Shown: positions 1-64,000 of the stretch, in pieces
How the letters are laid out: each line of letters opens with the position of its first letter
Position numbering within the stretch: position 1 is the stretch's first letter
Assembly (NCBI GenBank): GCA_029881035.1
Contig: JAOUNI010000002.1
Span: forward strand, 64,565 to 128,564
Source of the DNA: Gammaproteobacteria bacterium
GTDB taxonomy: Bacteria > Pseudomonadota > Gammaproteobacteria > SZUA-229
Direction of reading: 5' to 3'
DNA length: 64,000 nucleotides
Position numbers and translations under genes: made by a program
Notes under the pieces: model-generated
What the model was told of the DNA's origin: nothing
The model's input: only the letters and a program-made list of their open reading frames with translations
Database searches by the model: none

Positions 1-14
1 TGCGGGGCTTTTTA
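1..14. terminator. 3' half of a GC stem plus T-run (tgcggggcttttt) cut by the window edge; probably a bidirectional terminator between convergent genes
   Basis: Sequence gcggggc followed by ttttt at the window start; the partner stem lies outside the window. Confidence 0.3.
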
Positions 15-40
15 TTTATCCGTAACAACCTATTTCGTAA

Positions 41-832
41 CTATTTTGAAAAAATCTCTTTAAAGAATTCCAGGTTTTTCTGCCACGAATCTTTATCAGC
101 TTCGGCGTTGTATTCCAGCGGCAAACCAAATTTTTTGCCGTTGGCATCTGCATCTGGATTGGTGAAACTGTGTTTCACGCCCGGATAATTCACAAACTCA
201 AAGTCGACACCAGCGTTTTTCATTTCTTCTTTCAATGCTTCAATCTGTTCTGCTTTAACAAAAGGATCAGCCTCGCCGTTAAACACCCTGACGCTGGCTT
301 TTATATCATCTTTCCCGGCCGGATTTTTAGTCGCGATACTGCCGTGGAAACTGGACACGCCTTTCAGCTCAACGCCCATGCGCGCCATGTTTAAAACCAC
401 ACCACCACCGAAGCAATAACCCATTGCCGCCAGCTTATCAGCGTCAACATTATTCTGAGCTTTCAGCGTATCCATCGCCGCTTCAAATCGCGCTTTGGCC
501 AGAGGCATGTTGCTGGCCACCGCGCTGGAGAATTTACCCGCATCGTCAGGATGATCGGCGGTTTTACCATCACCATACATATCCACCGCGAAAGCTACGT
601 AACCTTCTTTCGCCAGCATTTTTGCCTTGTCGCGGGCATGTTTGTTGTGGCCCCACCATTCGTGCACGATCAGCACACCAGGACGCTTGCCCTTGATAGC
701 ATCATCATAAGCCATCATGCCTTTCATGGTGGTATCACCTTGCTGATAGTCAACTTCTTTGCTGATAATTTCAGCGTGAGCGCTGCTGGCGATCAACAGA
801 CCGATCAATATGAGTGTGGTTTTCAGGTTCAT
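41..832 (-). CDS. Dienelactone hydrolase family protein (secreted alpha/beta hydrolase)
   Basis: 263-aa ORF with an N-terminal signal peptide, the HEWWGHN motif and a GYCFGG nucleophile-elbow-like motif typical of the DLH family. Confidence 0.8.
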   Translation of the reverse strand: MNLKTTLILIGLLIASSAHAEIISKEVDYQQGDTTMKGMMAYDDAIKGKRPGVLIVHEWWGHNKHARDKAKMLAKEGYVAFAVDMYGDGKTADHPDDAGKFSSAVASNMPLAKARFEAAMDTLKAQNNVDADKLAAMGYCFGGGVVLNMARMGVELKGVSSFHGSIATKNPAGKDDIKASVRVFNGEADPFVKAEQIEALKEEMKNAGVDFEFVNYPGVKHSFTNPDADANGKKFGLPLEYNAEADKDSWQKNLEFFKEIFSK

Positions 833-871
833 TTAATTTTCTCCATTTAAAGTTCACGAGCGCTTGGGTCT

Positions 872-1756
872 GTGATTCAACTCAATACAGGTAATCAGGC
901 AATTTTCATGATTACCGTATTTATAGTCGATCTTCACCTAACCAAGAACGAGAATCATTATACGCTTTTTGGGCAAAATGCTACCAAAGAACCTACTACT
1001 TTTAACTCACAAGGAAACAACCATAACAACGGCCCTGCATGTACCGACTTTGGTCCGCAAACTCTCAGGGACATCGACAGCGTACATGGCGAAAATAAAG
1101 TCACTTTCAAAGTAGCGCCGAGTTACAAAGAAATGAACCTTTGTAATATTCATATGCACACCAATGCCGAGCACAAGGCAAAAGCATTCTCCATCTACAC
1201 CGGTGAAGGTGAACTCGGCCATGGTGGCGGCTATCAATGCGCCATCAGCAAATCACTCAGCAAAGAAGAATTGATGCCATCCGAGAAAAATAACTGCAAA
1301 GGTGTGAAGCCGGGCGACACCATCGAAGTGCATTGGGTACACACATCCTGCGACGTGAAACCGGGCAAAGACCTGGGCTCGTGCCTGTCCGACAAATTCG
1401 AAAAACCCTTGCTACGCGTTGAAACCCAGATATTCACCGTGGTCAACGATTCCTCAGCGCTGGATTTCAACACCATGACCTACCAGGGCAACATGGTTAA
1501 CGGCCTGCATCAGGCGAAATCACTACCCAGCAACACCGGCAAACCGGTTCAGTTCCTGGGTTCAACAACAGGCCCTAAGTACACCGAGCAGCAATGCTCG
1601 CCTATGGAAGTCACCTGGAACGTGCGCCCAGAATGCGCCAAAGTGGACATCAACAGTCTGAGCAAGTGGTGCGAAAGCAATGTATTCGAAGAAAATGAAT
1701 CACATGGTGTTAGAAAGCTGGTGACCAATCTCAGGCTTTTATCAGAAATAAAATAA
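872..1756 (+). CDS. Hypothetical protein with carbonic-anhydrase-like metal-site motifs (possible delta/alpha-like CA)
   Basis: 294-aa ORF with several Cys. Motifs IHMHTNAEH and IEVHWVHTS resemble alpha-CA FHFHWGS..SEH and AELHLVHWN (HxH, E-H, ExHxxH). The true start is uncertain. Confidence 0.5.
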   Translation: MIQLNTGNQAIFMITVFIVDLHLTKNENHYTLFGQNATKEPTTFNSQGNNHNNGPACTDFGPQTLRDIDSVHGENKVTFKVAPSYKEMNLCNIHMHTNAEHKAKAFSIYTGEGELGHGGGYQCAISKSLSKEELMPSEKNNCKGVKPGDTIEVHWVHTSCDVKPGKDLGSCLSDKFEKPLLRVETQIFTVVNDSSALDFNTMTYQGNMVNGLHQAKSLPSNTGKPVQFLGSTTGPKYTEQQCSPMEVTWNVRPECAKVDINSLSKWCESNVFEENESHGVRKLVTNLRLLSEIK

Positions 1757-1770
1757 GCTAGTCGTACATT

Positions 1771-1838
1771 TAGCTTTTAAAAATCCCCAGCTATTCATTC
1801 AGTAAATTTGTCAGATGGATAGACTGGGGATTTTTTTG
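1771..1838. repeat. ~68-bp REP-like hairpin element, copy 1 (AATCCCCAGCTATT...AGACTGGGGATTTTTTT), acting as a bidirectional terminator
   Basis: 9-11 bp inverted repeat AATCCCCAG/CTGGGGATT with a ~40 nt loop and a T-run. It is about 85% identical to the copy at 4313-4381. Both copies sit at convergent gene ends. Confidence 0.6.
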
Positions 1839-1887
1839 CTCTTATTACAACAAAATGATTTACCGCAAATGAAAGCCTATACCATGC

Positions 1888-3705
1888 TTACCCTCTAGTT
1901 GATTTAGGAAGTTTTCCCGGAAGCGTGTTACTTAACCATTGATCAATAGCAGCATTTAGCACTTCCAGACTCATCGGTTTTATTAATCTTGCATTCATAC
2001 CCGCAGCGAGACATTGTTCCTCTCTCTCAGGGAAAGCATCTGCGGTCAGGGCGACGATGGGTATATCACTTTTATCCTCATTTCTGATGATAGAAGTTAA
2101 TTCATATCCATTCATGATAGGCATATTACAGTCGGTAATAATAAGCCCGTAGTGATTATTACGAAATAGCTGAAGCGCTTCATTACCATCAGTCGCCAGG
2201 TCTGCTTTATAACCCAGCACTTCCAGTTGGTACTCAATCATTCTTAAATTAGGAAGACTATCTTCAACAACCAGTATTTTTAAATTATCTTTGTTCTTTA
2301 CTGACTGGATAGTTGCATTATTATCGATACACTGCACAACATCTTCAGTAACATCATCCTCAGGCAAATGACTATCGAGTTCAATTGAAAAAGTACTACC
2401 CTTACCGATATCACTTTCAACCTTGATAGTGCCATGCATCTTTTCAATTAGCTGTCTGGATATCGATAAACCGATACCAGTACCTTCAATTTCACCCTCG
2501 GGATCCAGTCGACTAAAGGGCTTAAATAAAAGCACTTGCTGTTCTCTAGATATACCTCGACCAGTATCAATAACATCAATCCTGACTCTGTTATTATCAG
2601 AATGATAACACTTGATTATGACTGAGCCATTATTGTAATTGTACTTAATACCATTAGTCAGAAGATTAAGAATAGCCTGCTTCAATCGGATGTAATCCGC
2701 ATGTACCTGAATCGTAGTATCAGTGATATCTACATATATATTTTTTTCATCTGCCAGTGGTTGCACCAATGATTTACATTCTTTTAAAACTTCATCAAGT
2801 GCTATTGAAGCCATAGAGATATTCAGGTTGCCTTCCTCAATCCCTGCCAGATCCAGAATTTGATTAACCAGATCCAGTAAAAGATTTCCAGCATGTTTAA
2901 TCTCGCCAATATTACATGATTGTTTCTGACTGAGAGCATCTCCATGCTCTAACAGCTGCGCATAACCGAGGATGGCATGAAGCGGTGTTCGAAGCTCATG
3001 TGACATATTCGAAAGGAATGTTGATTTAGCTGCATTTGCCTGTTCAGCTTCATTTTTAGCTTCTCGCAAAGCTTTTTCATTATAATCAGCCTCTATACGA
3101 AGCTTAACGTTCTGGTTTGAGTTTTTATAAGCACGCCGAGAAGTGGATAAAGCAAACAGAATAAATACCGCCAAAAGATAAGAAAGAACTTGGGTGAAGT
3201 CACTATTCTCAAGCATTAAACGCAATTCCAGCAATAATAATGCCGGCATTATAAAAAACACAATCGTCTGCCAACGGTATGACAGTGTTGCCAATGAACC
3301 GCCCGCAACACCAACAATACAGACAACAATCAGAGTCTGATATTCATTTTCTACAGAATAGCCCAGCCATGCCAGCATACCCCACCAGAATCCGGCAAAA
3401 GTAGAACCTATAAGAAAGCGCGTACCCCACGATTCTTTTACCTGTTCATCAGGTGATGCGTTAATAAAACAATAGGTGTCCCAGCCACGTAACAGACTAG
3501 ATAACATCATAATTCCAAACCATAACGCCAGATACAATGTTGAGCTAGCATGCTTATACAAAACAAAAAACATAATCAGGCTGACAGCAAAAGTACCCAG
3601 TATCGAAAACATCATACCGCCATGGAGCATACGAATTTCTTCTAGTCGAATACGAGACTCCATACTTTGTATTGATTCTTTGACTGACACGGCTAACTGC
3701 TCCAT
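1888..3705 (-). CDS. Hybrid sensor histidine kinase/response regulator (multi-TM sensor, HisKA, HATPase_c, C-terminal REC)
   Basis: 605 aa. H-box SHELRTPLHAILGYAQLL; G-box DTGRGIS...GTGIGLSI; receiver domain ILVVEDSLPNLRM...ITDCNMP...K; about 6 N-terminal TM helices. Confidence 0.85.
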   Translation of the reverse strand: MEQLAVSVKESIQSMESRIRLEEIRMLHGGMMFSILGTFAVSLIMFFVLYKHASSTLYLALWFGIMMLSSLLRGWDTYCFINASPDEQVKESWGTRFLIGSTFAGFWWGMLAWLGYSVENEYQTLIVVCIVGVAGGSLATLSYRWQTIVFFIMPALLLLELRLMLENSDFTQVLSYLLAVFILFALSTSRRAYKNSNQNVKLRIEADYNEKALREAKNEAEQANAAKSTFLSNMSHELRTPLHAILGYAQLLEHGDALSQKQSCNIGEIKHAGNLLLDLVNQILDLAGIEEGNLNISMASIALDEVLKECKSLVQPLADEKNIYVDITDTTIQVHADYIRLKQAILNLLTNGIKYNYNNGSVIIKCYHSDNNRVRIDVIDTGRGISREQQVLLFKPFSRLDPEGEIEGTGIGLSISRQLIEKMHGTIKVESDIGKGSTFSIELDSHLPEDDVTEDVVQCIDNNATIQSVKNKDNLKILVVEDSLPNLRMIEYQLEVLGYKADLATDGNEALQLFRNNHYGLIITDCNMPIMNGYELTSIIRNEDKSDIPIVALTADAFPEREEQCLAAGMNARLIKPMSLEVLNAAIDQWLSNTLPGKLPKSTRG

Positions 3706-3970
3706 TATAAACTCATGGTAATTATGGTGTTCACGACAGTCTCATTATACGATATAAAATAAAAATAAAGAGCAGAGTAAAACTAAGCTTTCCGCCTTCC
3801 TACTCGATAATTTGTAAATATTTATAAAAGTCAGTTTTCCGATCAACCCTTTTAAATTATTGCCATAGTGTGTAATCAGAAGTTGAGACAAGTCACTCAG
3901 TTTTGATATCAAAATTATCATAAATTTACAAAAATCTAATTCGAAAGATAGCTTCTACTTATACACCAAT

Positions 3971-4299
3971 ATGAAGCCCACTATCGTTTCATCCAATAGA
4001 AAAAATCTAATTTCTCCTTACTACCAACACCTAAAGACGTAAATGAGATACGTAGCATTACAGAAACTCAATCCGGTATCTATGTATTACCTAAAAACAC
4101 CATACTAGCTGACTCCGATATCTTTTTACTCAAACCAAATACCAATAGTCGGATAAAGCGAACAACAGAATACAACGAAAGCGGCGTTCTCAGAGTACTG
4201 GATGAAAATATCGGAAAACGCATCTCTTTAAGTTTCGGTATAGACAACACTAAAATTCACTCCACTGATATGGACGTAAGTTGGGAAGAAATAAAATAA
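3971..4299 (+). pseudogene. Possible frameshifted or decayed small gene (MKPTIVSSNRKNLISP... then, in a second frame, ...LDENIGKRISLSFGIDNTKIHSTDMDVSWEEIK)
   Basis: Two adjacent overlapping reading frames in a 700-bp region that otherwise has no ORF. There is no intact ATG-initiated ORF of 60 aa or more. It lies directly upstream of repeat copy 2. Confidence 0.25.
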
Positions 4300-4312
4300 A
4301 CTAAAACGTTTT

Positions 4313-4381
4313 ATAGCTTTTATAAAATCCCCAGCTATTTACCCGGCAGATTTGTCGGATGGAAAGACTGGGGATTTTTTA
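4313..4381. repeat. ~68-bp REP-like hairpin element, copy 2 / bidirectional terminator
   Basis: TAGCTTTTATAAAATCCCCAGCTATTTACCCGGCAGATTTGTCGGATGGAAAGACTGGGGATTTTTT. Near-identical arms and the same internal motif ATTTGTC.GATGGA as copy 1. Confidence 0.6.
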
Positions 4382-4409
4382 TTGCTGCTAAATATTTCAC
4401 CGCAAACAG

Positions 4410-4877
4410 TTATTTTGATCCTGACACCATGAAGTCAACCGCCGCTTCCAGCTCTTCATCACTGCATGCGCCACAGGTTCCTCTGGCCATCATAGCCGTT
4501 CCAGCAACACCTTTTTTTGCTGAGTTATAGAGTGCGTCATTGCCTTTGGCAATACGATGAGCCCAGGCAGCCGCGTCACCCAGTTTGGGCGAATTAGCGA
4601 CACCTGCACCATGACAATTGACACAGGATTTTTTATAAACCTGTTCGCCGCTGAGCGCTGCTTTTTGAACTGGCTCCGCTACAGGTTCAACCGTTTTATT
4701 TTCAGCAGCTGACTCCTGAGCAGCTGTCGGTGCTGCGACTTCAGTCGCTGCTGGTGCCGTTGATATCGTTTCAGCATTTTTACCGGCCGGCGGTTTTTGC
4801 TCAGAGTCACAACCAGCAGTAATAAAGAAAGGTAAAAGTAATACGACAAAACTTATTTTAATTTTCATGATTGACAC
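4410..4877 (-). CDS. Cytochrome c5-family class I c-type cytochrome (lipoprotein with Ala/Pro-rich linker)
   Basis: Lipoprotein-type signal (..ITAGC), low-complexity linker, CVNCHG haem-binding motif and a second Cys pair GTCGAC. Confidence 0.75.
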   Translation of the reverse strand: MSIMKIKISFVVLLLPFFITAGCDSEQKPPAGKNAETISTAPAATEVAAPTAAQESAAENKTVEPVAEPVQKAALSGEQVYKKSCVNCHGAGVANSPKLGDAAAWAHRIAKGNDALYNSAKKGVAGTAMMARGTCGACSDEELEAAVDFMVSGSK

Positions 4878-4925
4878 TCGCTGTTAAAATTTTAATTAGT
4901 GTGGTTGTGAGGATACACAGTCCCG

Positions 4926-5450
4926 TTATAGAGTCTCTTGTTTCAACTTGAGGCGAAATATTTTTCCTATTGCCTCGATTATTTCCGGGCTATCCCACTC
5001 GTATGAACCACGCGCTTTTTGCAACACACGACCCTCGGCATCGACCAGAATAGTTAATGGAATAGTATTCGCACCCAGCATGTTTTCCAGCATCAGTTTG
5101 CTGTCAAGAAAGTTATCAAAGGTAATACCTGTTTGCTTAATGAAAGCCTCGGCTCTGTCGCTATAGTCATCTGTCGAAACCCCGATCACGTTGAACTCTT
5201 TGCCGTTATAACGCTTCGCCAGCCGCTCCAGCGAGCCCATCTCCGACCGACATGGACCACACCAGCTAGCCCAGACATTAATGAGCAATGGCTTGCCCTT
5301 AAAATCAGCAAATGTATTCGTCTTACCATTAAATCCACGCAACGTCGCCTCACGCAAAAAATCACCGACCTCAACTTCACCGGGCGTAGCCGCAGATGCA
5401 GCTGTAGGTAGCACTGATAACAGAATAAATATTAAGAGGATTATTCGCAT
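4926..5450 (-). CDS. TlpA/ResA-family periplasmic thiol:disulfide oxidoreductase
   Basis: Signal peptide plus the thioredoxin motif WASWCGPC. Confidence 0.8.
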   Translation of the reverse strand: MRIILLIFILLSVLPTAASAATPGEVEVGDFLREATLRGFNGKTNTFADFKGKPLLINVWASWCGPCRSEMGSLERLAKRYNGKEFNVIGVSTDDYSDRAEAFIKQTGITFDNFLDSKLMLENMLGANTIPLTILVDAEGRVLQKARGSYEWDSPEIIEAIGKIFRLKLKQETL

Positions 5451-5655
5451 TTAAAAAAACCATTTCGTTATTTATTTTAGGTGAACATATTAGCTTGATC
5501 TATATAGCGCCGCTACCAAAAAGTAGACATATATCAATGTTGTGGAGCTAAAACATTCACCAGAAAGAATCTAGATGTGCAATAACTGTGTACTTTTGTG
5601 AAAATAGCTTTTATTCTTTACCTGTCAACATTTTTATTAAAAAGGAGACACTAAA

Positions 5656-6564
5656 ATGAATAAAATTACTAAAGCATGGCTGCTTACCGGGATTGTAATT
5701 TTCTTGAATACTACCCCGGTTTTCGCAAAAGAGAGTCCCTGGCGATTACACCTGCCTTTCGAGAAGGCCGTTATCCATTACAATATCAACGGTTCACAGG
5801 AAGGAAATGAAACCCTGTACATACGGGATTTCGGCAACGAGAGAGTCAAAATCACCAAAAGCAAAGGCAAGATAATGTTCGTCACTATAATAACGGACAC
5901 CATCGAAATCACGACACATGACTCTATTGTAAATATCGACAAGGATAAAAGAACCGCCACCAGAATAACAAATCCACAAAGATTCATGCAGGAAGAAATA
6001 GAAAAACTTTCATCATCGGACCGTAAGGTCGTTATGAAGAATCTTGAAACAATTGGCATGAATATGGCGCTGCAGATGGGCGGCGAAGTCAAATTAAAAG
6101 CGGGAGAACACCTTGGCCATACCTGTGATCTAGTGACCATAATGGGAGCCACAAGTTGCCAAATGAGTGGCACACCGATCTTACTCAAGATGGATTCAAA
6201 TCTAATGGGAATAAAAACAAAAACTGTCGCAACAAAAATCGATAAAAACGCATCGATTCCCGCAGATATTTTCAAGTTACCTAAAGATATTAATATTGCG
6301 TATAACAAAGAATCCGATGACATGAACCACGCTATGGTTGCATCAATGATCGAATTAATGAAAGATCCTGATGCACCTAAAAAAATTGAAGAAGGTATAG
6401 CTCAGAACAAGATGGAAATGGAAGAAGAACAACAGCAGGAAACACAGGAGTTCGAAAATGTTATGGATGAAGATGCAAGAGAAAATAGTGACGAACCTGA
6501 TCAAAAGCAGATCGATGAAATGATGCAGAAAGGCATGAAAACCTTTAAGGGGTTATTTAACTGA
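5656..6564 (+). CDS. Hypothetical secreted protein with a highly acidic C-terminal tail
   Basis: 302 aa. Signal peptide (..TTPVFA), good RBS AAGGAGA, E/D/Q-rich C-terminal 60 aa. Confidence 0.6.
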   Translation: MNKITKAWLLTGIVIFLNTTPVFAKESPWRLHLPFEKAVIHYNINGSQEGNETLYIRDFGNERVKITKSKGKIMFVTIITDTIEITTHDSIVNIDKDKRTATRITNPQRFMQEEIEKLSSSDRKVVMKNLETIGMNMALQMGGEVKLKAGEHLGHTCDLVTIMGATSCQMSGTPILLKMDSNLMGIKTKTVATKIDKNASIPADIFKLPKDINIAYNKESDDMNHAMVASMIELMKDPDAPKKIEEGIAQNKMEMEEEQQQETQEFENVMDEDARENSDEPDQKQIDEMMQKGMKTFKGLFN

Positions 6565-6662
6565 ACCCAGGAAAAACAGGCATCCAGAGACAAACTTAAC
6601 GATCATTTCATGAAACATGCGTCTGATTAAAATAATCGTGATCAGATCATGGTACAGCTGTT

Positions 6663-6697
6663 CAAATTCGCTCCCAGCGAATTTAGGGGGGGCTTTT
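6663..6697 (+). terminator. Putative intrinsic terminator (AAATTCGCT-ccc-AGCGAATTT then G-run then CTTTTTT)
   Basis: 9-bp perfect stem with a 3-nt loop followed by a T-run, about 100 nt downstream of the 5656-6564 CDS. Confidence 0.4.
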
Positions 6698-6889
6698 TTG
6701 GCTGTAGAAAAAAGAGTGCTTACCCCTGGGTGCGAATACCCACTACTACCAAGATTAAGGCTTATTACTAAAATTAGTATTTGCACAAAAGCCCAAACAT
6801 GGATTCCATCCTTAGGTTCGTTAACGGTGCATCCATGCACCACTGCTCTCGCCTACACGGGAATGACGAGCGTTTTTTATTAAACAATA

Positions 6890-6921
6890 AAAAAGCCCCG
6901 TTGTTGCCAACGGGGCTTTTT
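6890..6921. terminator. Bidirectional rho-independent terminator downstream of groEL
   Basis: AAAAAGCCCCGTTGttgcCAACGGGGCTTTTT. 10-bp GC-rich stem flanked by an A-run and a T-run, 30 bp past the groEL stop. Confidence 0.65.
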
Positions 6922-6950
6922 AGCTTTTTGCGATTAGCAGAAAGACAACA

Positions 6951-8591
<1,641 letters not shown>

Positions 8592-8640
8592 TTATTTCCT
8601 CTAAAATTCTTTAACTTTGAATAAGCTTTTCAGCTATGAA

Positions 8641-8937
8641 TTAGGCCAGTACTGCCAGAATGTCATCTTCTTTCATAATGAGCAGTTCTTCGCCATCCAC
8701 TTTGATGGTGGTACCAGCGTAGCTGCTGAAATAAACCTTATCACCCACTTTCACATCCATAGCACGGATTTCACCACTATCTGTGATTCTACCCTTGCCA
8801 ACAGCCAGTACTTCGCCTGCCTGTGGTGCTTCAGCAGCTGAACCAGGAAGCACAATACCACCAGCACTGGTGGTTTCTTTTTCCATACGCTTAACGACAA
8901 CACGGTCGTGTAATGGACGTAATTTCAATTTTTTCAC
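8641..8937 (-). CDS. groES: Co-chaperonin GroES (Hsp10)
   Basis: 98 aa, [12 protein letters not shown]...GEVLAVG...[11 protein letters not shown]; immediately upstream of groEL. Confidence 0.95.
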
Positions 8938-8965
8938 TTGATTTATTCCCCTGTTTATAAAAAAG

Positions 8966-8992
8966 TTAGCACTCTATCTTGGTGAGTGCTAA
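8966..8992. promoter_or_regulatory. CIRCE operator (HrcA binding site) in the groES leader
   Basis: Perfect TTAGCACTC-N9-GAGTGCTAA inverted repeat 29 bp upstream of the groES start. Confidence 0.8.
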
Positions 8993-9054
8993 TCATAATG
9001 ACGAAACGACCAGAGTCAAGGCCATAGCGACATAGAACTCTGTACTGAGCCAAC

Positions 9055-9083
9055 TTATGTGGATAAATTACTGGATTACAAGG
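9055..9083 (-). promoter_or_regulatory. Sigma-32-like heat-shock promoter of groESL (CTTGTAAT-N13-CCACATAA on the - strand)
   Basis: Resembles the sigma-32 consensus CTTGAAA-N13-15-CCCCATNT. A near-identical motif lies upstream of ibpA at 38787-38814. Confidence 0.5.
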
Positions 9084-9115
9084 CCGAGGCGCCTAAAAAG
9101 AAGCAAGATAACATT

Positions 9116-9583
9116 TTAGTCATCTTTTCGATGAAACTCACCTTCCAGGGTACGACCGCCATCATTACCCTTGGGATGCACCTCTGAATACGACTGATAA
9201 CTCGAAGATTGATGAAAACCGTGCATCTGTACGTTACCCCGTTTTATCACGGCACGAATTAATGCCTGCCGAGCTGCTGGCATCAAACAGATAAAACCCA
9301 GTGTATCGGTAAGAAAACCCGGGGTGATCAGCAAAGCGCCTCCAACTGCGAGAACGATGCCTTCCATCATTTCCATGGCAGGCATCGCACCCTGCTCCAT
9401 ATTCTTCTGTGCCCGCCTTAAAGTACTGAAGCCCTGAACACGCAGCAAATTAACACCGATAACGGCAGTACCAATAATGATCATTACTGTCCAGAAGGCA
9501 CCGATCTGCCCTCCCACCTCAATAATAAGATAAAGTTCAGCCAGTGGTATGACTATAAAGAGTAGTGGCCAGTGTCTAAACAT
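9116..9583 (-). CDS. fxsA: FxsA family inner-membrane protein
   Basis: N-terminus MFRHWPLLFIVIPLAELYLIIEVGGQIG is characteristic of FxsA. Confidence 0.8.
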   Translation of the reverse strand: MFRHWPLLFIVIPLAELYLIIEVGGQIGAFWTVMIIIGTAVIGVNLLRVQGFSTLRRAQKNMEQGAMPAMEMMEGIVLAVGGALLITPGFLTDTLGFICLMPAARQALIRAVIKRGNVQMHGFHQSSSYQSYSEVHPKGNDGGRTLEGEFHRKDD

Positions 9584-9838
9584 GAGGATTCCTGTTGATT
9601 ATGTCGGCTAATAAGCCGAAGCGATTTAGTTGTATTTAAGATTTTTTTAAGCGGTTGTTTGTTATGATCCATGCTCTGTTCATAAGGTTCCATTTATCTC
9701 TTTACTGGTCTATGTCCGATAACCAAACAAGAGCAAGCTGTGAACTTGATGGACATATTGTGTACTAAACGTTGGTGGTCTGTCATCCTTAATGTAGATC
9801 GCTCACTTAATTAAACATTTACAGCATTCGAGTTTCCC

Positions 9839-11767
9839 ATGAAACCAGTCAAACATCTTTTATCTTTATCCGCCCTGATACTGATCAGCTTCCTGTTCCA
9901 GCATCCTGCAATCGCTTCAGGTGGCTCTGGCCTATTTGATTCATTCGGTATGAATCAGGATGACATTCTCGACGTTAATGAAGCCTTCAGGTTAAGCACC
10001 GAAATCACAGGCAGTGCATTTATCGCACGCCTGCAGATTGCCGAAGGCCATTATTTATATCGAGATAAAATCCAGATTCAGGTTGAAGATGTTGATATTA
10101 AAGCCGGTGAGCTACAGCTCCCCGCGGGAGAATCGAAAGACGACCCGATCTTCAATACAACACTGTTTGTGTTTCATCAGGATGTCGAAGCCACCCTGCC
10201 TTTCCGCTATACCGGTAGTGGCGATAAAGAGGTGGTTTTCAAAGTTAAATATCAGGGCTGCTCGGAGATCGCTGGCATCTGCTATCCGCCACAGACTAAA
10301 ACGGTCACGGCGACGCTGTTAGCGGCCAGTGCAGTCACTGCTGAATCTGAAACGGCCACAACCGAATCATCAGATGAAAAACCCGTGGACGCGACACCAG
10401 CAGCTAAAGCCTCCGTAGCAGAGGCTATACAGGTTTCCGAACAGGACAAAATGTCCGATGCACTTCGCTCGGGCAACATCTGGCTGACTTTGCTGGCCTT
10501 TTTTGCGGCCGGGCTTTTGCTGGCTTTCACGCCCTGCGTGTTCCCGATGATTCCTATTTTGATGGGCATTATTGTCGGTCAGGATAAGCAACAGGGCGTG
10601 AAGAAATCCTTCACCCTGTCGCTGGTGTATGTGCTGGCAATGGCTTCGACTTATACAATCATTGGCATTCTGGTCGGACTCTCAGGTGAGAATATTCAGG
10701 CCTGGTTCCAGAACCCGTGGATCATTGGCAGCTTTGCCGCCATTTTTGTCGCGCTGGCCTTCTCCATGTTCGGTTTCTACGATTTACAGATGCCGTCAGC
10801 TATACAGACCAAACTGACCCAAATCAGCCATAACCAGCGTGGTGGCACTCTGCTGGGCACCGCTATTATGGGTTTTCTTTCCGCACTGATTGTTGGCCCC
10901 TGTGTTACCGCACCCCTGGTCGGAGCACTGATTTATATTGCAGAAACTGGTGACGCCGTACTGGGCGGCATGGCGCTGTTTTCACTGAGCATGGGCATGG
11001 GCGCACCACTACTGCTGCTCGGCGCATCCGCTGGCAAGATACTGCCCAAAGCCGGCACCTGGATGGAAACCACCAAAGCCGTATTCGGTGTGATGCTGCT
11101 AGGTCTGGGCATCTGGTTGCTGGAACGAGTCGCACCGCCGGCTGCCACCATGACATTGTGGGCTGCACTGTTGATCATCTCGGCGATCTACATGGGCGCA
11201 CTCACCACACTCAATAAAGGCGAATCTGGCTGGCACAAACTCTGGAAAGGTCTGGGTATTATCCTACTCATTTACGGCATCGCCATTTTCATTGGCATGA
11301 TGGCCGGCAACCGCAGCATTTTCCAGCCATTACAGGGACTGGGTGCTTCAGCAACCTCGCTGTCGACACAGGCCACATCAAACCAGCAGGCATCGGCGCA
11401 CCTGAATTTCAAACAGATCAAAGGTGTCGAAGGTTTGAATGCCGCACTGGCTGAGGCTAAAGCGCAGAACAAAAAGGTGATGCTCGATTTTTATGCCGAC
11501 TGGTGCGTCTCCTGCAAAGAAATGGAAGCACTGACCTTTTCTGACCCGGCGGTCCAGCAGGCACTGGCCGGTATGGTTTTGCTGCAGGCCGATGTAACGC
11601 CGAATGATGAAAAAGACCGTGAACTGTACAAACACTTTGGTATTATCGGTCCGCCCTCCATTATGTTTTTTGACCGTGACGGTAACGAGCTGAAAAACTA
11701 CCGTATTGTCGGCTATATGAAAGCAGAGCAATTTACTCAACATATCCAGCGTAGTGCCATTCAGTGA
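9839..11767 (+). CDS. dsbD: Thiol:disulfide interchange protein DsbD (protein-disulfide reductase)
   Basis: 642 aa. Signal peptide, N-terminal periplasmic domain, central 8-TM domain with conserved Cys pairs, C-terminal thioredoxin domain WCVSCK. Confidence 0.9.
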   Translation: MKPVKHLLSLSALILISFLFQHPAIASGGSGLFDSFGMNQDDILDVNEAFRLSTEITGSAFIARLQIAEGHYLYRDKIQIQVEDVDIKAGELQLPAGESKDDPIFNTTLFVFHQDVEATLPFRYTGSGDKEVVFKVKYQGCSEIAGICYPPQTKTVTATLLAASAVTAESETATTESSDEKPVDATPAAKASVAEAIQVSEQDKMSDALRSGNIWLTLLAFFAAGLLLAFTPCVFPMIPILMGIIVGQDKQQGVKKSFTLSLVYVLAMASTYTIIGILVGLSGENIQAWFQNPWIIGSFAAIFVALAFSMFGFYDLQMPSAIQTKLTQISHNQRGGTLLGTAIMGFLSALIVGPCVTAPLVGALIYIAETGDAVLGGMALFSLSMGMGAPLLLLGASAGKILPKAGTWMETTKAVFGVMLLGLGIWLLERVAPPAATMTLWAALLIISAIYMGALTTLNKGESGWHKLWKGLGIILLIYGIAIFIGMMAGNRSIFQPLQGLGASATSLSTQATSNQQASAHLNFKQIKGVEGLNAALAEAKAQNKKVMLDFYADWCVSCKEMEALTFSDPAVQQALAGMVLLQADVTPNDEKDRELYKHFGIIGPPSIMFFDRDGNELKNYRIVGYMKAEQFTQHIQRSAIQ

Positions 11768-12318
11768 TGCTCAAACCCAAAAATGTTCTGCCAATCCTGA
11801 TCATCTTGTTTATCTCGACCATTTCAAGCTATGGCCTACAACGTTATCTCAATCAAGATACTATTTATAACAACGAACAAACTGATGATGGAATTTTAAT
11901 ACGACCTGAATTTGCCATGACTGATCTTGATGGCCAAATCAGAAACATTAAAGACTGGGATGGAAAAATTATTTTGCTGAATTTCTGGGCTACCTGGTGC
12001 CCACCCTGTCTAAGTGAAATTCCGGGCTTTATTGAGTTACAGAAAAAATATGGTGAACAGGGTTTTCAGGTGATCGGCATCGCCGTTGATAACGAAGAAG
12101 CCGTTCGTGCTTATGCTCATGAAGTAAAGATCAATTACCCGGTTATAGCGGCAGAATTTGAAGCCGTCGAACTCTCCAGTCGTTATGGTAACCGTATGGG
12201 GGCACTACCTTACTCAGTAATCATCAATCGCAAAGGTGAAATTAGCGACAAAGTTACCGGTGAACTCAGCAAGACCAGAGCAGAGAAACTACTGAAAAAG
12301 CTCAATATAAAATCCTAA
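11764..12318 (+). CDS. TlpA-family thioredoxin-like thiol:disulfide oxidoreductase (4-bp overlap with dsbD)
   Basis: N-terminal membrane anchor and the WATWCPPC motif; translationally coupled to dsbD. Confidence 0.8.
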   Translation: MMLKPKNVLPILIILFISTISSYGLQRYLNQDTIYNNEQTDDGILIRPEFAMTDLDGQIRNIKDWDGKIILLNFWATWCPPCLSEIPGFIELQKKYGEQGFQVIGIAVDNEEAVRAYAHEVKINYPVIAAEFEAVELSSRYGNRMGALPYSVIINRKGEISDKVTGELSKTRAEKLLKKLNIKS

Positions 12319-12411
12319 CTGCGCCCAAGTTCACGAAATTCGCCAATAATTTCGCCGAAATGATGGACAAATTTACTTCTTTTATGCAAAATCATCAGCC
12401 ACCGTTAATAT

Positions 12412-12876
12412 TTGGCAATCAAGAACATAATAATGCCCGACCTGCTCGTCCTCAATGGCCCTAATTTGAACTTATTAGGCATCCGTGAACCGGAACATTA
12501 CGGCTCCGACACACTTGATGACATCAACAAAAGACTGGAAATGCAAGCCACTCAACAGGGCTTTAGTCTCGAGTGCATGCAAAGTAATTCAGAAGCTGAG
12601 CTGATCGAAAAAATTCATCAGGCCAAAACTAACAAGGTACGGTTCATCTTGATGAACCCCGCTGCTTTCACACACACCAGTGTAGCGCTACGTGATGCTT
12701 TAAGTGGAGTTGAGATTCCTTTTATTGAAATCCATCTCTCTAACGTACATGCCCGTGAAGCGTTCCGTGAACACTCTTATTTCTCCGACATTGCTGTTGG
12801 CGTTATATCAGGTCTGGGCGCCATCGGTTACGAGCTTGCATTACAAGCTGCACTAAAACAACTCACTAGAGGTTGA
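12412..12876 (+). CDS. aroQ: Type II 3-dehydroquinate dehydratase
   Basis: [20 protein letters not shown]...[15 protein letters not shown] motifs. Confidence 0.9.
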
Positions 12877-12881
12877 TCCAA

Positions 12882-13334
12882 ATGGATATTCGCAAAGTCA
12901 AAAAATTAATTGAATTACTGGAAGAATCCGGTATTGCCGAGATTGAAATTAAAGAAGGCGAAGAATCGGTTCGTATTTCACGTTACGGCTCAGGTTCAGG
13001 CGCACCGGCGCCTATTCACTATGCTGCTGCGCCCGCACCAGCACCCGTCGCTGTCGCTGCCCCGGCCGCTGAAGAAAGCAGTGCTAGTGCCATCCCAAGT
13101 GGCCATGCAGTCAAGTCACCGATGGTGGGTACATATTATTCTGCGGCATCACCCGGTGCTAAACCATTTATCAATATTGGCGATTCAGTATCGGTAGGCG
13201 ACACTGTCTGCATTATTGAAGCCATGAAAATTCTTAACCAGATTGAAGCCGACAAGGCCGGCGTGGTTAAGGCTATTCTTGTTGAAAATGGCCAGCCAGT
13301 TGAGTTCGGCCAGCCACTCGTCATCATCGAGTAA
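12882..13334 (+). CDS. accB: Biotin carboxyl carrier protein of acetyl-CoA carboxylase. The track ORF starts at 12873; the likely true start is MDIRK at 12882
   Basis: [23 protein letters not shown], Ala/Pro linker, biotinylation motif [15 protein letters not shown]. Confidence 0.9.
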
Positions 13335-13342
13335 TATTTATT

Positions 13343-14686
13343 ATGCTAGCTAAAGTTGTTATCGCTAATCGCGGTGAAATTGCACTGCGAATTCTTCGGG
13401 CATGTCGTGAACTCGGCATAAAAACGGTGGCTGTTCATTCAGAAGCCGACCGCGATCTTAAACACGTCCGCCTGGCTGATGAATCAGTCTGTATCGGCCC
13501 TGCTCCATCGAACCTGAGTTATTTAAATGTACCCGCTATTATCAGCGCAGCGGAAGTCACCGATGCTGTAGGCATTCATCCCGGTTATGGTTTCCTGTCA
13601 GAAAATGCTGATTTTGCTGAACGTGTAGAAAACAGTGGCTTTGTTTTTATCGGCCCCAAGCCGGAATCGATTCGAATCATGGGCGACAAAGTGGCCGCCA
13701 TTAAAGCCATGCAGGATGCCGGAGTACCTTGCGTCCCCGGTTCCGATGGTCCGGTTGGCGACAATACCGAAAAAAATATAAAGCTGGCCAAAAAGATTGG
13801 CTACCCTATCATCATTAAAGCTGCTGGTGGCGGTGGTGGACGCGGTATGCGTGTGGTGCATTCTGAAGCTGCACTATTAAATTCGATCGCGCTCACCAAA
13901 CAGGAAGCCGGCCAATTTTTTGGCAATGACACGGTGTACATGGAGAAATACCTGGAGACACCACGTCACGTTGAAATTCAGGTGCTCTCTGATGGTCAGG
14001 GTAACGCCATTCACCTGGCCGAACGCGACTGCTCAATGCAACGCAGAAATCAGAAAGTGGTGGAAGAAGCGCCTGCACCCGGCATCACCGAAGAGCAACG
14101 CCAGAAAATTGGCCAACGCTGTGTCGATGCCTGCATAAAAATAAATTACCGTGGTGCCGGCACTTTCGAATTCCTCTATCAGGATGGTGAGTTCTATTTT
14201 ATTGAAATGAACACGCGCGTGCAGGTTGAGCATCCGGTTACCGAGATGATCACCGGTGTTGATATTATCAAAGAGCAACTTTATATCGCTTCGGGTGCAA
14301 AACTACGTTACAAACAAAGTGACATCAAGATTAGTGGCCACGCTATTGAATGTCGCATCAATGCCGAAGATGCAAAAACTTTTATGCCTTCACCAGGCAT
14401 GATCGAACGCTATCATCCACCCGGCGGCCCTGGCATACGCGTAGATACACATATTTACGGCGGCTACACAGTGCCACCTCACTATGATTCGATGGTTGGA
14501 AAACTGATTGCTCATGGCAATGACCGTGACATCGCCATTGCCCGCATGCGGGGCGCGCTGGATGAAATCAGCATCACCGGCATCAAAACCAATATTGATT
14601 TGCATAAGGAAATTCTGGGCGATGCGGCCTTCCAGGTTGGCGGCACCAATATCCATTATCTTGAGAAGAAACTGGGTATCGATTAA
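13343..14686 (+). CDS. accC: Biotin carboxylase subunit of acetyl-CoA carboxylase
   Basis: 447 aa, [33 protein letters not shown]..., ATP-grasp. Confidence 0.95.
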
Positions 14687-14687
14687 T

Positions 14688-14718
14688 CATTGGCCAGCAA
14701 TTGCTGGCCAATTTTTTT
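14688..14718. terminator. Bidirectional terminator: perfect 24-bp palindrome ATTGGCCAGCAATTGCTGGCCAAT plus T7
   Basis: Lies between the convergent accC and TraB/GumN genes. Confidence 0.7.
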
Positions 14719-14725
14719 ACCTGGG

Positions 14726-15604
14726 CTACTGGCGAACCACGTGATAACCGGCATTCTGCAACTGTTGCACGATGCCTTTATCACCGATCAAATGCCCCGC
14801 ACCGACAACCACAAAATACCGGCCTTTCTGTTTTAAATAACTTTTAATCGACTCGGTCATTTTAATATTGCGCTGAAAATATAACTGCTCATATAGCGAA
14901 ATCATCGCCGCATTCTCGTTAAGAATATCGTCGAACAATAATTTCTGTATGGCTTTCTCGTCGCCCTGCTTCCAGGCACTGATCATCGTATCCATTTCCT
15001 CCTCTACCGTTTCGAGGGCATAAAACGAATCCTGCAGCAACAGGTCTGCATCTTCTATATCAAGAAATATTCTTAACTGCTCATCCATGGTTTCGAGTGC
15101 AAGAATTTTTTTATGGTTCTTCGCCTTTTCCATAAAATGCACATCGATACCCTGCTCCGGTTTCAACCCTGCCTGCTGGGCCTGTATCGCCGCCAAAGTC
15201 AGTACGACGATACCGGGCTTCTGTCTCTCTACCATGGAGGGAGAGATACCTGACTCGTTCAAATAATTTTGAAGCTGTTCATAAGTTTTCTTCGATAAAT
15301 GATCCTTGAGTGTTTCATTGCCCGAATACGAACCTTCGCTCTGCATCAAATGCTGAAAACGTGCGGTCGCCCCCGGCGAATTCATATCGACTTCTACCAC
15401 TAAGTTTTCCGATGCATCAAAAGCCCGCTCAATCTCTGCACGCAAAGGATAAAAACTGTCATTAGCAAAATGGATCGAACCAAACAGGTAAACCGTGGCT
15501 GCGCCCGAATCGACCCGCCAGAACAAAGCCCTGTCTTCACTGGCAATAACCTGAAAACTGAAAATCGCATATAAAACAAAGCTGAGAATAATTTTTTTAA
15601 ACAT
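14726..15604 (-). CDS. TraB/GumN family protein (periplasmic)
   Basis: Signal peptide; LFWRV...YLFGSIHF motif typical of the GumN/TraB family. Confidence 0.75.
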   Translation of the reverse strand: MFKKIILSFVLYAIFSFQVIASEDRALFWRVDSGAATVYLFGSIHFANDSFYPLRAEIERAFDASENLVVEVDMNSPGATARFQHLMQSEGSYSGNETLKDHLSKKTYEQLQNYLNESGISPSMVERQKPGIVVLTLAAIQAQQAGLKPEQGIDVHFMEKAKNHKKILALETMDEQLRIFLDIEDADLLLQDSFYALETVEEEMDTMISAWKQGDEKAIQKLLFDDILNENAAMISLYEQLYFQRNIKMTESIKSYLKQKGRYFVVVGAGHLIGDKGIVQQLQNAGYHVVRQ

Positions 15605-16475
15605 CTTGTTTTTTCAGCTGCAGAGCTGCCTCATACAATTCATTTTTATTGACACCCGTTATTCGTGAGGCAATTTTTGCGGCCTGCTTGACTGGCAGCT
15701 CATCTACCAGCACAGCCAATATCTGGTCGCGCAACGGGTGCTCTGATTTATCCTGAACATTACCCGCCAGCACCAGCACGATTTCGCCCTTGCGCTGCAT
15801 ATCATCATCGGCAACCCATGCACACAGCTCAGCCAGCGTCGCCTTACGAATCGTTTCATATGTTTTGGTGATCTCCCGAGCGAATGTCGCCAGCCGTTGC
15901 TCGCCAAATACAGTGACCATGTCCTGTAATGTTTCAATAACCCGATGACAGGAAATATAAAACACCATGGTACGGGATTCTTCCTTGAGCGCCTGCAGGT
16001 AACTCAGCCGAGCAGCCTGTTTGGCGGGAGGAAAGCCTTCGAAGCTGAATCGGTCGGTTGGCAAGCCCGCCACACTCATCGCTGCAATCGCTGCGCAGGC
16101 ACCGGGAACAGGCACTACTTTGATGCCGTGCAGATGCGCCTGCTCAACCAGGCGATAGCCAGGGTCGCTGACCAGCGGTGTGCCTGCATCTGAAATCAGC
16201 GCAATCGACTCGCCCTGCCGCAATCGACCAATCAAACGCTCGGTCTGATATTCCTCATTATGCTCATGATAGGCCTGCATGTGCGTTGTAACCCCCAGAT
16301 GGCTCAGCAATCGCTGACTGTGCCGGGTATCCTCAGCAGCAATCAGGTCCACTATCTTGAGCGTCTCGACAGCACGCGGGCTGATATCGCCCAAATTACC
16401 AATGGGCGTAGCCACCATATAAAGCGTTCCACACCCTTCTCTGAGTTTTTTTTCTGGCGAAATTTCGATTGACAC
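15597..16475 (-). CDS. rsmI: 16S rRNA (cytidine1402-2'-O)-methyltransferase
   Basis: LYMVATPIGNLGDISPRAVETLK tetrapyrrole-methylase fold. Divergent from lpoA, as in the E. coli yraL-yraM arrangement. Confidence 0.9.
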   Translation of the reverse strand: MSIEISPEKKLREGCGTLYMVATPIGNLGDISPRAVETLKIVDLIAAEDTRHSQRLLSHLGVTTHMQAYHEHNEEYQTERLIGRLRQGESIALISDAGTPLVSDPGYRLVEQAHLHGIKVVPVPGACAAIAAMSVAGLPTDRFSFEGFPPAKQAARLSYLQALKEESRTMVFYISCHRVIETLQDMVTVFGEQRLATFAREITKTYETIRKATLAELCAWVADDDMQRKGEIVLVLAGNVQDKSEHPLRDQILAVLVDELPVKQAAKIASRITGVNKNELYEAALQLKKQDV

Positions 16476-16563
16476 GGCTCATCCTGCAAAACATACTTAT
16501 TGACCCGTAATACTAACGGATTCGGTGTCTGACTCGCACTGATTATTCACCCATTCCGAGCAT

Positions 16564-18498
16564 TTGATTTCTGATAAGCTAACAACCAGACCTACTACTT
16601 TGAATATTTTGCCCCAATCAGCTTTAATTAAACATCTGACATTACCGCTTTTTATCCTGCTCAGTGCCTGTAGCCTTGCCCCGGATAAAAGTGTGGATGA
16701 TCTCATCTCAGAAGCAGTTCGCGATCAGGCTATTGAAGAAAAACTAGACGTTACCGCACAGGAGACACCCGAGCACTATATTAAGCTCGCCAGTGAAAGC
16801 ACCGGTGAAACTCAGCAAAAATATTTAATGAAGGCAGCGGAGCTGCTCTATCAACGAGGCGATATCTCTTCTGCGCAAAATCAGCTTGAGAATATCAAAG
16901 CCGAAGATATGGCCGATTCACGCCAAATTCAGATTCAATTACTGGCTGCAAAAATTGCCCTGGCCAATCACAACCCAGCTCAAAGCCTTGAGTTATTGCC
17001 CAAACAAACACGAATGACTGTTCCCCAGTTTATTGAAGTCGGTGAAATTCGTGCTCAAGCTAACACCGCCATGGGTTACCTGATCGAAGCGATTAAAACA
17101 CGCGTACAAATCGACAATTATTATAAAGATGATAAACAACGTGAAAATAATCACACCGAGATCTGGTCAGCACTGAATGCTTTGCCTTCAGTTGTGTTAA
17201 ACAAATTAGGCTCCAGTAATAAAACTTTACAGGGATGGATTGAGCTGACTCAAATCGTTCGTACTGCTCAAATCAATAATCAGCAACTGCAAAATAATAT
17301 TCTCGACTGGAATACACGATTTCCTGAACACCCTGTCAGCAAAACATTCTTAACTGAGCTGTTAGAAGAACACGTTAATACACAAACTAAGGTTCAGGCT
17401 ATTGCTGTACTCTTACCTCTTAGCGGTCCTTATCAAGCGGCATCGGAAGCTATCAAAAGCGGCCTTCTAAGTGCTTATTATGCAGATATCAAACAGGAAC
17501 ATAAACCCACCATTCGTTTCTACGATACTGGTATAAAAGATCTGGAATTTATGTCTCTATATCGAAAAGCAGTACAGGATGGGGCTAATTACGTCATTGG
17601 CCCTCTTGATAAAACCATCATTAATCAGCTGACACAATTAAATGAATTTGAAATTCCATTGCTCACCTTAAACTACGCTGAAGAATCTTTAAGTACTGCC
17701 AATAATCTGTACCAGTTTGGTTTACTGCCTGAAGATGAAGCACGACAGGTCGCCGAACTAGCTATTCGTCAAAATAAAACCAAAGCAGCCATACTAGTAC
17801 CTGATGGCCCATGGGGACAGCGTTTAAAAGCTGCATTTCAGCAACGTTATACAGAGCTGGGTGGCACGGTTCTTTCATCACAATTTTTTAATGACAAAAT
17901 CGACGATTACAGTCAACCAATCAAGCTGCTTCTAAATCTGCAAGACAGCAACAACCGTCATAAAGATCTACAGCAGCTACTTGGCACAGAACTCAAGTAC
18001 ACGCCCTATCGCCGACAAGATATTGATATGATTTTTTTAGCTGCCACCTCTCGCTCTGCACGCAGCATCATGCCTGCATTCAAATTTCACCATGCGGGTG
18101 ATATTCCTGTTTATTCAACATCTCATGTTTACAGCGGCTATAAAAATGAATCCGCCGATCTTGATCTTAACGACCTGACTTTCTGTGATTTACCATGGAC
18201 ACTGGTGGGCGAAGATAAATTAAACCAAACTTTTAACGAATACTGGTCTGAACAGCAAAACTACACTCGCCTGTTTGCCCTGGGTATCGATAGTTATCAC
18301 CTCCTTTATAATCTGAAGTTGCTATCGAAATATGACTACGCTCGTTTTGCAGGTCAAACAGGCAATATCTATATAGATGATAATAACCGCCTGCACAGGG
18401 AATTACTTTGGGCAAAATTCAGAAAAGGCATCGCAGGTTATTTCAATACGACTATCGCACCCACCATTTTACCTGCGATTGAACCAGACCAGTCATAA
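16564..18498 (+). CDS. lpoA: Penicillin-binding protein activator LpoA (lipoprotein, TPR plus periplasmic-binding-like domain)
   Basis: 644 aa; lipobox LLSAC; conserved synteny rsmI<>lpoA-yraN-diaA. Confidence 0.8.
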   Translation: MISDKLTTRPTTLNILPQSALIKHLTLPLFILLSACSLAPDKSVDDLISEAVRDQAIEEKLDVTAQETPEHYIKLASESTGETQQKYLMKAAELLYQRGDISSAQNQLENIKAEDMADSRQIQIQLLAAKIALANHNPAQSLELLPKQTRMTVPQFIEVGEIRAQANTAMGYLIEAIKTRVQIDNYYKDDKQRENNHTEIWSALNALPSVVLNKLGSSNKTLQGWIELTQIVRTAQINNQQLQNNILDWNTRFPEHPVSKTFLTELLEEHVNTQTKVQAIAVLLPLSGPYQAASEAIKSGLLSAYYADIKQEHKPTIRFYDTGIKDLEFMSLYRKAVQDGANYVIGPLDKTIINQLTQLNEFEIPLLTLNYAEESLSTANNLYQFGLLPEDEARQVAELAIRQNKTKAAILVPDGPWGQRLKAAFQQRYTELGGTVLSSQFFNDKIDDYSQPIKLLLNLQDSNNRHKDLQQLLGTELKYTPYRRQDIDMIFLAATSRSARSIMPAFKFHHAGDIPVYSTSHVYSGYKNESADLDLNDLTFCDLPWTLVGEDKLNQTFNEYWSEQQNYTRLFALGIDSYHLLYNLKLLSKYDYARFAGQTGNIYIDDNNRLHRELLWAKFRKGIAGYFNTTIAPTILPAIEPDQS

Positions 18499-18859
18499 TA
18501 AAGGTCAACACGCTGAAAATGCGTGCTGCGAATATCTCAAGCAACAGGGACTCAAACTCGTGGCCAGAAACTATCGTGGACATAGAGGTGAAATTGATAT
18601 CATTCTTCAGGATGGCAATACCCTGGTATTTGTAGAAGTTCGCTACAGAAAAAATAATTTCTACGGTAATGGTCTAGAAAGCGTAACCACTCAAAAACAA
18701 CAACGCATTTTAAGAACCGCACAAGAATATATGCAAAATGAAACAAAATTAAAAAATGGGCGTATTGACGTTGTCGCCATGTCACAAAAGCTTCAAAATA
18801 CGCACAGTGAGAACACCGAAGACAGCTACACATTCGAGTGGATTAAAGATGCCTTTTAA
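18377..18859 (+). CDS. yraN: YraN/UPF0102 family endonuclease-like protein. The start is uncertain: the track ORF overlaps the lpoA 3' end by 122 bp
   Basis: GHRGEIDIILQDGNTLVFVEVRYR motif. No in-frame ATG/GTG between the lpoA stop and the conserved core, so either a long overlap or a non-canonical start. Confidence 0.7.
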   Translation: MIITACTGNYFGQNSEKASQVISIRLSHPPFYLRLNQTSHNKGQHAENACCEYLKQQGLKLVARNYRGHRGEIDIILQDGNTLVFVEVRYRKNNFYGNGLESVTTQKQQRILRTAQEYMQNETKLKNGRIDVVAMSQKLQNTHSENTEDSYTFEWIKDAF

Positions 18860-19474
<615 letters not shown>

Positions 19475-19499
19475 ACTAAAATATTCGACAATTAACCAC

Positions 19500-19527
19500 G
19501 CGTTCTTCTATTTGTTCAGAAGAACGC
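19500..19527. terminator. Bidirectional terminator hairpin GCGTTCTTC-N10-GAAGAACGC
   Basis: Perfect 9-bp stem between the convergent diaA and 19571-20434 genes. Confidence 0.6.
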
Positions 19528-19570
19528 ATGAATTAACTTTTCAAAATTTAACTCTTACCATTGCTGATAA

Positions 19571-20434
19571 TTACCAATATGGATAACCATAGTATCCGTT
19601 GGGCGCATTATTTGGGGCATAATAAGGGTTATTATTATAACCATATGGATTTACGGGCTGTGGTTGACCATTATAATTCCAACCCGAATTTTGCGCAGCC
19701 ATATTAACCGGCGCCTGATTGGGCTGCTGATAGCTATTAACTGGATAATTCATGTAACCAGGCATCTCACGCGCGCCGTTATACGGCATGTTAGCTGAAC
19801 GTTTAGCCCACTCCTGCTGATACCTCGCCTGCTCTTGCTGCATCAGTGTCTGTTGATCCTTAACCCATTGTGGTGGCTCTGATGCATTTCGATTTGCCTG
19901 ATAATTACCCGCATTCTGCTTTTCAAGCTCGGAGCGACGCTTATCCATTTGCGCCTGCCTGTCTTTGATCCATTGTGGCGGCTCGGATGAAGCTCTATTC
20001 GAGAGATAGTTACCCGCATTTAGTTTTTCAAATTCTACGCGACGCTTATCCATCTCTGCACGTTGCTGAGTCACCCACTCAGGTTGCTGAACACGATTTC
20101 CGTTAGCCATCGATGGCACCTGAAAATAATTTAAATTGGCATCAGCAACAATAGCAGATGAGGAATTATTGTCTGATGAGAGCAAAGAGTTTAATTGCTG
20201 TGGCATAACTATGTAAGCCACTATAGTAGCAGTAGGTATGGCCACAATTAATGCCATTAAGGCAGATGAGATTATATGTGATTCTGTTTTAGGGGTAGCT
20301 TCACTTACCGTAGATTTCTTATCTGATGACATCATTCCCATCGCCTTTAATTTATTCGCTATCTTCTTTGTTTTTTTCTTATCAATACTGTCACCATCTT
20401 CACTATTGGCCGTACTATCATTTTTAATAACCAT
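19571..20434 (-). CDS. Membrane-anchored repeat protein with an Asn/Tyr/Pro/Gln-rich prion-like C-terminus (last gene of the low-complexity cluster)
   Basis: 287 aa. One TM helix; three ~35-aa repeats (E)PPQW[VI]KD[RQ]QAQMDKRR.E.EK.NAGNY; C-terminal ~60 aa almost only N/Y/P/G/Q, ending YPYW. Confidence 0.6.
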   Translation of the reverse strand: MVIKNDSTANSEDGDSIDKKKTKKIANKLKAMGMMSSDKKSTVSEATPKTESHIISSALMALIVAIPTATIVAYIVMPQQLNSLLSSDNNSSSAIVADANLNYFQVPSMANGNRVQQPEWVTQQRAEMDKRRVEFEKLNAGNYLSNRASSEPPQWIKDRQAQMDKRRSELEKQNAGNYQANRNASEPPQWVKDQQTLMQQEQARYQQEWAKRSANMPYNGAREMPGYMNYPVNSYQQPNQAPVNMAAQNSGWNYNGQPQPVNPYGYNNNPYYAPNNAPNGYYGYPYW

Positions 20435-20467
20435 TAGTCTACTCCTCTAATCTTTCAATTTAATAAT

Positions 20468-21031
20468 TTACCAGGGTGTGTACGAATTCATAAATTGCAT
20501 AGGTCTTGATACGCTGTTGTTGATCACCGCTATTTCATGACTCATTTGACCCGCTGATACACTCATACTTCTTACATAGCCATTCATTTCCTGTATCGTC
20601 AATGTTTGCCTTTCCATATTGATAACAACAGCCTGCATAGTACCGTTAATTGAATTCATTTCAGTAGCTATAGCGCCTACATCCTTGGTCAGACTATTAA
20701 TAAGAAAGAATCCATATATCGCTAAGACAATGAAAGCAAACATAGCAGGAAAAACAATCATTTCCCATCGACGTGTACTAGCGGTAAATGTTTTAGTTAA
20801 CTCATTCAGACTTTCACTTAAGACGTGTTCAACACTATCTTTTATCGTGTCATCATAATAACCAAACATAGATAACTTCTTGTCACAACGATTCGGCTCA
20901 TTAGGACATGTATCTGGGTCACCAGTACAGCCCTCTATTCCTGGCTCGCACTCGATTGATTCTATAATTACGTCTCTTACGTTCTTTTTCTTATGAGGGT
21001 GCGCATTTTTGTCGGACATTGTATTTACCAC
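20468..21031 (-). CDS. Hypothetical single-TM protein with a Cys-rich N-terminal region
   Basis: 187 aa. ECEPGIEGCTGDPDTCPNEPNRCDKK then a central TM helix; C-terminus ends ...YTPW. Confidence 0.55.
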   Translation of the reverse strand: MVNTMSDKNAHPHKKKNVRDVIIESIECEPGIEGCTGDPDTCPNEPNRCDKKLSMFGYYDDTIKDSVEHVLSESLNELTKTFTASTRRWEMIVFPAMFAFIVLAIYGFFLINSLTKDVGAIATEMNSINGTMQAVVINMERQTLTIQEMNGYVRSMSVSAGQMSHEIAVINNSVSRPMQFMNSYTPW

Positions 21032-21051
21032 TTATTTAATTCAAAAAAATA

Positions 21052-21903
21052 TTACCCGGAAATCTTATTTCTGAGTTTTTCCGCACTGACCACATCAAGA
21101 CCCTGAATAACCCTCAACAAGTAATTGACCTGTTGCCCCATCTGTTCATTCTTATCTCGCTCCAATAAACGAACTGCCGCCTCATAATAAGCCTCAGCCG
21201 CCTGTTTCCATTTACCCTGAGCGTAATAAACATTACCCAATTCGCCATAAATATCCGGGTCACTATCATCAATATTAAGAAGATCTAGATAGCCTCTCTC
21301 AGAATCGTGTATCTCGCCTTTCCAGAATAACTGCCTTGCCATAAACAAACCTTGTTTTGCGTCAATAGATACGCTATCAGTTGCAGAAACACTGGTATTT
21401 TCCCTACTACTAATAACTAAATTATCAGTTTTTTGTTCCACCGAAACCAATACCTTATCCTTTTCATCATTGTTCGATGCAGGCTCAATAGCAAAAGATG
21501 CCTTATCTGCATCAAACAGCATATCAACTTTTTTGTTTATTGAGCTCACAGTTTCAGCCAACACCTCCATAATGGCCGCTGCCCCCTCGGTTTTCTCATC
21601 TGTAGCGATATCTTTACCTGACTCCATAGCCACTGACACTGTTTCTACATTGTCATCCTTTACGGCAACATTATCCACGATCGATTCGCATTCCTTTTGA
21701 ACAGCTACTTCTCCTTGAATATTCGCAGCCAAATATGATGGAATTGAAATTTTGAATTTTTCTTCCGCGTAAGAAAGTGCCGTATTAATATGCTGATTGA
21801 CGTTTGCATGAAATACTATTGAACGGAAATAAATTAATGCTGAAAATGCTAGCAGCAATACAACAAGTTTTATTGGTTTTATTAAAAATCTTAAGACCTT
21901 CAT
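21052..21903 (-). CDS. TPR-like repeat membrane protein
   Basis: 283 aa. N-terminal TM anchor, acidic/Ser-rich middle, C-terminal TPR-like helices (YGELGNVYYAQGKWKQAAEAYYEAAVRLL). Confidence 0.65.
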   Translation of the reverse strand: MKVLRFLIKPIKLVVLLLAFSALIYFRSIVFHANVNQHINTALSYAEEKFKISIPSYLAANIQGEVAVQKECESIVDNVAVKDDNVETVSVAMESGKDIATDEKTEGAAAIMEVLAETVSSINKKVDMLFDADKASFAIEPASNNDEKDKVLVSVEQKTDNLVISSRENTSVSATDSVSIDAKQGLFMARQLFWKGEIHDSERGYLDLLNIDDSDPDIYGELGNVYYAQGKWKQAAEAYYEAAVRLLERDKNEQMGQQVNYLLRVIQGLDVVSAEKLRNKISG

Positions 21904-21919
21904 TTTTTATGCCTCATAT

Positions 21920-22561
21920 CTAATTTATTAGATCTGGATATAGCGCATGCGCCAATTGATCAAATTCTTCTGCACTTTTACTCTTCCCTGAAAGCTCAAA
22001 TATTGAAAGCCCTTCACTTAAGGTACGCCTAAAACTCGTTCTCTGACATAGCCTGTATGGAATTACCCTGAATTTTTCCAGCATTTTTAGTGCCTGTTCT
22101 GCCTCATCGGATTCCCTCACGGCATGATGCGTATCAGCCCTGTTTATAAATGCAACTAATTCTGGATGATTATTATCACCACATGCATCATTAATTATTT
22201 TCAAAAATCTCTGCGTCGCCCATACATCAGGCTGGCTCGGTTGCACTGGAACAATAACTCGGTGAGCAATGCTTATAGCTGCTTTCATCGCATCCATATT
22301 AGCCGCACCCACATCTACTAAAACATGACACGAATGATTATTTAATGTCCCACAAATATCATTACTATCTGCAACACTTACTAACAGCTCAGGCTCAATA
22401 TCATCTTCTCTCCTAACCAATGCAACATCATGCAATGTTTGTTGAGGGTCAAGATCATAGGCAACCACGACTTCACCTTTCATCTTCAGCCAGATAGCAA
22501 GATTGAATGCAACCGTACTTTTGCCTGATCCACCTTTAAGATTTGCGATGACTGTTATCAT
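21920..22561 (-). CDS. Orphan ParA/MinD-like P-loop ATPase. The track ORF extends to 22597; the likely start is MITVIANLKGG
   Basis: Deviant Walker A IANLKGGSGKST with the signature Lys; ParA-type Walker A' and Walker B; no parB or parS nearby. Confidence 0.8.
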   Translation of the reverse strand: MITVIANLKGGSGKSTVAFNLAIWLKMKGEVVVAYDLDPQQTLHDVALVRREDDIEPELLVSVADSNDICGTLNNHSCHVLVDVGAANMDAMKAAISIAHRVIVPVQPSQPDVWATQRFLKIINDACGDNNHPELVAFINRADTHHAVRESDEAEQALKMLEKFRVIPYRLCQRTSFRRTLSEGLSIFELSGKSKSAEEFDQLAHALYPDLIN

Positions 22562-22568
22562 TCTGTAC

Positions 22569-23333
22569 TCACCTGTTAGTGTATTCAGGGCGAACATCTG
22601 GCTGAGATACTATTTTTGCGTAGTCTCCGGGGACACTGAATAAATCATCTGGCTGTTTGGAGACCACGATATTTTTTAGCTCTCTAATATAACCACCTGG
22701 CAACTCTTCTTTTATGGCGATTTTCAGGCCCGGGTCATACCATTGGTAAGATACTGCACTTTTTCCATCTGGACGACTCAACGTTCGCTGCCATTTTTCG
22801 GTATTTCGTCCATTTATTTTTTCCTTTTGTAACATCTTTAACTCTGCCACCGAACCATCTGGAAAAAATTCTCTTATCGCAAGTTTTCTTTTTATATCCA
22901 TCCAGTGAAGAGTCCGTAATTTTCTTCCTCTATTTTCAGAGATGATTTGCCATTTTTCTGTATCGTGTCCGTCGATGTTTTCATTACCCAATTTCTCACA
23001 TATTGCGTTTGATATTTGATCACATGGCGTATCATTATTTTTCTTATTATTTTGCCTATCAAACACTTTCTCCACATATGATTTCAATGGGTTGTTAATA
23101 AGGACTGCCCTACCCTCTTGCGGATAAACAATTTCGACAATCACTTGTTCGTTAACTACAGACTCATTTCTAACCGCTTTTTCACTCACAAATAATTTGG
23201 TCTGTCTCATGTTCTGTTGTGGCGCACTAATCACTGCATCTGCTGAAAACTCTACAATTTTTGGCTCAGCATATGTATTGCCGGTTATAAACACCGAACA
23301 AGCTATAACCAGGATTTTTCTCAGAGCACCCAT
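22569..23333 (-). CDS. Hypothetical secreted protein
   Basis: 254 aa; signal peptide MGALRKILVIACSVFITGNTYA; overlaps or abuts the ParA-like gene. Confidence 0.6.
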   Translation of the reverse strand: MGALRKILVIACSVFITGNTYAEPKIVEFSADAVISAPQQNMRQTKLFVSEKAVRNESVVNEQVIVEIVYPQEGRAVLINNPLKSYVEKVFDRQNNKKNNDTPCDQISNAICEKLGNENIDGHDTEKWQIISENRGRKLRTLHWMDIKRKLAIREFFPDGSVAELKMLQKEKINGRNTEKWQRTLSRPDGKSAVSYQWYDPGLKIAIKEELPGGYIRELKNIVVSKQPDDLFSVPGDYAKIVSQPDVRPEYTNR

Positions 23334-23412
23334 AACACGCTACCATTTATTTTGCATATTGCTAACTTCAACCGAGTTTGTCACATCCCTGTGAACACTC
23401 ATACTTCACTGA

Positions 23413-23865
23413 CTACTGAGCAGGTGCTGGTGCAGGTGCTGCTTGAGGAGCATAACCAGGACCATAATAACCAGGACCGGGGCCGTAACCATAACCAGGA
23501 CCAGGGCCATAACCGTAGCCATTGTTATAACCGTTATAGCCGTTATAGTTATTTCGACCGTAGTAGTCACCAGCACCATTACCATAACCACTACCACGAG
23601 CATTTGAGTTGCCACTCATGTTGAAGCCAAAATTGCCATCGCCAAGGAAATCGCCCATACCATTGCCATTACCCCAACCATTGCCATTATTACCCCAGTT
23701 GTTATTGTTGTTGCCCCAACCATTGTTATTATTATTCCAGGGACCCCACCAGGCATTTGCTGTCATAGGCGTAGCCAGAGCAGCTGCTACCGCTGCAACA
23801 CACAGTACTTTTTTCACGTTTTTCATAATATTTCTCCCCTTCTTCTGAAGGCTATTAAAAGACAC
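23413..23865 (-). CDS. Secreted extremely low-complexity Gly/Asn/Trp/Tyr-rich protein
   Basis: 150 aa. Signal peptide ..ATPMTANA, then WWGPWNNNNNGWGNNNNNWGNNGNGWGNGNG...NYNGYNGYNNGYGYGPGPGYGYGPGPGYYGPGYAPQAAPAPAPAQ. It has the same orientation as its neighbours, and the alternative-frame ORFs lack signal peptides. Confidence 0.6.
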   Translation of the reverse strand: MSFNSLQKKGRNIMKNVKKVLCVAAVAAALATPMTANAWWGPWNNNNNGWGNNNNNWGNNGNGWGNGNGMGDFLGDGNFGFNMSGNSNARGSGYGNGAGDYYGRNNYNGYNGYNNGYGYGPGPGYGYGPGPGYYGPGYAPQAAPAPAPAQ

Positions 23866-23958
23866 AATTTAAATATTAAACTGTTTGCTCTCTGGCCAAA
23901 TCTAACTGAATCATGTCGCAGAGAGCACCGCACGTGACCAGTTTTAAAAATGTTTGTA

Positions 23959-24582
23959 TTACCAGAACCTTGGCCTGGATAATAAACCTGTGTACGGATA
24001 AGAACCGCCAGGATAACCGCCATAACCTAGTCCGTTCGAAATTAAACCCGGATAGATTGATGGTGTAATTAATGGATTGTGATGCATCGTTCCTGGATAA
24101 CCATAAGCACCGCCTAAAGGTAGCAGTGATCTTCCGTAAGCAGTGAATGGATCAGCCGATACAAAATTATTACGATATGAGGAATCATTCTGATGACTCC
24201 ATTGTTTAAATCGCTGATCATGAAGCTTCATATTGTTTTTATTGCTCGGTTTCCGATCTGGAATATTTCCCCATGGCCGTTGACCAGAAAACGTTTTTTT
24301 AGAGTAAGTAGATTTAACTGCTTTCCATGGATTTTTGGTCGTTACCGGTGAATAACGAACTTTATTATCTTCATTAAAAGAGCGACCACTTCCCCATTGC
24401 TTTTCCCCGACACTATTCCGAAAATCAGGGTCAACAGAAGGTGGAGAAAAGTCTGAAAAACTTGATTTTGATACAAAATCTTCCTTCCACTCTGTTGCGC
24501 TCACTGGCTGAAGATAAAGACCACTATTAACAAGCAGCAATATAAGAATTTTATTCAAATAACTATTGTCAGCTATATTCAT
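23959..24582 (-). CDS. Secreted protein with a Gly/Tyr/Pro-rich C-terminal domain
   Basis: 207 aa. Signal peptide; C-terminus ...LPLGGAYGYPGTMHHNPLITPSIYPGLISNGLGYGGYPGGSYPYTGLLSRPRFW. Confidence 0.55.
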   Translation of the reverse strand: MNIADNSYLNKILILLLVNSGLYLQPVSATEWKEDFVSKSSFSDFSPPSVDPDFRNSVGEKQWGSGRSFNEDNKVRYSPVTTKNPWKAVKSTYSKKTFSGQRPWGNIPDRKPSNKNNMKLHDQRFKQWSHQNDSSYRNNFVSADPFTAYGRSLLPLGGAYGYPGTMHHNPLITPSIYPGLISNGLGYGGYPGGSYPYTGLLSRPRFW

Positions 24583-24657
24583 AACATCATCTCTGTATCT
24601 TATATTTCAATTCATTTAACAAAAAACTAACCTGCATCATATTTTTCAACAATGGAA

Positions 24658-25146
24658 CTAGTACCGTTGCCCCTGATACATTGGTTGCTGATAATATTCT
24701 GGCGGCACAGCACCAGGACCGTAAACCGGGCCACGTGCAGAAGGGAAAGGTTGCTGAAATCTATTATCTTGAACGCCGGGAGCACGACCTGAATAAGTAT
24801 TTGGCGCTGGTTGCATTTGATTATAATTCCATTGTGGCTGTTGATTTGGCCGATTCTGAGATTGCATATTTGATTGTTTCATTCGTTGCTCCATCTGAGC
24901 CTGGCGTTGTTTCACCCAATCTGGCACCTCACTGTTTAACTGGTTGGATTGTGCAGAGGGATGCCCATAATTTTTTCTCATATGCGAACAATTTTGAACG
25001 CTCTGATCTGAAGTATATTGATCAGTATCATCAACTGATTTATATGGGCCAGGAGGTGGCATCACATTCTCATAGCTTCCAGCAAAAACTGAATGATTTA
25101 TTGCCATTGTCATAGCAGTCATTAATACTAATATTGTTGTTTTCAT
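24658..25146 (-). CDS. Secreted Gln/Asn/Pro-rich low-complexity protein sharing the PxWVKQRQAQME motif with 19571-20434
   Basis: 162 aa. Signal peptide ..SVFAG; PDWVKQRQAQMEQRMKQSNMQSQNRPNQQPQWNYNQMQPAPN...; 24 bp downstream of the RND gene stop. Confidence 0.55.
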   Translation of the reverse strand: MKTTILVLMTAMTMAINHSVFAGSYENVMPPPGPYKSVDDTDQYTSDQSVQNCSHMRKNYGHPSAQSNQLNSEVPDWVKQRQAQMEQRMKQSNMQSQNRPNQQPQWNYNQMQPAPNTYSGRAPGVQDNRFQQPFPSARGPVYGPGAVPPEYYQQPMYQGQRY

Positions 25147-25170
25147 GCGGTTGCCTTATATAATTTTCTT

Positions 25171-28100
25171 TTATTCTGTTTCCAATCCAGGATTAAGACG
25201 GATTCCTCGTCTTTTCTTCTTCGTTGCAATCTTTTTTTCACTTACGATAACTGTATTTTTTTTATCTTCTGATGACTCACTGATGGATGCGATTTTTTTC
25301 CCAGGTGCTGACTTTTTTTTCACCGCAGTCGCAGCTTTCTCAGCTGCTACTTTCTTCTGTGCTGCAGTCTTCTTTTTCACCACCGGCCTCGATACTTTGG
25401 CGTCACCTACTTTTTCCTGAACCACCTCATTGTTGACAGCCTGATTCTGGTCACTAGTTTGAGTTTGTGAGGAACTTTGATTCACATCTCCATCATTGCC
25501 TGAAACTACCGATGAAGAAACTGGGGCGGGCGTGGGATTACCTCCTGATGAGCCTGAGCCGCCACCATCTGGTGAACTCGGACCGGAACCACCTGAGTCA
25601 CTACTGAATCGTGCAAGCAAACTCTGTATACCCATGCGAACCATCATGACAATCATGCGGCCAATATAGAAAGCCCATGTCACCGCATTAATTAACTGCA
25701 TCCAGATTCTTAACCATAAAGGTAACTGATAAGCCGGAGCTTCAGGCTCACTTACTTTAACTTTAATAGCGGGATTTTCCATGCCTGCCAGCAAATAGAA
25801 CTGCTTGCTGACACTTATACAACCCAACGGAATCACTACCAGAGTTAACACCGTGGCGACACCCGCACCATATAACAGACTGACGGCCATGCCCTTGAAA
25901 ATCAAATCATCAAGAATCATATAGGCACCTGCCATCAACGTTAGCGCCGTGATCAGGATAGGACGCATACGTGCTTTACCTGCCAGCACCACTGCCTCCT
26001 TAATATCCACGCCATTGGCCACCTCATGCTTGACGAACTCAACCAGCAAAATGGAATTTCGCACCACGATCCCTGCCAGCGCGATAAAACCAATCATAGA
26101 TGTGGCAGTAAATTCCGCATTCGCAAACCAGTGCCCAGGAATAATCCCAATGAGCGTCAACGGGATAGGTGCCATAATCAAACCACCGAGAGTAAAATTC
26201 TTGAACTCCCAGACGATCAGTCCATAAATCAGCAACATGGCCGCCATAAATGCGCCGCCCATATCCCTGAATGTTTCATAGGTCACGGTCCATTCACCGC
26301 CCCACTCAAAACCGCTTTCGAAACTATCATCCGGCGGTCCTAACAAACCCATTGGCATGCCAGTCATGGTGACACCGTCAGGTGTCACATAATTTTCGAG
26401 AATATCTTCCACATCAAACATGCCATAAATTGGCGCACCAAGACGTCCTTGCATTTCACCCGTAACGTATTCAACATCACGCAAATCTTTGTGATAAACA
26501 AGCTGGTCCTGTTCTTCTTTGATAAAACGACCTAGCTCAGAAAGCGGCACAGTTTCACCATTAACACCAGTAATTGGCAAATTACCCAGGCGGTTAATTT
26601 GTGAACGCACTCCCATAGGCGCCTGAATCACAATATAAGTTGGTTCCAGTACTACCCCTTTTTTCACATCACCTAGTTTGTAGCCACCCATAACCATAGC
26701 CAGGTTACGATTTATCGCGTCAACAGAAATACCGCGTCGTACTGCTTTTTCAGTATCCACCTCAAAACGCCAGTAATCGTGCGGCGTCGCCATATAATTA
26801 TCAACGTCAACAATACCTTCAGCTTCCCTGAAAATTTCAGTCATATCGCGAGCAACCTGACGACGCGTCTCTGCATCAGGTCCATATATTTCAGCAACCA
26901 CTGTCTGTAATACAGGCGGGCCTGGCGGCATTTCAATAACCTGAATATCAGCGCCTAAACTGTCAGCCATATCTTTTATCAACTCACGTGCATTAACCGC
27001 AATTTCATGACTCGCGCGTTCTCGATCTTCCTTATCAAGCAGCATGACCTGGATGTCAGCTTGCCAAGGCTCCTGCCTTAAATAGTAATGGCGCACCATA
27101 CCATTGAAATTAAACGGAGAGGCCGTGCCTACATAGGTTTGAATTGATGTCACTTCTGGTAATTCACGAAGTTTTGCCGCGAGCTGCGTAGTCACATTAG
27201 CCGTAACTGGCATTGCTGTTCCGTCAGGCATATTGATCACAATATTAAACTCAGGCTTGTTATCAAAAGGCAACATCTTTACAGTAACTGCCTGGGTGTA
27301 AAACAATGAACAAGCAATAAATGTTGCCGCAATTAATAAAAACAGAAACATCAAACCCAATGCCCTGTTATTACATAATGGATTCATGCAAGGGTCATAA
27401 AATTTACCAATCCATGCTGTAATTTTTTCCTCTCGCCTTTCTGCCTTTTCCAGTGCGCCTAACTGTGGACGAACCCGCATTGCAAACCAGGGCACAAAAA
27501 TAAATGCTGCAAATAATGAAAGCATCATAGCGGCCGAACCTAGCACCGGGATGGGTCTCATGTAAGGCCCCATCAAACCACTAACAAAACCCATTGCCAA
27601 TAAAGCAGCGACAATAGCCAATGTTGCCAGGATGGTTGGATTGCCAACCTCTCGCACCGCATCAATAGCAATATTGGTGGTTGTCTTTCCTGCCTTTAAC
27701 CATCGCCTGAAAATATTTTCGACTACCACGGTGGCATCATCGACCAGAATACCGATGGTAAAGACCATGGCAAATAAACTCACACGGTCAATGGTGTAAT
27801 CAAGAAACCACGCCGACCACACCGTCATTAAAATGACCAGTGGTATGATAAAAATGACCACCGATGCAGCACGAAGTCCCAGGCCAATTAAACATAAAAT
27901 ACTGACAGCGACCGTGGCTTCAAATAATGCTATCAGTAACTCATTAACCTTATCGTTGGCTGTTTTCCCGTAATTACGCGTAATGCTAACCTGAACATTA
28001 TCAGGGATAAGATGACCTTTTAAGGATTCAAGTTTTTCCAGCAACTGATTTGCAACTGACACACCATTAGAACCAATTTTCTTTGCCACTGCGATAGTGA

Positions 28101-29052
28101 CTGCTGGTGAATCTATAGTCTCGGGAGTTGAACCATCATGTGCCAGCCCAGTTGAAAAAGCCACCATCTTGCTAGTTTCTTCAGGCGCCTGATAAACCCA
28201 GGCAATATCACGCACATAAACCGGTGAACCTTTTCTGATCGCCACAACAAGATTAGAAACATCTTGTGCGCTTTTTAAGAATGCGCCTGTATAAACGTGA
28301 AAGCTGTCATTATCTCCTTCCACATTACCCGCAGATTGTTCAGCGTTCGCTGTTTTAATTGTGTTGGCAACATCTTCTATGCTAATCCCAAAACCACTCA
28401 AACGTTCTGGAGAAACCTCAACACGTATTTGTTCTGCTCGTCCACCAACAACAAAACCTTTACCTGAATTTGGAACTTCCTCAAGGCGCTGTAGCACATC
28501 CAGTCCCAGGGTACGTAGTACAGAATCATCGATCCCCTGATCTTCTGACCATAAAGTGATAGTCACTACTGGCACATCATCAGTACCTACAGGTTTAACC
28601 AGAGGCATTGAAACGCCTGGAGGAATCTTATCCAGATTCGACTGCAATTTATCATGCACTTTGACAATCGATTCGCCAAAGTCTTCGCCCACTCTGAAAC
28701 GCGCTGTCACCATACCCTGACCACGCGCGCTGGCAGAGTAAACGTGACGCATACCAGGTATTTCACTGATCATGCGTTCTAGCGGATTAACCGCAAGACT
28801 GGCCACCTGTTCTGCCGAAGCACCGGGATACTGAAAAAAGATATCCACCATGGGCACGGAAATCTGTGGATCTTCCTGACGCGGAGTAAACAGCAGCCCC
28901 AGTATGCCAATACCCAAAAAGGCCAGCATTAATAGAGGGGTAACCGGTGAATTTATAAACTGACGGGCAATACGCCCGGCGATACCAAGATTAGCTTCGT
29001 CTAGCTGCAGATCATCATCCTGCAGGTTCTTTTCGTCTATTTCATTTGACAT
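25171..29052 (-). CDS. RND (AcrB/HAE1-like) efflux permease with a ~230-aa C-terminal low-complexity Gly/Ser then Lys/Ala-rich histone-H1-like tail
   Basis: 1293 aa. 12-TM RND architecture with two large periplasmic loops (core ~1060 aa). The tail ...SGGSGPSSPDGGGSGSSGG...KKKTAAQKKVAAEKAATAVKKKSAPGKK...KKKRRG has no counterpart in canonical AcrB/MexB. Confidence 0.9.
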   Translation of the reverse strand: MSNEIDEKNLQDDDLQLDEANLGIAGRIARQFINSPVTPLLMLAFLGIGILGLLFTPRQEDPQISVPMVDIFFQYPGASAEQVASLAVNPLERMISEIPGMRHVYSASARGQGMVTARFRVGEDFGESIVKVHDKLQSNLDKIPPGVSMPLVKPVGTDDVPVVTITLWSEDQGIDDSVLRTLGLDVLQRLEEVPNSGKGFVVGGRAEQIRVEVSPERLSGFGISIEDVANTIKTANAEQSAGNVEGDNDSFHVYTGAFLKSAQDVSNLVVAIRKGSPVYVRDIAWVYQAPEETSKMVAFSTGLAHDGSTPETIDSPAVTIAVAKKIGSNGVSVANQLLEKLESLKGHLIPDNVQVSITRNYGKTANDKVNELLIALFEATVAVSILCLIGLGLRAASVVIFIIPLVILMTVWSAWFLDYTIDRVSLFAMVFTIGILVDDATVVVENIFRRWLKAGKTTTNIAIDAVREVGNPTILATLAIVAALLAMGFVSGLMGPYMRPIPVLGSAAMMLSLFAAFIFVPWFAMRVRPQLGALEKAERREEKITAWIGKFYDPCMNPLCNNRALGLMFLFLLIAATFIACSLFYTQAVTVKMLPFDNKPEFNIVINMPDGTAMPVTANVTTQLAAKLRELPEVTSIQTYVGTASPFNFNGMVRHYYLRQEPWQADIQVMLLDKEDRERASHEIAVNARELIKDMADSLGADIQVIEMPPGPPVLQTVVAEIYGPDAETRRQVARDMTEIFREAEGIVDVDNYMATPHDYWRFEVDTEKAVRRGISVDAINRNLAMVMGGYKLGDVKKGVVLEPTYIVIQAPMGVRSQINRLGNLPITGVNGETVPLSELGRFIKEEQDQLVYHKDLRDVEYVTGEMQGRLGAPIYGMFDVEDILENYVTPDGVTMTGMPMGLLGPPDDSFESGFEWGGEWTVTYETFRDMGGAFMAAMLLIYGLIVWEFKNFTLGGLIMAPIPLTLIGIIPGHWFANAEFTATSMIGFIALAGIVVRNSILLVEFVKHEVANGVDIKEAVVLAGKARMRPILITALTLMAGAYMILDDLIFKGMAVSLLYGAGVATVLTLVVIPLGCISVSKQFYLLAGMENPAIKVKVSEPEAPAYQLPLWLRIWMQLINAVTWAFYIGRMIVMMVRMGIQSLLARFSSDSGGSGPSSPDGGGSGSSGGNPTPAPVSSSVVSGNDGDVNQSSSQTQTSDQNQAVNNEVVQEKVGDAKVSRPVVKKKTAAQKKVAAEKAATAVKKKSAPGKKIASISESSEDKKNTVIVSEKKIATKKKRRGIRLNPGLETE

Positions 29053-29098
29053 TTTTATTCAGCCGGATTTAAAAAAATATTCTATGTGTAACGGATTA

Positions 29099-30415
29099 TT
29101 ATTTAGAGAAATCAGGCGTCCAGCCTGATCGAATACCCGGCGATGGTGAAGCAAAAATTTGCTCCCCAGGGCTAATACCAGATAATACAGCGACATTTTC
29201 ATTATCAACTTCATCACCCAGTCGTACTAGTCGCATCTCGGCACGACCCTCGTGATTAAGTACGAATACAGCTGGTAAACTGCCACGCCGAACAATGGCG
29301 GAGGAAGGAATAATTGGCATATCGGCAATAGGTGTGTTCACATCAGGGATCATTACTTCAGCATACATACCTGGACCACCCGGCACGCCCTCAGGTAAAT
29401 CAAATTTCACAACCACAGTGTGTCTCTGTGAATCCGCGACAGGAAAAATTTGCGCTACGCGCACATCAATGTAAGTATCACCCACGTCCAATTTTGCAGG
29501 CACGACCATATCTTCACTCAGTGCCGACACCAGTCTGGCAGGCACATCAACCTTGAGCTGCAGAAAACGGATATCCGCAAATTGCAATAAAGCCTGGCCA
29601 GGCTGAACCGTGTCGCCGACTTCTGCAACTTTCTTCACAATAACGCCTTCAAATGGCGAAATAGCCCGTGTATCACGTAAGCGCGCATCTATTTCATCAA
29701 TACGCGAACGTGCACCGTGAATTCCACTTTGCGCCTGATCGACGTGCGTACCCTGAGAGTACAGATCCACATCACGGACCACCCATGGATTCAAGCCGTT
29801 ATATGATGGATAACCGCCTGAGGATGGGCCGCCACCAAAACCCATAAATTTTTCAAACATGGAAGGGAAGTACCCCATGCTTGGTGCAGTTTGCTGCTGT
29901 TGCTGCTGCAAAGCCTGTGGCGCCCAGAACTCCCTGGAATATTGAGCTCGTGCATCCTGTAATGTTGATGACCTGCCATAAAGGTCAGCCATTGCCTGTT
30001 GCCGCTGCGCAAGCACATCGTCATCATCAATAGCGACCAGAATCTGGCCTTCGTCAAACCATTCACCTTCACTACCTGCAATAAACTCAACCCGTCCTGG
30101 AGTCTGAGCAGTTAAGGTCACTTCTCTATAAGGCTTAACAGTACCGCCCAATACTACATGTGCACCTGTTTTTGCATTGGTGACAGTGATAATGGATCCA
30201 TGCTGCTTACCACCACGCTGTACAGTCGGGTAGAAAACTTTGCCTGACGTATGCGCCGACTGATTACTGTTATCTGTCCGATAATAGGCTTTTTCGGCCT
30301 GCAACTGAAAAGATATTATTAATGATACTGCGAGCAATAATCGGCTTAATAAATAAGCACTATCTGCCGGCCGCGTAGTAAACCACTGGTTGTTACGCAT
30401 TACTGCTTTCCCCAC
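29099..30415 (-). CDS. RND efflux membrane fusion (periplasmic adaptor) protein with a Gln6/Gly/Tyr/Ser/Pro-rich insertion
   Basis: 438 aa. N-terminal anchor; biotinyl/lipoyl-like and beta-barrel MFP domains; ~45-aa insertion QQQQQQTAPSMGYFPSMFEKFMGFGGGPSSGGYPSYNGLNPW. Confidence 0.85.
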   Translation of the reverse strand: MGKAVMRNNQWFTTRPADSAYLLSRLLLAVSLIISFQLQAEKAYYRTDNSNQSAHTSGKVFYPTVQRGGKQHGSIITVTNAKTGAHVVLGGTVKPYREVTLTAQTPGRVEFIAGSEGEWFDEGQILVAIDDDDVLAQRQQAMADLYGRSSTLQDARAQYSREFWAPQALQQQQQQTAPSMGYFPSMFEKFMGFGGGPSSGGYPSYNGLNPWVVRDVDLYSQGTHVDQAQSGIHGARSRIDEIDARLRDTRAISPFEGVIVKKVAEVGDTVQPGQALLQFADIRFLQLKVDVPARLVSALSEDMVVPAKLDVGDTYIDVRVAQIFPVADSQRHTVVVKFDLPEGVPGGPGMYAEVMIPDVNTPIADMPIIPSSAIVRRGSLPAVFVLNHEGRAEMRLVRLGDEVDNENVAVLSGISPGEQIFASPSPGIRSGWTPDFSK

Positions 30416-30449
30416 AAAACTTAAAGAGATTGAAATCTATAGACGGTAT

Positions 30450-30836
30450 CTAGATTTTTGCCATGACAGCAAAACTTTTGATGAAGGGTCCGGCCATACG
30501 AGGATCTTTAATCATAGCGCCATAATCTCCAACTAAAAATTTCAGCTTACCTGTGGTATAGGCCATACCTAACCCCATCATCCCCGGTGGACTCTTCACC
30601 CATTTACCCCAATGCTCATTGGATGCACGTAAGTCCCAGTTCAACGTCTCACCGTTATACTCACCAGCTGAAACCACATGACCGTTTTCAACAGTAATAA
30701 CACCTACAGGCTTTTCTTCACCTGTGAAGCCATAAGCAATTACAGAGTTAAAATTTATCTGTTTAAGTGCATCTGCCAATCCAGGTTCAGCATTCCAGGC
30801 ATTCTGAAACTTCTTCATCCAGTCTTCTTTAAACAT
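30450..30836 (-). CDS. SCP2 (sterol carrier protein 2)-like lipid-binding domain protein; first gene of the RND operon
   Basis: 128 aa, WMKKFQNAWNAEPGLADALK...GKLKF...AMAKI; SCP-2 sterol-transfer fold signature; 34 bp upstream of the MFP gene. Confidence 0.7.
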   Translation of the reverse strand: MFKEDWMKKFQNAWNAEPGLADALKQINFNSVIAYGFTGEEKPVGVITVENGHVVSAGEYNGETLNWDLRASNEHWGKWVKSPPGMMGLGMAYTTGKLKFLVGDYGAMIKDPRMAGPFIKSFAVMAKI

Positions 30837-30879
30837 TTTTTATTTCTCCAAAATAATTTAACGACCCATATCTGACATA

Positions 30880-30895
30880 GCAAGAGTTATGCCAA
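30880..30895 (-). promoter_or_regulatory. Sigma-54 (-24/-12) promoter TGGCAT-N5-TTGC on the - strand, upstream of the SCP2-MFP-RND operon
   Basis: The reverse complement of GCAAGAGTTATGCCAA is TTGGCATAACTCTTGC, matching the TGGCAC-N5-TTGCW consensus with GG/GC correctly spaced. It sits about 45 bp upstream of the SCP2 start, with a divergent sigma-54 activator gene. Confidence 0.55.
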
Positions 30896-30923
30896 CTCCC
30901 AACTCATTGATTTACATCAAACA

Positions 30924-31055
30924 ATTGTTGCTCATTGTTCCATCATGCAACAATACTTTTATTGACTAATGTCACTAAGTGGATGAATACATGTAAAAAC
31001 CAAGGATATATTGGGTGAAACATTGTTGCGCAACACCGCAATAATTGCAACACTG
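30924..31055. promoter_or_regulatory. Putative upstream activator sequences: inverted repeat ATTGTTGC-N15-GCAACAAT (30924-30954), perfect palindrome TGTTGCGCAACA (31024-31035) and a TTGCAACA half-site (31045-31052)
   Basis: Repeated TTGTTGC/GCAACAA dyads 30-170 bp upstream of the sigma-54 promoter, inside the divergent intergenic region with the EBP gene. Confidence 0.4.
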
Positions 31056-31094
31056 TGATTAGATAATAATTTTTCCCCTACTAAGGAACGTCTA

Positions 31095-32444
31095 ATGCAG
31101 CCCAGTGAACCCAACTTTGCCCTGTTACTGGAAAACATTGTTTCATTCATCGATGAAGGTGTCATAGTAACTGATAATCTAGGTAACGTTCTATACCATA
31201 ACCCAGCAGTATTTAAATTACTCGGCATTGAACCCAACAAACCGATCAATAAACTACACGACATAGGTAAGTTTAATTTACAGAAAGCTATCTTACGTGC
31301 CGCTATCGACGCGGGTGAAACCGATGCTGCCGGTAAACCCAGTGACAACTTTATTAGCTTCGAACAACAATTTCATCATGATGGCTGCAATCGACTGGTC
31401 GAAATTATTAGTCGCCTGATTACCAGCCCTGATCACAAAGAGAAAAACCGCCTCATACTGTTCAGAGATCGAACAGACGCACGGCATATGGAAGCCGTGC
31501 TCAATCCCATGGGCAAACAGATGAGCAGCCAGGATCCACGCATGCTGGAAATTATTGATCGCATCTATCAAATTGCCCCAACTAATGCTTTTATCCTGCT
31601 ACAAGGGGAGTCTGGCACAGGTAAAACACAATTGGGACGATTGATCCATACTCAAAGCAGTCGATCAAAAGAGGCATTTGTGGAAGTGAACTGTGCAGCT
31701 ATACCAGAAACCCTGATTGAATCTGAATTATTCGGCCATGTTAAGGGGGCATTTACCGGTGCCAGTAGAGGTCGCCCAGGAAGGTTTCAGAGCGCACACA
31801 AAGGCACATTATTTCTTGATGAAGTTGGAGAGATCCCCCTGCATCTACAGGCAAAACTATTACGAGCCATTCAGGATCAGGAGTTCGAAATGGTGGGCTC
31901 AGATAAGCCCGTACGCGTTGACGTACGTATTATAGCCGCCTCCAACAAAAATCTAAGACAGATGGTAGATAAGGGCAAGTTCCGCGCCGACCTATTTTAT
32001 AGACTGGCCGTTATCCCCATAACCATACCTTCACTTAAAGAAAGACCAGGCGATATTATATTATTATCCAAACACTTCTGCGCCCAGTTAGTGGCCAGAG
32101 GTTACCCTGCCAACATTACTTGTAGCGACGAAGCCACTCGTATGATGATGGATTACCCCTGGCCCGGGAACGTACGTGAGCTTGAAAATGCGGTAGAACA
32201 TGGTCTAATTTGTGCCATCGATGGCCAGGTAAGAACTGAAAGCCTGCCTCAGGATATACGTGAACATAGCCTTAAGCTGAACAAGCCGATTCATGACGCT
32301 GAAGACAATGCAATTCAACATGCCTTCGAAATAGAATCTACATTAAAACAGGTTAATGGCAATAAAGCCGAAGCGGCAAAGGTACTGGGCGTAAACCGCA
32401 CCACACTATGGCGGTGGATACAAAAATACGGCATTGAAATATAA
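31095..32444 (+). CDS. Sigma-54-dependent Fis-family transcriptional activator with an N-terminal PAS-like sensor domain
   Basis: 449 aa. AAA+ sigma-54 interaction domain (GESGTGKT, GAFTGA, ESELFGH), C-terminal HTH (RTTLWRWIQKYGI). Confidence 0.9.
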   Translation: MQPSEPNFALLLENIVSFIDEGVIVTDNLGNVLYHNPAVFKLLGIEPNKPINKLHDIGKFNLQKAILRAAIDAGETDAAGKPSDNFISFEQQFHHDGCNRLVEIISRLITSPDHKEKNRLILFRDRTDARHMEAVLNPMGKQMSSQDPRMLEIIDRIYQIAPTNAFILLQGESGTGKTQLGRLIHTQSSRSKEAFVEVNCAAIPETLIESELFGHVKGAFTGASRGRPGRFQSAHKGTLFLDEVGEIPLHLQAKLLRAIQDQEFEMVGSDKPVRVDVRIIAASNKNLRQMVDKGKFRADLFYRLAVIPITIPSLKERPGDIILLSKHFCAQLVARGYPANITCSDEATRMMMDYPWPGNVRELENAVEHGLICAIDGQVRTESLPQDIREHSLKLNKPIHDAEDNAIQHAFEIESTLKQVNGNKAEAAKVLGVNRTTLWRWIQKYGIEI

Positions 32445-32512
32445 AACAAAGTGGCTATGTGATTATGATGTGCAGGGTTTGCTTTAAACTGATAACAGCT
32501 ACGGCATAAAGT

Positions 32513-32932
32513 CTATTTCACAATCCGCAAATTGGGTCTTGGTCTATCTGGATCAGGCTCGTGCTCGGGCTCAGAATTATTACCCATCTTGAATTCTTCA
32601 GAGCCCCTATCTGGTGATGGTTCATCGTCATCTGAGAACATCATACCCTGTCCATTTTCCCTGGCATAAATCGCAGTGACTGCATTTATTGGTACATAAA
32701 TTGACTCTGAAACCCCGTTAAAACGAGCACCAAAACTAATACCTTCATCACCTAGCATCAGCCCGCTAACCGCCATGGGTGCAATATTCAATACAATCTT
32801 ACTGTCCTGAATATAACCATCGGGAACCAGACAACCATCCACAGAGGCATCAGCCAATAAATGAGGCGTCACACCATTATCAACAATCCATTGATACATG
32901 GCACGTATAAGATAGGGTCGGCTAGAAGTCAT
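32513..32932 (-). CDS. sspB: Stringent starvation protein B (ClpXP adaptor)
   Basis: MTSSRPYLIRAMYQWIVDNGVTPHLL...; acidic tail ending RIVK. Confidence 0.85.
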   Translation of the reverse strand: MTSSRPYLIRAMYQWIVDNGVTPHLLADASVDGCLVPDGYIQDSKIVLNIAPMAVSGLMLGDEGISFGARFNGVSESIYVPINAVTAIYARENGQGMMFSDDDEPSPDRGSEEFKMGNNSEPEHEPDPDRPRPNLRIVK

Positions 32933-33066
32933 AGTTTAAAAACGGCCGCTACAGTAATTCAAAAAAATCGCAATGAAACCTTCGCTTCAAAATAACATAC
33001 TGATTTAATGGAATCTACAGAAAACTACATCAGGGCTGGCGGCTTTCCGCCAAGAATGAGGCTACG

Positions 33067-33663
33067 TTATAGTCGCAGCTCTCTCTCAGACTCAGTCAAA
33101 CTCAACTGAAAACCTTCTCTTTCGAAAAGACGATCCGCGTATTCCTGAACTGCCATAGCTGCCTTAGGCAACTCAATACCATAGTGCGGCAAACGCCACA
33201 AAATAGGCGCAATACTGGCATCCACCATGGTAAAACAATCATTCAGAAAGAATGGCATGGCTGAGAACACGTCCGCTGTAGCAGCAATGCTCTCGGCCAG
33301 TTCCTTACGTGCTTTAGTCACGGCTTTTTCAGCCTTGGTCTCAATAATATCGACCAATGGATACCAGTCGTTCTCTACACGGAACAAAGCCAGTCTTGAT
33401 TGAGCGCGCGCCACAGGACCAACCGGCATCAGAGGAGGATGAGGAAAACGTTCTTCCAGATACTCCATGATCACGCGTGAGTTATACAGAACCAGATCAC
33501 GATCAACCAGAGTCGGCACAGTGCAATAAGGATTTAAATCTATCAAATCCTCAGGCAAATTTTTGGGATCGATTTCCACAATTTCATGCACAATTTCCTT
33601 TTCAGCAAGAACAATGCGCGTTCTGTGACATTCAATCGATGTGCCGGTTGTATACAAATTCAT
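33067..33663 (-). CDS. sspA: Stringent starvation protein A (GST-like)
   Basis: 198 aa GST-fold; upstream of sspB and downstream of petC. Confidence 0.9.
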   Translation of the reverse strand: MNLYTTGTSIECHRTRIVLAEKEIVHEIVEIDPKNLPEDLIDLNPYCTVPTLVDRDLVLYNSRVIMEYLEERFPHPPLMPVGPVARAQSRLALFRVENDWYPLVDIIETKAEKAVTKARKELAESIAATADVFSAMPFFLNDCFTMVDASIAPILWRLPHYGIELPKAAMAVQEYADRLFEREGFQLSLTESERELRL

Positions 33664-33712
33664 TTATTCAGCCTTAAGGTTGATTTATTTATTCACACAA
33701 ACAGATGTTTAT

Positions 33713-34465
33713 TTAGTGAATGTCCTTCCAATATTCTTTCTTCAACAGATAGGCAAATACAAAGAAGATTGAAAGATAAATCAGCACCTTCCAGCCCAAA
33801 TCCCTGCGCTCCGTTTGTACCGGCTCGGCCAGATACACCATGAAATTAACCAGATCAGCCACAAAAGCATCATATTCTTCTGCTGTCATTGAACCAGCCT
33901 GTAGCGTCTCAAAATCCTCAATACGTTCGACAGAAACACCATCATGGTCTTCAGTCACATAAACAGGTTTATTTATCCCCTGCAATTCCCAAAGCACATG
34001 CGGCATAGCCACGTCTGGGAAAGCACGATTATTCATGCCTGTGGGGCGATTTGCATCTACATAGAAAGTACGCAAATAGGTATACAACCAGTCTGCACCG
34101 CGTGAGCGTGCTGTCAAAGTGATATCAGGAACGGCAGTGCCAAAAGCGTTCTTAGCGTAATCCTTGGTCATAGCAACCGTCATCAGATCACCCGTTTTTG
34201 TGACTTCGCCTTTTTTATCACGCGTAAAAATCATCATCTCACGCACTTCAGCTTCGGTCATGCCGGTATCTTTGGCAATACGATTAAAACGCATGAACTG
34301 TGCTGAATGACAGCTAAAGCAATAGTCTGCAAAACCCTTTGCGCCGCGTTTGATTGAATCTTTGTTGTATATATCAATCGGCGCAGCATCAAGATGCACA
34401 CCACTAGATGCAAACGATGTTGCCGGAAAAATAGCCAATATTAATATCAGGATATATTTTTTCAT
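33713..34465 (-). CDS. petC: Cytochrome c1 of the ubiquinol-cytochrome c reductase
   Basis: Signal peptide, CFSCHS haem motif, C-terminal TM anchor; follows petB. Confidence 0.85.
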   Translation of the reverse strand: MKKYILILILAIFPATSFASSGVHLDAAPIDIYNKDSIKRGAKGFADYCFSCHSAQFMRFNRIAKDTGMTEAEVREMMIFTRDKKGEVTKTGDLMTVAMTKDYAKNAFGTAVPDITLTARSRGADWLYTYLRTFYVDANRPTGMNNRAFPDVAMPHVLWELQGINKPVYVTEDHDGVSVERIEDFETLQAGSMTAEEYDAFVADLVNFMVYLAEPVQTERRDLGWKVLIYLSIFFVFAYLLKKEYWKDIH

Positions 34466-35676
34466 GATGTAACCCTATCCGGTACAGGTTTTGTTTGCTC
34501 GTTTTTCGAAGTCACGTAAAGCACCACAAAGAATGCAAAGTACAGGAGAGAAAAGACCTGTGACATCAACGTGATAGTTGAATTAACCGGTTGCATCGCC
34601 AACCAGCCCAACACAACGAAGCTTACTGCAAATATAACCAGGTTAACTTTGTAAAGGTTTGAACGGTAGCGAATTGATTTCACCTTGCAGCGATCAATCC
34701 ACGGCAGGAAAAACAGCACAACAATCGCTGCACCCATGGCACCAACACCCATCAACTTATCAGGTACCGCACGCAGAATTGCATAGAACGGAGTGAAATA
34801 CCAAACCGGAGCAATATGCTCTGGTGTCTTCAAAGGATCTGAAGCAATAAAGTTCGCATGCTCAAGGAAGTAACCACCACCATCAGGGAAGTAGAACATC
34901 ACTACACTGAAGAAGAACAGGAACGCCACCACACCAACAATATCTTTTACTGAGTAGTAAGGATGGAATGGAATGCCATCCAGCGGGATATGCGTAACTG
35001 GGTCTTTGTTCTTCTTGATCTCAACGCCGTCCGGGTTGTTGGAACCGACTTCGTGCAGCGCAAGAATATGCGCAATCACCAGGAACACAATAACAAATGG
35101 CAATGCAATCACGTGCAGCGCGAAGAAACGATTCAGCGTCGCATCGGAAATCACGAAGTCACCACGAATCCATAAAGTCAGGTCATCACCAATCACTGGA
35201 ATCGCACTGAACAGGGAGATAATTACCTGTGCGCCCCAGTAAGACATCTGGCCCCAGGGCAATAAATAACCCATAAAAGCTTCAGCCATCAATGCCAGGT
35301 AAATAAACATACCGAACAGCCAGATTAATTCACGTGGCTTTTTGTATGAACCGTACATCAGGCCGCGGAACATATGCAGATAAACCACAATGAAGAACGC
35401 GGTAGCACCCGTTGAGTGGATATAACGAATCAACCAGCCGTAAGGTACATCACGCATGATGTATTCAACAGAGGCAAACGCCAGCTCACCATCAGGTTTG
35501 TAATGCATGGTCAGAAAAATACCGGAAACAATCTGAATCACCAGCACTAATAGCGCCAATGAACCAAAGAAGTACCAGAAATTAAAGTTTTTTGGTGCGT
35601 AATACTCAGCCAGATGCTCATTCCACATTTTGCTCAATGGGAAACGATCATCTATCCAACCTAGTAACTTACCCAT
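34462..35676 (-). CDS. petB: Cytochrome b of the bc1 complex
   Basis: 404 aa; conserved haem-ligand His pairs; 8 TM. Confidence 0.95.
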   Translation of the reverse strand: MGKLLGWIDDRFPLSKMWNEHLAEYYAPKNFNFWYFFGSLALLVLVIQIVSGIFLTMHYKPDGELAFASVEYIMRDVPYGWLIRYIHSTGATAFFIVVYLHMFRGLMYGSYKKPRELIWLFGMFIYLALMAEAFMGYLLPWGQMSYWGAQVIISLFSAIPVIGDDLTLWIRGDFVISDATLNRFFALHVIALPFVIVFLVIAHILALHEVGSNNPDGVEIKKNKDPVTHIPLDGIPFHPYYSVKDIVGVVAFLFFFSVVMFYFPDGGGYFLEHANFIASDPLKTPEHIAPVWYFTPFYAILRAVPDKLMGVGAMGAAIVVLFFLPWIDRCKVKSIRYRSNLYKVNLVIFAVSFVVLGWLAMQPVNSTITLMSQVFSLLYFAFFVVLYVTSKNEQTKPVPDRVTS

Positions 35677-36272
35677 TATGCCGCCTCCCCGTCTTGACCA
35701 ATTAAAATCGTATTATCGGTTACATAATAGTGTGGCGGAACAGCCAGATTAGTCGGTGCAGGCACACCCTGGAATACACGACCAGCTAAATCAAATTTTG
35801 AGCTGTGACAGGGACAGAAGAAACCACCCATCCAGTTTTCACCCAGATCAGCCGGTGCGATGTCCGGACGGAAAGTGGGCGAACAACCCAGATGGGTACA
35901 AATACCAACCAGCACAAGAATTTCCGGCTTACGCGAACGCTGCATATTTTTTGCGTATTCAGGCTGCTGATCAAGATTATCTGAAGCCGGATCACGCAGG
36001 TTATCGTTATTTTTCTCAAGATCAGCCAATGTCTTTTCAGAACGTCGAACAATCCAGACAGGCTTGCTCTGCCACTCCACCGTCATCATTCGACCTTCTT
36101 CAAGACGACTAATATCGGCTTCTACAGGCGCGCCAGCATTTTTAGCACGTTCACTAGGCATCCATGAAGACAAAAAAGGAACGGCAACAAAACCAGCACC
36201 CACTGCACCCACAACAGAGGTGGATGTGACAAGGAATCGGCGCTTACCTTCATCTACAGTATCGGTAGACAT
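35676..36272 (-). CDS. petA: Rieske 2Fe-2S subunit of the bc1 complex
   Basis: Tat-like N-terminus; CTHLGC...CPCHSSKFD Rieske boxes. Confidence 0.9.
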   Translation of the reverse strand: MSTDTVDEGKRRFLVTSTSVVGAVGAGFVAVPFLSSWMPSERAKNAGAPVEADISRLEEGRMMTVEWQSKPVWIVRRSEKTLADLEKNNDNLRDPASDNLDQQPEYAKNMQRSRKPEILVLVGICTHLGCSPTFRPDIAPADLGENWMGGFFCPCHSSKFDLAGRVFQGVPAPTNLAVPPHYYVTDNTILIGQDGEAA

Positions 36273-36483
36273 TTATAAATCTCCGCATTATTAAATTAGG
36301 CTATTGCTGTACTTTTGCGGTAATCAAGCGTTGAATCAGCTCAAAAGTGACATACAATCAGAACGAGTAAGGAGTTTAAAATGGAACAAACCCATCACAA
36401 AGCCGCGGTAGCTTATCTTATGTTGTCCATGCCGCCAAGTTTTTTATAACAAACGCAATAAAAACAATAACCTACATAATCCC

Positions 36484-37620
36484 ATGAAAAATAAATACTC
36501 ACTTTTCAGCTATTTTCTTAACTGGGGACTACTGGGTCTTTTTCTTAGCCTGATTTTTCTATGGCTTCAGGGCTATATTCAGCTCTCCATCCCAGACAAA
36601 AATCAGCAACCAGATCAGCAGACATCAAATACCGGCTTTTCACAGGCGGTTACTCGTGCTGCGCCCTCTGTAGTAAGTATTCAGGTAGCCAGGCTGAAGA
36701 AAACACCGGAACTTAGCAATAACGAACAAACAGTGGAAAATTTTCTCGGCCAGAATTCACCGCACACGCCCCGTTTCAAAACTAGCATCGGCTCAGGCTC
36801 GGGTGTTATTGTCGATGCACGCGGTTATATTGCAACCAATTACCATGTCATCAAAGATGCTGAAAGCATTCAGATATCATTGAATGACGGCAGAAAAACC
36901 ATCGCACACCTCATCGGCGATGATCCGGAAACTGATCTGGCCATATTAAAAATCGATCTTACCGATCTGCCACAGGCTCAAATTGCAAACATTAGCCAAC
37001 TCAATATCGGTGACATTGCTCTGGCCATTGGTTACCCTTTTGAAATCGGCCAGACCGTCACTCAAGGCATCATCAGCGCCACTGGTCGTACACAGGTCAG
37101 CGCCAACACCTACGAAAACTTTTTACAAACCGATGCCGCTATCAATCCCGGCAACTCCGGTGGTGCGCTAATCAACGACAGGGGTGAAATTGTGGGTATC
37201 AACTCACTCATCTTCACCAAAACCGGTAGTTTTAATGGCATTGGTTTTGCCATCCCAATAGATTTGGCTATCGGCGTGTTACAACAAATTGTCACTCATG
37301 GTTACGTAGTGCGTGGCTGGCTGGGCGTTGGTGGGCAAGCACTGACTTCGCCGATTCTCAATAAACTGGGGCTCAAGGACATTACTGGCATTTTAGTCAC
37401 CGATGTTGATGCACAAGGCCCCGGTGATAAAGCCGGTTTAAAACCGGGAGATATCATTACTCGCATGAACGGACAAAGTATAGAATCAGCTCAGGATGTA
37501 CTCAATATTGTCGCCGCCGGCCAACCGGGCGATGATTTTGAAATCGAGGGGCTGCGCCAGCGTCAAAGCTTCAAGATTAAAGCTGTACTCGGACAACGGC
37601 CGATGATGAGCCAGGAATAA
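36484..37620 (+). CDS. S1C-family serine endoprotease, DegS/AlgW-like (single PDZ)
   Basis: 378 aa. N-terminal TM; catalytic His, Asp and GNSGGAL Ser; one C-terminal PDZ domain. Confidence 0.8.
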   Translation: MKNKYSLFSYFLNWGLLGLFLSLIFLWLQGYIQLSIPDKNQQPDQQTSNTGFSQAVTRAAPSVVSIQVARLKKTPELSNNEQTVENFLGQNSPHTPRFKTSIGSGSGVIVDARGYIATNYHVIKDAESIQISLNDGRKTIAHLIGDDPETDLAILKIDLTDLPQAQIANISQLNIGDIALAIGYPFEIGQTVTQGIISATGRTQVSANTYENFLQTDAAINPGNSGGALINDRGEIVGINSLIFTKTGSFNGIGFAIPIDLAIGVLQQIVTHGYVVRGWLGVGGQALTSPILNKLGLKDITGILVTDVDAQGPGDKAGLKPGDIITRMNGQSIESAQDVLNIVAAGQPGDDFEIEGLRQRQSFKIKAVLGQRPMMSQE

Positions 37621-37633
37621 GCAAACCCATCGT

Positions 37634-38725
37634 CTAGGCAGCCAGTGCTTTAGTCAGCGCAGACAGAAAAGCTGCATTTTCTTCCGGCTTGCCAATAGTT
37701 ACTCGCAGACAGTTTTTTAAAGCTCCTGTCTGAACGTTCATGTTTTTAATCAAAACACCCTGCTCGCGAATCTGATTAAACACTGCACCAGCATCGTGCC
37801 CGAGCAACCTGAACAGAATAAAATTAGCCCGGCTGGGAAAGGCTTCCACCGTATCTATCGCTGATAAAGCTTTCAACATGACTTCACGCTCGTTTCTGAT
37901 CGAAGCAGCCTGCCCATCCAGCACTGCAACATGTTCCAGCGCAGCGCAGGCCGCCTGCTGAGTCAGCACATTAATGTTGTATGGCAGACGCACTTTATCG
38001 ACTTCCTGAATCAGCGCGGGCGATCCTGCCAGCATGCCCAGACGCAACCCCGCCAACCCCATTTTCGATACCGTGCGCATCACCAGCAGTTGCTCATACT
38101 CAATCAGTTTTGGCATAAAACTACTTTGCGCAAACGGATGATAAGCCTCATCTACCACCACCAGGCCCGGTGCAATACTCAGAATTTCTTCAATGTCAGC
38201 TTCAGCAAATAAATTAGCCGTCGGATTATTCGGGTAAGCAATAAAAATAATCGCCGGCTGATGTTTTTTAATTGCCGCCCGCGTTGCCGCCATATCCAGT
38301 TCAAAATGCTCATCCAACGGGACACCAACATACTGCATGCCGACAAACTCAGCGATCATCTTGTACATAACAAAACCGGGGTCAAACGACATGATGCAAC
38401 GATCCTCACCACTGACCACCATGGCCAGCATCTGAATCAGCTCATCCGAGCCGTTACCCAGTACCGTCGCGGTACCCTCGGGTACGCCCATCACCCTTGA
38501 CAGTTTTTCACGCAACACTAACGCCGAAGGGTCCGGGTAACGGTTGATCTCCGCCGCTGCCAGCACCTCCGGCCAATGCCCGGTTAGCTCTTCCAGCGTA
38601 TATGGGTTCTCCATCGCATCCAGCTTGGTCAGGCCACTGGCATCCGCCACGTGGTAAGCGTTCAATGCACGAATCTCAGGTCGAATCCAGTTCAAAAGTT
38701 TATCTGTCACAGCAACGCTCTTCAT
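37634..38725 (-). CDS. hisC: Histidinol-phosphate aminotransferase
   Basis: 363 aa class-II aminotransferase; YPDP motif and PLP Lys region (VMRTVSKMGLAGLRLG). Confidence 0.9.
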   Translation of the reverse strand: MKSVAVTDKLLNWIRPEIRALNAYHVADASGLTKLDAMENPYTLEELTGHWPEVLAAAEINRYPDPSALVLREKLSRVMGVPEGTATVLGNGSDELIQMLAMVVSGEDRCIMSFDPGFVMYKMIAEFVGMQYVGVPLDEHFELDMAATRAAIKKHQPAIIFIAYPNNPTANLFAEADIEEILSIAPGLVVVDEAYHPFAQSSFMPKLIEYEQLLVMRTVSKMGLAGLRLGMLAGSPALIQEVDKVRLPYNINVLTQQAACAALEHVAVLDGQAASIRNEREVMLKALSAIDTVEAFPSRANFILFRLLGHDAGAVFNQIREQGVLIKNMNVQTGALKNCLRVTIGKPEENAAFLSALTKALAA

Positions 38726-38786
38726 TTATTTAATTAGAAACTGGATGGTATCAAACCCGGCCACACAAAAAAAATTATTTTCAGGG

Positions 38787-38814
38787 CTTGTAATAAAATA
38801 AACCATCCACAAAT
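38787..38814 (+). promoter_or_regulatory. Sigma-32-like heat-shock promoter of ibpA (CTTGTAAT-N12-CCACAAAT)
   Basis: Same -35 and -10 words as the groES promoter; upstream of an Hsp20 gene. Confidence 0.45.
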
Positions 38815-38855
38815 TGTAAGCACATACAATGAACAACCTGAATGAGGTGAACAAC

Positions 38856-39290
38856 ATGAGCTTAGTAAGATACAATCCATGGAGCATTTTTGACCAGCTC
38901 AATCGCGAGCTGGGTACATCAGCCAGCTACAGGAATGAAGATGATGCCAATGTAGCTACTGCTAACTGGACACCTTCTGTTGATATCACGGAAGACGAAA
39001 GCAGCTTCAAACTACTGGCTGATATTCCAGGCGTAAAACCGGAAGACATCGATATTTTTATGGAAAATGGCGTATTAACCATAAAAGGTGAACGCAGTAC
39101 TGAAGAAAAAACCGAGAAGGAAAACTTCCGCCGCGTCGAAAGACAGTATGGCGTTTTCTATCGCCGCTTCACTCTACCCGAGACTGCCAATGCGGATAAA
39201 ATTGAAGCCCATTCGGAACATGGCGTTCTAAAAATCACTATTCCCAAACAGGAAGTTGCCCAGGCTAGACGCATTAGCGTTAAACACTAA
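38856..39290 (+). CDS. ibpA: Small heat-shock protein, Hsp20/IbpA family. The track ORF starts at 38829; the likely start is MSLVRYNPW at 38856
   Basis: Alpha-crystallin domain; N-terminus MSLVRYNPWSIFDQL typical of IbpA. Confidence 0.85.
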   Translation: MSLVRYNPWSIFDQLNRELGTSASYRNEDDANVATANWTPSVDITEDESSFKLLADIPGVKPEDIDIFMENGVLTIKGERSTEEKTEKENFRRVERQYGVFYRRFTLPETANADKIEAHSEHGVLKITIPKQEVAQARRISVKH

Positions 39291-39317
39291 ATAACTCCTA
39301 ACTCTCCTAGAGTTTTT

Positions 39318-39345
39318 GACCCGCGCAAGCGGGTCTTTTTTTATC
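39318..39345 (+). terminator. Rho-independent terminator GACCCGCGCAAGCGGGTC plus T7 after ibpA
   Basis: 7-bp GC stem, 4-nt loop, TTTTTTT. Confidence 0.8.
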
Positions 39346-39430
39346 TCCCATTCTTGCAATTGAAATAATCTAATAACACGGGGATAATAGTCAACGGTAC
39401 TTTATCGACAAAGACAAACAGGTATAAAAC

Positions 39431-39595
39431 ATGAGTGGTGGCTGGGGTTGCCCACACGAGATAAATGGCAAATGCCAGCGTGTAGAAAATAAAATCTGTG
39501 ATCCAGGCATGAAGGGATGCGTGCTTGCAGGGAAGTTTATTTTTAGTGATAAATCCAAAAATACTGAAGCCGCAAAAAAGAAGAAACTCAAATAA
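39431..39595 (+). CDS. Small (54-aa) Cys-rich hypothetical protein, not in the ORF track (<60 aa)
   Basis: ATG preceded by AGGT 9 nt upstream. MSGGWGCPHEINGKCQRVENKICDPGMKGCVLAGKFIFSDKSKNTEAAKKKKLK has 5 Cys and a Lys-rich tail. It lies in an otherwise empty 460-bp gap. Confidence 0.3.
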   Translation: MSGGWGCPHEINGKCQRVENKICDPGMKGCVLAGKFIFSDKSKNTEAAKKKKLK

Positions 39596-39749
39596 TAATT
39601 ACTGCTAATAAGTAATCTCGTTTTCCCCAAATTCATAACCTGACAGCAGCGTCTAGCTACAGCCAATACCACTGGAACAGAAGATCAAAGCAACTTGAAA
39701 AAATCTGCGGCCTCTCACATCCGTTAGAGAGAGCCATAGAAATTAAAAC

Positions 39750-41582
39750 TTAATCCCCAACTACAAGATCCGAACCAGAATCTTTCTCTACCTGACCAAT
39801 CTTGAAATAATGCATCATGTTATTCAGCTCGTTGGATTGTCGATCCACCGAATCACTGGCGATTGCGATCCGATCTAACATAGAAGTATTCTGTTGAGTT
39901 ATTTCTTCTATTTCAAGAACAACGTGATTAACCTGATCAATGCCATTCGCCTGATCACGACAGGTACGTGAAATCTCAGAGATGGCGGCTGCCACCTTTT
40001 GAATTGAACCCGACATTTCACCTAGTGCTTCTGCTGCCTGTTCAACTAGGGCAGAACCTTCTTTAGCATTCTCAATATTACTTCTGATCAATGTACCAAT
40101 TTCCTTGGCAGCACTAGCCGAACGTTGCGCAAGATTACGCACCTCGCTCGCCACCACTGAAAACCCCTTACCTTTATCACCCGCATGTGCAGCTTCAATA
40201 GAAGCATTAAGAGCGAGCAGGTTTGTCTGGAAAGCAATCTCATTAATAACCTGAATAATGCCATCCATTTTTTCGCTGCCATTATCAATCATTTCCACTG
40301 AGCCAATAACCATGGTTAATGCTAATGCGGCATCCTGCGCCCGGGATTTTGCATTCTCGGAAATATCAGCAGCACCTTCAGAAAGGTCTGCCGTTTGTTT
40401 AACAGAATTGGTCATCGCTTTCATAGAAGCAGACGCCTTTTTTAAATTCGACATTTCTGCCTCAGTACGCCTGGCCAGATCAGCGTTACCATCCGCCGTT
40501 TGTCTGGCAAGATGGTTAATTGAATTCAGATTAACTCTTGCATCACTTACTACATTTTCAATCTTATCTACAAATTTATTAAATGCTCTTGCTAGCTTAA
40601 TCAATTCCTCAGTACCCGTTGCTGGCATGCGTTGAGTTAAATCACCATCACCATCTGCAATCTCTTCCATCGCAGTTGAAATTTTTACTAAAGGTTCGGT
40701 TAATTTTTTCAGGTACCAGAACAGACCTAAAACAGTACAGATTAACAACATACCATTAAAACTATAGGTTACTGCTACAATCCATTGCTCATCTTCATAG
40801 CTTTCTGTACGGTCCCTTGCACTCACAAGATAAGCAATAGCATCGCCACTTGAGTTGACCACAGGCTGAATTACAATGGTATATAAACGTTCATTAAATT
40901 GGCCTACTGAAACTGAATATTTACCCAGCTCTGGTAGAGCTACTCGCAACTTAGAAAACATATCAACTTGCGTCGTATAAATTTCATCACCATCTACATT
41001 CACGATAAAATTTTCAGAATTATCATTTTTCTTGAAATCTTCTAATGCTGCCTGAAGATTTTTCATATATACAGCCACACCGATTTGAACGCCCTTTGAA
41101 TAAAGTGGAAATGCGGCAGAAATTACCAGCGCATCATTATCGTCCAGTTCTACACCATAACTGATGTTGCCACTTTCCAGCGCCGCTTTCACCGTATTCT
41201 TCTGGGTCTCTCCTGAAGAAGCATTGGGTAAAGCGTACAAAATATCACCGCTCATATCTGTGATTTGTATACGATCGAGAACTTTATCTGAATTCAGTAG
41301 CTTATAGACAGCAAGTACATTGGCTGATAAATCAGCCTTATTTTTTTTCTTAAGTGCCGCAAGAATTTCAGGATCACTATTCAAAATTTGAATATTGGAT
41401 AGCATATGGTCAGCTTGACTGCTGATTATTTTTGACCATAAAACTGTCTTGCCTGTAATGGCCTCATCGCGAAATCTTTCTTCGACCTCAGCAATAGACA
41501 TTCTGGCGTTTATAATGATTACGGCCACTACTAGCAAAATAGTCGAAGCTGCAACAAAACTGATGCGCGTACCCAAAGTCAT
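39750..41582 (-). CDS. Methyl-accepting chemotaxis protein with a periplasmic Cache-like sensor domain and HAMP
   Basis: 610 aa; two TM helices flanking a ~270-aa periplasmic domain; conserved MCP signalling domain. Confidence 0.9.
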
Positions 41583-41981
41583 TGAACACCACCTTCTTTA
41601 AAACTATGCGACTGGCAAATAAAACCGGAATCCCTCCCTCCCGAGATATCAAAAAATCTCAACTCCCCCATTGAATAAATGCCAGGCTTGTAGCTTTTAT
41701 CTGGGGCCGTTATGACAAAGAACAACTTTCTGACCAAATAATTCTTTATTTCATATTATGCAATACACACCCTACGCATAATAACTTCTTGTTATGCGAA
41801 GTATAGAACATATGCCGATATTTGGGATGCTAATGAGAAAAACAGAATGAGGCATGTAATACGGCAGTGCGCATTATCGGAGTGTCACAGTAGTAAAAAA
41901 ACACCAAAACTATAGGATGATAAAATTTTACCTGCGTGATGACAGTGCACATCCACGAACTGAAAATTAACCTTTAAAGGA

Positions 41982-43286
41982 TTAACCCTTAATAAACCGA
42001 TACTCAGCAGATCGGGCATGCGCAACCAGACCTTCTCCATGGGCCAATGTTGAAGCACACTTGCCCAGATCTGAAGCACCCTGGGCTGAGCACGCAATCA
42101 AACTGGACCGTTTCTGAAAATCATAAACACCCAGTGGTGATGAAAAACGCGCAGTACCGGAAGTAGGTAAGACATGATTCGGGCCAGCACAATAATCACC
42201 CAGCGCCTCGGCGGTATAGCGTCCCATGAAGATAGCGCCAGCGTGACGTATTTTTTGCGCCCACTGCTCTGCATTCTCAATTGAGAGTTCTAAATGTTCC
42301 GGTGCGATATGATTGGCTACCTTAATCGCCTCATCCATATTCGATACCAAAATAAATGCCGCCCGATTCTGCAATGCAGCTTGAATGATTTTTTTACGAG
42401 GCATTTCGGCCAATAACTTTTCAATACTAGTTTTTACCTTTTGTAAAAAACCTGCATCAGTAGTAACTAAAATAGATTGCGCTTCTTCATCATGTTCGGC
42501 CTGCGAAAATAAATCCATAGCGATCCAGTCTGGGTCAGTTTTACCATCACACACTACCAGAATTTCAGAAGGGCCGGCAATCATGTCGATACCGACAACA
42601 CCGTAAACCATGCGCTTGGCCGTCGCAACATAACTGTTACCGGGGCCGGTAATGATGTCAACTTTAGGAATGGTTTCAGTACCATAAGCTAACGCAGCAA
42701 CAGCCTGTGCGCCACCCACGGTAAAGACTCGGTCGACACCTGAAATAGCTGCGGCGGCCAATACCAGATCATTAGTCTCTCCACCCGGGGTTGGCACCAC
42801 CATAATCAATTCGGGTACTTCGGCTACCTTTGCGGGGATTGCATTCATCAAGACGGAAGAAGGATAAGCGGCTTTACCACCGGGCACATACAGACCCGCT
42901 CTATCCATGGGTGTAATTTTCTGGCCCAACACTGTGCCATCGGCTTCGGTATAAGACCAGGATTCCATTTTCTGATGCTGCGCATAAGCACGTACTCGAT
43001 TTGCGGCTAATTCCAATGCTTCGCGTTGCTCAGGATTAATCGCCGCCAGTGCTTTTTGTAAAGTAACGGGGCTCAGCTCCAGCTGGTCAGCTGATGTTGC
43101 AGCCACACGATCAAATTTTTGTGTGTATTCAAGTAATGCTGCATCACCACGTTTTTTAACGTCGGCAAGAATATCAGTGACCACGGAAACGACGCCACTA
43201 TCAGCTGACTGTTCCCAGGCTAATACTTCATCCAGTTGTTGCCAGAAACTTTTATCGCTGGCATTGAGTTGACGAATCTCAGGCAT
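41982..43286 (-). CDS. hisD: Histidinol dehydrogenase
   Basis: 434 aa, canonical HisD. Confidence 0.95.
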
Positions 43287-43920
43287 TTTTCTCTACCGCT
43301 GCTTTTATTTTTTCAATGATGTCACTAATTCTTGCGTGTTTCATTTTCATCGCTGCTTTATTGATGATTAGGCGTGAACTAATATCGGCAATGTGATCCA
43401 TCGGTTTCAGACCATTGGCTTTTAAAGTGTTACCTGTATCAACCACATCAACGATTAAATCGGCCAGACCCACAATTGGACCCAATTCCATTGATCCATA
43501 AAGCTTGATAACTTCAACCTGTTCACCTCGTGATTCAAAAAATCGTTTAGCTACATTGACGAATTTAGTCGCCACACGCAGACGCCCATTTTTATTTCCG
43601 TTACTTGAATCAACATTGACCAATCCCGCAGTCATCAATCTACATTTTGCAATTCTCAAATCTACCGGTTCGTATAAACCCTCTGCGCCATGTTCCATCA
43701 ATACATCTTTACCTGCAACGCCGATATCGGCCGCGCCAAACTGCACATAAGTAGGTACATCGGTGGCACGAATAATCACCAGTTTGACGTCATCCTGATT
43801 AGTATCAAGGATTAACTTACGGCTTTTTTCGGGGTCTTCTGCCGGAATAATATTAGCCGCTTCCAACAAGGGAAGCGTCTCTTTATAAATACGGCCTTTA
43901 GATAATGCAATAGTAATCAT
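43279..43920 (-). CDS. hisG: ATP phosphoribosyltransferase, short form (HisGs). The track ORF is extended to 43956; the likely start is [10 protein letters not shown]
   Basis: ~213 aa lacking the C-terminal regulatory domain; overlaps hisD by 8 bp. Confidence 0.85.
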
Positions 43921-43952
43921 AATTATGTATTTTTTAACAATCTGCTTGAATA

Positions 43953-45556
<1,604 letters not shown>

Positions 45557-45558
45557 GA

Positions 45559-46236
45559 TCAGGATTTCTGTTGTGACTCATCACTGTTTGTCGTTTCTGG
45601 TGTAACTGGTTTTTCAGCGACTCGGGCATTTTTATCCTGCAGCATTTTTAGCACCGCTTCGATACCGCCTTTACGCATTTCCTGAGTAAAAGTACCGCGG
45701 TAATTAGTCACCAGGCTAACGCCATCAATAATAATGTCATACACTTTCCACTCGTTATCTTTAAGTCGCAGGCGATAATCCACAGGAATAGCAGGGCCCC
45801 CTGATTGCAGCACTTCAGATTTAACCGTGACTTTATCCTCTCCAGAAGCCACATTTAAAGGTGAGAAATTAATAGTCTGATCACGGAACTCCTGTAGTGA
45901 CTTACTGTAAGTGCGAATTAACAGGGTCCGGAACTGATCCACAAACTCAATTTTCTGCTCATTATTCGCCTTATTCCAGTTTTTACCCAAAGCCAGTTTA
46001 GCCAGCGTAACATCATCAAGATGAGGAAGAATATGCTCATCCACAATCTGGTAAACAACATTGGGATCCGCATCAATGGCTTCACGCTTCTCTTTTAACA
46101 CCTTTATCACGTCATCCGAAACACGTTTAAGCATATCCACAGGTGGCTCAATTTCAGCTGCCATTACAACCGAACTGATCAATAACACCGAAATAATCAG
46201 TGCATTTATTAATTGTCCAAACTGTAATTTAATCAT
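45559..46236 (-). CDS. mlaC: Phospholipid-binding periplasmic protein MlaC (Tgt2/Ttg2D family)
   Basis: Signal peptide; MlaC family; operon context. Confidence 0.85.
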   Translation of the reverse strand: MIKLQFGQLINALIISVLLISSVVMAAEIEPPVDMLKRVSDDVIKVLKEKREAIDADPNVVYQIVDEHILPHLDDVTLAKLALGKNWNKANNEQKIEFVDQFRTLLIRTYSKSLQEFRDQTINFSPLNVASGEDKVTVKSEVLQSGGPAIPVDYRLRLKDNEWKVYDIIIDGVSLVTNYRGTFTQEMRKGGIEAVLKMLQDKNARVAEKPVTPETTNSDESQQKS

Positions 46237-46268
46237 TCACTTTCTCCTTCAAAGTATTTAAAGGGATA

Positions 46269-46727
46269 CTATTCATCAGCCTTGCTATATAAAAATTGGC
46301 CAATAATTTGTTCCAGCACCAGTGCTGATTGAGTGATATCAATCATCGAACCCGCAACCAGATATTCTTCTTCAGCACCCGGCTCCAGACCGATATACTG
46401 CTCTCCCAGCAACCCCGAAGTCAGAATGCTGGCCGAGCTATCTATAGGAAAAGTATTGTACTGAGGGTCAATGGACATGCTCACCAGCGCCTCGAAACCT
46501 TCTGAATCATAACTGATATCGGTAACACGTCCGATGCGAACACCGCTGGCGGATACGGGTGAACGCACCTTGAGGCCGCCAATATTGTCGAAACGGGCTT
46601 TAATAATATAACCTTCATCGCCACCAAAACTGGCCAGATTACTGACTGACATCGCCAGCATGAATAAAGCTGCCAATCCTGCTGCTACAAATAAACCCAC
46701 CAGTAATTCCAATGTACGTGTATTCAT
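46269..46727 (-). CDS. mlaD: Outer-membrane lipid asymmetry maintenance protein MlaD (MCE domain)
   Basis: N-terminal TM plus an MCE domain. Confidence 0.85.
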   Translation of the reverse strand: MNTRTLELLVGLFVAAGLAALFMLAMSVSNLASFGGDEGYIIKARFDNIGGLKVRSPVSASGVRIGRVTDISYDSEGFEALVSMSIDPQYNTFPIDSSASILTSGLLGEQYIGLEPGAEEEYLVAGSMIDITQSALVLEQIIGQFLYSKADE

Positions 46728-46756
46728 GAAATACCTCTTAAATTCTCCAAATACTT

Positions 46757-47551
46757 CTACTTACTAAACATCAGCGCTGTCAGCACAAAGTCCAGTATCA
46801 GAATAGCCAATGAACCATAAACCACAGTACGGGTTGTTGCCTGCCCCAGACCTTCCGACGTGGGTATACAATCATAACCTTCGAACACTGCAATCCATGA
46901 AACCACGAAACCAAATACCAGGCTCTTGATCATTCCATTACCCAGGTCTTCAAATAATTCAACCTTGGATTGAGCCTGTGACCAGAATGCCCCGGAATCC
47001 AGACCCAACATTTGAACGGCCACCAGATAGCCGCCCATAACACCCACGGCGCTAAAGATAGCTGCAAGCAGCGGCATAGAAATCACACCTGCTAAAAATC
47101 GTGGTGCTACCACTCTCTCAACCGGATTCACTGCCATCATTTCCATACCGGAAAGCTGCTCAGTCGCCTTCATTAAGCCAATTTCGGCAGTCAGTGCGGA
47201 GCCCGCACGACCGGCGAATAATAAGGCGGTAATGACAGGCCCAAGTTCACGCAATAATGACAACACCACCATCACACTCACCGAGTCTTCGGCACCAAAA
47301 TCGACCAATGCGTAATAAGCCTGCAAAGCCATCACCATACCAACGAACAAACCGGCGACGACAATAATAATCAGCGTTTGCACACCGACAGAAAACAACT
47401 GCTTAACCAGTAACCCGGGACGCATCAACATTCCGCTCAGGCCAGCGAATACTGCCATCAAAAAAACATTAGCACGCCCTAAACGAGACAGTGCAGCGAG
47501 AGTGCCATGCCCCAGCGCCTGTATGCGATCCAGTAAATTGTTAACCACGCC
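46757..47551 (-). CDS. mlaE: MlaE permease. The track ORF extends to 47758 through non-conserved sequence; the likely GTG start is near 47546-47551 at GVVNNLLDRIQALG
   Basis: Aligns with E. coli MlaE from [10 protein letters not shown] onward; start overlaps the mlaF stop. Confidence 0.8.
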   Translation of the reverse strand, partial: GVVNNLLDRIQALGHGTLAALSRLGRANVFLMAVFAGLSGMLMRPGLLVKQLFSVGVQTLIIIVVAGLFVGMVMALQAYYALVDFGAEDSVSVMVVLSLLRELGPVITALLFAGRAGSALTAEIGLMKATEQLSGMEMMAVNPVERVVAPRFLAGVISMPLLAAIFSAVGVMGGYLVAVQMLGLDSGAFWSQAQSKVELFEDLGNGMIKSLVFGFVVSWIAVFEGYDCIPTSEGLGQATTRTVVYGSLAILILDFVLTALMFSK

Positions 47552-48356
47552 TTCTCTCCGAGACAGCAAACAAATCATCAAACAAAGGTGGTGCATCAAA
47601 ATGGAAGGGGACCGGCCCATCCGCCAGACCTTCCATAAACTGCCGCGTCCATTCAGAGTCACTGCTATGGATATCTTCAGGCGAGCCATGTTCAACCACT
47701 GTACCCGCAGAAATGATGTAGACATAATTTGCAATCGACATGGTCTCATAGACATCATGTGAAACTACAATACTGCAAATATTCAGCGCATCATTCAGGC
47801 TTTTGATGAGTTTCACCAGTACTCCCATGGAGATGGGATCCTGCCCGGTGAACGGCTCATCATACATAATCATCATCGGATCAAGTGCAATAGCTCTGGC
47901 CATAGCTACCCGCCGAGCCATGCCACCTGACAGCTCTGCTGGCGATAAATCCATGGCACCACGCAATCCGACAGCGTTCAGCTTGAGCAATACCAGCTGA
48001 CGCACCATAGCTTCATTAAGTTTGGTATGTTCGCGTATTGGATAAGCCACATTCTCGAAAACGGACAAATCGGTCAATAATGCTCCACTCTGGAACAACA
48101 TACCCATACGCTTGCGCAATTCGTACAATTCCCGGGTTTTCAGTTGATGAATATTCTGACCATCCACTTCGATAGAGCCCGCATCTGGTCTTAGCTGACC
48201 ACCAATCAGTTTGAGCAACGTTGTCTTGCCAGTACCACTCGGCCCCATAATGGCGGTAATACCTGTGCGCGGAATATCCATATCCACATTATTAAAAATA
48301 ACACGGTCGCCCCGGCTGAATTTCAGCCCACGAATCTTTATCAGGACTTCACTCAA
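47541..48356 (-). CDS. mlaF: MlaF ABC transporter ATP-binding protein
   Basis: Walker A GPSGTGKTT, ABC signature LSGGMARRVAMARA, Walker B MYDEPF. Confidence 0.9.
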   Translation of the reverse strand: MSEVLIKIRGLKFSRGDRVIFNNVDMDIPRTGITAIMGPSGTGKTTLLKLIGGQLRPDAGSIEVDGQNIHQLKTRELYELRKRMGMLFQSGALLTDLSVFENVAYPIREHTKLNEAMVRQLVLLKLNAVGLRGAMDLSPAELSGGMARRVAMARAIALDPMMIMYDEPFTGQDPISMGVLVKLIKSLNDALNICSIVVSHDVYETMSIANYVYIISAGTVVEHGSPEDIHSSDSEWTRQFMEGLADGPVPFHFDAPPLFDDLFAVSERRRG

Positions 48357-48574
48357 GCTATTAATCCTTTAGAACACCGCTTTATCACTTTTATCTGCAC
48401 CGCTTTATGATGAATATAGGCGCGTATTGTATGCGTTTGAACCTGTTCATGCACCTGTTTAAATGTGACCGCTCAACAACCACCGTTAGTTCGCTTATAA
48501 TGGCGAGACTAAATAATTTGTCTTTGATTTACACATTAGCGTATTCTTCACGGCCCACAAAACAGAAACTATTT

Positions 48575-49558
48575 ATGCCCGCCGAAAGCCTTATCATCAA
48601 TAGCATTGCCATTATTGCCGGTTTAGCTCTACTAGTATGGAGCGCTGACCGCTTTATTTTTGGTGCCGCTGCTGCTGCCAGAAACATGAATATCTCGCCA
48701 CTGGTGATAGGTTTAACCATCGTCGGCTTTGGTACCTCAGCACCCGAAATGTTAATTGCCTGTTTCGCATCCCTTGATGGTAGCCCGGCTATGGCCATTG
48801 GTAATGCCATTGGCTCAAATATAACCAATATCACGCTTGTTCTGGGCGTAGCGGCGCTAATCATCCCGCTGAACGTACATTCACGCATTCTGAAAAAAGA
48901 GCTCCCCCTGTTGCTTGTTGCCATGCTGCTCTCACTAACGTTATTAATCGATGGTGAGCTATCATTCACCGACGGTTTGTTACTGTTCGGCTCACTGGTT
49001 TTAATTATGTGGTGGATTACGCATCAGGCGCTCACCGAACGTAATCATGATGCCATGGAAGACGAATATGACGACGAAATTCCATGCAACGTACCTATGC
49101 CCAAAGCCATCTTCTGGCTGATCGCAGGTTTAACCCTGCTCATCGCCAGCTCTAAACTACTGGTCTGGGGCGCGGTCAATATCGCCACCGCCATGGGCAT
49201 CAGCGAACTGGTCATTGGCCTGACCATCATCGCCATTGGCACCAGTCTTCCGGAAATGGCTGCCACCATTGCTGGTGCTCTAAAAAATGAACACGATATT
49301 GCCATCGGCAATATCGTCGGTTCAAACCTGTTTAATACCCTGGGAGTACTCGCTGTGCCCGGTCTACTGGCTCCGGCACCACTGGCCGAAGGCATTCTGG
49401 AACGTGATATCCCGGTAGTCTTTACCCTGACCATTACTCTGTTTATTATGGCCTATGGTTTCAAAGGTCTCGGGCGTATCAACCGGATTGAAGGTGGCAT
49501 ATTGCTATCCGCATTTTGCGCTTATCAAGTTCTGCTATATTTCACCGCGATCCACTAA
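48575..49558 (+). CDS. yrbG: CaCA-family Ca2+/Na+ antiporter (YrbG-like). The track ORF starts at 48407; the likely start is MPAESLII at 48575
   Basis: Two alpha-repeat GTS(A/L)PE motifs (GFGTSAPEM, GTSLPEMA); synteny yrbG-kdsD-kdsC-lptCAB. Confidence 0.8.
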   Translation: MPAESLIINSIAIIAGLALLVWSADRFIFGAAAAARNMNISPLVIGLTIVGFGTSAPEMLIACFASLDGSPAMAIGNAIGSNITNITLVLGVAALIIPLNVHSRILKKELPLLLVAMLLSLTLLIDGELSFTDGLLLFGSLVLIMWWITHQALTERNHDAMEDEYDDEIPCNVPMPKAIFWLIAGLTLLIASSKLLVWGAVNIATAMGISELVIGLTIIAIGTSLPEMAATIAGALKNEHDIAIGNIVGSNLFNTLGVLAVPGLLAPAPLAEGILERDIPVVFTLTITLFIMAYGFKGLGRINRIEGGILLSAFCAYQVLLYFTAIH

Positions 49559-49619
49559 CATTGGCGACTAACCATCACTATATATCAACACTTAAAACAA
49601 GCAGAATGACTAAAAAACC

Positions 49620-50606
49620 ATGCCAATGACAGATTTGGAAAATGCCAATTTTAAACAGCTCGGACTCGCCGTTATCAACACCGAACTAGACGCGGTGGAG
49701 GCACTGAAATCGCGCATTAATGATGATTTTTCCAGAGCCTGTGAATTAATGCTCACCTGTGAAGGCCGCATTGTAGTTACCGGCATGGGTAAATCGGGGC
49801 ATATTGGTGGCAAAATCGCAGCGACACTAGCCAGCACCGGCAGCCCGGCTTTTTTTGTTCATCCTGGCGAAGCTAGCCATGGCGATCTTGGTATGATCAC
49901 CCCCAAAGACGTGGTTATCGCCCTGTCCAATTCAGGCAATACCACAGAAATATTAACCATCATCCCCATTATCAAGCGCTTCGGTGTACCGCTCATCGCG
50001 CTAACAGGCAATACCCAGTCACCACTGGCAACATTGGCGGATGTTAACCTGGACGTCAGCGTGGCACAGGAAGCCTGCCCACATGGGCTGGCGCCTACTT
50101 CAAGCACGACAGTCTCACTGGTCATGGGCGATGCCCTGGCTGTTGCACTGTTGCAGGCTCGTGGTTTCACCCCGGAAGATTTTGCACTTTCGCACCCTGG
50201 CGGCAGTCTGGGTCGCCGCCTGTTATGCCATGTTAGCGACATCATGCACAAAGATGATAGAACGCCTAAAGTAAGCCGACAGGCCACCATCTCAGAAGCA
50301 CTGCTGGAAATGACGAGCAAAGGCCTCGGCATGACCGCCATCGTTGACGACAACGACCAGCTATTGGGTATTTATACTGATGGTGACCTACGCCGTTCAC
50401 TGGACAAAGGGATCGACATTCATACTTCACCCATCGAAGCCGTGATGACTACCAATTGCAAGACGGCCGATGAACACGATCTGGCCGTCGAAGCCCTTAA
50501 GCTCATGGATGACTTCAATATCAACGGCATTCTGGTCACCGACAAAAACAACAAGCTCATCGGCGCACTCAATATGCACGACCTTTTACGTGCTGGCGTG
50601 GTCTGA
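49620..50606 (+). CDS. kdsD: Arabinose-5-phosphate isomerase (SIS plus tandem CBS)
   Basis: 328 aa KpsF/GutQ family, GMGKSGHIG SIS motif. Confidence 0.9.
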   Translation: MPMTDLENANFKQLGLAVINTELDAVEALKSRINDDFSRACELMLTCEGRIVVTGMGKSGHIGGKIAATLASTGSPAFFVHPGEASHGDLGMITPKDVVIALSNSGNTTEILTIIPIIKRFGVPLIALTGNTQSPLATLADVNLDVSVAQEACPHGLAPTSSTTVSLVMGDALAVALLQARGFTPEDFALSHPGGSLGRRLLCHVSDIMHKDDRTPKVSRQATISEALLEMTSKGLGMTAIVDDNDQLLGIYTDGDLRRSLDKGIDIHTSPIEAVMTTNCKTADEHDLAVEALKLMDDFNINGILVTDKNNKLIGALNMHDLLRAGVV

Positions 50607-50630
50607 AGCAACAATCAACAGGAGCTGCTC

Positions 50631-51164
50631 GTGCAGGACATTATTGAAAAAGCAAAAAATATAAAACTGGTTATTTTTGATGTCGACGGTGTAATGACCG
50701 ACAGCAGCCTGTTTATGGGCGACGATGGTCAGGAATACAAAGCTTTCAACTCCAAAGATGGTCACGGTATGCGCATGTTGCAAGAATGCGGTGTTAAAGC
50801 TGCGATTATCACCGGTCGCAAATCCAATGTAGTGGCACACCGTATGAAGGATCTTGGTATTGAGCTGGTATATCAGGGTTATCGAGATAAAACTCCAGCC
50901 TTCGAAGATTTGATGAAAGAAGTCGGGCTTTCAATTGACCAAATTGCCTACGTTGGTGATGATGTGGTCGATCTGCCGGTAATGTCACGTGTCGGTTTTG
51001 CTATTGCCGTACAGGATGCCCACCCCTTCGTAAAACAACACGCTCACTGGATTGCGCCTCGAAATGGTGGCTATGGCGCAGTACGGGATGTTTGTGAATT
51101 CATCCTCGAAGCCCAGGGCACGTTAGCTGACAAACTCAAATCCTATCTCTACATAGCCAAATAA
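50631..51164 (+). CDS. kdsC: 3-deoxy-D-manno-octulosonate 8-phosphate phosphatase
   Basis: HAD motif VIFDVDGVMTD. Confidence 0.85.
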   Translation: MQDIIEKAKNIKLVIFDVDGVMTDSSLFMGDDGQEYKAFNSKDGHGMRMLQECGVKAAIITGRKSNVVAHRMKDLGIELVYQGYRDKTPAFEDLMKEVGLSIDQIAYVGDDVVDLPVMSRVGFAIAVQDAHPFVKQHAHWIAPRNGGYGAVRDVCEFILEAQGTLADKLKSYLYIAK

Positions 51165-51182
51165 CGACAGAGTCCTAATTTT

Positions 51183-51737
51183 GTGAAACGACTGGTTTCC
51201 TTATCGATCATTGCTATTGCAGCGCTGATTTTCTGGGGCTCAAAAATCTGGGAAAATAAGCAGGTGATCAACACCCTGGAAAGCAGCGATCCGCACTATA
51301 TCAATGTTTTCATTCGTGATTTCACCATTACTGCAATGGATGAAAATGGCCAGCCTGCATATATCCTGAAAGCTAATAAACTCGAACACTATAATGATAA
51401 TGAATACGCCGTTATCGAAGCACCCGTTATAGAATTAACACAGGGGGAGCATCATTGGATGATTAGCGCCAGATCAGGCGAGATTGATGATACTAATCAA
51501 CGCATCACACTCCTTGGTGAGGTTATTTTACAACAACAAAATAAACCACAACCAATACGACTTGAAACTGAGCAACTGGAAATTGATACCCGCCAACAAA
51601 CTGCCAAAAGCACACAAACAGTGAACATTACTCAGCAGAAATTTAATCTACAATCCACGGGCATGATATTGAATAATGCTAGCGGGAAGCTTGAACTACT
51701 CAACAGCGTTAAAGGCAACTATGTTCAAATCAGATAA
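51183..51737 (+). CDS. lptC: LPS export protein LptC (GTG start)
   Basis: N-terminal TM anchor; position between kdsC and lptA. Confidence 0.75.
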   Translation: MKRLVSLSIIAIAALIFWGSKIWENKQVINTLESSDPHYINVFIRDFTITAMDENGQPAYILKANKLEHYNDNEYAVIEAPVIELTQGEHHWMISARSGEIDDTNQRITLLGEVILQQQNKPQPIRLETEQLEIDTRQQTAKSTQTVNITQQKFNLQSTGMILNNASGKLELLNSVKGNYVQIR

Positions 51738-52278
51738 AATCCGCTCAATTTCATATCACAGGATCATATTAACGCTGATGTTATTGCACGCTCCTGTGGG
51801 ACTTGCTACCAATAGTGAGATTGAAGAGAATATTCAAATTCAGGCGAATTACATGCAATTTGATATGGAAACAGGGAGTAGCATCTATGAAGGTGATGTC
51901 AAAATCAGTCAGGGAACAATCCAGCTACTTGGACAAAAAGTAACCATCCTACGACAACAGGATCAGATTCAGGAAATTAACGTTGATGGTCAACCTGCAC
52001 GATATAGCCAGGATGAAGATACCGAAAATAAAATTCATGCGACCAGCCAACACATGCAGTATCTGACCGATCAGCATCGACTAGTAATGACAGTAGATGC
52101 CCGTCTGGAACAACCCGACCATACTATAGAAAGTCAACGCATCGTCTACGATACCAAAAATAAAATCGTAATCGCTGGCAGTGATGATGAACATAAACCA
52201 TCAGGAGGACGGGTCAATATCACGCTGACACCGAAAAAAGACAATACGACCACTCCAGCCAACACAGAGAAACCATAG
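51721..52278 (+). CDS. lptA: LPS transport periplasmic protein LptA. The track ORF starts at 51676; the likely start is MFKSDK with a signal peptide
   Basis: Signal peptide ...LATNS; OstA-like beta-jellyroll; precedes lptB. Confidence 0.75.
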
Positions 52279-53003
52279 TGTCGATACTCCGTGCAAAAAG
52301 CCTGGTTAAAAGCTTTAAAACTAGAACTGTTGTCAATGATGTCTCAATTGAAATAAATAGCGGTGAGGTCGTTGGCTTGTTAGGACCCAATGGCGCAGGT
52401 AAAACCACCAGCTTTTATATGGTGGTCGGATTAGTGCCGACCGATAGCGGACAAATCTATCTAAACGAAAAAGACATCACCGACCTGCCGGTACATGCGC
52501 GGGCGCGCAAAGGCATTGGTTATCTACCACAGGAGGCATCCGTCTTCAGAAAATTAACCGTCGAAGACAACATTATGGCCATTCTGGAGCACAATCCGTC
52601 ACTCGATAAAAAAGCCCAATTGCAGCTACTGGAGGATCTTCTGGAAGATTTCCAGATCCAGCATATCCGAGAATCCACCGGGCTGAGCCTGTCAGGGGGT
52701 GAACGTCGACGTGTTGAAATTGCGCGTGCTCTGGCTTCTCAACCCTCTTTTATCCTACTCGATGAACCATTTGCCGGAGTTGACCCGATTTCAGTCATCG
52801 AAATACAGAAAATCATCCGACATTTGATTGAGCGCAATATTGGTGTACTCATTACCGACCATAATGTCCGCGAAACTTTGGGCATTTGCCAGCGGGCCTA
52901 CATTTTAAGTGATGGCAAAATTATTGCTCAGGGCAGCGCGGAGGAGATTTTAGCCAATCAACAAGTACGTGATGTATACCTTGGACGTGATTTTCAGCTA
53001 TAA
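52278..53003 (+). CDS. lptB: LPS export ABC transporter ATP-binding protein LptB (GTG start overlapping the lptA stop)
   Basis: Walker [10 protein letters not shown], signature [14 protein letters not shown]. Confidence 0.95.
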
Positions 53004-53124
53004 GACATGTATGAGCATCAAATAACAACAGTAACTACACTCAGCACCATGTCGACATTACAAATAATTCTGATTTTGTCAGATTTCCACTCCAAATCGT
53101 CAGTAGTGGGGGCCTGCCTATAAA

Positions 53125-54615
53125 ATGAAACCTTCACTTCAACTCAATATTGGCCAACATCTAACGATGACGCCACAGTTGCAGCAGGCCATACGTCTGT
53201 TACAACTTTCCACTCTCGATTTGCAGGCCGAAATTCAGCAGACTCTCGAAGAGAACCCAATGCTGGAGCTGGAAGAAGACAACATTTACCCCAGTGATAA
53301 CAGTGACAGTGCTATTGGCACAGAAATACAACAGGTCTCCGCTGATAGCGAGAACACCACTGGTGACACAGATGATTCTCATCTGGATATGGAAAGAAAC
53401 CAGGATATCCCAGATGAATTAGCCGTTGATACTGACTGGGGTGATATATACGATATCGCTCCCAGCAACACCAGCAGCTCAACCGGTGACGGCGGCAATG
53501 ACTACCTTGAGAACCAGTCTTCCGGGGATGAAAACCTTCAAGACCATCTACTCTGGCAACTGCAAAATAGCCCCACCAGTGAAACCGATCTATTAATCGG
53601 TACCTCCATCATTGACGCCATTAATGAAGATGGTTATCTCACTGAATCCGTTGAAGACATCTATCAGAGTCTGGTCGATGAGCTCGACATTGAGCTTGAT
53701 GAAGTTGAAGCAATGCTGCATCGTATCCAGCGTTTTGACCCACTCGGTGTAGGCGCACGTGATCTACGTGAATGCCTGTTATTGCAGCTGGAACAATTTG
53801 CCCCCGACACCCCCGAACTGGCTGATGTCAAAATGCTGATCGAAAACTATCTTGATCTGATTGGTGCTCATGATTATGCCCGACTACAACGTAAAACTCG
53901 TCGTAGTGAAGAAGAACTACATGTACTGATCAGTTTCATCCAGACGCTCAACCCCAAACCGGGTTCTATCATCAGCAGCAGCACTACCCACTACATAGCT
54001 CCTGATATTTATGTACAGAAAATCAACGGTCGCTGGCGTGTTGAACTCAACCCGGAAACAGCCCCAAAAATCCGCGTCAACCAGATTTATGCCGATCACC
54101 TGAAAGCTGCTGGCCGTGGTGACAACAATTCACAGCTCAAAAATAGCCTGCAGGAAGCGCGCTGGTTTATCAAAAGCCTGCAAAGCCGAAATGAAACGCT
54201 CATGCGTGTTGGTAAAGCCATCGTTGAACGCCAACGTCTGTTTCTGGAATATGGCGAGGAAGGCATGAAACCAATGATATTACGTGACATCGCCGAAGAA
54301 CTGGAGATGCACGAATCAACAATATCGCGTGTGACCACACAAAAATACATGCACACTCCTCGAGGAGTGTTCGAATTTAAGTTCTTTTTCTCAAGTCGGG
54401 TTACCACATCGGATGGAGGCGAATGTTCCGCAACAGCTATCCGCTCCATGATGAAAAAACTTATTGAGAATGAGAATCCACAAAAGCCCCTGAGCGACAA
54501 CAAGATTTCTGCCTTTCTAATCAAAGAAGGTATTAATGTTGCACGTCGAACTGTGGCAAAATACCGGGAATCGATGATGATTCCTCCTTCAAATGAGAGA
54601 AAGCGTCTTGCTTAA
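53125..54615 (+). CDS. rpoN: RNA polymerase sigma-54 factor
   Basis: MKPSLQLNIGQHLTMTPQLQQAIRLLQLSTLDL; C-terminal RpoN box ARRTVAKYRE. Confidence 0.95.
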   Translation: MKPSLQLNIGQHLTMTPQLQQAIRLLQLSTLDLQAEIQQTLEENPMLELEEDNIYPSDNSDSAIGTEIQQVSADSENTTGDTDDSHLDMERNQDIPDELAVDTDWGDIYDIAPSNTSSSTGDGGNDYLENQSSGDENLQDHLLWQLQNSPTSETDLLIGTSIIDAINEDGYLTESVEDIYQSLVDELDIELDEVEAMLHRIQRFDPLGVGARDLRECLLLQLEQFAPDTPELADVKMLIENYLDLIGAHDYARLQRKTRRSEEELHVLISFIQTLNPKPGSIISSSTTHYIAPDIYVQKINGRWRVELNPETAPKIRVNQIYADHLKAAGRGDNNSQLKNSLQEARWFIKSLQSRNETLMRVGKAIVERQRLFLEYGEEGMKPMILRDIAEELEMHESTISRVTTQKYMHTPRGVFEFKFFFSSRVTTSDGGECSATAIRSMMKKLIENENPQKPLSDNKISAFLIKEGINVARRTVAKYRESMMIPPSNERKRLA

Positions 54616-54633
54616 ACCTACTGGAGCATTACT

Positions 54634-54957
54634 ATGCAAATTGAACTGACCGGCCACCACATTGAAATCACCGACTCTCTACGCAATTATGTCACTGAAA
54701 AAATGGAAAAACTCGAGCGCCACTTTGATAAAGTTAGTAACACTCATGTCATCCTGAGCGTTGAAAAAAATGTACAAAAAGCTGAAGCCACTGTTCATAT
54801 GAGTGGTCATGATATTTTCGCCGAGGCTAATGAACCCGACATGTATGCCTCCATTGATGCACTAGTTGACAAACTCGACCGACAGGTCAAAAAACACAAG
54901 GAAAAAATCACTAACCACCTGCATCATAAACACGTTGAAGCACCTATTGAAGACTAA
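54634..54957 (+). CDS. hpf: Ribosome hibernation promoting factor
   Basis: MQIELTGHHIEITDSLRNYV..., 107 aa. Confidence 0.9.
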   Translation: MQIELTGHHIEITDSLRNYVTEKMEKLERHFDKVSNTHVILSVEKNVQKAEATVHMSGHDIFAEANEPDMYASIDALVDKLDRQVKKHKEKITNHLHHKHVEAPIED

Positions 54958-55427
54958 TGAACTTAAAAGATCTTGTTAGCCCTGACTCCGTCATCTGCAA
55001 CGCTGACGTTGTCAGCAAAAAGAGAGCCCTTGAATTACTGGCTGAGTTACTGGCCACTCAAACTGATGCAGATAAATCATTTGATATATTCCAGCTTTTA
55101 ACTGAAAGAGAGAAACTGGGCTCGACCTCGCTGGGGCATGGTATTGCCCTGCCCCATGCGAGAACAGACTTATGCAAACAGGCTATTGGTGTTTTCATAC
55201 GCACAAAAAATGGTATTGATTTTGACAGCCCTGACCATCAACCGACAGATTTGCTATTTGCCCTGATGGTGCCAGAACATTACACGGATGAACACCTCAA
55301 TATTCTTGCCGGACTAGCAGGCATGTTTAACGATGAAAAATTTTGCCAGAATCTACGCACCGCTGATAGCAATGCAGAGCTTTATCACCGACTGACCAGT
55401 TGGGACGCAATATCACAGGCCTCGTAA
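54957..55427 (+). CDS. ptsN: PTS IIA-like nitrogen regulatory protein (EIIA-Ntr)
   Basis: GHGIALPHAR active-site His motif. Confidence 0.85.
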   Translation: MNLKDLVSPDSVICNADVVSKKRALELLAELLATQTDADKSFDIFQLLTEREKLGSTSLGHGIALPHARTDLCKQAIGVFIRTKNGIDFDSPDHQPTDLLFALMVPEHYTDEHLNILAGLAGMFNDEKFCQNLRTADSNAELYHRLTSWDAISQAS

Positions 55428-55434
55428 AAAAACC

Positions 55435-56382
55435 ATGACTCAACTCTTCTCTGCCGAATCGATTATTGTCAACCTTTCCAGCAAGATTGAGTTGAAATGG
55501 GTTGCCGGTCAGGAAGATCCGAATCGCCCACTTCATGAAGTCAACGTCAATGACCATGCGACTTTAATCGGTCACTTAAATCTAATTCATAAAAATATTA
55601 TTCAGGTTATTGGTAAAACTGAATGTGATTATTTGCAAAATCTTGATGAAGATTTTCGCAATAGTGTTTTGCGACAACTTTTTTCTGACCATTCTGTTGC
55701 CATCATTATGGCTGATGGCATTCCCGTTCCTGACAAACTGATTGAATTTGCCAATCAGGGGCATGTGCCATTGTTAAGCTGCGAAACACACAGTAATGAA
55801 GTGGTCGATACTGCACGATTTTATTTACACGACCTATTTTCTGACAAACAAATTGTTCATGGTGTTTACATGGAGGTGCTAGGCACAGGCGTGTTAATCA
55901 CCGGCGAAAGCAGTGTCGGAAAAAGCGAATTAGCCCTCGAACTTATTTCACGCGGTCATCGACTGATTGCCGATGACGCACCCGAGCTGACCCGTATTGG
56001 CCCTGACATTCTTGATGGCAGGAGCCCCAGCGTACTCAAAGACTTCATGGAAGTACGTGGACTTGGCGTACTCAATATCCGCGAAATGTATGGCAACAAT
56101 GCATTAAAAATTAATAAATATCTACGTCTTATTATTCATATGGTACGTTTATCTAAAGAAGAGCTGGCACAGATCGATCGCCTTGAAGGCTCTCGACAAA
56201 TGCGTGAAATTATGGGAGTTAATATCCCCGAAGTATTATTACCGGTAGCACCTGGGCGTAACCTCGCGGTACTAGTTGAAGCGGCTGTACGCAATCATAT
56301 ATTACGACATAGCGGTTATGATGCTACCAGAGAGCTAATGCGTCTTCAGCAAATAGCCATCGACTCAGGCCAGACCTTATAA
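55435..56382 (+). CDS. hprK: HPr kinase/phosphorylase
   Basis: 315 aa; Walker A GESSVGKSE; HprK signature LEVRGLGVLNI. Confidence 0.9.
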   Translation: MTQLFSAESIIVNLSSKIELKWVAGQEDPNRPLHEVNVNDHATLIGHLNLIHKNIIQVIGKTECDYLQNLDEDFRNSVLRQLFSDHSVAIIMADGIPVPDKLIEFANQGHVPLLSCETHSNEVVDTARFYLHDLFSDKQIVHGVYMEVLGTGVLITGESSVGKSELALELISRGHRLIADDAPELTRIGPDILDGRSPSVLKDFMEVRGLGVLNIREMYGNNALKINKYLRLIIHMVRLSKEELAQIDRLEGSRQMREIMGVNIPEVLLPVAPGRNLAVLVEAAVRNHILRHSGYDATRELMRLQQIAIDSGQTL

Positions 56383-56386
56383 TCTC

Positions 56387-57244
56387 ATGAAACTTGTTAT
56401 AGTCAGCGGGCTATCAGGTTCCGGCAAAACGGTGGCACTTCATACTTTAGAGGATGAAGACTACTACTGTGTTGATAATCTTCCTCTCGGACTGCTGCCC
56501 GATTTTGTCGAACGCATCTCCAACCGAACATTACAGCCATACGAAAATATAGCAGTAGGCATTGACGCTCGAAGTGAAGCTAATGATTTACGTCGATTCA
56601 ATGAAATCATCAAACCGTTACGCAAAAAAAATATCCAGCTCGAAGTTATCTATCTACAGGCAGAACTTAACACTCTCATCAAACGTTTTAGTGATACGCG
56701 TAGAAAACATCCGTTAACTACCAAAGGTCTGCCCCTGTATGAAGCCATTGAGGTTGAGCGTGTTTTATTAACTGAGATTGCATCTGAAGCCGATCTTTTT
56801 ATCGACACCACCTACACTAATGTTCATCAATTGCGTGACCAGATCAAACAACAAATTGCCAAAGATAGCGGCGCCAGACTTTCCTTACTATTTCAATCAT
56901 TCGGCTTCAAACATGGCACACCGACTGACTCAGATTTTGTCTTCGATGTACGTTGCTTACCCAATCCACACTGGGAATCAAATCTACGCCCTCTAACAGG
57001 ACTTGATCCAGAAGTCGCTGCATTTTTACAATCACACGATGAAGTTCAAGATATGCTCGAAGACATTCGAAAATTCATGCAGCACTGGATCCCCAAATTC
57101 GAACAACAAAATCGTTACTATCTCACTGTATCCATTGGCTGTACTGGTGGCCAGCACCGTTCTGTTTTCATCGCACAACAATTAAGTGATGATTTTAAAG
57201 ATATTATTGAACACGTATCCATTCGGCACCGGGAGATGCAATGA
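56387..57244 (+). CDS. rapZ: RNase adapter protein RapZ (YhbJ)
   Basis: MKLVIVSGLSGSGKTVAL P-loop; 285 aa. Confidence 0.9.
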   Translation: MKLVIVSGLSGSGKTVALHTLEDEDYYCVDNLPLGLLPDFVERISNRTLQPYENIAVGIDARSEANDLRRFNEIIKPLRKKNIQLEVIYLQAELNTLIKRFSDTRRKHPLTTKGLPLYEAIEVERVLLTEIASEADLFIDTTYTNVHQLRDQIKQQIAKDSGARLSLLFQSFGFKHGTPTDSDFVFDVRCLPNPHWESNLRPLTGLDPEVAAFLQSHDEVQDMLEDIRKFMQHWIPKFEQQNRYYLTVSIGCTGGQHRSVFIAQQLSDDFKDIIEHVSIRHREMQ

Positions 57245-57648
57245 GCGTTGCCCTGTTATTAGTCTCACATAAAGGTATTGCCAGCAATCTGCTGAATACC
57301 GCCGCCTCCATTGTTAATGACCGGCCAACTAATATTGCTTATGTAGAAGTACCCATGGACGCATCCGTCGACACCATCAAAAAAAATATACAGGAAAAAC
57401 TTGATCAATTTGATCAACGCAAAGAAGTGTTAATCCTTACCGATATTTATGGTGCCACACCCAGCAACATCGCCAGCTGTTTTATCTCAAATAAAAACAC
57501 TCAACTAATCAGCGGGCTAAATTTAGCCATGATCATCAAAGCCATCAATTACCGGAGTTTGCCATTGACTGAACTAGTAGAAAAAATTATTCAAGGCGGA
57601 CGCCAAAGCATTGAACAACATTATGATGAGAGCCACTCATGTCATTAA
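57241..57648 (+). CDS. PTS EIIA component, mannose/fructose family
   Basis: 135 aa, ALLLVSHKGIASNLL with a phosphorylatable His near the N-terminus; no permease partner. Confidence 0.75.
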   Translation: MSVALLLVSHKGIASNLLNTAASIVNDRPTNIAYVEVPMDASVDTIKKNIQEKLDQFDQRKEVLILTDIYGATPSNIASCFISNKNTQLISGLNLAMIIKAINYRSLPLTELVEKIIQGGRQSIEQHYDESHSCH

Positions 57649-57911
57649 GCCGTGATATTGAGATCATCAATAAACTGGGCATGCACGCTCGCGCTGCCGC
57701 TAAATTTGTTAAGTTGGCATCCACTTTTGAAAGCCTGATAGAAATCGAACGCAAAGGTCGCCGTGTTAACGGTAAAAGCATCATGGGCGTTATGATGCTG
57801 GCTGCCAGCAAAGGCTCACAGGTCACCCTCTATGCCGAGGGCGCAGATGCAGAAGAAAGTCTCAATCAACTTGAGCAATTAATTAATAATCGCTTTGATG
57901 AAGATGAATGA
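57639..57911 (+). CDS. ptsH: HPr/NPr phosphocarrier protein
   Basis: 90 aa, His15 motif LGMHARAAAKF. Confidence 0.85.
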   Translation: MSLSRDIEIINKLGMHARAAAKFVKLASTFESLIEIERKGRRVNGKSIMGVMMLAASKGSQVTLYAEGADAEESLNQLEQLINNRFDEDE

Positions 57912-57939
57912 ATATAAATAAATTAACTGGAGCATTTAT

Positions 57940-59694
57940 TTGAGCATTCTTATCAACGGAATTGGAGTATCAACCGGCATTGCTATTGGTGAAGCCTACG
58001 TGTACTCACGCGAACATCAGGAAGTGCATGAATATAATGTCCCCGTAAGCCAACAAAAAAAAGAAATACAGCGATTTAAGGCAGCGCTGGCTAAAGCCGG
58101 CAGCCAGTTGCACAAAATAAAAAATAAAATAGCAGTCGATACACCTGCTGATATCCTGGCATTCATTGATACACATTTATTAATGCTGGAAGACCCTACC
58201 TTTGATGAAGGTACAGTTGCCAATATTAAAAAACTTTCATGCAATGCTGAATGGGCTTTATATTTACAAAGCCAGCGTCTGGTTAAAGTCTTTGATGAAA
58301 TGGAAGACGCCTATTTACGCACCCGCAAAGATGATGTTTTGCACGTTGTCCGACGTATTCAAGATTGTCTGGCCGATGCACCTGATCATATTCCTGATGG
58401 TCAGCAGCTAAAAGGACGCATCATTATTGCCGATGATTTAACACCCGCCGACACCTTAATGTTGCAACATCAAAAAATTGCAGGCTTTGTTACCGAGTTT
58501 GGTGGCCAGCTTTCTCATACTGCTATTCTCTCTAAAAATATTGGTATCCCGGCTATTGTTGGCGCCCATTTTGCGCGCCAGCTCATCAAAACTGGCGAAA
58601 TACTGATCATTGACGGTCTGCAGGGCATGGTCATCAACTCGCCCGACAAACACTCACTCAAACATTACCGGGCACTGCAAAAAGAAGAGATTGCTCGTAA
58701 ATCCTTATTACATAATCTCAGGGATGCACCTGTCGTTTCAACCGACGGCAAAGTCATTACGCTGCACGGTAATATTGATCGCCCCGAAGATATCCGAACA
58801 CTACGAAGTTTCGACAACACTGGTGTTGGTCTTTATCGCACCGAAATGTTATTCATCGAAAAAAACACCTGGCCAGATGAAGAAACACAATTCAAAACAT
58901 ATAAACGCGCCTTGTTTCGACTAAAGGGCGAACTGTTGACCATTCGCACTATTGACCTGGGCGCCGATAAAGAAACACAGGACAGCGTTGACCAGGGACC
59001 AATGGCACACAACCCTGCCATGGGCCTACGCGCTATTCGTCGTTGCATGAAAGAGCCGGAATCATTTGTACCACAACTACGTGCAATTCTTCGTGTTGCT
59101 GCCCTGGGACCAGTACGAATGATGATCCCCATGCTCACCAATATTGAAGAGCTACAGCAAGTACTCAACCTGATTGCACGAGTAAAACGACAACTACGCA
59201 CACAAAATATTCAATTTGATAAAAATATAAAAGTGGGCGCCATGATCGAAGTACCCGCAGCCGCACTCTCCGCCGATGCTTTTGCCAAACAGCTCGACTT
59301 CTTATCTATCGGCACTAATGACCTGATCCAGTATACACTTGCACTAGATCGTATTGATGATGAAGTTAGCTATTTATATAACCCGCTCAACCCAGCTGTA
59401 TTGCAACTGATCCAGATGACAATTAATGCGGGGAAAAAAGCGCGCATCCCGGTTTCACTCTGTGGTGAAATGGCGAGCAACCCACAATATACGCGTCTGC
59501 TACTAGGCATGGGACTGGAATATTTCAGCGTACAGGCAAATACCCTGCTGGAAATCAAACATATCATTAACCACAGCAAAATCTCTCGCTTGCGACCAAA
59601 AATAAAACAGATACTCGAATACTCATCCGCACACGAAATTGAAATCCAGCTCAACCAGCTCAATCAGCGCGAAGCAGAGAAATACTCCCATTAG
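57940..59694 (+). CDS. ptsI: Phosphoenolpyruvate-protein phosphotransferase (Enzyme I)
   Basis: 584 aa; catalytic His region GGQLSHTAILSKNIGIPAIVG; PEP-utilising C-terminal TIM barrel with Cys (SLCGEMA). Confidence 0.9.
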   Translation: MSILINGIGVSTGIAIGEAYVYSREHQEVHEYNVPVSQQKKEIQRFKAALAKAGSQLHKIKNKIAVDTPADILAFIDTHLLMLEDPTFDEGTVANIKKLSCNAEWALYLQSQRLVKVFDEMEDAYLRTRKDDVLHVVRRIQDCLADAPDHIPDGQQLKGRIIIADDLTPADTLMLQHQKIAGFVTEFGGQLSHTAILSKNIGIPAIVGAHFARQLIKTGEILIIDGLQGMVINSPDKHSLKHYRALQKEEIARKSLLHNLRDAPVVSTDGKVITLHGNIDRPEDIRTLRSFDNTGVGLYRTEMLFIEKNTWPDEETQFKTYKRALFRLKGELLTIRTIDLGADKETQDSVDQGPMAHNPAMGLRAIRRCMKEPESFVPQLRAILRVAALGPVRMMIPMLTNIEELQQVLNLIARVKRQLRTQNIQFDKNIKVGAMIEVPAAALSADAFAKQLDFLSIGTNDLIQYTLALDRIDDEVSYLYNPLNPAVLQLIQMTINAGKKARIPVSLCGEMASNPQYTRLLLGMGLEYFSVQANTLLEIKHIINHSKISRLRPKIKQILEYSSAHEIEIQLNQLNQREAEKYSH

Positions 59695-59843
59695 CAGTAT
59701 GCCTGTCGATAAAGTTTAAACATGGAGAAACACTGGACACTTCAGATACAGTGTTAACAACCTGATAGTTTTTTGAATAAAAATACGAATTAGTAATAGA
59801 TAATTCGTTAATATCATAAGACTAAAACATGCTATAAAGAAAA

Positions 59844-59872
59844 AGAGGTCGCATATAGCGACCTCTCATTTA
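59844..59872 (+). terminator. Hairpin AGAGGTCGC-atata-GCGACCTCT followed by cattt; probable ptsI operon terminator
   Basis: Perfect 9-bp stem with a 5-nt loop, 150 bp after the ptsI stop. Confidence 0.5.
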
Positions 59873-59975
59873 GTGCATCTTTCTGCTTGTTAGCGGACAG
59901 AACACATATCCCAATGATATAACGTCACTGAGGATAGCCCCAAACTACATAGCCGTCAACTAGGAGGACTCATTA

Positions 59976-62900
59976 ATGCTACCCAAAATGCGCTATCGCT
60001 TAGGTCTCGATATTGGGACAACATCAATCGGCTGGTGCCTGATCAGGCTAAACAAATCGGAAGAACCCATCGCCATTATCCGCATGGGCACAAGAATTTT
60101 CTCAGATAGCCGCAATCCCAAAGACGGCAGCTCACTTGCGGTCACACGTAGAGAAGCCAGACAGGCAAGGCGGCGACGTGATCGCCTACTCAAGCGTAAA
60201 CAAAGAATGCTGAATGCGCTAATTAATCACCAGTTCTTCCCGCAGGAAGAAAATAAAAGGCAGGCACTGGTCAATCTAGACCCCTATGCCCTACGTAAAA
60301 AGGGCCTGTATCAGACACTTACTGGAGAAGAATTTGCACGCGCACTATTCCACATCAACCAGCGACGGGGTTTCCTGAGTAACCGCAAAACCGACAAAAA
60401 TGACAATGAAAGTGGTGCACTTAAATCTGCCATCAAAACACTAAGAGAAAAGCTTATCCAGGAAGACTGCAAGACACTGGGAGAATGGCTGGCAAACCGA
60501 CATGAAAAAGGGGAAAGTGTTCGTGCTCGACTACATGGCAAAACCCAAAAAGACCGGGCTTATGATTTCTATGCTGATCGCGCCATGGTTGAACATGAAT
60601 TTAATGAGCTCTGGTCTAAACAATCCAGCTTTAATCCTTCGCTGTTCAATGAAAAAGCGAAAGAGGAACTCAAAGACATACTGTTATTTCAACGACCACT
60701 CAAACCTGTCAAACCGGGGCGCTGCACCCTGTTGCCTGAAGAAGAACGCGCCCCCCTGGCTTTACCAAGCACTCAGCGATTCCGTATTTACCAGGAGGTG
60801 AACAACCTGCGCATCATCACAGGCGAACTAAAAGAGCAACCTTTGACACTGGAGCAACGTGATGCCGTTGTTGAGCTTCTCGAACAAGGTGATGCCACAT
60901 TCAAAACAAAAATCAAAAAGGCACTTAATTTATCTGGCACAGTAGAATTCAATCTTGAGGATATTAAGCGAGACAGGCTAAAAGGAAACAGAACCTCTAT
61001 CATCCTTTCCAGGAAAGAATTATTTAGCAAGCAGTGGCATACCTTTACCCATGATCAGCAGGACGAAATTGTAGACCATTTATTACACGAAGAAAGCCTG
61101 GGAAAACTGGTCGATTGGTTGTGCAAGAAAACAAACATCGATGAAAGCACAGCCGAACTTATTGCTAACACCAATCTGCCAGAAGGCTATGGCAGTCTCA
61201 GCAAAAAAGCACTGAATCACATACTACCTGAATTAGAAAAAGACGTTATTCCCTACTCTACTGCAGTTGAAAAAGCAGGCTTTGAAAGCCATAGCGCACT
61301 TTCTCATGCACACCAGACAGGGGAAATTATGGAACAACTCCCCTACTACGGTATCCCTTTGCGACGACATGTCGCCTTTGAAAAAGACGAACCAAAAAAT
61401 GATGAAGAACGCTATGGAAAAATTGCCAACCCTACGGTTCATATCGGGCTAAATGAAATACGAAAAGTCGTCAATGCGATCATCAAACGCTATGGGCACC
61501 CAAGCGAAATAATTGTTGAGGTCACCCGCGAATTAAAATTAAATCGTGAAAGAAAAAATGAAATTCAGCGGGAACAAAAACTAAACCAGGATCGCAATGA
61601 AGAAAATATCAAGGAAGCCTGTATAGCACTAGGACTAAACCCTAACAATCTGGACAAATCCAAACGACGCGAGCTCTCGCAAAAAATGCAGCTATGGAAA
61701 GAACTCAATCCGAAAGATGCTGCAAACCGTCGATGCCCATACTCAGGCGAGCAAATCAGCATTAACAAACTACTTTCCAGTGAAATTGAAATTGAGCACA
61801 TTTTGCCTTACTCAATAACGCTCGATGATAGTTTAAACAACAAAACAGTATCAACGCGTCGTGCCAATCGGGACAAGGGTAACAAAACACCTTATGACGC
61901 ATTTGGCAAACAGGCATTAGAGGGTTACGACTACAATCTCATTCTCGAGCGTGCGGCACTCATGCCTAAAGCAAAATCTAAACGATTTACCACCGATGGA
62001 TACCAGCAATGGCTCCGTAACGATAAAGATTTTCTTGCCAGGGCGCTCAATGACACCGCTTATCTTTCACGAATCGCAAAAGAGTATTTATCGTGTGTTT
62101 GCCCACCAAATATGGTGCGTGCAATCCCCGGAAGAATGACTGCACTCTTGCGCGGAAAATATGGCCTTAATGACCTTCTATCTAACGATGACCATAAAAA
62201 CAGGGACGACCACAGACATCATGCTGTTGATGCTGCTGTAGTCGCCATCACCGACCAGGGACTGTTACAAAGGTTTTCCAAAGCCAGTGCTTACGCCAGA
62301 CAACATCAACTCAATAAGCTTGTCGACGAGATGCCATACCCATGGCCGACATTTCGGGCAGATGTTCAGCGCGGTTTAAATAATATTTATGTCAGCCACA
62401 AACCTGATCATGGCTATCAGGGCGCCATGCACGAGGCATCCGCCTGGGGCATAAACAAAGAAGGGATGGCCACTCGAAGCGTGAAACCCGAGGACGGAAG
62501 CATAAAGCAGCGCGAAACCAAAAATCAAAAGCTGGTCATGATCAATAGTTCAAACAATAAGACACGCCATGATCTCAATGAAGATGGCGAAACAAAGGCC
62601 TACAAGGGCTATGTCGGCGGCAGTAACTACTGCCTTGAAATCTTGCGTGACGAAAAAGGCAAATGGAATGGCGATGTTGTCTCCACCTTCCAGGCCTACC
62701 AGATCATTCGTGAAATGGGTGAAGACAATGGGTTCAGGCAACTAAGAAACCCATTAACCAGCCAAGCCGGCAATCCCCTTGTTATGCGACTCATGATTAA
62801 CGATTACGTCAGGTTAAATGTTGGTGATACCACTAGAACTATGCGCGTAGCCAAAATAAGTGGCAATGGTCAGATCTTTCTGAGCGAACACAATGAAGCC

Positions 62901-63041
62901 AATGTCGATGCACGTAACCGAGACAAGAACGAACCATTTTCCTACATCTCCAAGATGGCTGGCTCACTACAAAAAGCCAAGGGGCGCCGTGTAACTGTGT
63001 CAGAGATAGGCGAACTCCGAGACCCCGGCTATAAGAGTTGA
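59976..63041 (+). CDS. cas9: CRISPR-associated endonuclease Cas9, compact type II-C
   Basis: 1021 aa. RuvC-I LGLDIGTTSIGW; Arg-rich bridge helix RREARQARRRRDRLLKRKQR; HNH EIEHILPYS...D..N; RuvC-III HHAVDAAVVAIT; AGGAGG RBS 8 nt upstream. Confidence 0.95.
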   Translation: MLPKMRYRLGLDIGTTSIGWCLIRLNKSEEPIAIIRMGTRIFSDSRNPKDGSSLAVTRREARQARRRRDRLLKRKQRMLNALINHQFFPQEENKRQALVNLDPYALRKKGLYQTLTGEEFARALFHINQRRGFLSNRKTDKNDNESGALKSAIKTLREKLIQEDCKTLGEWLANRHEKGESVRARLHGKTQKDRAYDFYADRAMVEHEFNELWSKQSSFNPSLFNEKAKEELKDILLFQRPLKPVKPGRCTLLPEEERAPLALPSTQRFRIYQEVNNLRIITGELKEQPLTLEQRDAVVELLEQGDATFKTKIKKALNLSGTVEFNLEDIKRDRLKGNRTSIILSRKELFSKQWHTFTHDQQDEIVDHLLHEESLGKLVDWLCKKTNIDESTAELIANTNLPEGYGSLSKKALNHILPELEKDVIPYSTAVEKAGFESHSALSHAHQTGEIMEQLPYYGIPLRRHVAFEKDEPKNDEERYGKIANPTVHIGLNEIRKVVNAIIKRYGHPSEIIVEVTRELKLNRERKNEIQREQKLNQDRNEENIKEACIALGLNPNNLDKSKRRELSQKMQLWKELNPKDAANRRCPYSGEQISINKLLSSEIEIEHILPYSITLDDSLNNKTVSTRRANRDKGNKTPYDAFGKQALEGYDYNLILERAALMPKAKSKRFTTDGYQQWLRNDKDFLARALNDTAYLSRIAKEYLSCVCPPNMVRAIPGRMTALLRGKYGLNDLLSNDDHKNRDDHRHHAVDAAVVAITDQGLLQRFSKASAYARQHQLNKLVDEMPYPWPTFRADVQRGLNNIYVSHKPDHGYQGAMHEASAWGINKEGMATRSVKPEDGSIKQRETKNQKLVMINSSNNKTRHDLNEDGETKAYKGYVGGSNYCLEILRDEKGKWNGDVVSTFQAYQIIREMGEDNGFRQLRNPLTSQAGNPLVMRLMINDYVRLNVGDTTRTMRVAKISGNGQIFLSEHNEANVDARNRDKNEPFSYISKMAGSLQKAKGRRVTVSEIGELRDPGYKS

Positions 63042-63044
63042 TCC

Positions 63045-63977
63045 ATGATCGGACGAATCATCGAAGTGGCTGATGACAAACGCTATATGTTTGTCTCACG
63101 AGGTTTTCTGGTCGTTCAGGATACTGATGGCGAAAGAAAAGAGCTAGGCCAGATCCCACTGGATGACATAACAGCAGTTATAGCCAATGCACATGGTCTT
63201 AGTTACTCCAATAATCTTCTGGTTGCACTGGCAGAACGTGGCGCACCCTTTGTTCTCTGTGCCGCTAATCACAATGCCGTGGGCATGCTATGGCCGGTTG
63301 ACGGTCATTACCAGCAGGCCAAACGCTTTGATGCGCAGATCGCTGCAAAAAAACCAACTAACAAACGTATCTGGTCAGAACTGATTAAATCAAAAATTCA
63401 GCAACAGGCGGCCGCGCTAGATGCAGCAGGTCAGGCGTCAGTACCCGTAGCCGTACTGGTCAATAAAATACGCTCGGGAGACCCAAACAATATTGAAGCG
63501 CAGGCGGCCAGACGCTACTGGTCACTACTATTTGGCAAGACATTTCGTCGCGACAAAAATGCCAGCGGCATTAACGGGCTGCTGAATTATGGCTACACTA
63601 TTTACCGCGCCGCAACCGCACGCGCCATCATCGCCGCCGGGTTACACCCTACTATTGGCGTACATCATTCCAATGAAGGCAACCCGATGCGCCTGGTCGA
63701 TGATTTAATGGAGCCATTCCGTCCTCTCGTCGATTTACTTGTCTGGCAAATGAGTAATGCAGGCAAAGAGCAGGTGACCGCAGAAACCAAACGAATCCTC
63801 GTGCGCTCGCTTTACGATGACATGCAAACCAGTTCAGGCACAACACCCACAACAGTATGCATGCAGCGCCTTGCTATATCCCTCGCCCAGATTTATCTTG
63901 GTGAGCGAGAAGAACTCGATTTACCCTATCCTGCCTTACCATTAACACTTGCGGCTAGCCTGTCTGATGACTGGTGA
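63045..63977 (+). CDS. cas1: CRISPR-associated endonuclease Cas1 (type II)
   Basis: 310 aa; resembles type II-C Cas1 (..PLDDITAVI.., LLVALAERGAPFVLC, GYTIYRAATARAII); starts 4 bp after the cas9 stop. Confidence 0.95.
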   Translation: MIGRIIEVADDKRYMFVSRGFLVVQDTDGERKELGQIPLDDITAVIANAHGLSYSNNLLVALAERGAPFVLCAANHNAVGMLWPVDGHYQQAKRFDAQIAAKKPTNKRIWSELIKSKIQQQAAALDAAGQASVPVAVLVNKIRSGDPNNIEAQAARRYWSLLFGKTFRRDKNASGINGLLNYGYTIYRAATARAIIAAGLHPTIGVHHSNEGNPMRLVDDLMEPFRPLVDLLVWQMSNAGKEQVTAETKRILVRSLYDDMQTSSGTTPTTVCMQRLAISLAQIYLGEREELDLPYPALPLTLAASLSDDW

Positions 63978-63980
63978 ACC

Positions 63981-64000
63981 ATGCTAAGCGGTTATCGAAT
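63981..64000 (+). CDS. cas2: Probable 5' end of cas2 (MLSGYR...), truncated by the window edge
   Basis: ATG 4 bp after the cas1 stop. Type II Cas2 proteins begin M.YRYMR-like. Only 6 codons are visible. Confidence 0.35.

Follow-up and report, generated by a model that had tools for sequence, protein, structure and literature searches.

Organization, conservation and regulation of the gene cluster

The window, by which we mean the whole 64 kb stretch of DNA that was analyzed, contains a predicted operon of 11 co-directional ORFs on the - strand (19571-30836), separated by intergenic gaps of 7-93 bp. The coordinates and gap lengths agree with those of a first-pass annotation of this DNA, and its count of twelve genes is reduced here to 11 on that strand. 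The end of the cluster is set apart from a convergent diaA-like gene by a hairpin (19496..19531, - strand), recognized previously, whose 15-bp stem is the longest and strongest found in 19300-31300. The hairpin has a poor T-run, and we infer its function as a terminator.

A comparison of loci revealed the same gene order in >20 species-level genomes with unrelated flanking genes. The recurring order, which comprises SCP2, adaptor, RND, three low-complexity genes, DUF4412, ParA, TPR-like and TM187 genes, is preserved across 6-11 genes in several bacterial families, and a universal core of adaptor, tailed RND, secreted repetitive protein, DUF4412, ParA and TM187 extends from marine MAGs to Chromatiaceae. 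Because this order is kept next to different flanks, the genes constitute one co-conserved unit and a real module; the low-complexity genes belong to it and are not scattered elsewhere. That an ordinary multidrug pump merely lies beside unrelated genes, with ParA as the remnant of a mobile element, is scarcely credible. Each of the families is common on its own, and the G+C content is slightly lower at 20-24 kb (0.38-0.41 vs 0.38-0.50 across the window), but such a chance assembly is already contradicted by the synteny and by the conservation of features specific to the cluster, namely the RND tail motif, the adaptor tip and the C-terminus of TM187. No description of such a cluster was found in the searchable literature, consistent with the first-pass annotation, which had recognized no described system of this composition.

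A gene for a sigma-54 enhancer-binding protein (EBP; 31095..32444, + strand) diverges from the head of the cluster, as had been noted. Its product combines a PAS domain (PAS_8, 4.9e-5), an AAA+ domain (Sigma54_activat, 3.7e-68; AAA_lid_14) in whose translation GAFTGA is read, and an HTH_8 domain, with no receiver domain; orthologs 61-88% identical are divergent from the cluster at 10 loci. Within the 258-bp divergent intergenic region, a predicted sigma-54 promoter, TGGCATaactcTTGCT (30879..30894, - strand; -24 GG, -12 GC), is correctly oriented ~43 nt upstream of the first ATG. It corresponds to the TGGCAT-N5-TTGC element proposed earlier, and no second match to TGGCAYN5TTGCW occurs in the 64 kb window, where 0.34 matches are expected by chance. 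All 10 loci that retain the divergent EBP have a TGGCA-N6-TTGC-type match ahead of the SCP gene (TGGCA-N6-ATGC in locus L020), with spacer sequences that vary among them; the 6 loci that carry SCP but no divergent EBP at that position have none.

Immediately upstream of the -24 element, the sequence reads AATCAATGAGTTG (30900..30912, - strand), a candidate IHF site assigned from the known consensus (WATCAAnnnnTTR), and a similar AAATCAATGnnTTA/G block stands ahead of the promoter in L007, L009, L019, L020 and L021. A sequence search located a candidate upstream activator site at 31024..31052, a strand-neutral palindrome that opens with TGTTGCGCAACA and closes with GCAACA, which is the only exact TGTTGC-N17-GCAACA match in the window (0.30 by chance at ≤1 mismatch). 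L003, L007, L009, L018, L020 and L023 likewise carry palindromes of the TGTTGC/GCAACA type, ~195-250 nt ahead of the first gene, and a second inverted repeat, ATTGTTGC-N15-GCAACAAT, occupies 30954-30924 in the window. The co-occurrence of promoter, IHF-like site and palindromic upstream site with the EBP gene backs the putative sigma-54/EBP control of the operon that had been suggested before. The presence of rpoN in the window, also pointed out at that time, is uninformative because the gene is located within the usual lptB-rpoN-hpf-ptsN block.

The RND pump, its adaptor and the predicted carriers

The first gene (30450..30836, - strand) encodes a cytoplasmic protein of 128 aa, for which Pfam and PDB sequence searches gave no match. 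A search of the AlphaFold2 model (pLDDT 95.5) using Foldseek revealed that it is most similar to the Thermus SCP2 2cx7 (TM 0.80, E 3e-6) and 1wfr, followed by UbiJ-SCP2 and eukaryotic SCP2; the previous SCP2 assignment thus stands at the level of the fold and finds no counterpart in sequence searches. The protein has 2484 homologs, ~70% identical across families and named 'SCP-2 sterol transfer family protein' at NCBI, and its gene is also found solitary, away from any RND pump. Judging from the model, it is a candidate carrier of a hydrophobic ligand. The same role, in the periplasm, is a candidate function for the DUF4412 protein (22569..23333, - strand; 254 aa), which is secreted, displays a LolA-superfamily fold and contains two invariant Cys. 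This globular protein had been listed as the fourth of the low-complexity secreted proteins. The two carriers would functionally flank the pump, one in the cytoplasm and one in the periplasm, and point to a small hydrophobic cargo.

The adaptor (MFP; 29099..30415, - strand; 438 aa) has an N-terminal anchor, scores 150.3 bits against NCBIfam RND_mfp (cut-off 94.9) and finds its top PDB match in the TriAB adaptor 6vej. In place of the hairpin tip stands a conserved Met/Phe-rich hydrophobic motif (WAPQ...SMGYFPSMFEKFMGFGG), with low-complexity sequence rich in Gln/Gly/Tyr/Ser/Pro around it. The motif GMG(Y)FPxMF(D/E)(K/Q)(F/M) is kept in 18/18 orthologs, Chromatiaceae included; the Gly/Tyr/Ser/Pro insertion reported for this protein is real and recurs across orthologs with varying length.

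The adjacent gene (25171..29052, - strand) encodes an HAE1-type RND permease of 1293 aa, whose pump portion spans residues 29-1076 (Pfam ACR_tran, 1e-141) and whose top PDB matches are TriC 6vej (4.8e-62) and MexK. TM4 reads GILVDDATVVVEN and contains an AcrB-like DD pair. In contrast to TolC-type pumps, this RND has no outer-membrane partner gene nearby, as none is present in the cluster or among the window ORFs of at least 400 aa, and the hairpin tip of its adaptor is replaced by the hydrophobic motif. Heavy-metal efflux (Cu/Ag or Zn/Co/Cd) of the Cus/Czc type, in which TM187 and the adaptor tip would bind metal, is very improbable. The weak similarity of the adaptor to CzcB/CusB-type families and the Met-rich stretches of TM187 and the adaptor tip agree with this function, but the RND scores 392.7 bits against the HAE-type model vs 255.5 against CusA/CzcA, the DD pair of TM4 is AcrB-like, the best solved relatives are TriC and MexK, and a metal-sensing regulator, CusF and an outer-membrane factor are missing. 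Moreover, metal efflux leaves no place for SCP2/LolA carriers or ParA.

The permease continues into a C-terminal extension of ~215 aa, which consists of an extra hydrophobic helix of borderline hydropathy (residues ~1110-1145), a Ser/Gly/Pro linker, a Lys/Ala-rich stretch and the end motif KRRGIRL (residues 1281-1286; DNA 25195-25212, - strand), found across orthologs as KRRGI(R/K)L. The tail architecture together with RRGI(R/K)L is conserved in 20/21 orthologs. The earlier description of the tail as histone-like holds for its composition, and a Pfam HC2 match is on record for one ortholog, but the tail encoded in the window matches no Pfam family.

Repetitive proteins, ParA and bitopic membrane proteins

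Four low-complexity proteins are encoded in the cluster, of which three (162, 207 and 150 aa) are secreted and one (287 aa) is membrane-anchored. The Gln/Pro/Asn-rich protein of 162 aa (24658..25146, - strand) carries a signal peptide, the N-terminal sequence MPPPGPYKS and one PDWVKQRQAQMEQRMKQ repeat, the copy number of which varies among orthologs (several in L007 and L013). The Ser/Gly/Pro/Tyr-rich protein of 207 aa (23959..24582, - strand) contains the conserved motifs NPWK and RPWGxxP and ends in a Trp that is present in 12/12 orthologs; neither protein belongs to a Pfam family. The protein of 287 aa (19571..20434, - strand) comprises a Lys-rich N-terminus, a TM segment (59-77), three PxWVKxxQAxM-type repeats and an Asn/Tyr/Pro/Gly-rich end (...YPYW), and its gene contains a 105-nt tandem repeat. 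The repeats are of the same type as in the 162-aa protein, and tblastn cross-matches link the two families. The 287-aa gene is accessory, being missing from L003 and L018-L021.

The third secreted protein (23413..23865, - strand; 150 aa, or 137 aa from the likely start at 23826) is Gly/Asn/Tyr/Trp-rich, and a 24-nt tandem repeat in its gene encodes GYGPGPGY. It scores 20.5 bits against Pfam PF17228 (SGP), under the cut-off of 26.7, which is exceeded by 3/10 orthologs (34.4, 27.8 and 27.8 bits). A phmmer search of 1.84 billion representatives returned 73 matches; when 65 of these were scanned together with the window protein, PF17228 was matched in 57 of the 66 sequences. Matches named 'sulfur globule protein CV1' or 'sulfur globule family protein' come from the Solemya velum symbiont, a Methylococcales MAG and Ca. 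Thiopontia; pairwise BLASTP comparison with named SGPs showed weak similarity (E 0.007 and 9e-6). On these sequence grounds the protein is assigned to the SGP (SgpA/CV1) family; low-complexity likeness can be convergent. Elsewhere, as in the Solemya symbiont, canonical sgp genes stand alone, and the Chromatiaceae clusters have no SGP-family gene. Even there, a secreted repetitive protein is always encoded between the RND and DUF4412 genes.

The first-pass annotation suggested that the cluster might export and assemble protein material of the envelope or of a structure outside the cell; on this reading, the system would be unrelated to sulfur, and RND and adaptor would help to deliver or organize the low-complexity proteins. 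The co-conserved unit is upheld, as are the four repetitive Gly/Tyr/Asn/Gln/Pro-rich protein genes in a predicted operon with the pump and an adaptor insert of similar composition, and the conserved C-terminal Trp motifs could be sorting tags. However, the proteins have ordinary Sec-type signal peptides or a membrane anchor, and the RND pump is therefore unlikely to be their exporter; to our knowledge, protein secretion by RND pumps has no precedent. The lack of an outer-membrane component, the SGP-family member and a taxonomic range of sulfur-globule formers likewise make an envelope apparatus distinctly unlikely. With one low-complexity protein in the SGP family, the notion of structural protein material is retained in part, and this material is more likely periplasmic, as a sulfur-globule coat, than extracellular.

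The ParA gene (21920..22597, - strand; likely start 22561, giving 213 aa) lies directly downstream of DUF4412 in every locus with a contig extending that far. It encodes a small ParF-type ATPase with a deviant Walker A motif (KGGSGKST) and Pfam matches to CbiA, AAA_31 and MipZ; the score against NCBIfam ParA_partition is 134.5 bits, under the cut-off of 180, and the top PDB matches are ParF 4dzz and TP228 ParA 5u1g (E about 7e-8). This ParA has neither a ParB nor a membrane-targeting helix. In ParF and TP228 ParA, the partner reportedly stimulates the ATPase through a flexible peptide that bears an Arg.

Two bitopic membrane proteins complete the cluster. The first (21052..21903, - strand; 283 aa) presents a short basic N-terminus, a TM segment (6-31), an acidic linker and a C-terminal TPR-like repeat. 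Its earlier designation as a TPR protein applies to this one repeat (residues 205-246), for which all TPR models score under their cut-offs; orthologs are 27-52% identical and absent from Chromatiaceae clusters. The second, TM187 (20468..21031, - strand; 187 aa), has a cytoplasmic basic N-terminus with 4 Cys, a TM segment (92-110) and a Met-rich helical C-terminal domain, with a weak match to DUF948. It ends in the invariant sequence SRPMxFMNxFxPW in 24/24 orthologs, Chromatiaceae included.

Distribution of the cluster and a possible role in sulfur storage

Every named carrier belongs to a sulfur-storing or thiotrophic lineage. These comprise purple sulfur bacteria (Thiobaca, Thiorhodococcus, Thiocystis, Chromatium okenii and weissei, Imhoffiella, Thiocapsa, Marichromatium, Thiodictyon, Thermochromatium and Allochromatium warmingii), the endosymbiont of the tubeworm Galathealinum, and Thiotrichaceae or Chromatiales MAGs. 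The family is small, with 212 and 231 matches in 5.8 billion proteins. A. vinosum, the model globule former, was not found among the best 120 DUF4412 matches, and globule formation thus probably does not generally depend on the cluster. The 64 kb window plus its extensions contain no dsr, sox or sqr genes; we infer the sulfur metabolism of the source organism from its relatives. The link to sulfur bacteria, together with the LolA-like protein and the conserved motif of the RND tail, had escaped the first-pass annotation.

We propose, with roughly even credence and from sequence-based evidence, that the operon encodes a periplasmic sulfur-globule apparatus of sulfur-storing Gammaproteobacteria. 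The secreted Gly/Tyr/Asn/Gln/Pro-rich proteins would form or modify the globule coat, and the pump and adaptor would carry a hydrophobic cargo between the inner membrane and the globule instead of expelling drugs through TolC. Candidate cargoes are zero-valent sulfur (S8 or polysulfane) and a hydrophobic carrier or lipid of the globule. Against this proposal weigh the exporter function of RND pumps of this type, for which sulfur is a hypothetical substrate, the solitary sgp and SCP2-fold genes found elsewhere, the low SGP score of the window protein, the lack of dsr, sox and sqr genes around the cluster and the position of A. vinosum outside the best 120 DUF4412 matches. The Met/Phe-rich tip of the adaptor hairpin, set in coat-like sequence, would dock on the globule, while the cargo would be ferried through the periplasm by the LolA-like protein and handled in the cytoplasm by the SCP2-fold protein.

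A doubtful, if serious, alternative is the trafficking or efflux of a hydrophobic molecule such as a membrane lipid, a quinone, a hopanoid-like compound or toxic polysulfide dissolved in the membrane. Such a system would have no direct part in globules, and the SGP-like and other repetitive genes would be adjacent for regulatory reasons only. Its mechanism would resemble that of TolC-independent RND lipid transporters. SCP2 and LolA are classic lipid-carrier folds, the pump is of the HAE1 type, the SCP2-fold gene is widespread and also solitary, and the SGP-family gene is missing in the Chromatiaceae versions, all of which suits trafficking of this kind. Against it stand the invariable position of the secreted repetitive protein gene, the confinement to sulfur-storing lineages and the coat-like surroundings of the adaptor tip, and it leaves ParA and the conserved tail unexplained.

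In the proposed sulfur-globule apparatus, ParA would space or segregate the complexes along the nucleoid, and the globules with them, through contact with the long basic tail of the pump and its invariant KRRGI(R/K)L peptide, and the Met-rich TM187 would be a further fixed partner. Should the extra helix that follows TM12 span the membrane, the tail would lie in the periplasm, out of reach of ParA. The cluster is a candidate for a hitherto undescribed machine that builds, feeds or spaces the sulfur stores of the cell.

Gene content, conservation and predicted control of the cluster

The minus strand from 30836 to 19571 carries eleven open reading frames spaced by 7–93 bp, and the independent gene calls of the ENA contig, which is identical to the window, agree with the same eleven-gene set. 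The first-pass annotation had counted twelve co-directional genes; the shared strand and the range of the gaps hold, and the number is corrected to eleven. In order, the genes encode a 128-aa protein, an adaptor (MFP, 438 aa), an RND permease (1293 aa), three proteins of 162, 207 and 150 aa, a DUF4412 protein (254 aa), a ParA-like ATPase, and proteins of 283, 187 and 287 aa. The 162-, 207- and 150-aa proteins have signal peptides and a strongly biased composition. The 283- and 187-aa proteins are single-pass membrane proteins, and the 287-aa protein is repetitive and membrane-anchored.

When one genome of each GTDB species was scanned with a pattern, 27 loci (handles beginning with L) were obtained, and these, together with loci added later, were searched by tblastn with twelve window proteins, the eleven of the cluster and the divergently encoded sigma-54 enhancer-binding protein (EBP). 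The full order, taken as the divergent EBP gene followed by the genes for the 128-aa protein, adaptor, RND permease, three low-complexity proteins, DUF4412 protein, ParA, 283-aa and 187-aa proteins, with or without the 287-aa protein, is kept in L003, L005, L007, L009, L011, L013, L018–L021, L023, L035/L036 and L040. Shorter contigs are all collinear with the cluster as far as their sequence extends. The window cluster is flanked by sspB and a diaA-like gene. In the endosymbiont of Galathealinum brachiosum, a GGDEF-domain gene precedes the cluster, and recN, NAD kinase and mutS genes follow it. An AI-2E transporter gene adjoins it in L035, whereas L040 has a TRAP transporter and genes of a two-component system there. 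Because the order is kept across genomes with differing flanks, the genes are co-conserved; the lack of co-conservation that would have spoken against the first-pass annotation is not seen, and the data contradict the alternative that they do not form a unit. The cluster is a conserved module.

The EBP gene (31095–32444) is transcribed divergently from the cluster and encodes a PAS/sigma-54-AAA+/HTH_8 protein with an intact GAFTGA loop. A promoter-like site, TGGCATaactcTTGCT, at 30894–30879 is the sole match to TGGCAYN5TTGCW in the 64-kb window, where 0.34 matches are expected by chance, and the first ATG lies ~43 nt downstream. The sequence TGGCA-N6-TTGC precedes the first gene in all ten loci that retain the divergent EBP gene, with ATGC at −12 in L020; its distance from that gene is 57–66 nt in most of these loci, with values of 91 and 297 nt in two, and its spacer sequence varies between loci. 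It was not found in the loci that carry the SCP gene and have no EBP gene upstream (L005, L011, L030 and L035/36). The −24 GG and −12 GC elements are correctly spaced and kept in orthologs. An IHF-like WATCAAnnnnTTR block immediately before the promoter in several loci and TGTTGC/GCAACA palindromes ~140–190 nt further upstream match a classical enhancer-dependent architecture. Control of the cluster by sigma-54 and the EBP is well supported by this comparative sequence evidence, and the putative promoter and the activator recognized at first sight are confirmed in that the site is unique in the window and co-occurs with the EBP gene in orthologous loci. The presence of rpoN in the window, which had been cited to the same effect, adds nothing, as the gene belongs to its usual lptB-rpoN-hpf-ptsN-rapZ-npr-ptsP block. 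The cluster is closed by the putative terminator hairpin noticed earlier, with a 15-bp stem, at 19531–19496. Internal sigma-70-like and terminator-like sites of the cluster are no more numerous than in shuffled sequence, and an Rfam scan of the window gave no match.

The RND pump, its adaptor and the ParA-like ATPase

The RND permease is AcrB-like over residues 29–1076 (Pfam ACR_tran, 1e-141; profile positions 2–1015 of 1021) and displays the AcrB/AcrD/AcrF architecture in full length, with 12 transmembrane (TM) helices and two large periplasmic loops. TM4 contains, in place of the HME-type motif, an Asp-Asp pair within the sequence GILVDDATVVVEN, which we take to be the proton-relay pair from its correspondence to AcrB D407/D408. 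The closest solved relatives in the PDB are TriC (6vej, 4.8e-62) and MexK (3.5e-58). Metal efflux was considered and rejected because HAE-type models of NCBIfam score higher than CusA/CzcA (392.7 versus 255.5 bits), TM4 holds the Asp-Asp pair and TriC and MexK are the nearest structures; the data contradict it. The adaptor exceeds the cut-off of TIGR01730 RND_mfp (150.3 versus 94.9 bits) and those of Pfam HlyD_D23 and HlyD_3, and its best solved relative is the TriAB adaptor. The engine of the cluster is an HAE1 RND pump with its adaptor, which is a known kind.

A comparison with TriABC-OpmH and MexJK of P. aeruginosa reveals differences beside the shared full-length 12-TM permease, TM4 pair and adaptor gene just upstream. 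In contrast to these systems, the cluster lacks a gene for an outer-membrane factor: none of the TolC/OprM family was found in any orthologous cluster or among window ORFs of at least 400 aa. The hairpin tip of the adaptor is replaced by a hydrophobic Met/Phe-rich motif of the GMGYFPSMFEKFMG type (consensus WAPQ...GMG(Y)FPSMF(E/D)(K/Q)(F/M)), which is conserved in all orthologs, Chromatiaceae included, and is flanked by low-complexity sequence of variable length. An outer-membrane factor and a hairpin tip suited to dock on it, as in a tripartite pump, were not recognized in the clusters or among these ORFs; a factor might be encoded in another part of the genome. The permease is extended at its C-terminus by ~215 aa, in which an additional helix of moderate hydrophobicity is followed by a linker of Pro, Ser and Gly, a stretch rich in Lys and Ala, the peptide KRRGI(R/K)L and a short acidic end, and the tail with its invariant peptide occurs in 20 of 21 orthologs, those of Chromatiaceae among them. 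The obligatory neighbours also differ, being a ParA, a LolA-like protein, a Met-rich membrane protein and secreted repetitive proteins, and the predicted control is by sigma-54 instead of a TetR-type repressor. The tail had been called histone-like, a label that has family-level support in one ortholog only. This ortholog, in L040 (11686–15891, GCA_028281525.1), has 1401 aa and a precomputed Pfam match of its tail to HC2 (chlamydial histone H1-like).

The ParA-like protein has the deviant Walker A lysine (NLKGGSGKST) and exceeds the cut-offs of Pfam CbiA, AAA_31 and MipZ; with the NCBIfam equivalog ParA_partition it stays below the cut-off (134.5 versus 180 bits). Its closest solved relatives are ParF (4dzz, 6.5e-8) and TP228 ParA. 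No ParB- or ParG-like partner was found in the cluster, where the genes after ParA encode membrane proteins devoid of DNA-binding domains, and the region has no centromere-like repeat arrays besides coding repeats, so that the adjacent partner and centromere of ParABS-type partition are both missing. ATPases of the ParA/MinD group position a variety of cargoes, as in ParF-ParG (TP228), McdAB (carboxysomes), ParC/PpfA (chemoreceptor arrays) and BcsQ (cellulose secretion complex). The ATPase of the cluster resembles them in being small and ParF-like, in its deviant Walker A motif and in the position of its gene beside the presumed cargo, and the flexible basic peptide of the RND tail may, by analogy with such systems, act as a partner-borne activator of the ATPase. 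Unlike ParF-ParG, McdAB, ParC and BcsQ, the cluster has no ParB-, ParG- or McdB-like gene and no centromere, and its presumed cargo would be an inner-membrane pump coupled to a periplasmic structure. To our knowledge, no periplasmic inclusion has been reported to have a ParA system. A basic-tailed RND pump genetically locked to ParA would represent a new spatial organization of envelope machines.

The 283-aa protein had been described as a TPR protein. It contains a single repeat (residues 217–242), its best score is 22.9 bits against the 27.8 of TPR_1, and every TPR model remains below its cut-off, which makes the designation a weak one. No significant Pfam assignment was obtained for the Met-rich 187-aa membrane protein (TM187), the tail of the RND permease or the proteins of 162, 207 and 287 aa. 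The C-terminus of TM187, SRPMxFMNxFxPW, is found in 24 of 24 orthologs, Chromatiaceae included. Aromatic C-termini occur in TM187 (window 20468–20509), in the 207-aa protein (Trp, 23959–23964) and in the 287-aa protein (...YPYW, 19571–19576), and may constitute a recognition tag, for example for a periplasmic TPR-like domain or a PDZ protease. DegS-type PDZ domains recognize C-terminal aromatic residues. A DegS-type protease with a single PDZ domain is encoded on the plus strand at 36484–37620, 5 kb from the cluster, and this proximity is probably ordinary synteny.

Low-complexity proteins and putative hydrophobic-ligand carriers

Three low-complexity families occupy fixed positions in the cluster across loci. 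In the 162-aa type, the signal peptide is followed by MPPPGPY(K/R)S, and a PEWVKQRQAQMEQ-like repeat is present in one copy in the window and in several copies in L007 and L013; the 287-aa membrane-anchored protein contains three copies of this type of repeat. The 207-aa type is distinguished by NPWK and RPWGxxP motifs and by the terminal Trp, found in 12 of 12 orthologs. The 150-aa type comprises an AWWGPWNNN... start, a GMGDFLGDGxFxFNMSGN core and a Tyr/Gly-rich and AP-rich end.

The N-terminus of the 150-aa protein, MKNVKKVLCVAAVAAALATPMTANA, is followed by WWGP... after cleavage of the Sec signal, leaving a mature protein of ~112 aa, and Gly (23%), Asn (20%) and Tyr (9%) are prominent in its composition. 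It displays the hallmark of sulfur globule proteins (SGPs), a Sec signal followed by a repetitive Gly/Tyr-rich mature protein of ~10–15 kDa. With Pfam PF17228, whose gathering threshold is 26.7 bits, the window copy reaches 20.5 bits, and three of the ten orthologs at the same position pass the threshold (34.4, 27.8 and 27.8 bits). An exhaustive phmmer search of 1.84 billion representatives gave 73 matches. The window protein and 65 of these matches were scanned, and 57 of the 66 sequences fit PF17228 at E ≤0.001, the best at 8e-18. Names among the matches include ‘sulfur globule protein CV1’ and ‘sulfur globule family protein’ (Solemya velum symbiont, a Methylococcales MAG and Candidatus Thiopontia). 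Pairwise, composition-corrected BLASTP against named SGPs yields weak alignments (E 0.007 and 9e-6) that are collinear from the signal peptide to the C-terminus. The 150-aa protein thus appears, as judged from its sequence, to be a relative of SGPs of the SgpA/CV1 type. It has in common with SgpA and SgpB (CV1 and CV2; PF17228) the Sec signal, the Gly/Tyr-rich repetitive make-up and a relation at the profile level, whereas canonical sgp genes are solitary and monocistronic (PMC10386293) and the SGP-like gene of the cluster lies inside an 11-gene operon. In the Solemya velum gill symbiont (JRAA01000002.1; L037, L038), two identical solitary PF17228 genes are situated 260 kb apart, with no RND pump or ParA gene nearby.

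The first-pass annotation had suggested that the cluster could be an export and assembly apparatus for envelope or extracellular protein. The genes indeed form one unit with an SGP-like protein inside; protein export as its function is weakened because the signal peptides of the low-complexity proteins are ordinary.

The 128-aa protein is predicted to adopt the SCP2 fold. Its model (pLDDT 95.5) superimposes with TM scores of 0.80 to 2cx7 (Thermus) and 0.75 to 1wfr, and further fold matches are UbiJ-SCP2 and human, yeast and insect SCP2 proteins. Even with E values as high as 10 allowed, Pfam, PF02036 (SCP2) included, gave no match for the window protein or 12 orthologs, and no SCP2 protein emerged when PDB sequences were searched with a profile; the identity assigned earlier is thus supported by the predicted fold and not at the sequence level. 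The protein has 2484 homologs, ~70% identical across families, and is far more widespread and more conserved than the rest of the cluster. It also occurs in solitary form, for example as TVNIR_2884 of Thioalkalivibrio nitratireducens, and its own function is apparently under strong constraint. Solitary genes, at 10001–10396 in both L034 (T. nitratireducens, CP003989.2) and L039, have no RND pump nearby and are ~70% identical in distant sulfur oxidizers; the Thioalkalivibrio gene adjoins a DUF302 gene and a cysteine-desulfurase-like Aminotran_5 gene.

The DUF4412 protein exceeds the cut-off of its model and has a LolA-type open beta-barrel fold. Only 212 relatives were found in a search of 5.8 billion proteins. 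Distant paralogues (33–36% identity) are located outside any RND/ParA cluster in L025 (3216–3923), L028 (10001–10735) and L029 (10001–10657), and an EBP-like gene lies ~3 kb downstream in L025 and L028.

The combination of a beta-rich carrier on the outer side, an RND-superfamily protein and a cytoplasmic SCP2 fold may be likened, as an analogy only, to eukaryotic NPC2-NPC1 with cytosolic SCP2, to bacterial LolA-LolCDE and to hopanoid transporters of the HpnN type. The proteins of the cluster have no sequence relationship to NPC1, NPC2 or HpnN, and its pump is, in contrast to these lipid-handling systems, AcrB-like HAE1 with an adaptor. The main alternative to a role at sulfur globules is that the cluster is a lipid or hydrophobe trafficking system only co-regulated with coat genes; we regard this alternative as rather improbable.

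Distribution of the module and its possible role at sulfur globules

All named carriers of the module belong to sulfur-storing or sulfur-oxidizing lineages. They include the endosymbiont of Galathealinum brachiosum, MAGs of Thiotrichaceae, Granulosicoccaceae and Chromatiales, and the purple sulfur bacteria Thiobaca, Thiorhodococcus, Thiocystis, Chromatium okenii and C. weissei, Imhoffiella, Thiocapsa, Marichromatium, Thiodictyon, Thermochromatium and Allochromatium warmingii. Chromatiaceae have a smaller cluster, which consists of the adaptor, the tailed RND permease, one secreted repetitive protein, the DUF4412 protein, ParA and the Met-rich membrane protein, and this set defines the universal core. 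The secreted protein of Chromatiaceae belongs to a different family, with the motif YPGYRFRGDP...YRFRPL. It was considered as a homolog of the 207- or 162-aa protein and rejected as unrelated or too divergent (hhalign probability ≤0.2%). Because it has no detectable relation to the families of the marine clade, the structural genes represent the variable part of the cluster. No sulfur-oxidation genes were found in or near the window; the rest of the window is housekeeping, and extension at the two ends brought to light only DUF1015, cas1-cas2 and a CRISPR array.

In Allochromatium vinosum, the product of sgpD is the most abundant globule protein, the sgp genes form separate transcription units, and mCherry fusions are an established means of tagging SgpD (Kümpel, Grein and Dahl, PMC10386293). 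The sgpD gene is reported to adjoin a hydrophobe/amphiphile exporter and a regulator, and it is through this one sentence of the paper that the exporter may be linked to the cluster pump; a ParA, LolA-like or SCP2 gene is not mentioned there (PMC10386293). Among relatives of the DUF4412 protein from Thiobaca, the best 120 include A. warmingii and not A. vinosum, which, by this comparison, seems to lack the DUF4412-ParA core. This absence from the best 120 implies that the cluster is probably accessory, not essential, for globule formation.

We put the chances that the cluster is a dedicated sulfur-globule apparatus at about even. This reading fits best because the module is restricted to sulfur-storing lineages and contains an SGP-like gene, because its hydrophobe-type pump has no outer-membrane partner in the cluster and a hydrophobic adaptor tip amid coat-like sequence, and because folds of hydrophobic-ligand carriers are found on both sides of the membrane. 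The repetitive proteins would make or modify the globule coat, and the pump, adaptor and LolA-like protein would move a hydrophobic cargo, possibly zero-valent sulfur or a carrier or lipid, between the membrane and the globule. ParA is given a tentative part in such an apparatus on three grounds only, namely the strict linkage of its gene, the invariant basic peptide of the tail and the analogy to ParF-ParG and further ParA-cargo pairs. Should the additional helix behind TM12 place the RND tail in the periplasm, the ParA part would fail.

A more specific version of the sulfur-globule apparatus, which we consider a long shot and which would make the cluster a new type of machine that services an organelle, is a ParA-positioned machine of the inner membrane and periplasm that loads or unloads the hydrophobic zero-valent sulfur of protein-coated periplasmic globules. 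Its periplasmic leg would consist of the LolA-like protein together with the RND pump and adaptor, with the hydrophobic tip of the adaptor plugged into the Sgp-type coat, and its cytoplasmic leg of the extremely conserved SCP2-fold protein. The machine would be a functional bacterial analogue of NPC2, NPC1 and SCP2. If true, it would provide the missing sulfur route between globule, membrane and cytoplasm, and the first ParA ATPase to organize a periplasmic inclusion via the cytoplasmic tail of a membrane transporter.

Of the components of sulfur globules, only the coat proteins SgpA to SgpD are known. How globules are nucleated, coated, filled and distributed, and how stored sulfur returns from the periplasm to the cytoplasmic rDsr pathway, are questions on which the cluster may bear. 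A ‘vehicle perthiol molecule’, as yet unidentified, is still assumed in the literature to carry stored sulfur into the cytoplasm (PMC10892978). The cluster offers testable candidates, namely a TolC-free pump, hydrophobic-ligand carriers on both sides of the membrane, new coat-like proteins and a positioning ATPase, and its core is present in cultured purple sulfur bacteria open to genetics (for example Thiocapsa, Thiocystis, Marichromatium and A. warmingii). The searchable literature contains no description of the cluster, no mention of DUF4412, nothing that connects sulfur globules to efflux, RND pumps, ParA or sigma-54, and no link of SCP-2 with sulfur, in agreement with the initial statement that no described system of this composition was recognized. 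Undescribed features are the conserved RND tail, the change in the adaptor tip, the lack of an outer-membrane partner and the obligatory association with ParA, LolA-like, SCP2 and coat proteins.

Further loci were observed in the window. A 302-aa ORF on the plus strand (5656–6564) has no Pfam family at E ≤1e-5 and is overlapped by a 181-aa ORF on the opposite strand. A type II CRISPR-Cas locus occupies the window end (59976–63977), with cas9 at 59976–63041 (HNH_4, RuvC_III, Cas9_a) and cas1 at 63045–63977; no tracrRNA or Rfam match was found in the window. Just past the window, the matching ENA contig (L042, 10973–12432) continues with cas2, followed by an array in which 16 or more repeats recur with a period of 66 nt. 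A delta-class carbonic-anhydrase-like protein (Pfam CA_like, 2.7e-73) is encoded on the plus strand at 872–1756, where it adjoins genes for a dienelactone hydrolase and a hybrid histidine kinase.

Follow-up and report, generated by a model that had tools for sequence, protein, structure and literature searches.

Bitopic inner-membrane proteins of the TolA/TonB type possess a membrane anchor at the N-terminus, from which an extended, helical or Pro-rich part of the chain reaches into the periplasm. SilE and PcoE are small, secreted and disordered proteins which contain Met-bearing helix-forming motifs and are encoded beside an RND pump. As to periplasmic sulfur globules, the players characterised in PMC10386293 are the structural Sgp proteins of one purple sulfur bacterium. 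The globules of Allochromatium vinosum contain, as their most abundant protein, SgpD (Alvin_2515), a Sec-exported repeat protein which combines two confident helices with low-complexity sequence and whose gene adjoins that of a hydrophobe/amphiphile (HAE, RND) exporter as well as a transcriptional regulator (PMC10386293). SgpD is located on the periplasmic globules; in its prediction, a few confident helices are embedded in a low-confidence, Pro-rich chain. In the literature we found no account of the entry of zero-valent sulfur into periplasmic globules or of the assembly or anchoring of their envelope.

The stretch of DNA analysed here (64 kb, referred to as the window) originates from an uncultured marine gammaproteobacterium. 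It harbours an operon of 11 genes (Table 1), two products of which, a 287-aa membrane protein and a 162-aa Q/N/P-rich protein, have a helical unit termed PxWVK in common. The 162-aa protein, compared with SgpD by description, resembles the latter in its general build and in the kind of its neighbours. Unlike the 162-aa protein, however, SgpD is reported to be almost confined to Chromatiaceae, and neither a named SgpD nor any Chromatiaceae protein is present among 51 motif matches or 37 family matches. Furthermore, in A. vinosum each SGP gene stands alone, at scattered sites (PMC10386293), and sgpD forms a transcription unit of its own, whereas an 11-gene operon is found here. SgpA, SgpB and SgpC have a neighbour of the motif proteins as their counterpart in type (the 137-aa protein of Table 1), and the tails of the motif proteins are likewise Gly/Tyr/Pro-rich, but SGPs lack the PxWVK helix. 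With TolA and TonB the 287-aa protein shares the succession of N-terminal anchor and extended region; it has, however, neither a globular C-terminal domain nor any sequence similarity to them, the operon is devoid of TolQR and ExbBD, and the 162-aa protein is unanchored. From SilE and PcoE the motif proteins differ in that no His/Met ligand clusters are evident in them, the RND by its AcrB type, and the remaining operon by its unrelated content.

Table 1. Positions within the window of the operon genes, of segments of the two motif proteins and of flanking elements.
Feature	Position	Strand	Remarks
Terminator-like hairpin	19496..19531	-	15-bp stem, directly 3' of last gene
287-aa bitopic membrane protein	19571..20434	-	NCBI MDH5611066.1, OEY66_01235, 'hypothetical'
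Its disordered tail, residues 218-287	19574..19783	-	terminal W codon 19574-19576
Its repeat unit 3, residues 183-217	19784..19888	-	NASEPPQWVKDQQTLMQQEQARYQQEWAKRSANMP; predicted helix 189-214
Its repeat unit 2, residues 148-182	19889..19993	-	ASSEPPQWIKDRQAQMDKRRSELEKQNAGNYQANR; predicted helix 154-180
Its repeat unit 1, residues 113-147	19994..20098	-	NRVQQPEWVTQQRAEMDKRRVEFEKLNAGNYLSNR; predicted helix 119-146
Its sole hydrophobic segment, residues 53-79	20198..20278	-	Kyte-Doolittle scan; AlphaFold2 helix 52-76
183/187-aa bitopic membrane protein	20468..21031	-	likely start ATG at 21019
283-aa protein	21052..21903	-	N-terminal hydrophobic anchor, weak C-terminal TPR match
ParA/MinD-type P-loop ATPase	21920..22597	-	Pfam CbiA, AAA_31, MipZ
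DUF4412 protein, 254 aa	22569..23333	-	Pfam 37.8 bits, cut-off 21.6; NCBI name
137-aa G/N/Y/W-rich SGP-type protein	23413..23826	-	N-terminal hydrophobic signal-like segment
207-aa protein	23959..24582	-	N-terminal hydrophobic signal-like segment; OEY66_01265
162-aa Q/N/P-rich protein	24658..25146	-	N-terminal hydrophobic signal-like segment; identical to P0194, OEY66_01270
Its shared unit, residues 70-104	24835..24939	-	
Its sole predicted mature helix, residues 76-95	24862..24921	-	inside shared unit
RND permease, 1293 aa	25171..29052	-	conserved C-terminal extension of ~200 aa
RND periplasmic adaptor (MFP)	29099..30415	-	Q6 and G/Y/P-rich insertion
128-aa protein, first operon gene	30450..30836	-	NCBI 'SCP-2 sterol transfer family protein'
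Sigma-54-type promoter match	30879..30894	-	TGGCATAACTCTTGCT; pattern TGGYAYN5TTGCW
Sigma-54 enhancer-binding protein	31095..32444	+	divergently transcribed; same arrangement in L029

The PxWVK unit and the proteins which carry it

The 287-aa protein starts with a Lys-rich segment, assigned to the cytoplasm, which contains a conserved KLKxMGVM motif. One transmembrane helix follows, then three PxWVK helix units and finally a disordered N/Q/P/Y/G-rich tail whose end reads YPYW and whose richest 40 residues are G, Y, P, N or Q to 85%. The only hydrophobic segment of the chain is read as its predicted membrane anchor. Three tandem repeats had been claimed for this ORF in the initial annotation of the window, and they are present exactly as quoted there: P-x-W-[VI] begins at residues 118, 153 and 188, within three units of 35 residues each which are built on P-x-W-V-K-x-[QR]-[QR]-A-x-M-E-K. 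At the DNA level, Tandem Repeats Finder reports a duplication with a period of 105 bp and 77% matches (positions 19865-20053). E-P-P-Q-W-V-K is nearly invariant in 24 homologues. Unit 3 is the best conserved unit among them, and the middle one, unit 2, is sometimes present and sometimes absent in orthologues. The 90% cluster containing the window's 287-aa protein is represented by a 90-aa fragment, so that the protein was absent from the first family search.

The 162-aa protein begins with MKTTILVLMTAMTMAINHSVFA, a typical n-h-c pattern, and AlphaFold2 places a helix at residues 2-17. Close to the N-terminus PPPGPY is invariant; the chain continues with a single PxWVK unit and the conserved stretch FPSARGPVYGPG and ends in ..QRY. 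The copy of the motif which had been noted earlier in this distant gene is indeed found there, as VPDWVKQRQAQMEQRMKQ at residue 75. Relatives of the Q/N-rich protein retain the motif in 31 of 34 cases, and in the full-length ones (30/30) it is located at residues 61-80, mostly at about 75.

Since both motif proteins are of biased composition, their likeness might be a chance resemblance of two low-complexity Q/E/K/R-rich sequences. BLASTP with composition adjustment, however, aligns them at E=5e-7. A repeat HMM, built solely from 62 units of the 287-aa family and run on all ORFs of 60 aa or more from the window and from 24 related loci, recovers the window copy in the 162-aa protein at E=9e-8. 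Its matches at E<0.01 are the orthologues of the 287-aa and 162-aa genes and otherwise only the proteins of loci L018 and L021 at the Q/N-rich position and the L021 equivalent of the 287-aa gene; all other operon proteins are devoid of the motif according to this HMM. Profile-profile comparison of the two families by hhalign yields a probability of 91% and E=1e-6 over 16 motif columns, and no alignment outside the motif. Finally, the motif occupies a constant place in the relatives, and the unit profile finds only 51 matches among 1.84 billion representative proteins. These observations refute a chance resemblance, to which we assign a negligible probability; as judged by sequence comparison, the similarity is one of homology and not of composition. 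The initial annotation had spoken of a paralogous module spread through the cluster. Of this, a homologous helix motif common to two operon gene families and kept in their orthologues stands, while the spread does not, as only two operon proteins carry PxWVK.

Recent gene conversion between the two genes was rejected, as their units share merely 41-45% of their nucleotides; the two nearest units within the 287-aa gene are just 60% identical. Copy numbers are not matched either: the 287-aa and 162-aa genes contain 3 and 1 units in the window, 4 and 3 in L003, 2 and 3 in L016, and 2 and 5 in L021. Lineages without the 287-aa gene (L019, L022, L029) still possess the motif in the secreted protein, and L025 encodes a distant equivalent of the 287-aa protein without the motif, so that a strict pairing of the two proteins is not the whole function.

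AlphaFold2 predicts one Pro-capped polar helix per unit, which begins at the residue after Pro and comprises about 26-28 residues in the 287-aa protein (pLDDT ~87-94) and about 20 in the 162-aa protein (pLDDT ~70). The rest of both mature proteins is disordered (pLDDT below 50-60), and in the 287-aa model linkers of 7-8 residues interrupt the helix rod between the units. According to these models, the motif P-[EQ]-W-V-K-x-[QR]-[QR]-A-x-M-E-K is the conserved N-terminal core of a predicted Pro-capped, very polar alpha-helix. Over 201 distinct units, the information content resides chiefly in the initial 12-13 residues of the helix, with all of its faces involved (W1 4.3 bits, P-1 3.7, A7 and V2 3.2 each, Q/R6 3.0, M9 2.8), which would agree with a specific contact site. 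The four window units show a hydrophobic moment of 0.07-0.24 and a mean hydrophobicity of -0.36 to -0.69. Because of this low moment the unit helix is too polar for a hydrophobic sulfur surface, and an amphipathic surface-coating helix of the phasin/apolipoprotein type was rejected. A classical coiled coil was rejected as well, since the only hydrophobic residues of the unit, V2, M9 and F/Y16, occupy one heptad position and not both a and d; positions 5/6, 12/13 and 19 hold Q, R or E. A Foldseek search of the PDB with the 287-aa model returned a single, meaningless match (E=4.4).

All 51 profile matches are read as extracytoplasmic and exhibit a signal peptide or transmembrane anchor before the repeats, of which there are 1 to 9 copies, and a P/Y/G-rich tail after them. 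They fall into four architectures, two of which are encoded by stand-alone genes outside any such operon. In P0183, from an endosymbiont of the tubeworm Escarpia laminata, the motif is fused to a peptidoglycan-binding OmpA_C domain; the endosymbionts of this tubeworm are sulfur oxidisers. A relative from L027 contains an HHH_5 domain and a transmembrane helix, and its gene adjoins that of a cell-wall hydrolase. Every member of the motif family is annotated as hypothetical protein, and scans of the motif proteins against Pfam and NCBIfam gave noise-level matches only (DUF3431, RNase Y, DNAPKcs_CC3). We regard the PxWVK motif as defining a small, unannotated family of putatively periplasmic repeat proteins, which is described by no domain database.

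The operon and its SGP-type member

From first to last gene, the operon encodes the SCP-2-like protein, the MFP, the HAE-type RND permease, the Q/N-rich protein, a W-ended protein, the SGP-family protein, the DUF4412 protein, the ParA-like ATPase, the TPR protein, the 187-aa protein and the 287-aa protein. About 25 loci of uncultured Gammaproteobacteria, some of them with different flanks, share this gene order, and the carriers are widespread sediment and vent Gammaproteobacteria. A genome scan with peptide patterns of the 187-aa family, which would miss divergent versions such as that of L025, revealed only uncultured MAGs and no cultured carriers. Clusters of sister lineages contain a gene for a dynamin-like GTPase. 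The sigma-54-type pattern has a single exact match in the 64 kb and also precedes the cluster in L010 and L019. When 58 window ORFs are compared, the six segments richest in G/Y/P/N/Q belong without exception to the operon, the insertion of the MFP included.

The RND permease scores 393 (RND_permease_2) and 319 bits with general multidrug-efflux RND permease models and 256 bits with the CusA/CzcA model (TIGR00914). Its TM4 reads VDDATVVVEN, a DD motif which we take to be that of AcrB-type pumps. As the heavy-metal efflux model is not the best one and TM4 is of AcrB type, an identity as heavy-metal efflux RND was ruled out; the closest PDB relatives are 6vej, an uncharacterised 'probable RND efflux transporter', and MexK. 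The ParA-like protein reaches 134 bits with NCBIfam ParA_partition, below the cut-off of 180. For the 128-aa protein there is no Pfam match, PDB sequence searches with this and the DUF4412 protein gave chance matches only, and literature searches on the cluster or on DUF4412 found nothing.

The 137/150-aa SGP-type protein of the window attains 20.1-20.5 bits against the Pfam SGP family (PF17228), which is below the cut-off of 26.7. Its L003 orthologue, however, reaches 29.9 bits (E=1e-6), 9 of 18 orthologues match PF17228 at E<=0.01, and PF17228 is the only family matched. The 287-aa and 162-aa proteins show no match to PF17228 at E<=0.1. The 64-kb window contains no sulfur-oxidation genes. 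The cluster of L025 abuts genes for DUF302, OsmC, Sulf_transp and rhodanese proteins.

Possible roles of the motif helices

With a probability of roughly 40%, we consider the motif helices to be docking helices in a sulfur-globule-like periplasmic protein matrix made of membrane-anchored and soluble components. The product of the last gene would be an N-in membrane anchor which exposes its three helices and its tail to the periplasm, and the 162-aa protein a secreted, almost wholly disordered component with a single helix. Together with the SGP-family and W-ended proteins, both may be structural parts of this matrix, most likely a sulfur-globule envelope. The unit helices would dock by self-association or to one common partner, the Tyr/Pro/Gly tails may mesh with the SGP layer, and the 287-aa protein would attach the whole to the inner membrane. 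What the variable number of units determines would be valency or reach, not a fixed fold. Established by the analysis are the homology of the motif, its predicted helix, its narrow distribution, the conserved operon and the SGP-family neighbour, whereas the location in the periplasm, the structural role, the sulfur link and the docking are inferred. The parallels with SgpD and the gene surroundings in L025 also count in favour of this explanation. Against it weigh the missing sulfur-oxidation genes of the window, the low SGP score of the window protein, the absence of named SgpD and Chromatiaceae proteins from the matches, the restriction of the cluster to uncultured MAGs, the polarity of the helix, the persistence of the motif in lineages without the 287-aa gene and its occurrence in stand-alone genes.

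The polar helices might instead form a length-setting rod, comparable to TolA domain II or Lpp, which keeps the membrane protein spaced from the cell wall or the outer membrane; the shared motif would then simply serve as helix cap in a common spacer module, with no specific link to sulfur storage. The E/K/R/Q-rich, polar composition with its low hydrophobic moment, the freely variable copy number, the order of N-in anchor, helices and tail, the OmpA_C fusion of P0183 and the cell-wall hydrolase gene beside the L027 relative all agree with a spacer. A pure spacer does not need, however, a near-invariant P-x-W-V-K..A.M core on all helix faces, the single helix of the secreted protein has no anchor at either end, and the linkers break the rod between the units. 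In addition, the tight conserved linkage with the SGP-type gene would be left unexplained. We consider a mere spacer unlikely, though worth bearing in mind. That the Q/N/Y/P-rich proteins are exported to form an adhesive or biofilm matrix, as amyloid-like or Tyr-rich adhesives with the motif as a helix for recognition by a chaperone or the export apparatus, appears improbable. Q/N- and Tyr-rich disordered sequences with N-terminal hydrophobic signal-like segments and an efflux-type pump in the same operon would suit this explanation, yet RND pumps are not known to act as protein exporters, and an outer-membrane secretion component is present neither in nor beside the cluster at any locus. Moreover, one motif protein is predicted to be anchored in the inner membrane, and the SGP-type neighbour suggests a structure within the periplasm (PMC10386293).

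Very improbable, in our view, is a role in soft-metal handling, with the operon serving for efflux and buffering of the Cu(I)/Ag(I) type, those secreted proteins which are disordered as metal sponges like SilE/PcoE, and Trp and Met of the motif along with the Met-rich 187-aa protein as ligands. It is true that no side chains of the unit are better conserved than W1 and M9, that the 74-residue periplasmic part of the 187-aa protein contains 8 Met, spaced roughly by heptads, that the MFP gives weak CusB/CzcB-type matches, and that M, Q and P abound in some relatives of the secreted protein. The RND, however, scores better with multidrug models and has 6vej and MexK as its best PDB relatives, His and Cys are absent from the predicted periplasmic part of the 287-aa protein (0 and 0 of 210 residues), and the mature 162-aa protein contains only 2 His and 1 Cys. 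No MxxM/HxxM clusters are evident on reading the motif-bearing sequences by eye. The operon lacks CusF, an outer-membrane factor and a CusRS-type regulator, and its ParA, TPR and SGP-type genes, like the dynamin genes found elsewhere, do not belong to the repertoire of metal operons.

Extending the docking-helix matrix to the operon as a whole, one may envisage a dedicated, sigma-54-controlled machine of four parts which builds a periplasmic sulfur store, an idea we regard as rather doubtful. The AcrB-type RND and its adaptor, perhaps with the SCP-2-like protein, would move hydrophobic zero-valent sulfur from the membrane and deliver it into a globule coated by the SGP-type, W-ended and Q/N-rich proteins. 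The 287-aa and 187-aa proteins would tether this globule via PxWVK helices and PW C-termini, and the ParA-type ATPase, joined in sister lineages by the dynamin-like GTPase, might position or remodel it from the cytoplasmic side of the membrane. The conserved, predicted co-transcribed operon joins an SGP-type gene with those of three disordered partners, an RND, a ParA-type ATPase and two putative membrane tethers and hence offers a concrete list of candidates for globule studies. With its 13 conserved residues, the PxWVK helix provides a compact, mutable handle linking membrane-anchored and soluble components. Should the sulfur link fail, the presumably periplasmic repeat module would still be new, as would the conserved envelope operon.

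C-terminal tryptophan residues

Three aromatic/Trp C-termini had been noted in the cluster, and all of them are present; with 3 of 11 operon proteins ending in W, the binomial P is ~1.4e-4 at the W frequency of the window (0.96%). Conservation of the terminal Trp applies to two of these proteins. In the 187-aa family, 109 of 120 members end in PW and 8 more in PWQ, and the 207-aa protein, whose C-terminal part is G/Y/P-rich and ends in ..SRPRFW, has a C-terminal W in 17 of 21 loci, the window included, and WR in L019, L020 and L029. For the 287-aa ORF it is refuted, by the yardstick of the initial annotation itself: 22 of 24 family members end in Arg, and the terminal W of the window protein is a lineage oddity common only to L008 and P0170. 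The PW/W ends of the 187-aa and 207-aa proteins may represent a separate conserved feature of the same assembly.

The 187-aa protein consists of an N-terminal domain with four invariant Cys followed by one transmembrane helix. Like DUF948/YoxC, it continues with a heptad-patterned helical region, but its match to DUF948 (PF06103; residues 98-175, 18.6 bits, below the cut-off of 37.2) leaves out the four-Cys domain and the ..PW end. A precomputed PF06103 match is recorded for many members of the 187-aa family.

The repeat unit in two proteins of one operon

Both genes whose products carry the P-x-W-[VI]-K unit of about 35 residues lie within a run of eleven minus-strand genes extending from 30836 to 19571. 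The three units which the initial annotation had reported for the 287-aa protein are confirmed with the sequences quoted there, as is the copy in the Q/N-rich 162-aa protein. Within the gene of the former, Tandem Repeats Finder detects a DNA duplication (19865-20053, period 105 bp, 77% matches).

Genes of the operon, with window positions and sequence features
Gene	Product	Position	Strand	Feature
1	SCP-2-like protein	30450-30836	-	NCBI name
2	RND adaptor	29099-30415	-	
3	RND permease, 1293 aa		-	AcrB-type VDDATVVVEN in TM4; 200-aa conserved extension
4	162-aa protein	24658-25146	-	VPDWVKQRQAQMEQRMKQ at residue 75
5	207-aa W-ended protein		-	
6	137-aa G/N/Y/W-rich protein		-	
7	DUF4412		-	
8	ParA-type ATPase		-	
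9	TPR protein		-	N-terminal anchor
10	187-aa membrane protein	20468-21031	-	
11	287-aa protein	19571-20434	-	P-x-W-[VI] at residues 118, 153, 188

Composition-corrected BLASTP aligns the two proteins across the motif with E=5e-7. An HMM derived from 62 units, taken solely from homologues of the 287-aa protein, recognises the window copy of the 162-aa protein with E=9e-8. Searched against all ORFs of >=60 aa in the window and 24 related loci, it proves specific at E<0.01 to orthologues of the two genes plus their positional equivalents in two loci, namely, in L018, the protein at the place of the Q/N-rich gene and, in L021, both that protein and the 287-aa equivalent. Profile-profile comparison of both families yields a probability of 91% (E=1e-6) over 16 columns, in which PEWVxQxRAEMEKRR is matched to vPeWvrQRQaQMxQxm, and aligns nothing outside of them. 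These three results exclude a chance resemblance and show the motif to be a homologous module of two otherwise unrelated proteins. Hence, the assumption of a paralogous module spread through the cluster holds for these two genes and not beyond, as the other window ORFs remain unmatched by the unit HMM at E<0.01.

Conservation, distribution and predicted structure of the unit

Alignment of homologues bears out the conservation of the motif. In the 24 detectable homologues of the 287-aa protein, all of which are metagenomic or stem from Gammaproteobacteria MAGs, E-P-P-Q-W-V-K shows almost no variation; every member has the first and the last unit, the middle one being present, absent or multiplied. 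Relatives of the 162-aa protein number 37; the motif is found in 31 of the 34 examined, is located at residues 61-80 (mostly ~75) in 30/30 full-length sequences and occurs in two to four copies in some. Over 201 distinct units the information content amounts to 4.3 bits at W1 (positions counted from the Trp), 3.7 at P-1, 3.2 at both A7 and V2, 3.0 at Q/R6, 2.9 at Q/R5 and 2.8 at M9, and falls off beyond about residue 13.

Among 1.84 billion representative proteins, 51 match a profile derived from 26 units at E<=1e-3, and these represent four builds. Build (i) combines a cytoplasmic KLKxMGVM motif, a transmembrane helix, 2-6 units and an N/Q/P/Y tail ending in ..GYR or ..YPYR. Build (ii) consists of a signal peptide, PPPGPY, 1-9 units and a P/Y/G tail with ..PRY, ..VWR or ..WNR[PR] as its end, its short forms retaining ..RGPVYGPG.. 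in the tail. In build (iii) an HHH_5 domain and a transmembrane helix precede 3-5 units and a YG/P tail; its gene stands alone and adjoins a cell-wall hydrolase gene (L027). Build (iv), encoded by a tubeworm endosymbiont (host Escarpia laminata; RLJ20468.1), comprises a signal peptide, 4 units, a G/Y-rich stretch and an OmpA_C domain. The units always follow a signal peptide or transmembrane segment and, we infer, sit outside the cytoplasm; a Pro/Tyr/Gly-rich tail lies behind them.

AlphaFold2, supplied with the family alignment, models the 287-aa protein with a mean pLDDT of 55.9, a membrane helix at residues 52-76 and disorder in the final 70 residues. Three helices (119-146, 154-180 and 189-214) are predicted with a pLDDT of about 87-94, each beginning one residue past the Pro of its unit. 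The sole helix predicted for the mature 162-aa chain (76-95) is the motif itself. The units are very polar (hydrophobic moment 0.07-0.24) and hydrophobic at one heptad position only (V2, M9, F/Y16), beside which an Ala stripe runs (A7, A14, A21). Low hydrophobic moment and polarity therefore rule out an amphipathic coat helix facing lipid or sulfur, and the single hydrophobic heptad position rules out a classical coiled coil. The first three helix turns are conserved on every face among the 201 units, which fits a specific contact site.

Organisation of the operon and C-termini of its proteins

A sigma-54 promoter match, the only exact one in 64 kb, is located 42 bp upstream of gene 1; a sigma-54 activator gene is divergent from the operon, and a terminator-like hairpin with a 15-bp stem lies 3' of the last gene. 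The gene order is repeated in L001 and L003-L005 and, as far as contigs reach, in 19 loci of GTDB species-representative genomes, while in distant versions (L025, L029, L030) a dynamin-like GTPase is added or the TPR and 287-aa genes are missing. The differing flanks of L003 and L025 indicate that the cluster moves as one unit. All carriers are uncultured Gammaproteobacteria, one of them labelled Thiotrichaceae. In the NCBI MAG containing the window (locus tags from OEY66_01235 on) every product looked up is named "hypothetical" except the SCP-2 and DUF4412 proteins.

The GTPase gene (Dynamin_N), which is absent from the window's lineage, lies between the 187-aa gene and the 287-aa equivalent in sister lineages: L025 (10587-12074), L030 (10741-12264), L018, L021 and L023. 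Although NCBI names the gene 1 product "SCP-2 sterol transfer family protein", Pfam gives no match at E<=0.1; the proximity of such a lipid- or hydrophobe-carrier fold to the RND pump is a possible clue to what the pump transports. In the permease (residues ~1090-1293; 25171-25800, minus strand) TM12 is followed by an extra hydrophobic segment (1120-1138), a G/S/P-rich stretch and a Lys/Ala-rich tail with KKRRGIRLNPGLETE as its end, which is kept in 4/4 other loci compared. Residues ~170-210 of the adaptor include a run of six Gln (Q6) and an insertion rich in G/Y/P (..GGGPSSGGYPSYNG..), of the same composition as the tails of the operon's secreted proteins.

The C-termini ..YPYW (287-aa protein), ..YTPW (187-aa) and ..RPRFW (207-aa), initially noted as a possible signal for sorting, assembly or partner recognition, are present in the window, and at its Trp frequency a final W in 3/11 operon proteins has a binomial P of about 1.4e-4. 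PW forms the end of 109/120 members of the 187-aa family, and PWQ that of a further 8; the last residue of the 207-aa protein is W in 17/21 loci, counting the window, while L019, L020 and L029 have WR. In contrast, 22 of the 24 members of the 287-aa family end in Arg, the terminal Trp of the window protein (codon TGG) recurring only in L008 and the homologous sequence P0170. The terminal-Trp proposal thus stands for the 187-aa and 207-aa proteins, for whose ends a role in C-terminal recognition appears plausible, and fails for the 287-aa protein. An Arg-aromatic C-terminal pair in four operon proteins with periplasmic C-termini (19571-24582, minus strand), seen as ..RFW, ..QRY/..PRY, ..PYR (homologues) and ..VWR (relatives), hints at a common feature broader than Trp alone. 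The 187-aa protein possesses an N-terminal domain with four invariant Cys (CEPGxxGCTxxPxxCPNxPxxC) and, in its C-terminal part, invariant Met at roughly heptad spacing; its family has 2677 detectable members, the 120 listed coming from metagenomes or MAGs only.

Possible function as a sulfur-globule-type matrix

Most likely, the operon encodes a protein matrix in the periplasm that resembles sulfur globules, as suggested by a probable SGP-type neighbour, shared composition, sulfur genes in L025 and a parallel to SgpD. The window copy of the 137-aa protein scores 20.5 bits against Pfam SGP, i.e. below the cut-off of 26.7, its L003 orthologue 29.9 bits; as 9/18 orthologues match at E<=0.01 and no competing family appears, the protein is probably of sulfur-globule-protein type. 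Of all segments in 58 window ORFs, the six richest in G/Y/P/N/Q belong to this operon, the adaptor insertion being one of them. Directly downstream of the distant cluster in L025 (12816-17060) lie DUF302, OsmC, Sulf_transp, a 68-aa ORF, DUF6969 and rhodanese genes. No other neighbourhood related to sulfur was observed among the loci; within the 64-kb window there are no sulfur-oxidation genes. SgpD, the most abundant globule protein of A. vinosum, is Sec-exported, repetitive and partly helical, and neighbours of its gene code for a hydrophobe/amphiphile exporter and for a regulator (PMC10386293). No similarity to SgpD is seen, in that no protein of this name appears among the 51 unit-profile matches or the 37 relatives of the 162-aa protein. 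In such a matrix the 287-aa protein would act as membrane tether and the 162-aa protein as soluble component, with the PxWVK helices as putative docking sites.

A periplasmic spacer made of polar helices would account for unit polarity, copy-number variation and the OmpA_C fusion, but fits neither the all-round conservation of the unit core nor an unanchored 162-aa protein with a single helix. The Trp and Met conserved in the unit, together with the Met-rich 187-aa protein, suggest binding of Cu or Ag, but the AcrB-type pump, the absence of evident His/Met clusters and the remaining gene content speak against it. As regards docking within a sulfur-globule-type matrix, loci without the 287-aa gene (L019, L022, L029) still keep the motif in their secreted protein, and the distant 287-aa equivalent in L025 lacks it, which makes strict mutual pairing less likely; more likely, the helices bind a common partner or self-associate. 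We regard the module as a hitherto undescribed helix repeat of the periplasm; the operon to which it belongs is conserved, likewise undescribed and probably related to the envelopes of sulfur globules.

The distant Q/N-rich counterpart in L025 (4462-5574, 370 aa) carries other repeats in place of PxWVK units, namely three QKQWQA(Y)QEAM(Q/K)KRQ(A/E)EAQK units and six copies of QQPPQRPDWAQR, and ends in ..GPRW. Elsewhere in the window, a type II Cas9 of 1021 aa (59976-63041, plus strand; HNH_4, RuvC_III and Cas9_a domains) is directly followed by a 310-aa ORF (63045-63977, plus strand).

Follow-up and report, generated by a model that had tools for sequence, protein, structure and literature searches.

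The literature likens sulfur globule proteins (SGPs) to keratins and plant cell-wall proteins. The characterised sgp genes of Allochromatium vinosum are monocistronic, and sgpD of that organism is its own transcription unit, with a downstream gene that is not co-regulated (PMC10386293). Its product, SgpD (Alvin_2515), is Sec-secreted, begins with Trp in its mature form and has a repetitive sequence in which helical repeats occur along with prolines at intervals; it resides at the globules without being essential and has been reported to be almost confined to Chromatiaceae. SgpD has been studied as an mCherry fusion, and an A. vinosum double mutant in sgpB and sgpC makes no globules. In Beggiatoa leptomitoformis, peptides of the SGP ALG67575.1 were identified by mass spectrometry, and disruption of its gene yielded cells with neither globules nor lithotrophic growth (PMC7356093). 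The other SGP-family genes that we examined are stand-alone, as the A. vinosum genes are monocistronic, and an sgp gene within an operon is therefore atypical.

The 64-kb stretch of DNA analysed here (the window) appears to hold such a gene. In contrast to the monocistronic sgp genes of A. vinosum, whose SgpA and SgpB we compared by description only, the SGP-like gene (ORF1) lies in an 11-gene operon. Its order is p128, an RND adaptor, a long-tailed RND pump, ORF3, ORF2, the SGP gene, a DUF4412 gene, a ParA-like ATPase and three membrane proteins. Judging from gene order and regulatory motifs, the ORF1–3 trio makes up genes 4–6 of this syntenic operon, which has a sigma-54 type promoter and faces a divergent activator gene. 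The features are as follows.

31095..32444, plus strand: divergent sigma-54 enhancer-binding protein (activator) with a PAS-like N-terminal domain, AAA+ and HTH_8, and no receiver domain
30879..30894, minus strand: sigma-54 type -24/-12 promoter TGGCATAACTCTTGCT, 5' end about 58 nt upstream of the p128 ATG
30450..30836, minus strand: p128, the first operon gene, encoding a highly conserved 128-aa cytoplasmic protein
29099..30415, minus strand: RND periplasmic adaptor (membrane fusion protein, MFP); TIGR01730, 150 bits (cut-off 94.9); Pfam HlyD_D23
25171..29052, minus strand: RND permease, 1293 aa; Pfam ACR_tran, E=1e-141; also matched in NCBIfam
24658..25146, minus strand: ORF3, 162-aa putatively secreted Q/P/N-rich protein of a new family
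23959..24582, minus strand: ORF2, 207-aa putatively secreted, basic, predicted-disordered protein of a new family
23827..23958, minus strand: leader of 132 nt separating ORF2 from ORF1, conserved and a candidate for a structured RNA
23413..23826, minus strand: ORF1, 137-aa precursor assigned to the SGP (PF17228) family; putative signal peptide cleaved at ANA↓WWGP
22569..23333, minus strand: secreted DUF4412 protein; PF14371, 37.8 bits (cut-off 21.6); syntenic in all loci
21920..22561, minus strand: small orphan ParA/MinD-family ATPase, 213 aa; Pfam CbiA and MipZ
21052..21903, minus strand: membrane-anchored protein with a C-terminal TPR
20468..21019, minus strand: DUF948-like membrane protein with one TM helix, ending in PW
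19571..20434, minus strand: product of the last gene ('last' protein), K-rich at the N-terminus, with a single TM helix and an N/Y/P-rich tail whose final residues are YW
19496..19531, minus strand: intrinsic-terminator-like 15-bp stem that closes the operon

A literature search on this cluster returned nothing relevant, and the operon is undescribed so far. The first-pass annotation, which had drawn attention to the trio, missed the larger sigma-54 operon around it.

The promoter element reads TGGCAT-N5-TTGCT. A -24/-12 element was found at -54 to -64 in all six activator-bearing loci examined (L001, L003, L005, L007, L012 and L018) and was absent from three activator-less loci (L010, L011 and L013); in these loci, promoter and activator gene thus occur together or not at all. 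The gene for sigma-54 itself, rpoN, is located within the window (53125-54615). Scanning for sigma-70 promoters and terminators returned only chance-level hits, the terminal hairpin excepted. A FisR-like cysteine sulfane-sulfur sensor was considered and rejected for the activator, the N-terminal domain of which has no conserved Cys. The 12-gene module (operon plus activator) was fully syntenic wherever loci extended far enough, with L010, L011 and L013 lacking the activator only, and it occurred with different flanking genes in L007 and L018. An SGP gene was present in 14 of 14 metagenome loci that carry DUF4412 and ParA genes downstream of p128-MFP-RND; on inspection of individual loci, it was the gene preceding DUF4412.

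All three ORFs proposed by the first-pass annotation are real genes in tandem on the minus strand, and it quoted their peptide strings correctly. One boundary changes: its GTG start for ORF1 at 23865 gives way to the ATG at 23826, most likely the true start of a 137-aa product, as suggested by the ribosome-binding site GAAGGGGAGAAAT that precedes this ATG and is kept across 7 aligned loci, by the MKN, MKT or MNN N-terminus of every retrieved orthologue and by gene callers, which report 137 aa. An exact look-up of the 137-aa product found no record, though the ENA contig calls that gene. Compared with orthologous loci, dN/dS was 0.05-0.18 for ORF1, 0.16-0.29 for ORF2 and 0.24-0.32 for ORF3 (dS ~1-2), and all three are thus under purifying selection. 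Sec signal peptides had also been proposed for each product. Judged by eye and by conservation in orthologues, this holds: the putative cleavage sites (ATPMTANA↓WWGP in ORF1, LYLQPVSA↓TEW in ORF2 and NHSVFA↓GSY in ORF3) have small residues at -3/-1 that orthologues conserve. The label of extreme low complexity, in contrast, fits only mature ORF1 (112 aa, 11.6 kDa, pI 4.4; G 29%, N 23%, Y 12%, P 9%; entropy 2.97 bits). Mature ORF2 (178 aa, 20 kDa, pI 9.8, entropy 4.02) and ORF3 (140 aa, 16 kDa, pI 8.7; Q 17%, P 13%; entropy 3.82) are only compositionally biased, the former inside the entropy range of the other operon products and the latter slightly under it.

ORF1 resembles the PF17228 SGPs of B. 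leptomitoformis (ALG67575.1), B. alba and Thioflexithrix in its Sec cleavage before W(W)G and its Trp-Gly repeats. Its mature size of 11.6 kDa compares with ~10-15 kDa in that family, with which it also shares a GDF..FNMSG..GRGYG core, a Gly/Tyr/Pro tail with regularly spaced prolines and an Ala/Pro C-terminus. After the signal peptide come GWGNN repeats, the core MGDFLGDGNFGFNMSGNSNARGSGYG, a G/Y/N/P tail and the end APAPAPAQ, and the gene contains tandem repeats of 24, 18 and 9 bp. ORF1 thereby agrees with the general description of an SGP, namely a signal peptide (by eye) and a small, Gly/Tyr-rich mature protein with spaced prolines. It is unusually rich in Asn (23%), has NNNNN runs and falls under the Pfam cut-off, scoring 20.1 bits (E=0.0012, profile positions 1-87 of 93) against a threshold of 26.7. 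Five same-slot orthologues exceed this threshold (46.0, 38.1, 37.3, 29.7 and 27.9 bits), and the remaining ones give 11.8-17.6 bits or no score; accepted Beggiatoaceae SGPs themselves score 27.7, 22.7 and 21.4 bits, the last two likewise under it. PF17228 is carried by 13 of 17 database homologues of ORF1, phmmer searches reached E=1e-17 among PF17228-carrying proteins, and 15 of 15 aligned members match the profile at E<=0.01 (best 3e-18).

Could this likeness reflect composition alone? Mature ORF1 scored 24.0 bits against an HMM built from 12 distant homologues in the PF17228-matching set, and 1000 shuffles of the same sequence gave -37.4 +/- 6.1 bits with a maximum of -2.5, placing ORF1 ~10 SD above them. 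The likeness to PF17228 therefore depends on residue order, beyond shared composition, and the family conserves a non-repetitive core, GDxxGDGxFxFNMSGxxxGRGxG. BLASTP of ORF1 against the Beggiatoa SGP returned no alignment because of low-complexity filtering, and HMM and shuffle tests were used in its place; an HMM of ORF1 orthologues gave Beggiatoa SGPs modest scores of 17.4, -0.7 and -6.5 bits, 3.4-8.6 SD over shuffles. Side by side, ORF1 and ALG67575.1 have in common AxA↓WWG, GWGNN, GDF(N/G)FNMSG..GRGYG, a Y/G/P tail and APAPA(K/Q). By these sequence comparisons, ORF1 belongs to the SGP family as a divergent member that is rich in Asn; NCBIfam holds no model for it, nor for ORF2 or ORF3. 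The sulfur-globule lead of the first-pass annotation thus stands for ORF1, a PF17228 homologue with the architecture of the Beggiatoa SGP, and not for ORF2 and ORF3, which have no detectable SGP homology. Its second comparison, with eukaryotic structural proteins, extends to composition and to short GYGPGPGY-type repeats and stops short of homology: plant glycine-rich proteins, keratin-associated proteins and GPGxx silk resemble the trio in composition only.

Upstream of ORF1, the leader is conserved despite a dS of ~1-2 in the flanking genes. Its candidate helix P1 pairs 23926-23920 with 23893-23887, and P3 pairs CCUUC (23851-23847) with GAAGG (23842-23838), overlapping the Shine-Dalgarno sequence GGGGAG. 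By RNAalifold and pair counts, 94% of cells were paired and 4 pairs had changed on both sides, with 6-9 of 500 shuffles equally high. No Rfam family matched between 19000 and 32500, the leader included.

ORF2 and ORF3 gave zero matches to Pfam and NCBIfam even at E<=5, and HMM cross-searches with them recovered no SGP-family protein at a significant score; they are therefore filed as new families rather than as SGPs. Each has ~30 homologues, and ORF2 matches just 20 clusters among 1.84 billion. They are two new, rare families, fast-evolving and restricted in lineage, in which only short linear motifs are conserved. Those of ORF2 are EW..GFSxFxPP, WxSGxSFN, NPWK, RPWGNxP and HDQRFKQW, after which come a G/Y/P tail and, as the invariant last residue, W; those of ORF3 are PPPGPYxS, P(E/D)WVKQRQAQME, which differs in copy number among orthologues, and FPSARGPVYGPG, with RY at the C-terminus. 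An AF2 model of ORF2 has no fold (pLDDT 53.9, pTM 0.16), and the protein is predicted to be largely disordered; composition suggests that ORF1 and ORF3 may be so too. In diverged high-GC loci, the two genes between pump and SGP still encode secreted P/Q/Y/G-rich proteins, with PPPxGPY retained in the ORF3 slot and RPWG plus the terminal W in the ORF2 slot. Both genes always lie directly upstream of the sgp gene, and from this invariant adjacency, as the sole basis, we infer their tie to sulfur globules.

The 'last' protein contains three EPPQW(V/I)KDRQAxM repeats, the same motif as in ORF3, and its gene has a 105-bp tandem repeat. The two are not full-length paralogues: they share a motif of ~12 residues alone, and their HMM similarity is not significant. 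Nor was similarity significant in a search for ORF3-like helices fused to SGP domains elsewhere (a Rosetta-stone link). Likened by description, both resemble SgpD in having Pro-rich stretches besides a Q/R/M-rich repeat that is probably helical, and both are encoded beside an HAE-type RND pump; we treat this possible resemblance to SgpD as a lead, not a result.

Among the other operon products, p128 has a mean column identity of 87% and no Pfam, NCBIfam or PDB match, and corresponds to no known family or fold in these searches; its single-sequence AF2 model is poor. PDB-sequence profile matches of p128 and the DUF4412 protein were to Kelch designs only and were discarded as spurious. The RND permease carries GILVDDATVVVEN (LVDDATVVVEN) in TM4, which we take to be HAE-like rather than HME; this Asp-Asp pair, the ACR_tran match and an MFP above its cut-off agree with an HAE-type pump. 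Its length is conserved across loci (1265-1293 aa); the C-terminal ~200 aa form a tail in which an S/G-rich part precedes a K/A-rich one. The module contains no gene for an outer-membrane factor. An HME heavy-metal pump with metal-binding periplasmic proteins was rejected on our reading of the sequence, TM4 having DD and not the HME signature, as was a metal-binding role of ORF1–3, which have no His/Cys/Met-rich sites. The ParA-like ATPase scored 134 bits against NCBIfam ParA_partition, under the cut-off of 180, and the DUF948-like protein has an N-terminal 4-Cys motif, CEPGxxGCTGDPDTCxNxPNxCDKK.

Sox without SoxCD, combined with reverse Dsr, is a genotype associated with transient sulfur globule storage. 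The 64-kb window contains no sulfur-oxidation gene, and we turned to published tables on three related MAGs that carry the cluster (8_1_Jan_SF_Bin56, 8_1_July_SF_Bin54 and 8_1_Oct_SF_Bin34), genomes other than the window's own. All three belong to o__SZUA-229 and are listed with rDsrA = Yes, dsrABCEFH, qmoABC, soxAXBYZ and soxC = 0 (PMC12687941 Supplementary Tables 2, 4 and 8); two also have aprAB, sat and sqr, and the third, ~87% complete, lists none of these (PMC12687941). A genome devoid of sox and dsr, which the first-pass annotation had named as decisive against sulfur globules, is thus not what these relatives have: DsrA, DsrEFH and SoxAXBYZ are present without SoxC. SZUA-229 also includes a thiotrophic frenulate tubeworm symbiont (PMC12045306). 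The organism of the window is probably an uncultured marine sulfur-oxidising gammaproteobacterium of this GTDB order. The hosts of the cluster are abundant, uncultured sulfur oxidisers of sediments.

On balance, we favour the reading that ORF1–3 are Sec-exported and make up, or contribute to, the protein envelope or matrix of sulfur globules in the periplasm, which we regard as probable from the sequence comparisons above. The activator would turn the operon on upon some signal, and the secreted SGP, ORF2 and ORF3 would coat or nucleate hydrophobic zero-valent sulfur. The 'last' protein, with the PEWVKQRQAQM module of ORF3 in its periplasmic part, may tether this coat to the inner membrane. 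More speculatively, the secreted DUF4412 protein and the HAE-type RND pump with adaptor may serve in handling a hydrophobic sulfur species or a lipid. Equally speculatively, the orphan ParA-like ATPase may act together with lysine-rich tails that the pump and the 'last' protein have in the cytoplasm, and space assembly sites along the cell.

The strongest competitor, unlikely in our view but deserving serious weight, holds that the trio is a general periplasmic or envelope matrix (a hydrogel, stress buffer or scaffold) serving an RND-centred machine, with no role in sulfur storage and an SGP-like composition that reflects generic self-assembly of Gly/Tyr/Asn-rich proteins. The p128-MFP-RND genes are indeed more widespread than the SGP block and also occur on their own, without any SGP gene, as in L060, and thus the pump need not be sulfur-specific. 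ORF2, predicted to be disordered, and ORF3 are without homology to globule proteins, and the ParA-like ATPase, the TPR and DUF948-like membrane proteins and the dynamin-like GTPase that L018 additionally encodes would suit a general organisation of envelope and membrane. Against this, the similarity of ORF1 to PF17228 follows residue order and not just composition, ORF1 has the non-repetitive GDFxxDGxFxFNMSG..GRG core of the experimentally implicated Beggiatoa SGP, and the carriers with published gene tables are rDsr/truncated-Sox sulfur oxidisers.

An extracellular function, with the trio coating sulfur outside the cell or forming an adhesive or biofilm matrix on sediment particles while the pump exports a hydrophobic partner, seems improbable. 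Each protein combines a signal peptide with sticky, aromatic-rich disordered sequence, ORF2 and the membrane proteins have a conserved terminal aromatic residue, and the hosts dwell in sediments; biofilm, adhesive or phase-separating roles are alternatives that ORF2 and ORF3 may have. However, the module encodes no T1SS OMF, T2SS, curli-like or T5SS component, and RND pumps, to our knowledge, do not export proteins. The motif common to ORF3 and the inner-membrane-anchored 'last' protein, moreover, points to a periplasmic partner, and the ORF2-slot protein of some loci has a lipoprotein-like LxxC site.

That the ORFs are artefacts of repetitive DNA, or that an alternative or antisense frame is the one translated, is effectively refuted: long alternative-frame and antisense ORFs do exist on both strands, as the first-pass annotation had cautioned, in several loci the ORF1 antisense frame stays open over as many as 153 codons (nearly the whole gene), and database entry P0001 is a frameshifted version, but long antisense ORFs are expected from G/N/Y/W codon usage, no frame except the annotated one is fully open in all loci compared, its dN/dS is far below 1 at saturated dS, and start sites, signal peptides, the ribosome-binding site and the motifs (across 26-29 homologues) are conserved.

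A bolder proposal, which we consider doubtful as a whole, sees in the 11-gene sigma-54 operon a module devoted to building and positioning sulfur globules in the periplasm; this would be the first genetic 'organelle kit' for such an inclusion. Under this proposal, the SGP, ORF2 and ORF3 would make up the coat, the anchor bearing the ORF3 motif would tether it to the inner membrane, the RND pump and a DUF4412 carrier would move hydrophobic sulfur, the ParA-like ATPase (with the dynamin-like GTPase in some lineages) would space or remodel sites from the cytoplasmic side, and the leader RNA would set how much SGP is translated. The module resembles orphan ParA/MinD positioning systems (for example McdAB of carboxysomes and ParC/PpfA of chemoreceptor arrays) in having a small ParA-family ATPase (~210 aa) encoded beside putative cargo genes. 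We identified no ParA adaptor homologue in the module; contacts to an adaptor or to the nucleoid could be made by the lysine-rich tails of pump and 'last' protein. Any positioning of cargo by the ATPase is conjecture, and we know of no precedent for ParA-type positioning of periplasmic cargo.

The sgp genes known so far, scattered and single, offer no clue to possible partners in the nucleation, coating, positioning and re-mobilisation of sulfur globules. The conserved operon described here ties an sgp gene to a pump, two new secreted families, membrane proteins and a ParA-like ATPase. Should this association not be functional, ORF1 would be one more SGP homologue of a routine kind, with ORF2 and ORF3 as orphan proteins of the envelope. 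If it is functional, the operon would provide a concrete, testable list of candidate globule-biogenesis factors, together with two new families of bacterial disordered proteins that have sharply defined linear motifs.

The first-pass annotation had described three consecutive ORFs at 23413-25146, and these are present on the minus strand, with translations that agree with those it quoted. They lie within a 12-gene module that is syntenic in every sufficiently long related locus, the activator gene alone being missing in three:

Gene 1: divergent sigma-54 enhancer-binding protein (the activator), with a PAS-like N-terminus and without a receiver domain
Gene 2, 30450-30836: p128, 128 aa, 87% mean column identity
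Gene 3: RND adaptor
Gene 4: RND permease (the pump), 1265-1293 aa, TM4 LVDDATVVVEN, which we take to be HAE-like
Gene 5, 24658-25146, minus strand: ORF3, predicted signal cleavage between ...NHSVFA and GSY; mature protein 140 aa, 16 kDa, pI 8.7, Q 17%, P 13%, entropy 3.82 bits
Gene 6, 23959-24582, minus strand: ORF2, predicted cleavage between ...LYLQPVSA and TEW; mature protein 178 aa, 20 kDa, pI 9.8, S/G/P-rich, entropy 4.02 bits
Gene 7, 23413-23826, minus strand: ORF1, predicted cleavage between ...ATPMTANA and WWGP; mature protein 112 aa, 11.6 kDa, pI 4.4, G 29%, N 23%, Y 12%, P 9%, entropy 2.97 bits
Gene 8: secreted DUF4412 protein, presumably a LolA-like clan member
Gene 9: orphan ParA-like ATPase, 213 aa
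Gene 10: membrane-anchored TPR protein
Gene 11, 20468-21019: DUF948-like membrane protein; four-Cys motif at the N-terminus
Gene 12, 19571-20434: 'last' protein; N-terminus K-rich, single TM helix, PEWVK repeats, N/Y/P tail

ORF1 had been proposed to start at GTG 23865. The start is almost certainly ATG 23826 instead, giving 137 aa, because a conserved GAAGGGGAGAAAT precedes it (kept in 7 aligned loci), all ORF1 orthologues retrieved begin with MKN, MKT or MNN, and gene-caller products on the identical ENA contig are 137, 207 and 162 aa for ORF1, ORF2 and ORF3. The NCBI MAG that matches the window carries locus tags OEY66_01265 and OEY66_01270. The Sec-type leader claimed for each protein is present in all three, as assessed by eye and by conservation. 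Extreme low complexity, also attributed to the whole trio, is a property of ORF1 but not of ORF2 or ORF3, going by their entropies. ORF1 contains DNA tandem repeats of 24, 18 and 9 bp, which probably account for the length variation of its orthologues (134-161 aa). The closest database relative of ORF1, P0001 on a 3224-bp JGI contig, has a C-terminus annotated as frameshifted (..VMVMVLQVMVMVLQ..), an example of such repeats causing assembly or gene-calling errors.

The proposed likeness to sulfur globule proteins (SGPs) survives for ORF1 and falls away for ORF2 and ORF3, neither of which matched the SGP family. The sole Pfam match of ORF1 is PF17228 ('Sulphur globule protein'), at 20.1 bits, below the 26.7 cut-off, over profile positions 1-87 of 93. 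PF17228 was found in 13 of 17 database homologues of ORF1 and was matched by all 15 members of an alignment of ORF1 homologues at E<=0.01 (best 3e-18); operon genes occupying the same slot elsewhere exceed the cut-off (L028, 46.0; L055, 38.1; L037, 37.3; L032, 29.7; L015, 27.9 bits). For a composition test, an HMM was built from 12 distant alignment members, each matching PF17228. Mature ORF1 scored 24.0 bits, and 1000 same-residue shuffles scored -37.4 +/- 6.1 and at most -2.5, so the similarity is more than compositional. The alignment has a non-repetitive core, GDxxGDGxFxFNMSGxxxGRGxG, between Trp-Gly repeats and a Gly/Tyr/Pro tail.

Known SGPs of Beggiatoaceae score 27.7 (Beggiatoa leptomitoformis ALG67575.1), 22.7 (B. 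alba) and 21.4 bits (Thioflexithrix) against PF17228, and we therefore read the score of ORF1 as within the range of accepted members. ALG67575.1, the sequence of which is in the supplement of PMC7356093, has the architecture of ORF1 (AHA/WWGG..GWGNN..GDFNMSMGGGGRGYG, a Y/G/P tail and ..APAAPEAK). Mass spectrometry detected its peptides in that strain; a transposon insertion in its gene abolished globules and lithotrophic growth (PMC7356093). BLASTP of ORF1 against the Beggiatoa SGP gave no alignment, owing to low-complexity handling; an HMM of ORF1 orthologues gave modest scores for the three Beggiatoaceae SGPs (17.4, -0.7 and -6.5 bits; 3.4-8.6 SD over shuffles). On profile matches and architecture, ORF1 belongs to the known family PF17228 as a new and divergent member. 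Tandem SGP-family arrays were also seen in other uncultured bacteria (four in a row at L017:7524-10133; L055:7677-9160), some members having a duplicated core or a long Q/A/K/E/M-rich helical C-terminal extension that starts MTEEQ(K/Q)(Q/K)A (for example, P0013-P0016).

ORF2 and ORF3 matched no model in Pfam or NCBIfam at permissive thresholds. Each has ~30 homologues (41-100% identity) with sharply conserved motifs, and by these comparisons they are new families. ORF2 carries, in order, EW, GFSxFxPP, WxSGxSFN, NPWK, RPWGNxP and HDQRFKQW, then a Gly/Tyr/Pro tail and an invariant terminal Trp. It is probably disordered, as AlphaFold2 with a 26-sequence alignment (pLDDT 53.9, pTM 0.16) placed only one short helix, residues 117-132, outside the signal peptide. 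When 1.84 billion cluster representatives were scanned in full with HMMER, only 20 clusters matched ORF2 at E<=1e-3, all unnamed, and a pattern scan across 185,579 species genomes gave 7 loci, each in a MAG of an uncultured gammaproteobacterium. Conserved in ORF3 are PPPGPYxS, P(E/D)WVKQRQAQME in one to several copies, and FPSARGPVYGPG. In a six-frame translation of the whole window, WVKxRQAxM was seen nowhere but in ORF3 and the 'last' gene, which has three copies, and it is confined to these two genes in related loci too. The DUF948-like protein ends in PW, and ORF2 and the 'last' protein likewise end in W; the DUF948-like protein and its orthologues share an invariant cytoplasmic CEPGxxGCTxDPDTCxNxPNxCDKK.

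A sigma-54 -24/-12 element (TGGCAT-N5-TTGCT, 30879-30894) precedes p128, its 5' end ~58 nt upstream. The element lies at -54 to -64 in six of six examined loci with the activator gene and is absent from all three without it, a covariation that argues that it is functional; rpoN is located elsewhere in the window. The module has different flanking genes in L007/L008 and L018, and a terminator with a 15-bp stem lies downstream of the 'last' gene. Together, the changing flanks, the covarying element and the terminator mark the module as one unit and a predicted operon. Within it, the ORF2-sgp spacer (23827-23958, minus strand, 132 nt) is conserved far above flanking coding DNA and is predicted to fold into three hairpins, the last of which (CCUUC/GAAGG) overlaps the Shine-Dalgarno sequence. 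Support from covariation is modest, Rfam gave no match, and the spacer may be a leader RNA controlling SGP translation or transcript stability.

The p128 protein has no relatives in Pfam, NCBIfam or PDB (a low-confidence model places its secondary-structure elements in the order a-a-b-b-b-a-b-b-a). A metagenome scan with its profile found 69 loci, 19 of which had both adaptor and pump genes and extended 9 kb or more downstream. DUF4412 and ParA genes were additionally present in 14 of these 19, and all 14 have an SGP gene; in inspected loci it occupies the slot preceding DUF4412. The p128-adaptor-pump trio is also found alone (for example, L060). In the diverged, higher-GC loci L028 and L037, ORF2 and ORF3 HMMs found no match, and the pump-SGP interval still consists of two genes for secreted P/Q/Y/G-rich proteins: the ORF3-slot protein retains PPPxGPY, and the ORF2-slot protein retains RPWG..P and a terminal W behind a lipoprotein-like LxxC site. 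L055 has the same slot pattern plus two extra SGP paralogues. Slot conservation thus outlives sequence conservation. The same cluster also encodes P0097, a remote relative of ORF2 (E=1.4e-5), in a version that has gained a dynamin-like GTPase gene. In L018, a more distant operon version, such a gene (14036-15532; 498 aa, Pfam Dynamin_N, C-terminal TM helices) sits between the DUF948-like and 'last' genes and hints at membrane remodelling. Other SGP-family genes examined stand alone in housekeeping surroundings, as described for sgp genes of A. vinosum (PMC10386293), and the operonic arrangement is undescribed within the literature searched.

No sulfur gene is present in the 64 kb of the window, which is made up of core-genome DNA with cytochrome bc1, sspAB, his, lpt and rpoN genes. 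The window also holds a delta-class carbonic anhydrase gene, a class uncommon in bacteria (872-1756; Pfam CA_like, E=2.7e-73), adjoining a dienelactone hydrolase gene, and, at its end, a type II CRISPR-Cas locus (59976-63977; Cas9 of 1021 aa with HNH, RuvC_III and Cas9_a, then Cas1) that runs past the window. A genotype of Sox without SoxCD combined with reverse Dsr characterises bacteria whose sulfur oxidation proceeds via stored zero-valent sulfur. The genome hits include three MAGs from San Francisco Bay (8_1_Jan_SF_Bin56, 8_1_July_SF_Bin54 and 8_1_Oct_SF_Bin34) of order and family SZUA-229, genera LH-M37 and JAPHQX01, and oxidative rDsrA is listed for all three (PMC12687941). By Supplementary Tables 2, 4 and 8 of that study, Bin56 has sat, aprAB, dsrABCEFH, qmoABC, soxAXBYZ and sqr with soxC = 0; Bin54 has this set plus fccAB; and Bin34 (~87% complete) has dsrABCEFH, qmoABC and soxAXBYZ with soxC = 0, sat, aprAB and sqr not being listed. 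SZUA-229 members include a thiotrophic frenulate tubeworm symbiont (PMC12045306). The operon-carrying relatives are sulfur oxidisers by genotype, and we infer the sulfur physiology of the window's organism from them, at 80-90% identity in conserved operon proteins.

The trio carries predicted secretion signals and lies in one operon behind a putative sigma-54 promoter. On the reading we favour, SGP, ORF2 and ORF3 would be co-produced, exported to the periplasm and assembled on or around zero-valent sulfur. For ORF2 and ORF3, two other readings are possible. A general matrix of the envelope, with no link to sulfur, would suit two families outside PF17228; with the more than compositional similarity of ORF1 to PF17228 proteins and sulfur-oxidising relatives, we consider it unlikely. 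An extracellular adhesive or sulfur coat would equally use their secretion signals and, with a motif shared between ORF3 and an inner-membrane protein, is improbable. That the trio is an artefact or translated in an alternative frame is hardly credible: the ORF1 antisense frame is open in many loci, owing to GGN, AAY, TAY and TGG codons, but not consistently, the annotated frame alone is open throughout in all loci, and dN/dS against orthologous loci is 0.05-0.18 for ORF1, 0.16-0.29 for ORF2 and 0.24-0.32 for ORF3, at a dS close to saturation. ORF1, ORF2 and ORF3 are genuine genes.

In the proposed periplasmic assembly on sulfur, the inner-membrane 'last' protein, with the ORF3 motif in its periplasmic part, could tether the coat. 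More speculatively, a hydrophobic sulfur species may be the cargo of the HAE-type pump and of the secreted DUF4412 protein. The pump has a cytoplasmic C-terminal tail of ~200 aa (25171-25800), Ser/Gly-rich then Lys/Ala-rich (histone-H1-like KKxxAAxKK), kept across loci going by protein length; the N-terminus of the 'last' protein (20270-20434) is likewise Lys-rich and cytoplasmic. With the adjacent ParA-like ATPase, these tails suggest a nucleoid-based positioning system, in which the ATPase may, again speculatively, space the sites by way of the tails. From its description, A. vinosum sgpD resembles the operon in neighbourhood, having genes for a hydrophobe/amphiphile exporter and for a regulator as neighbours; its downstream gene is reported not to share its regulation (PMC10386293). 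By inference from sequence, the operon provides concrete candidates for the long-standing question of how cells build sulfur globules.
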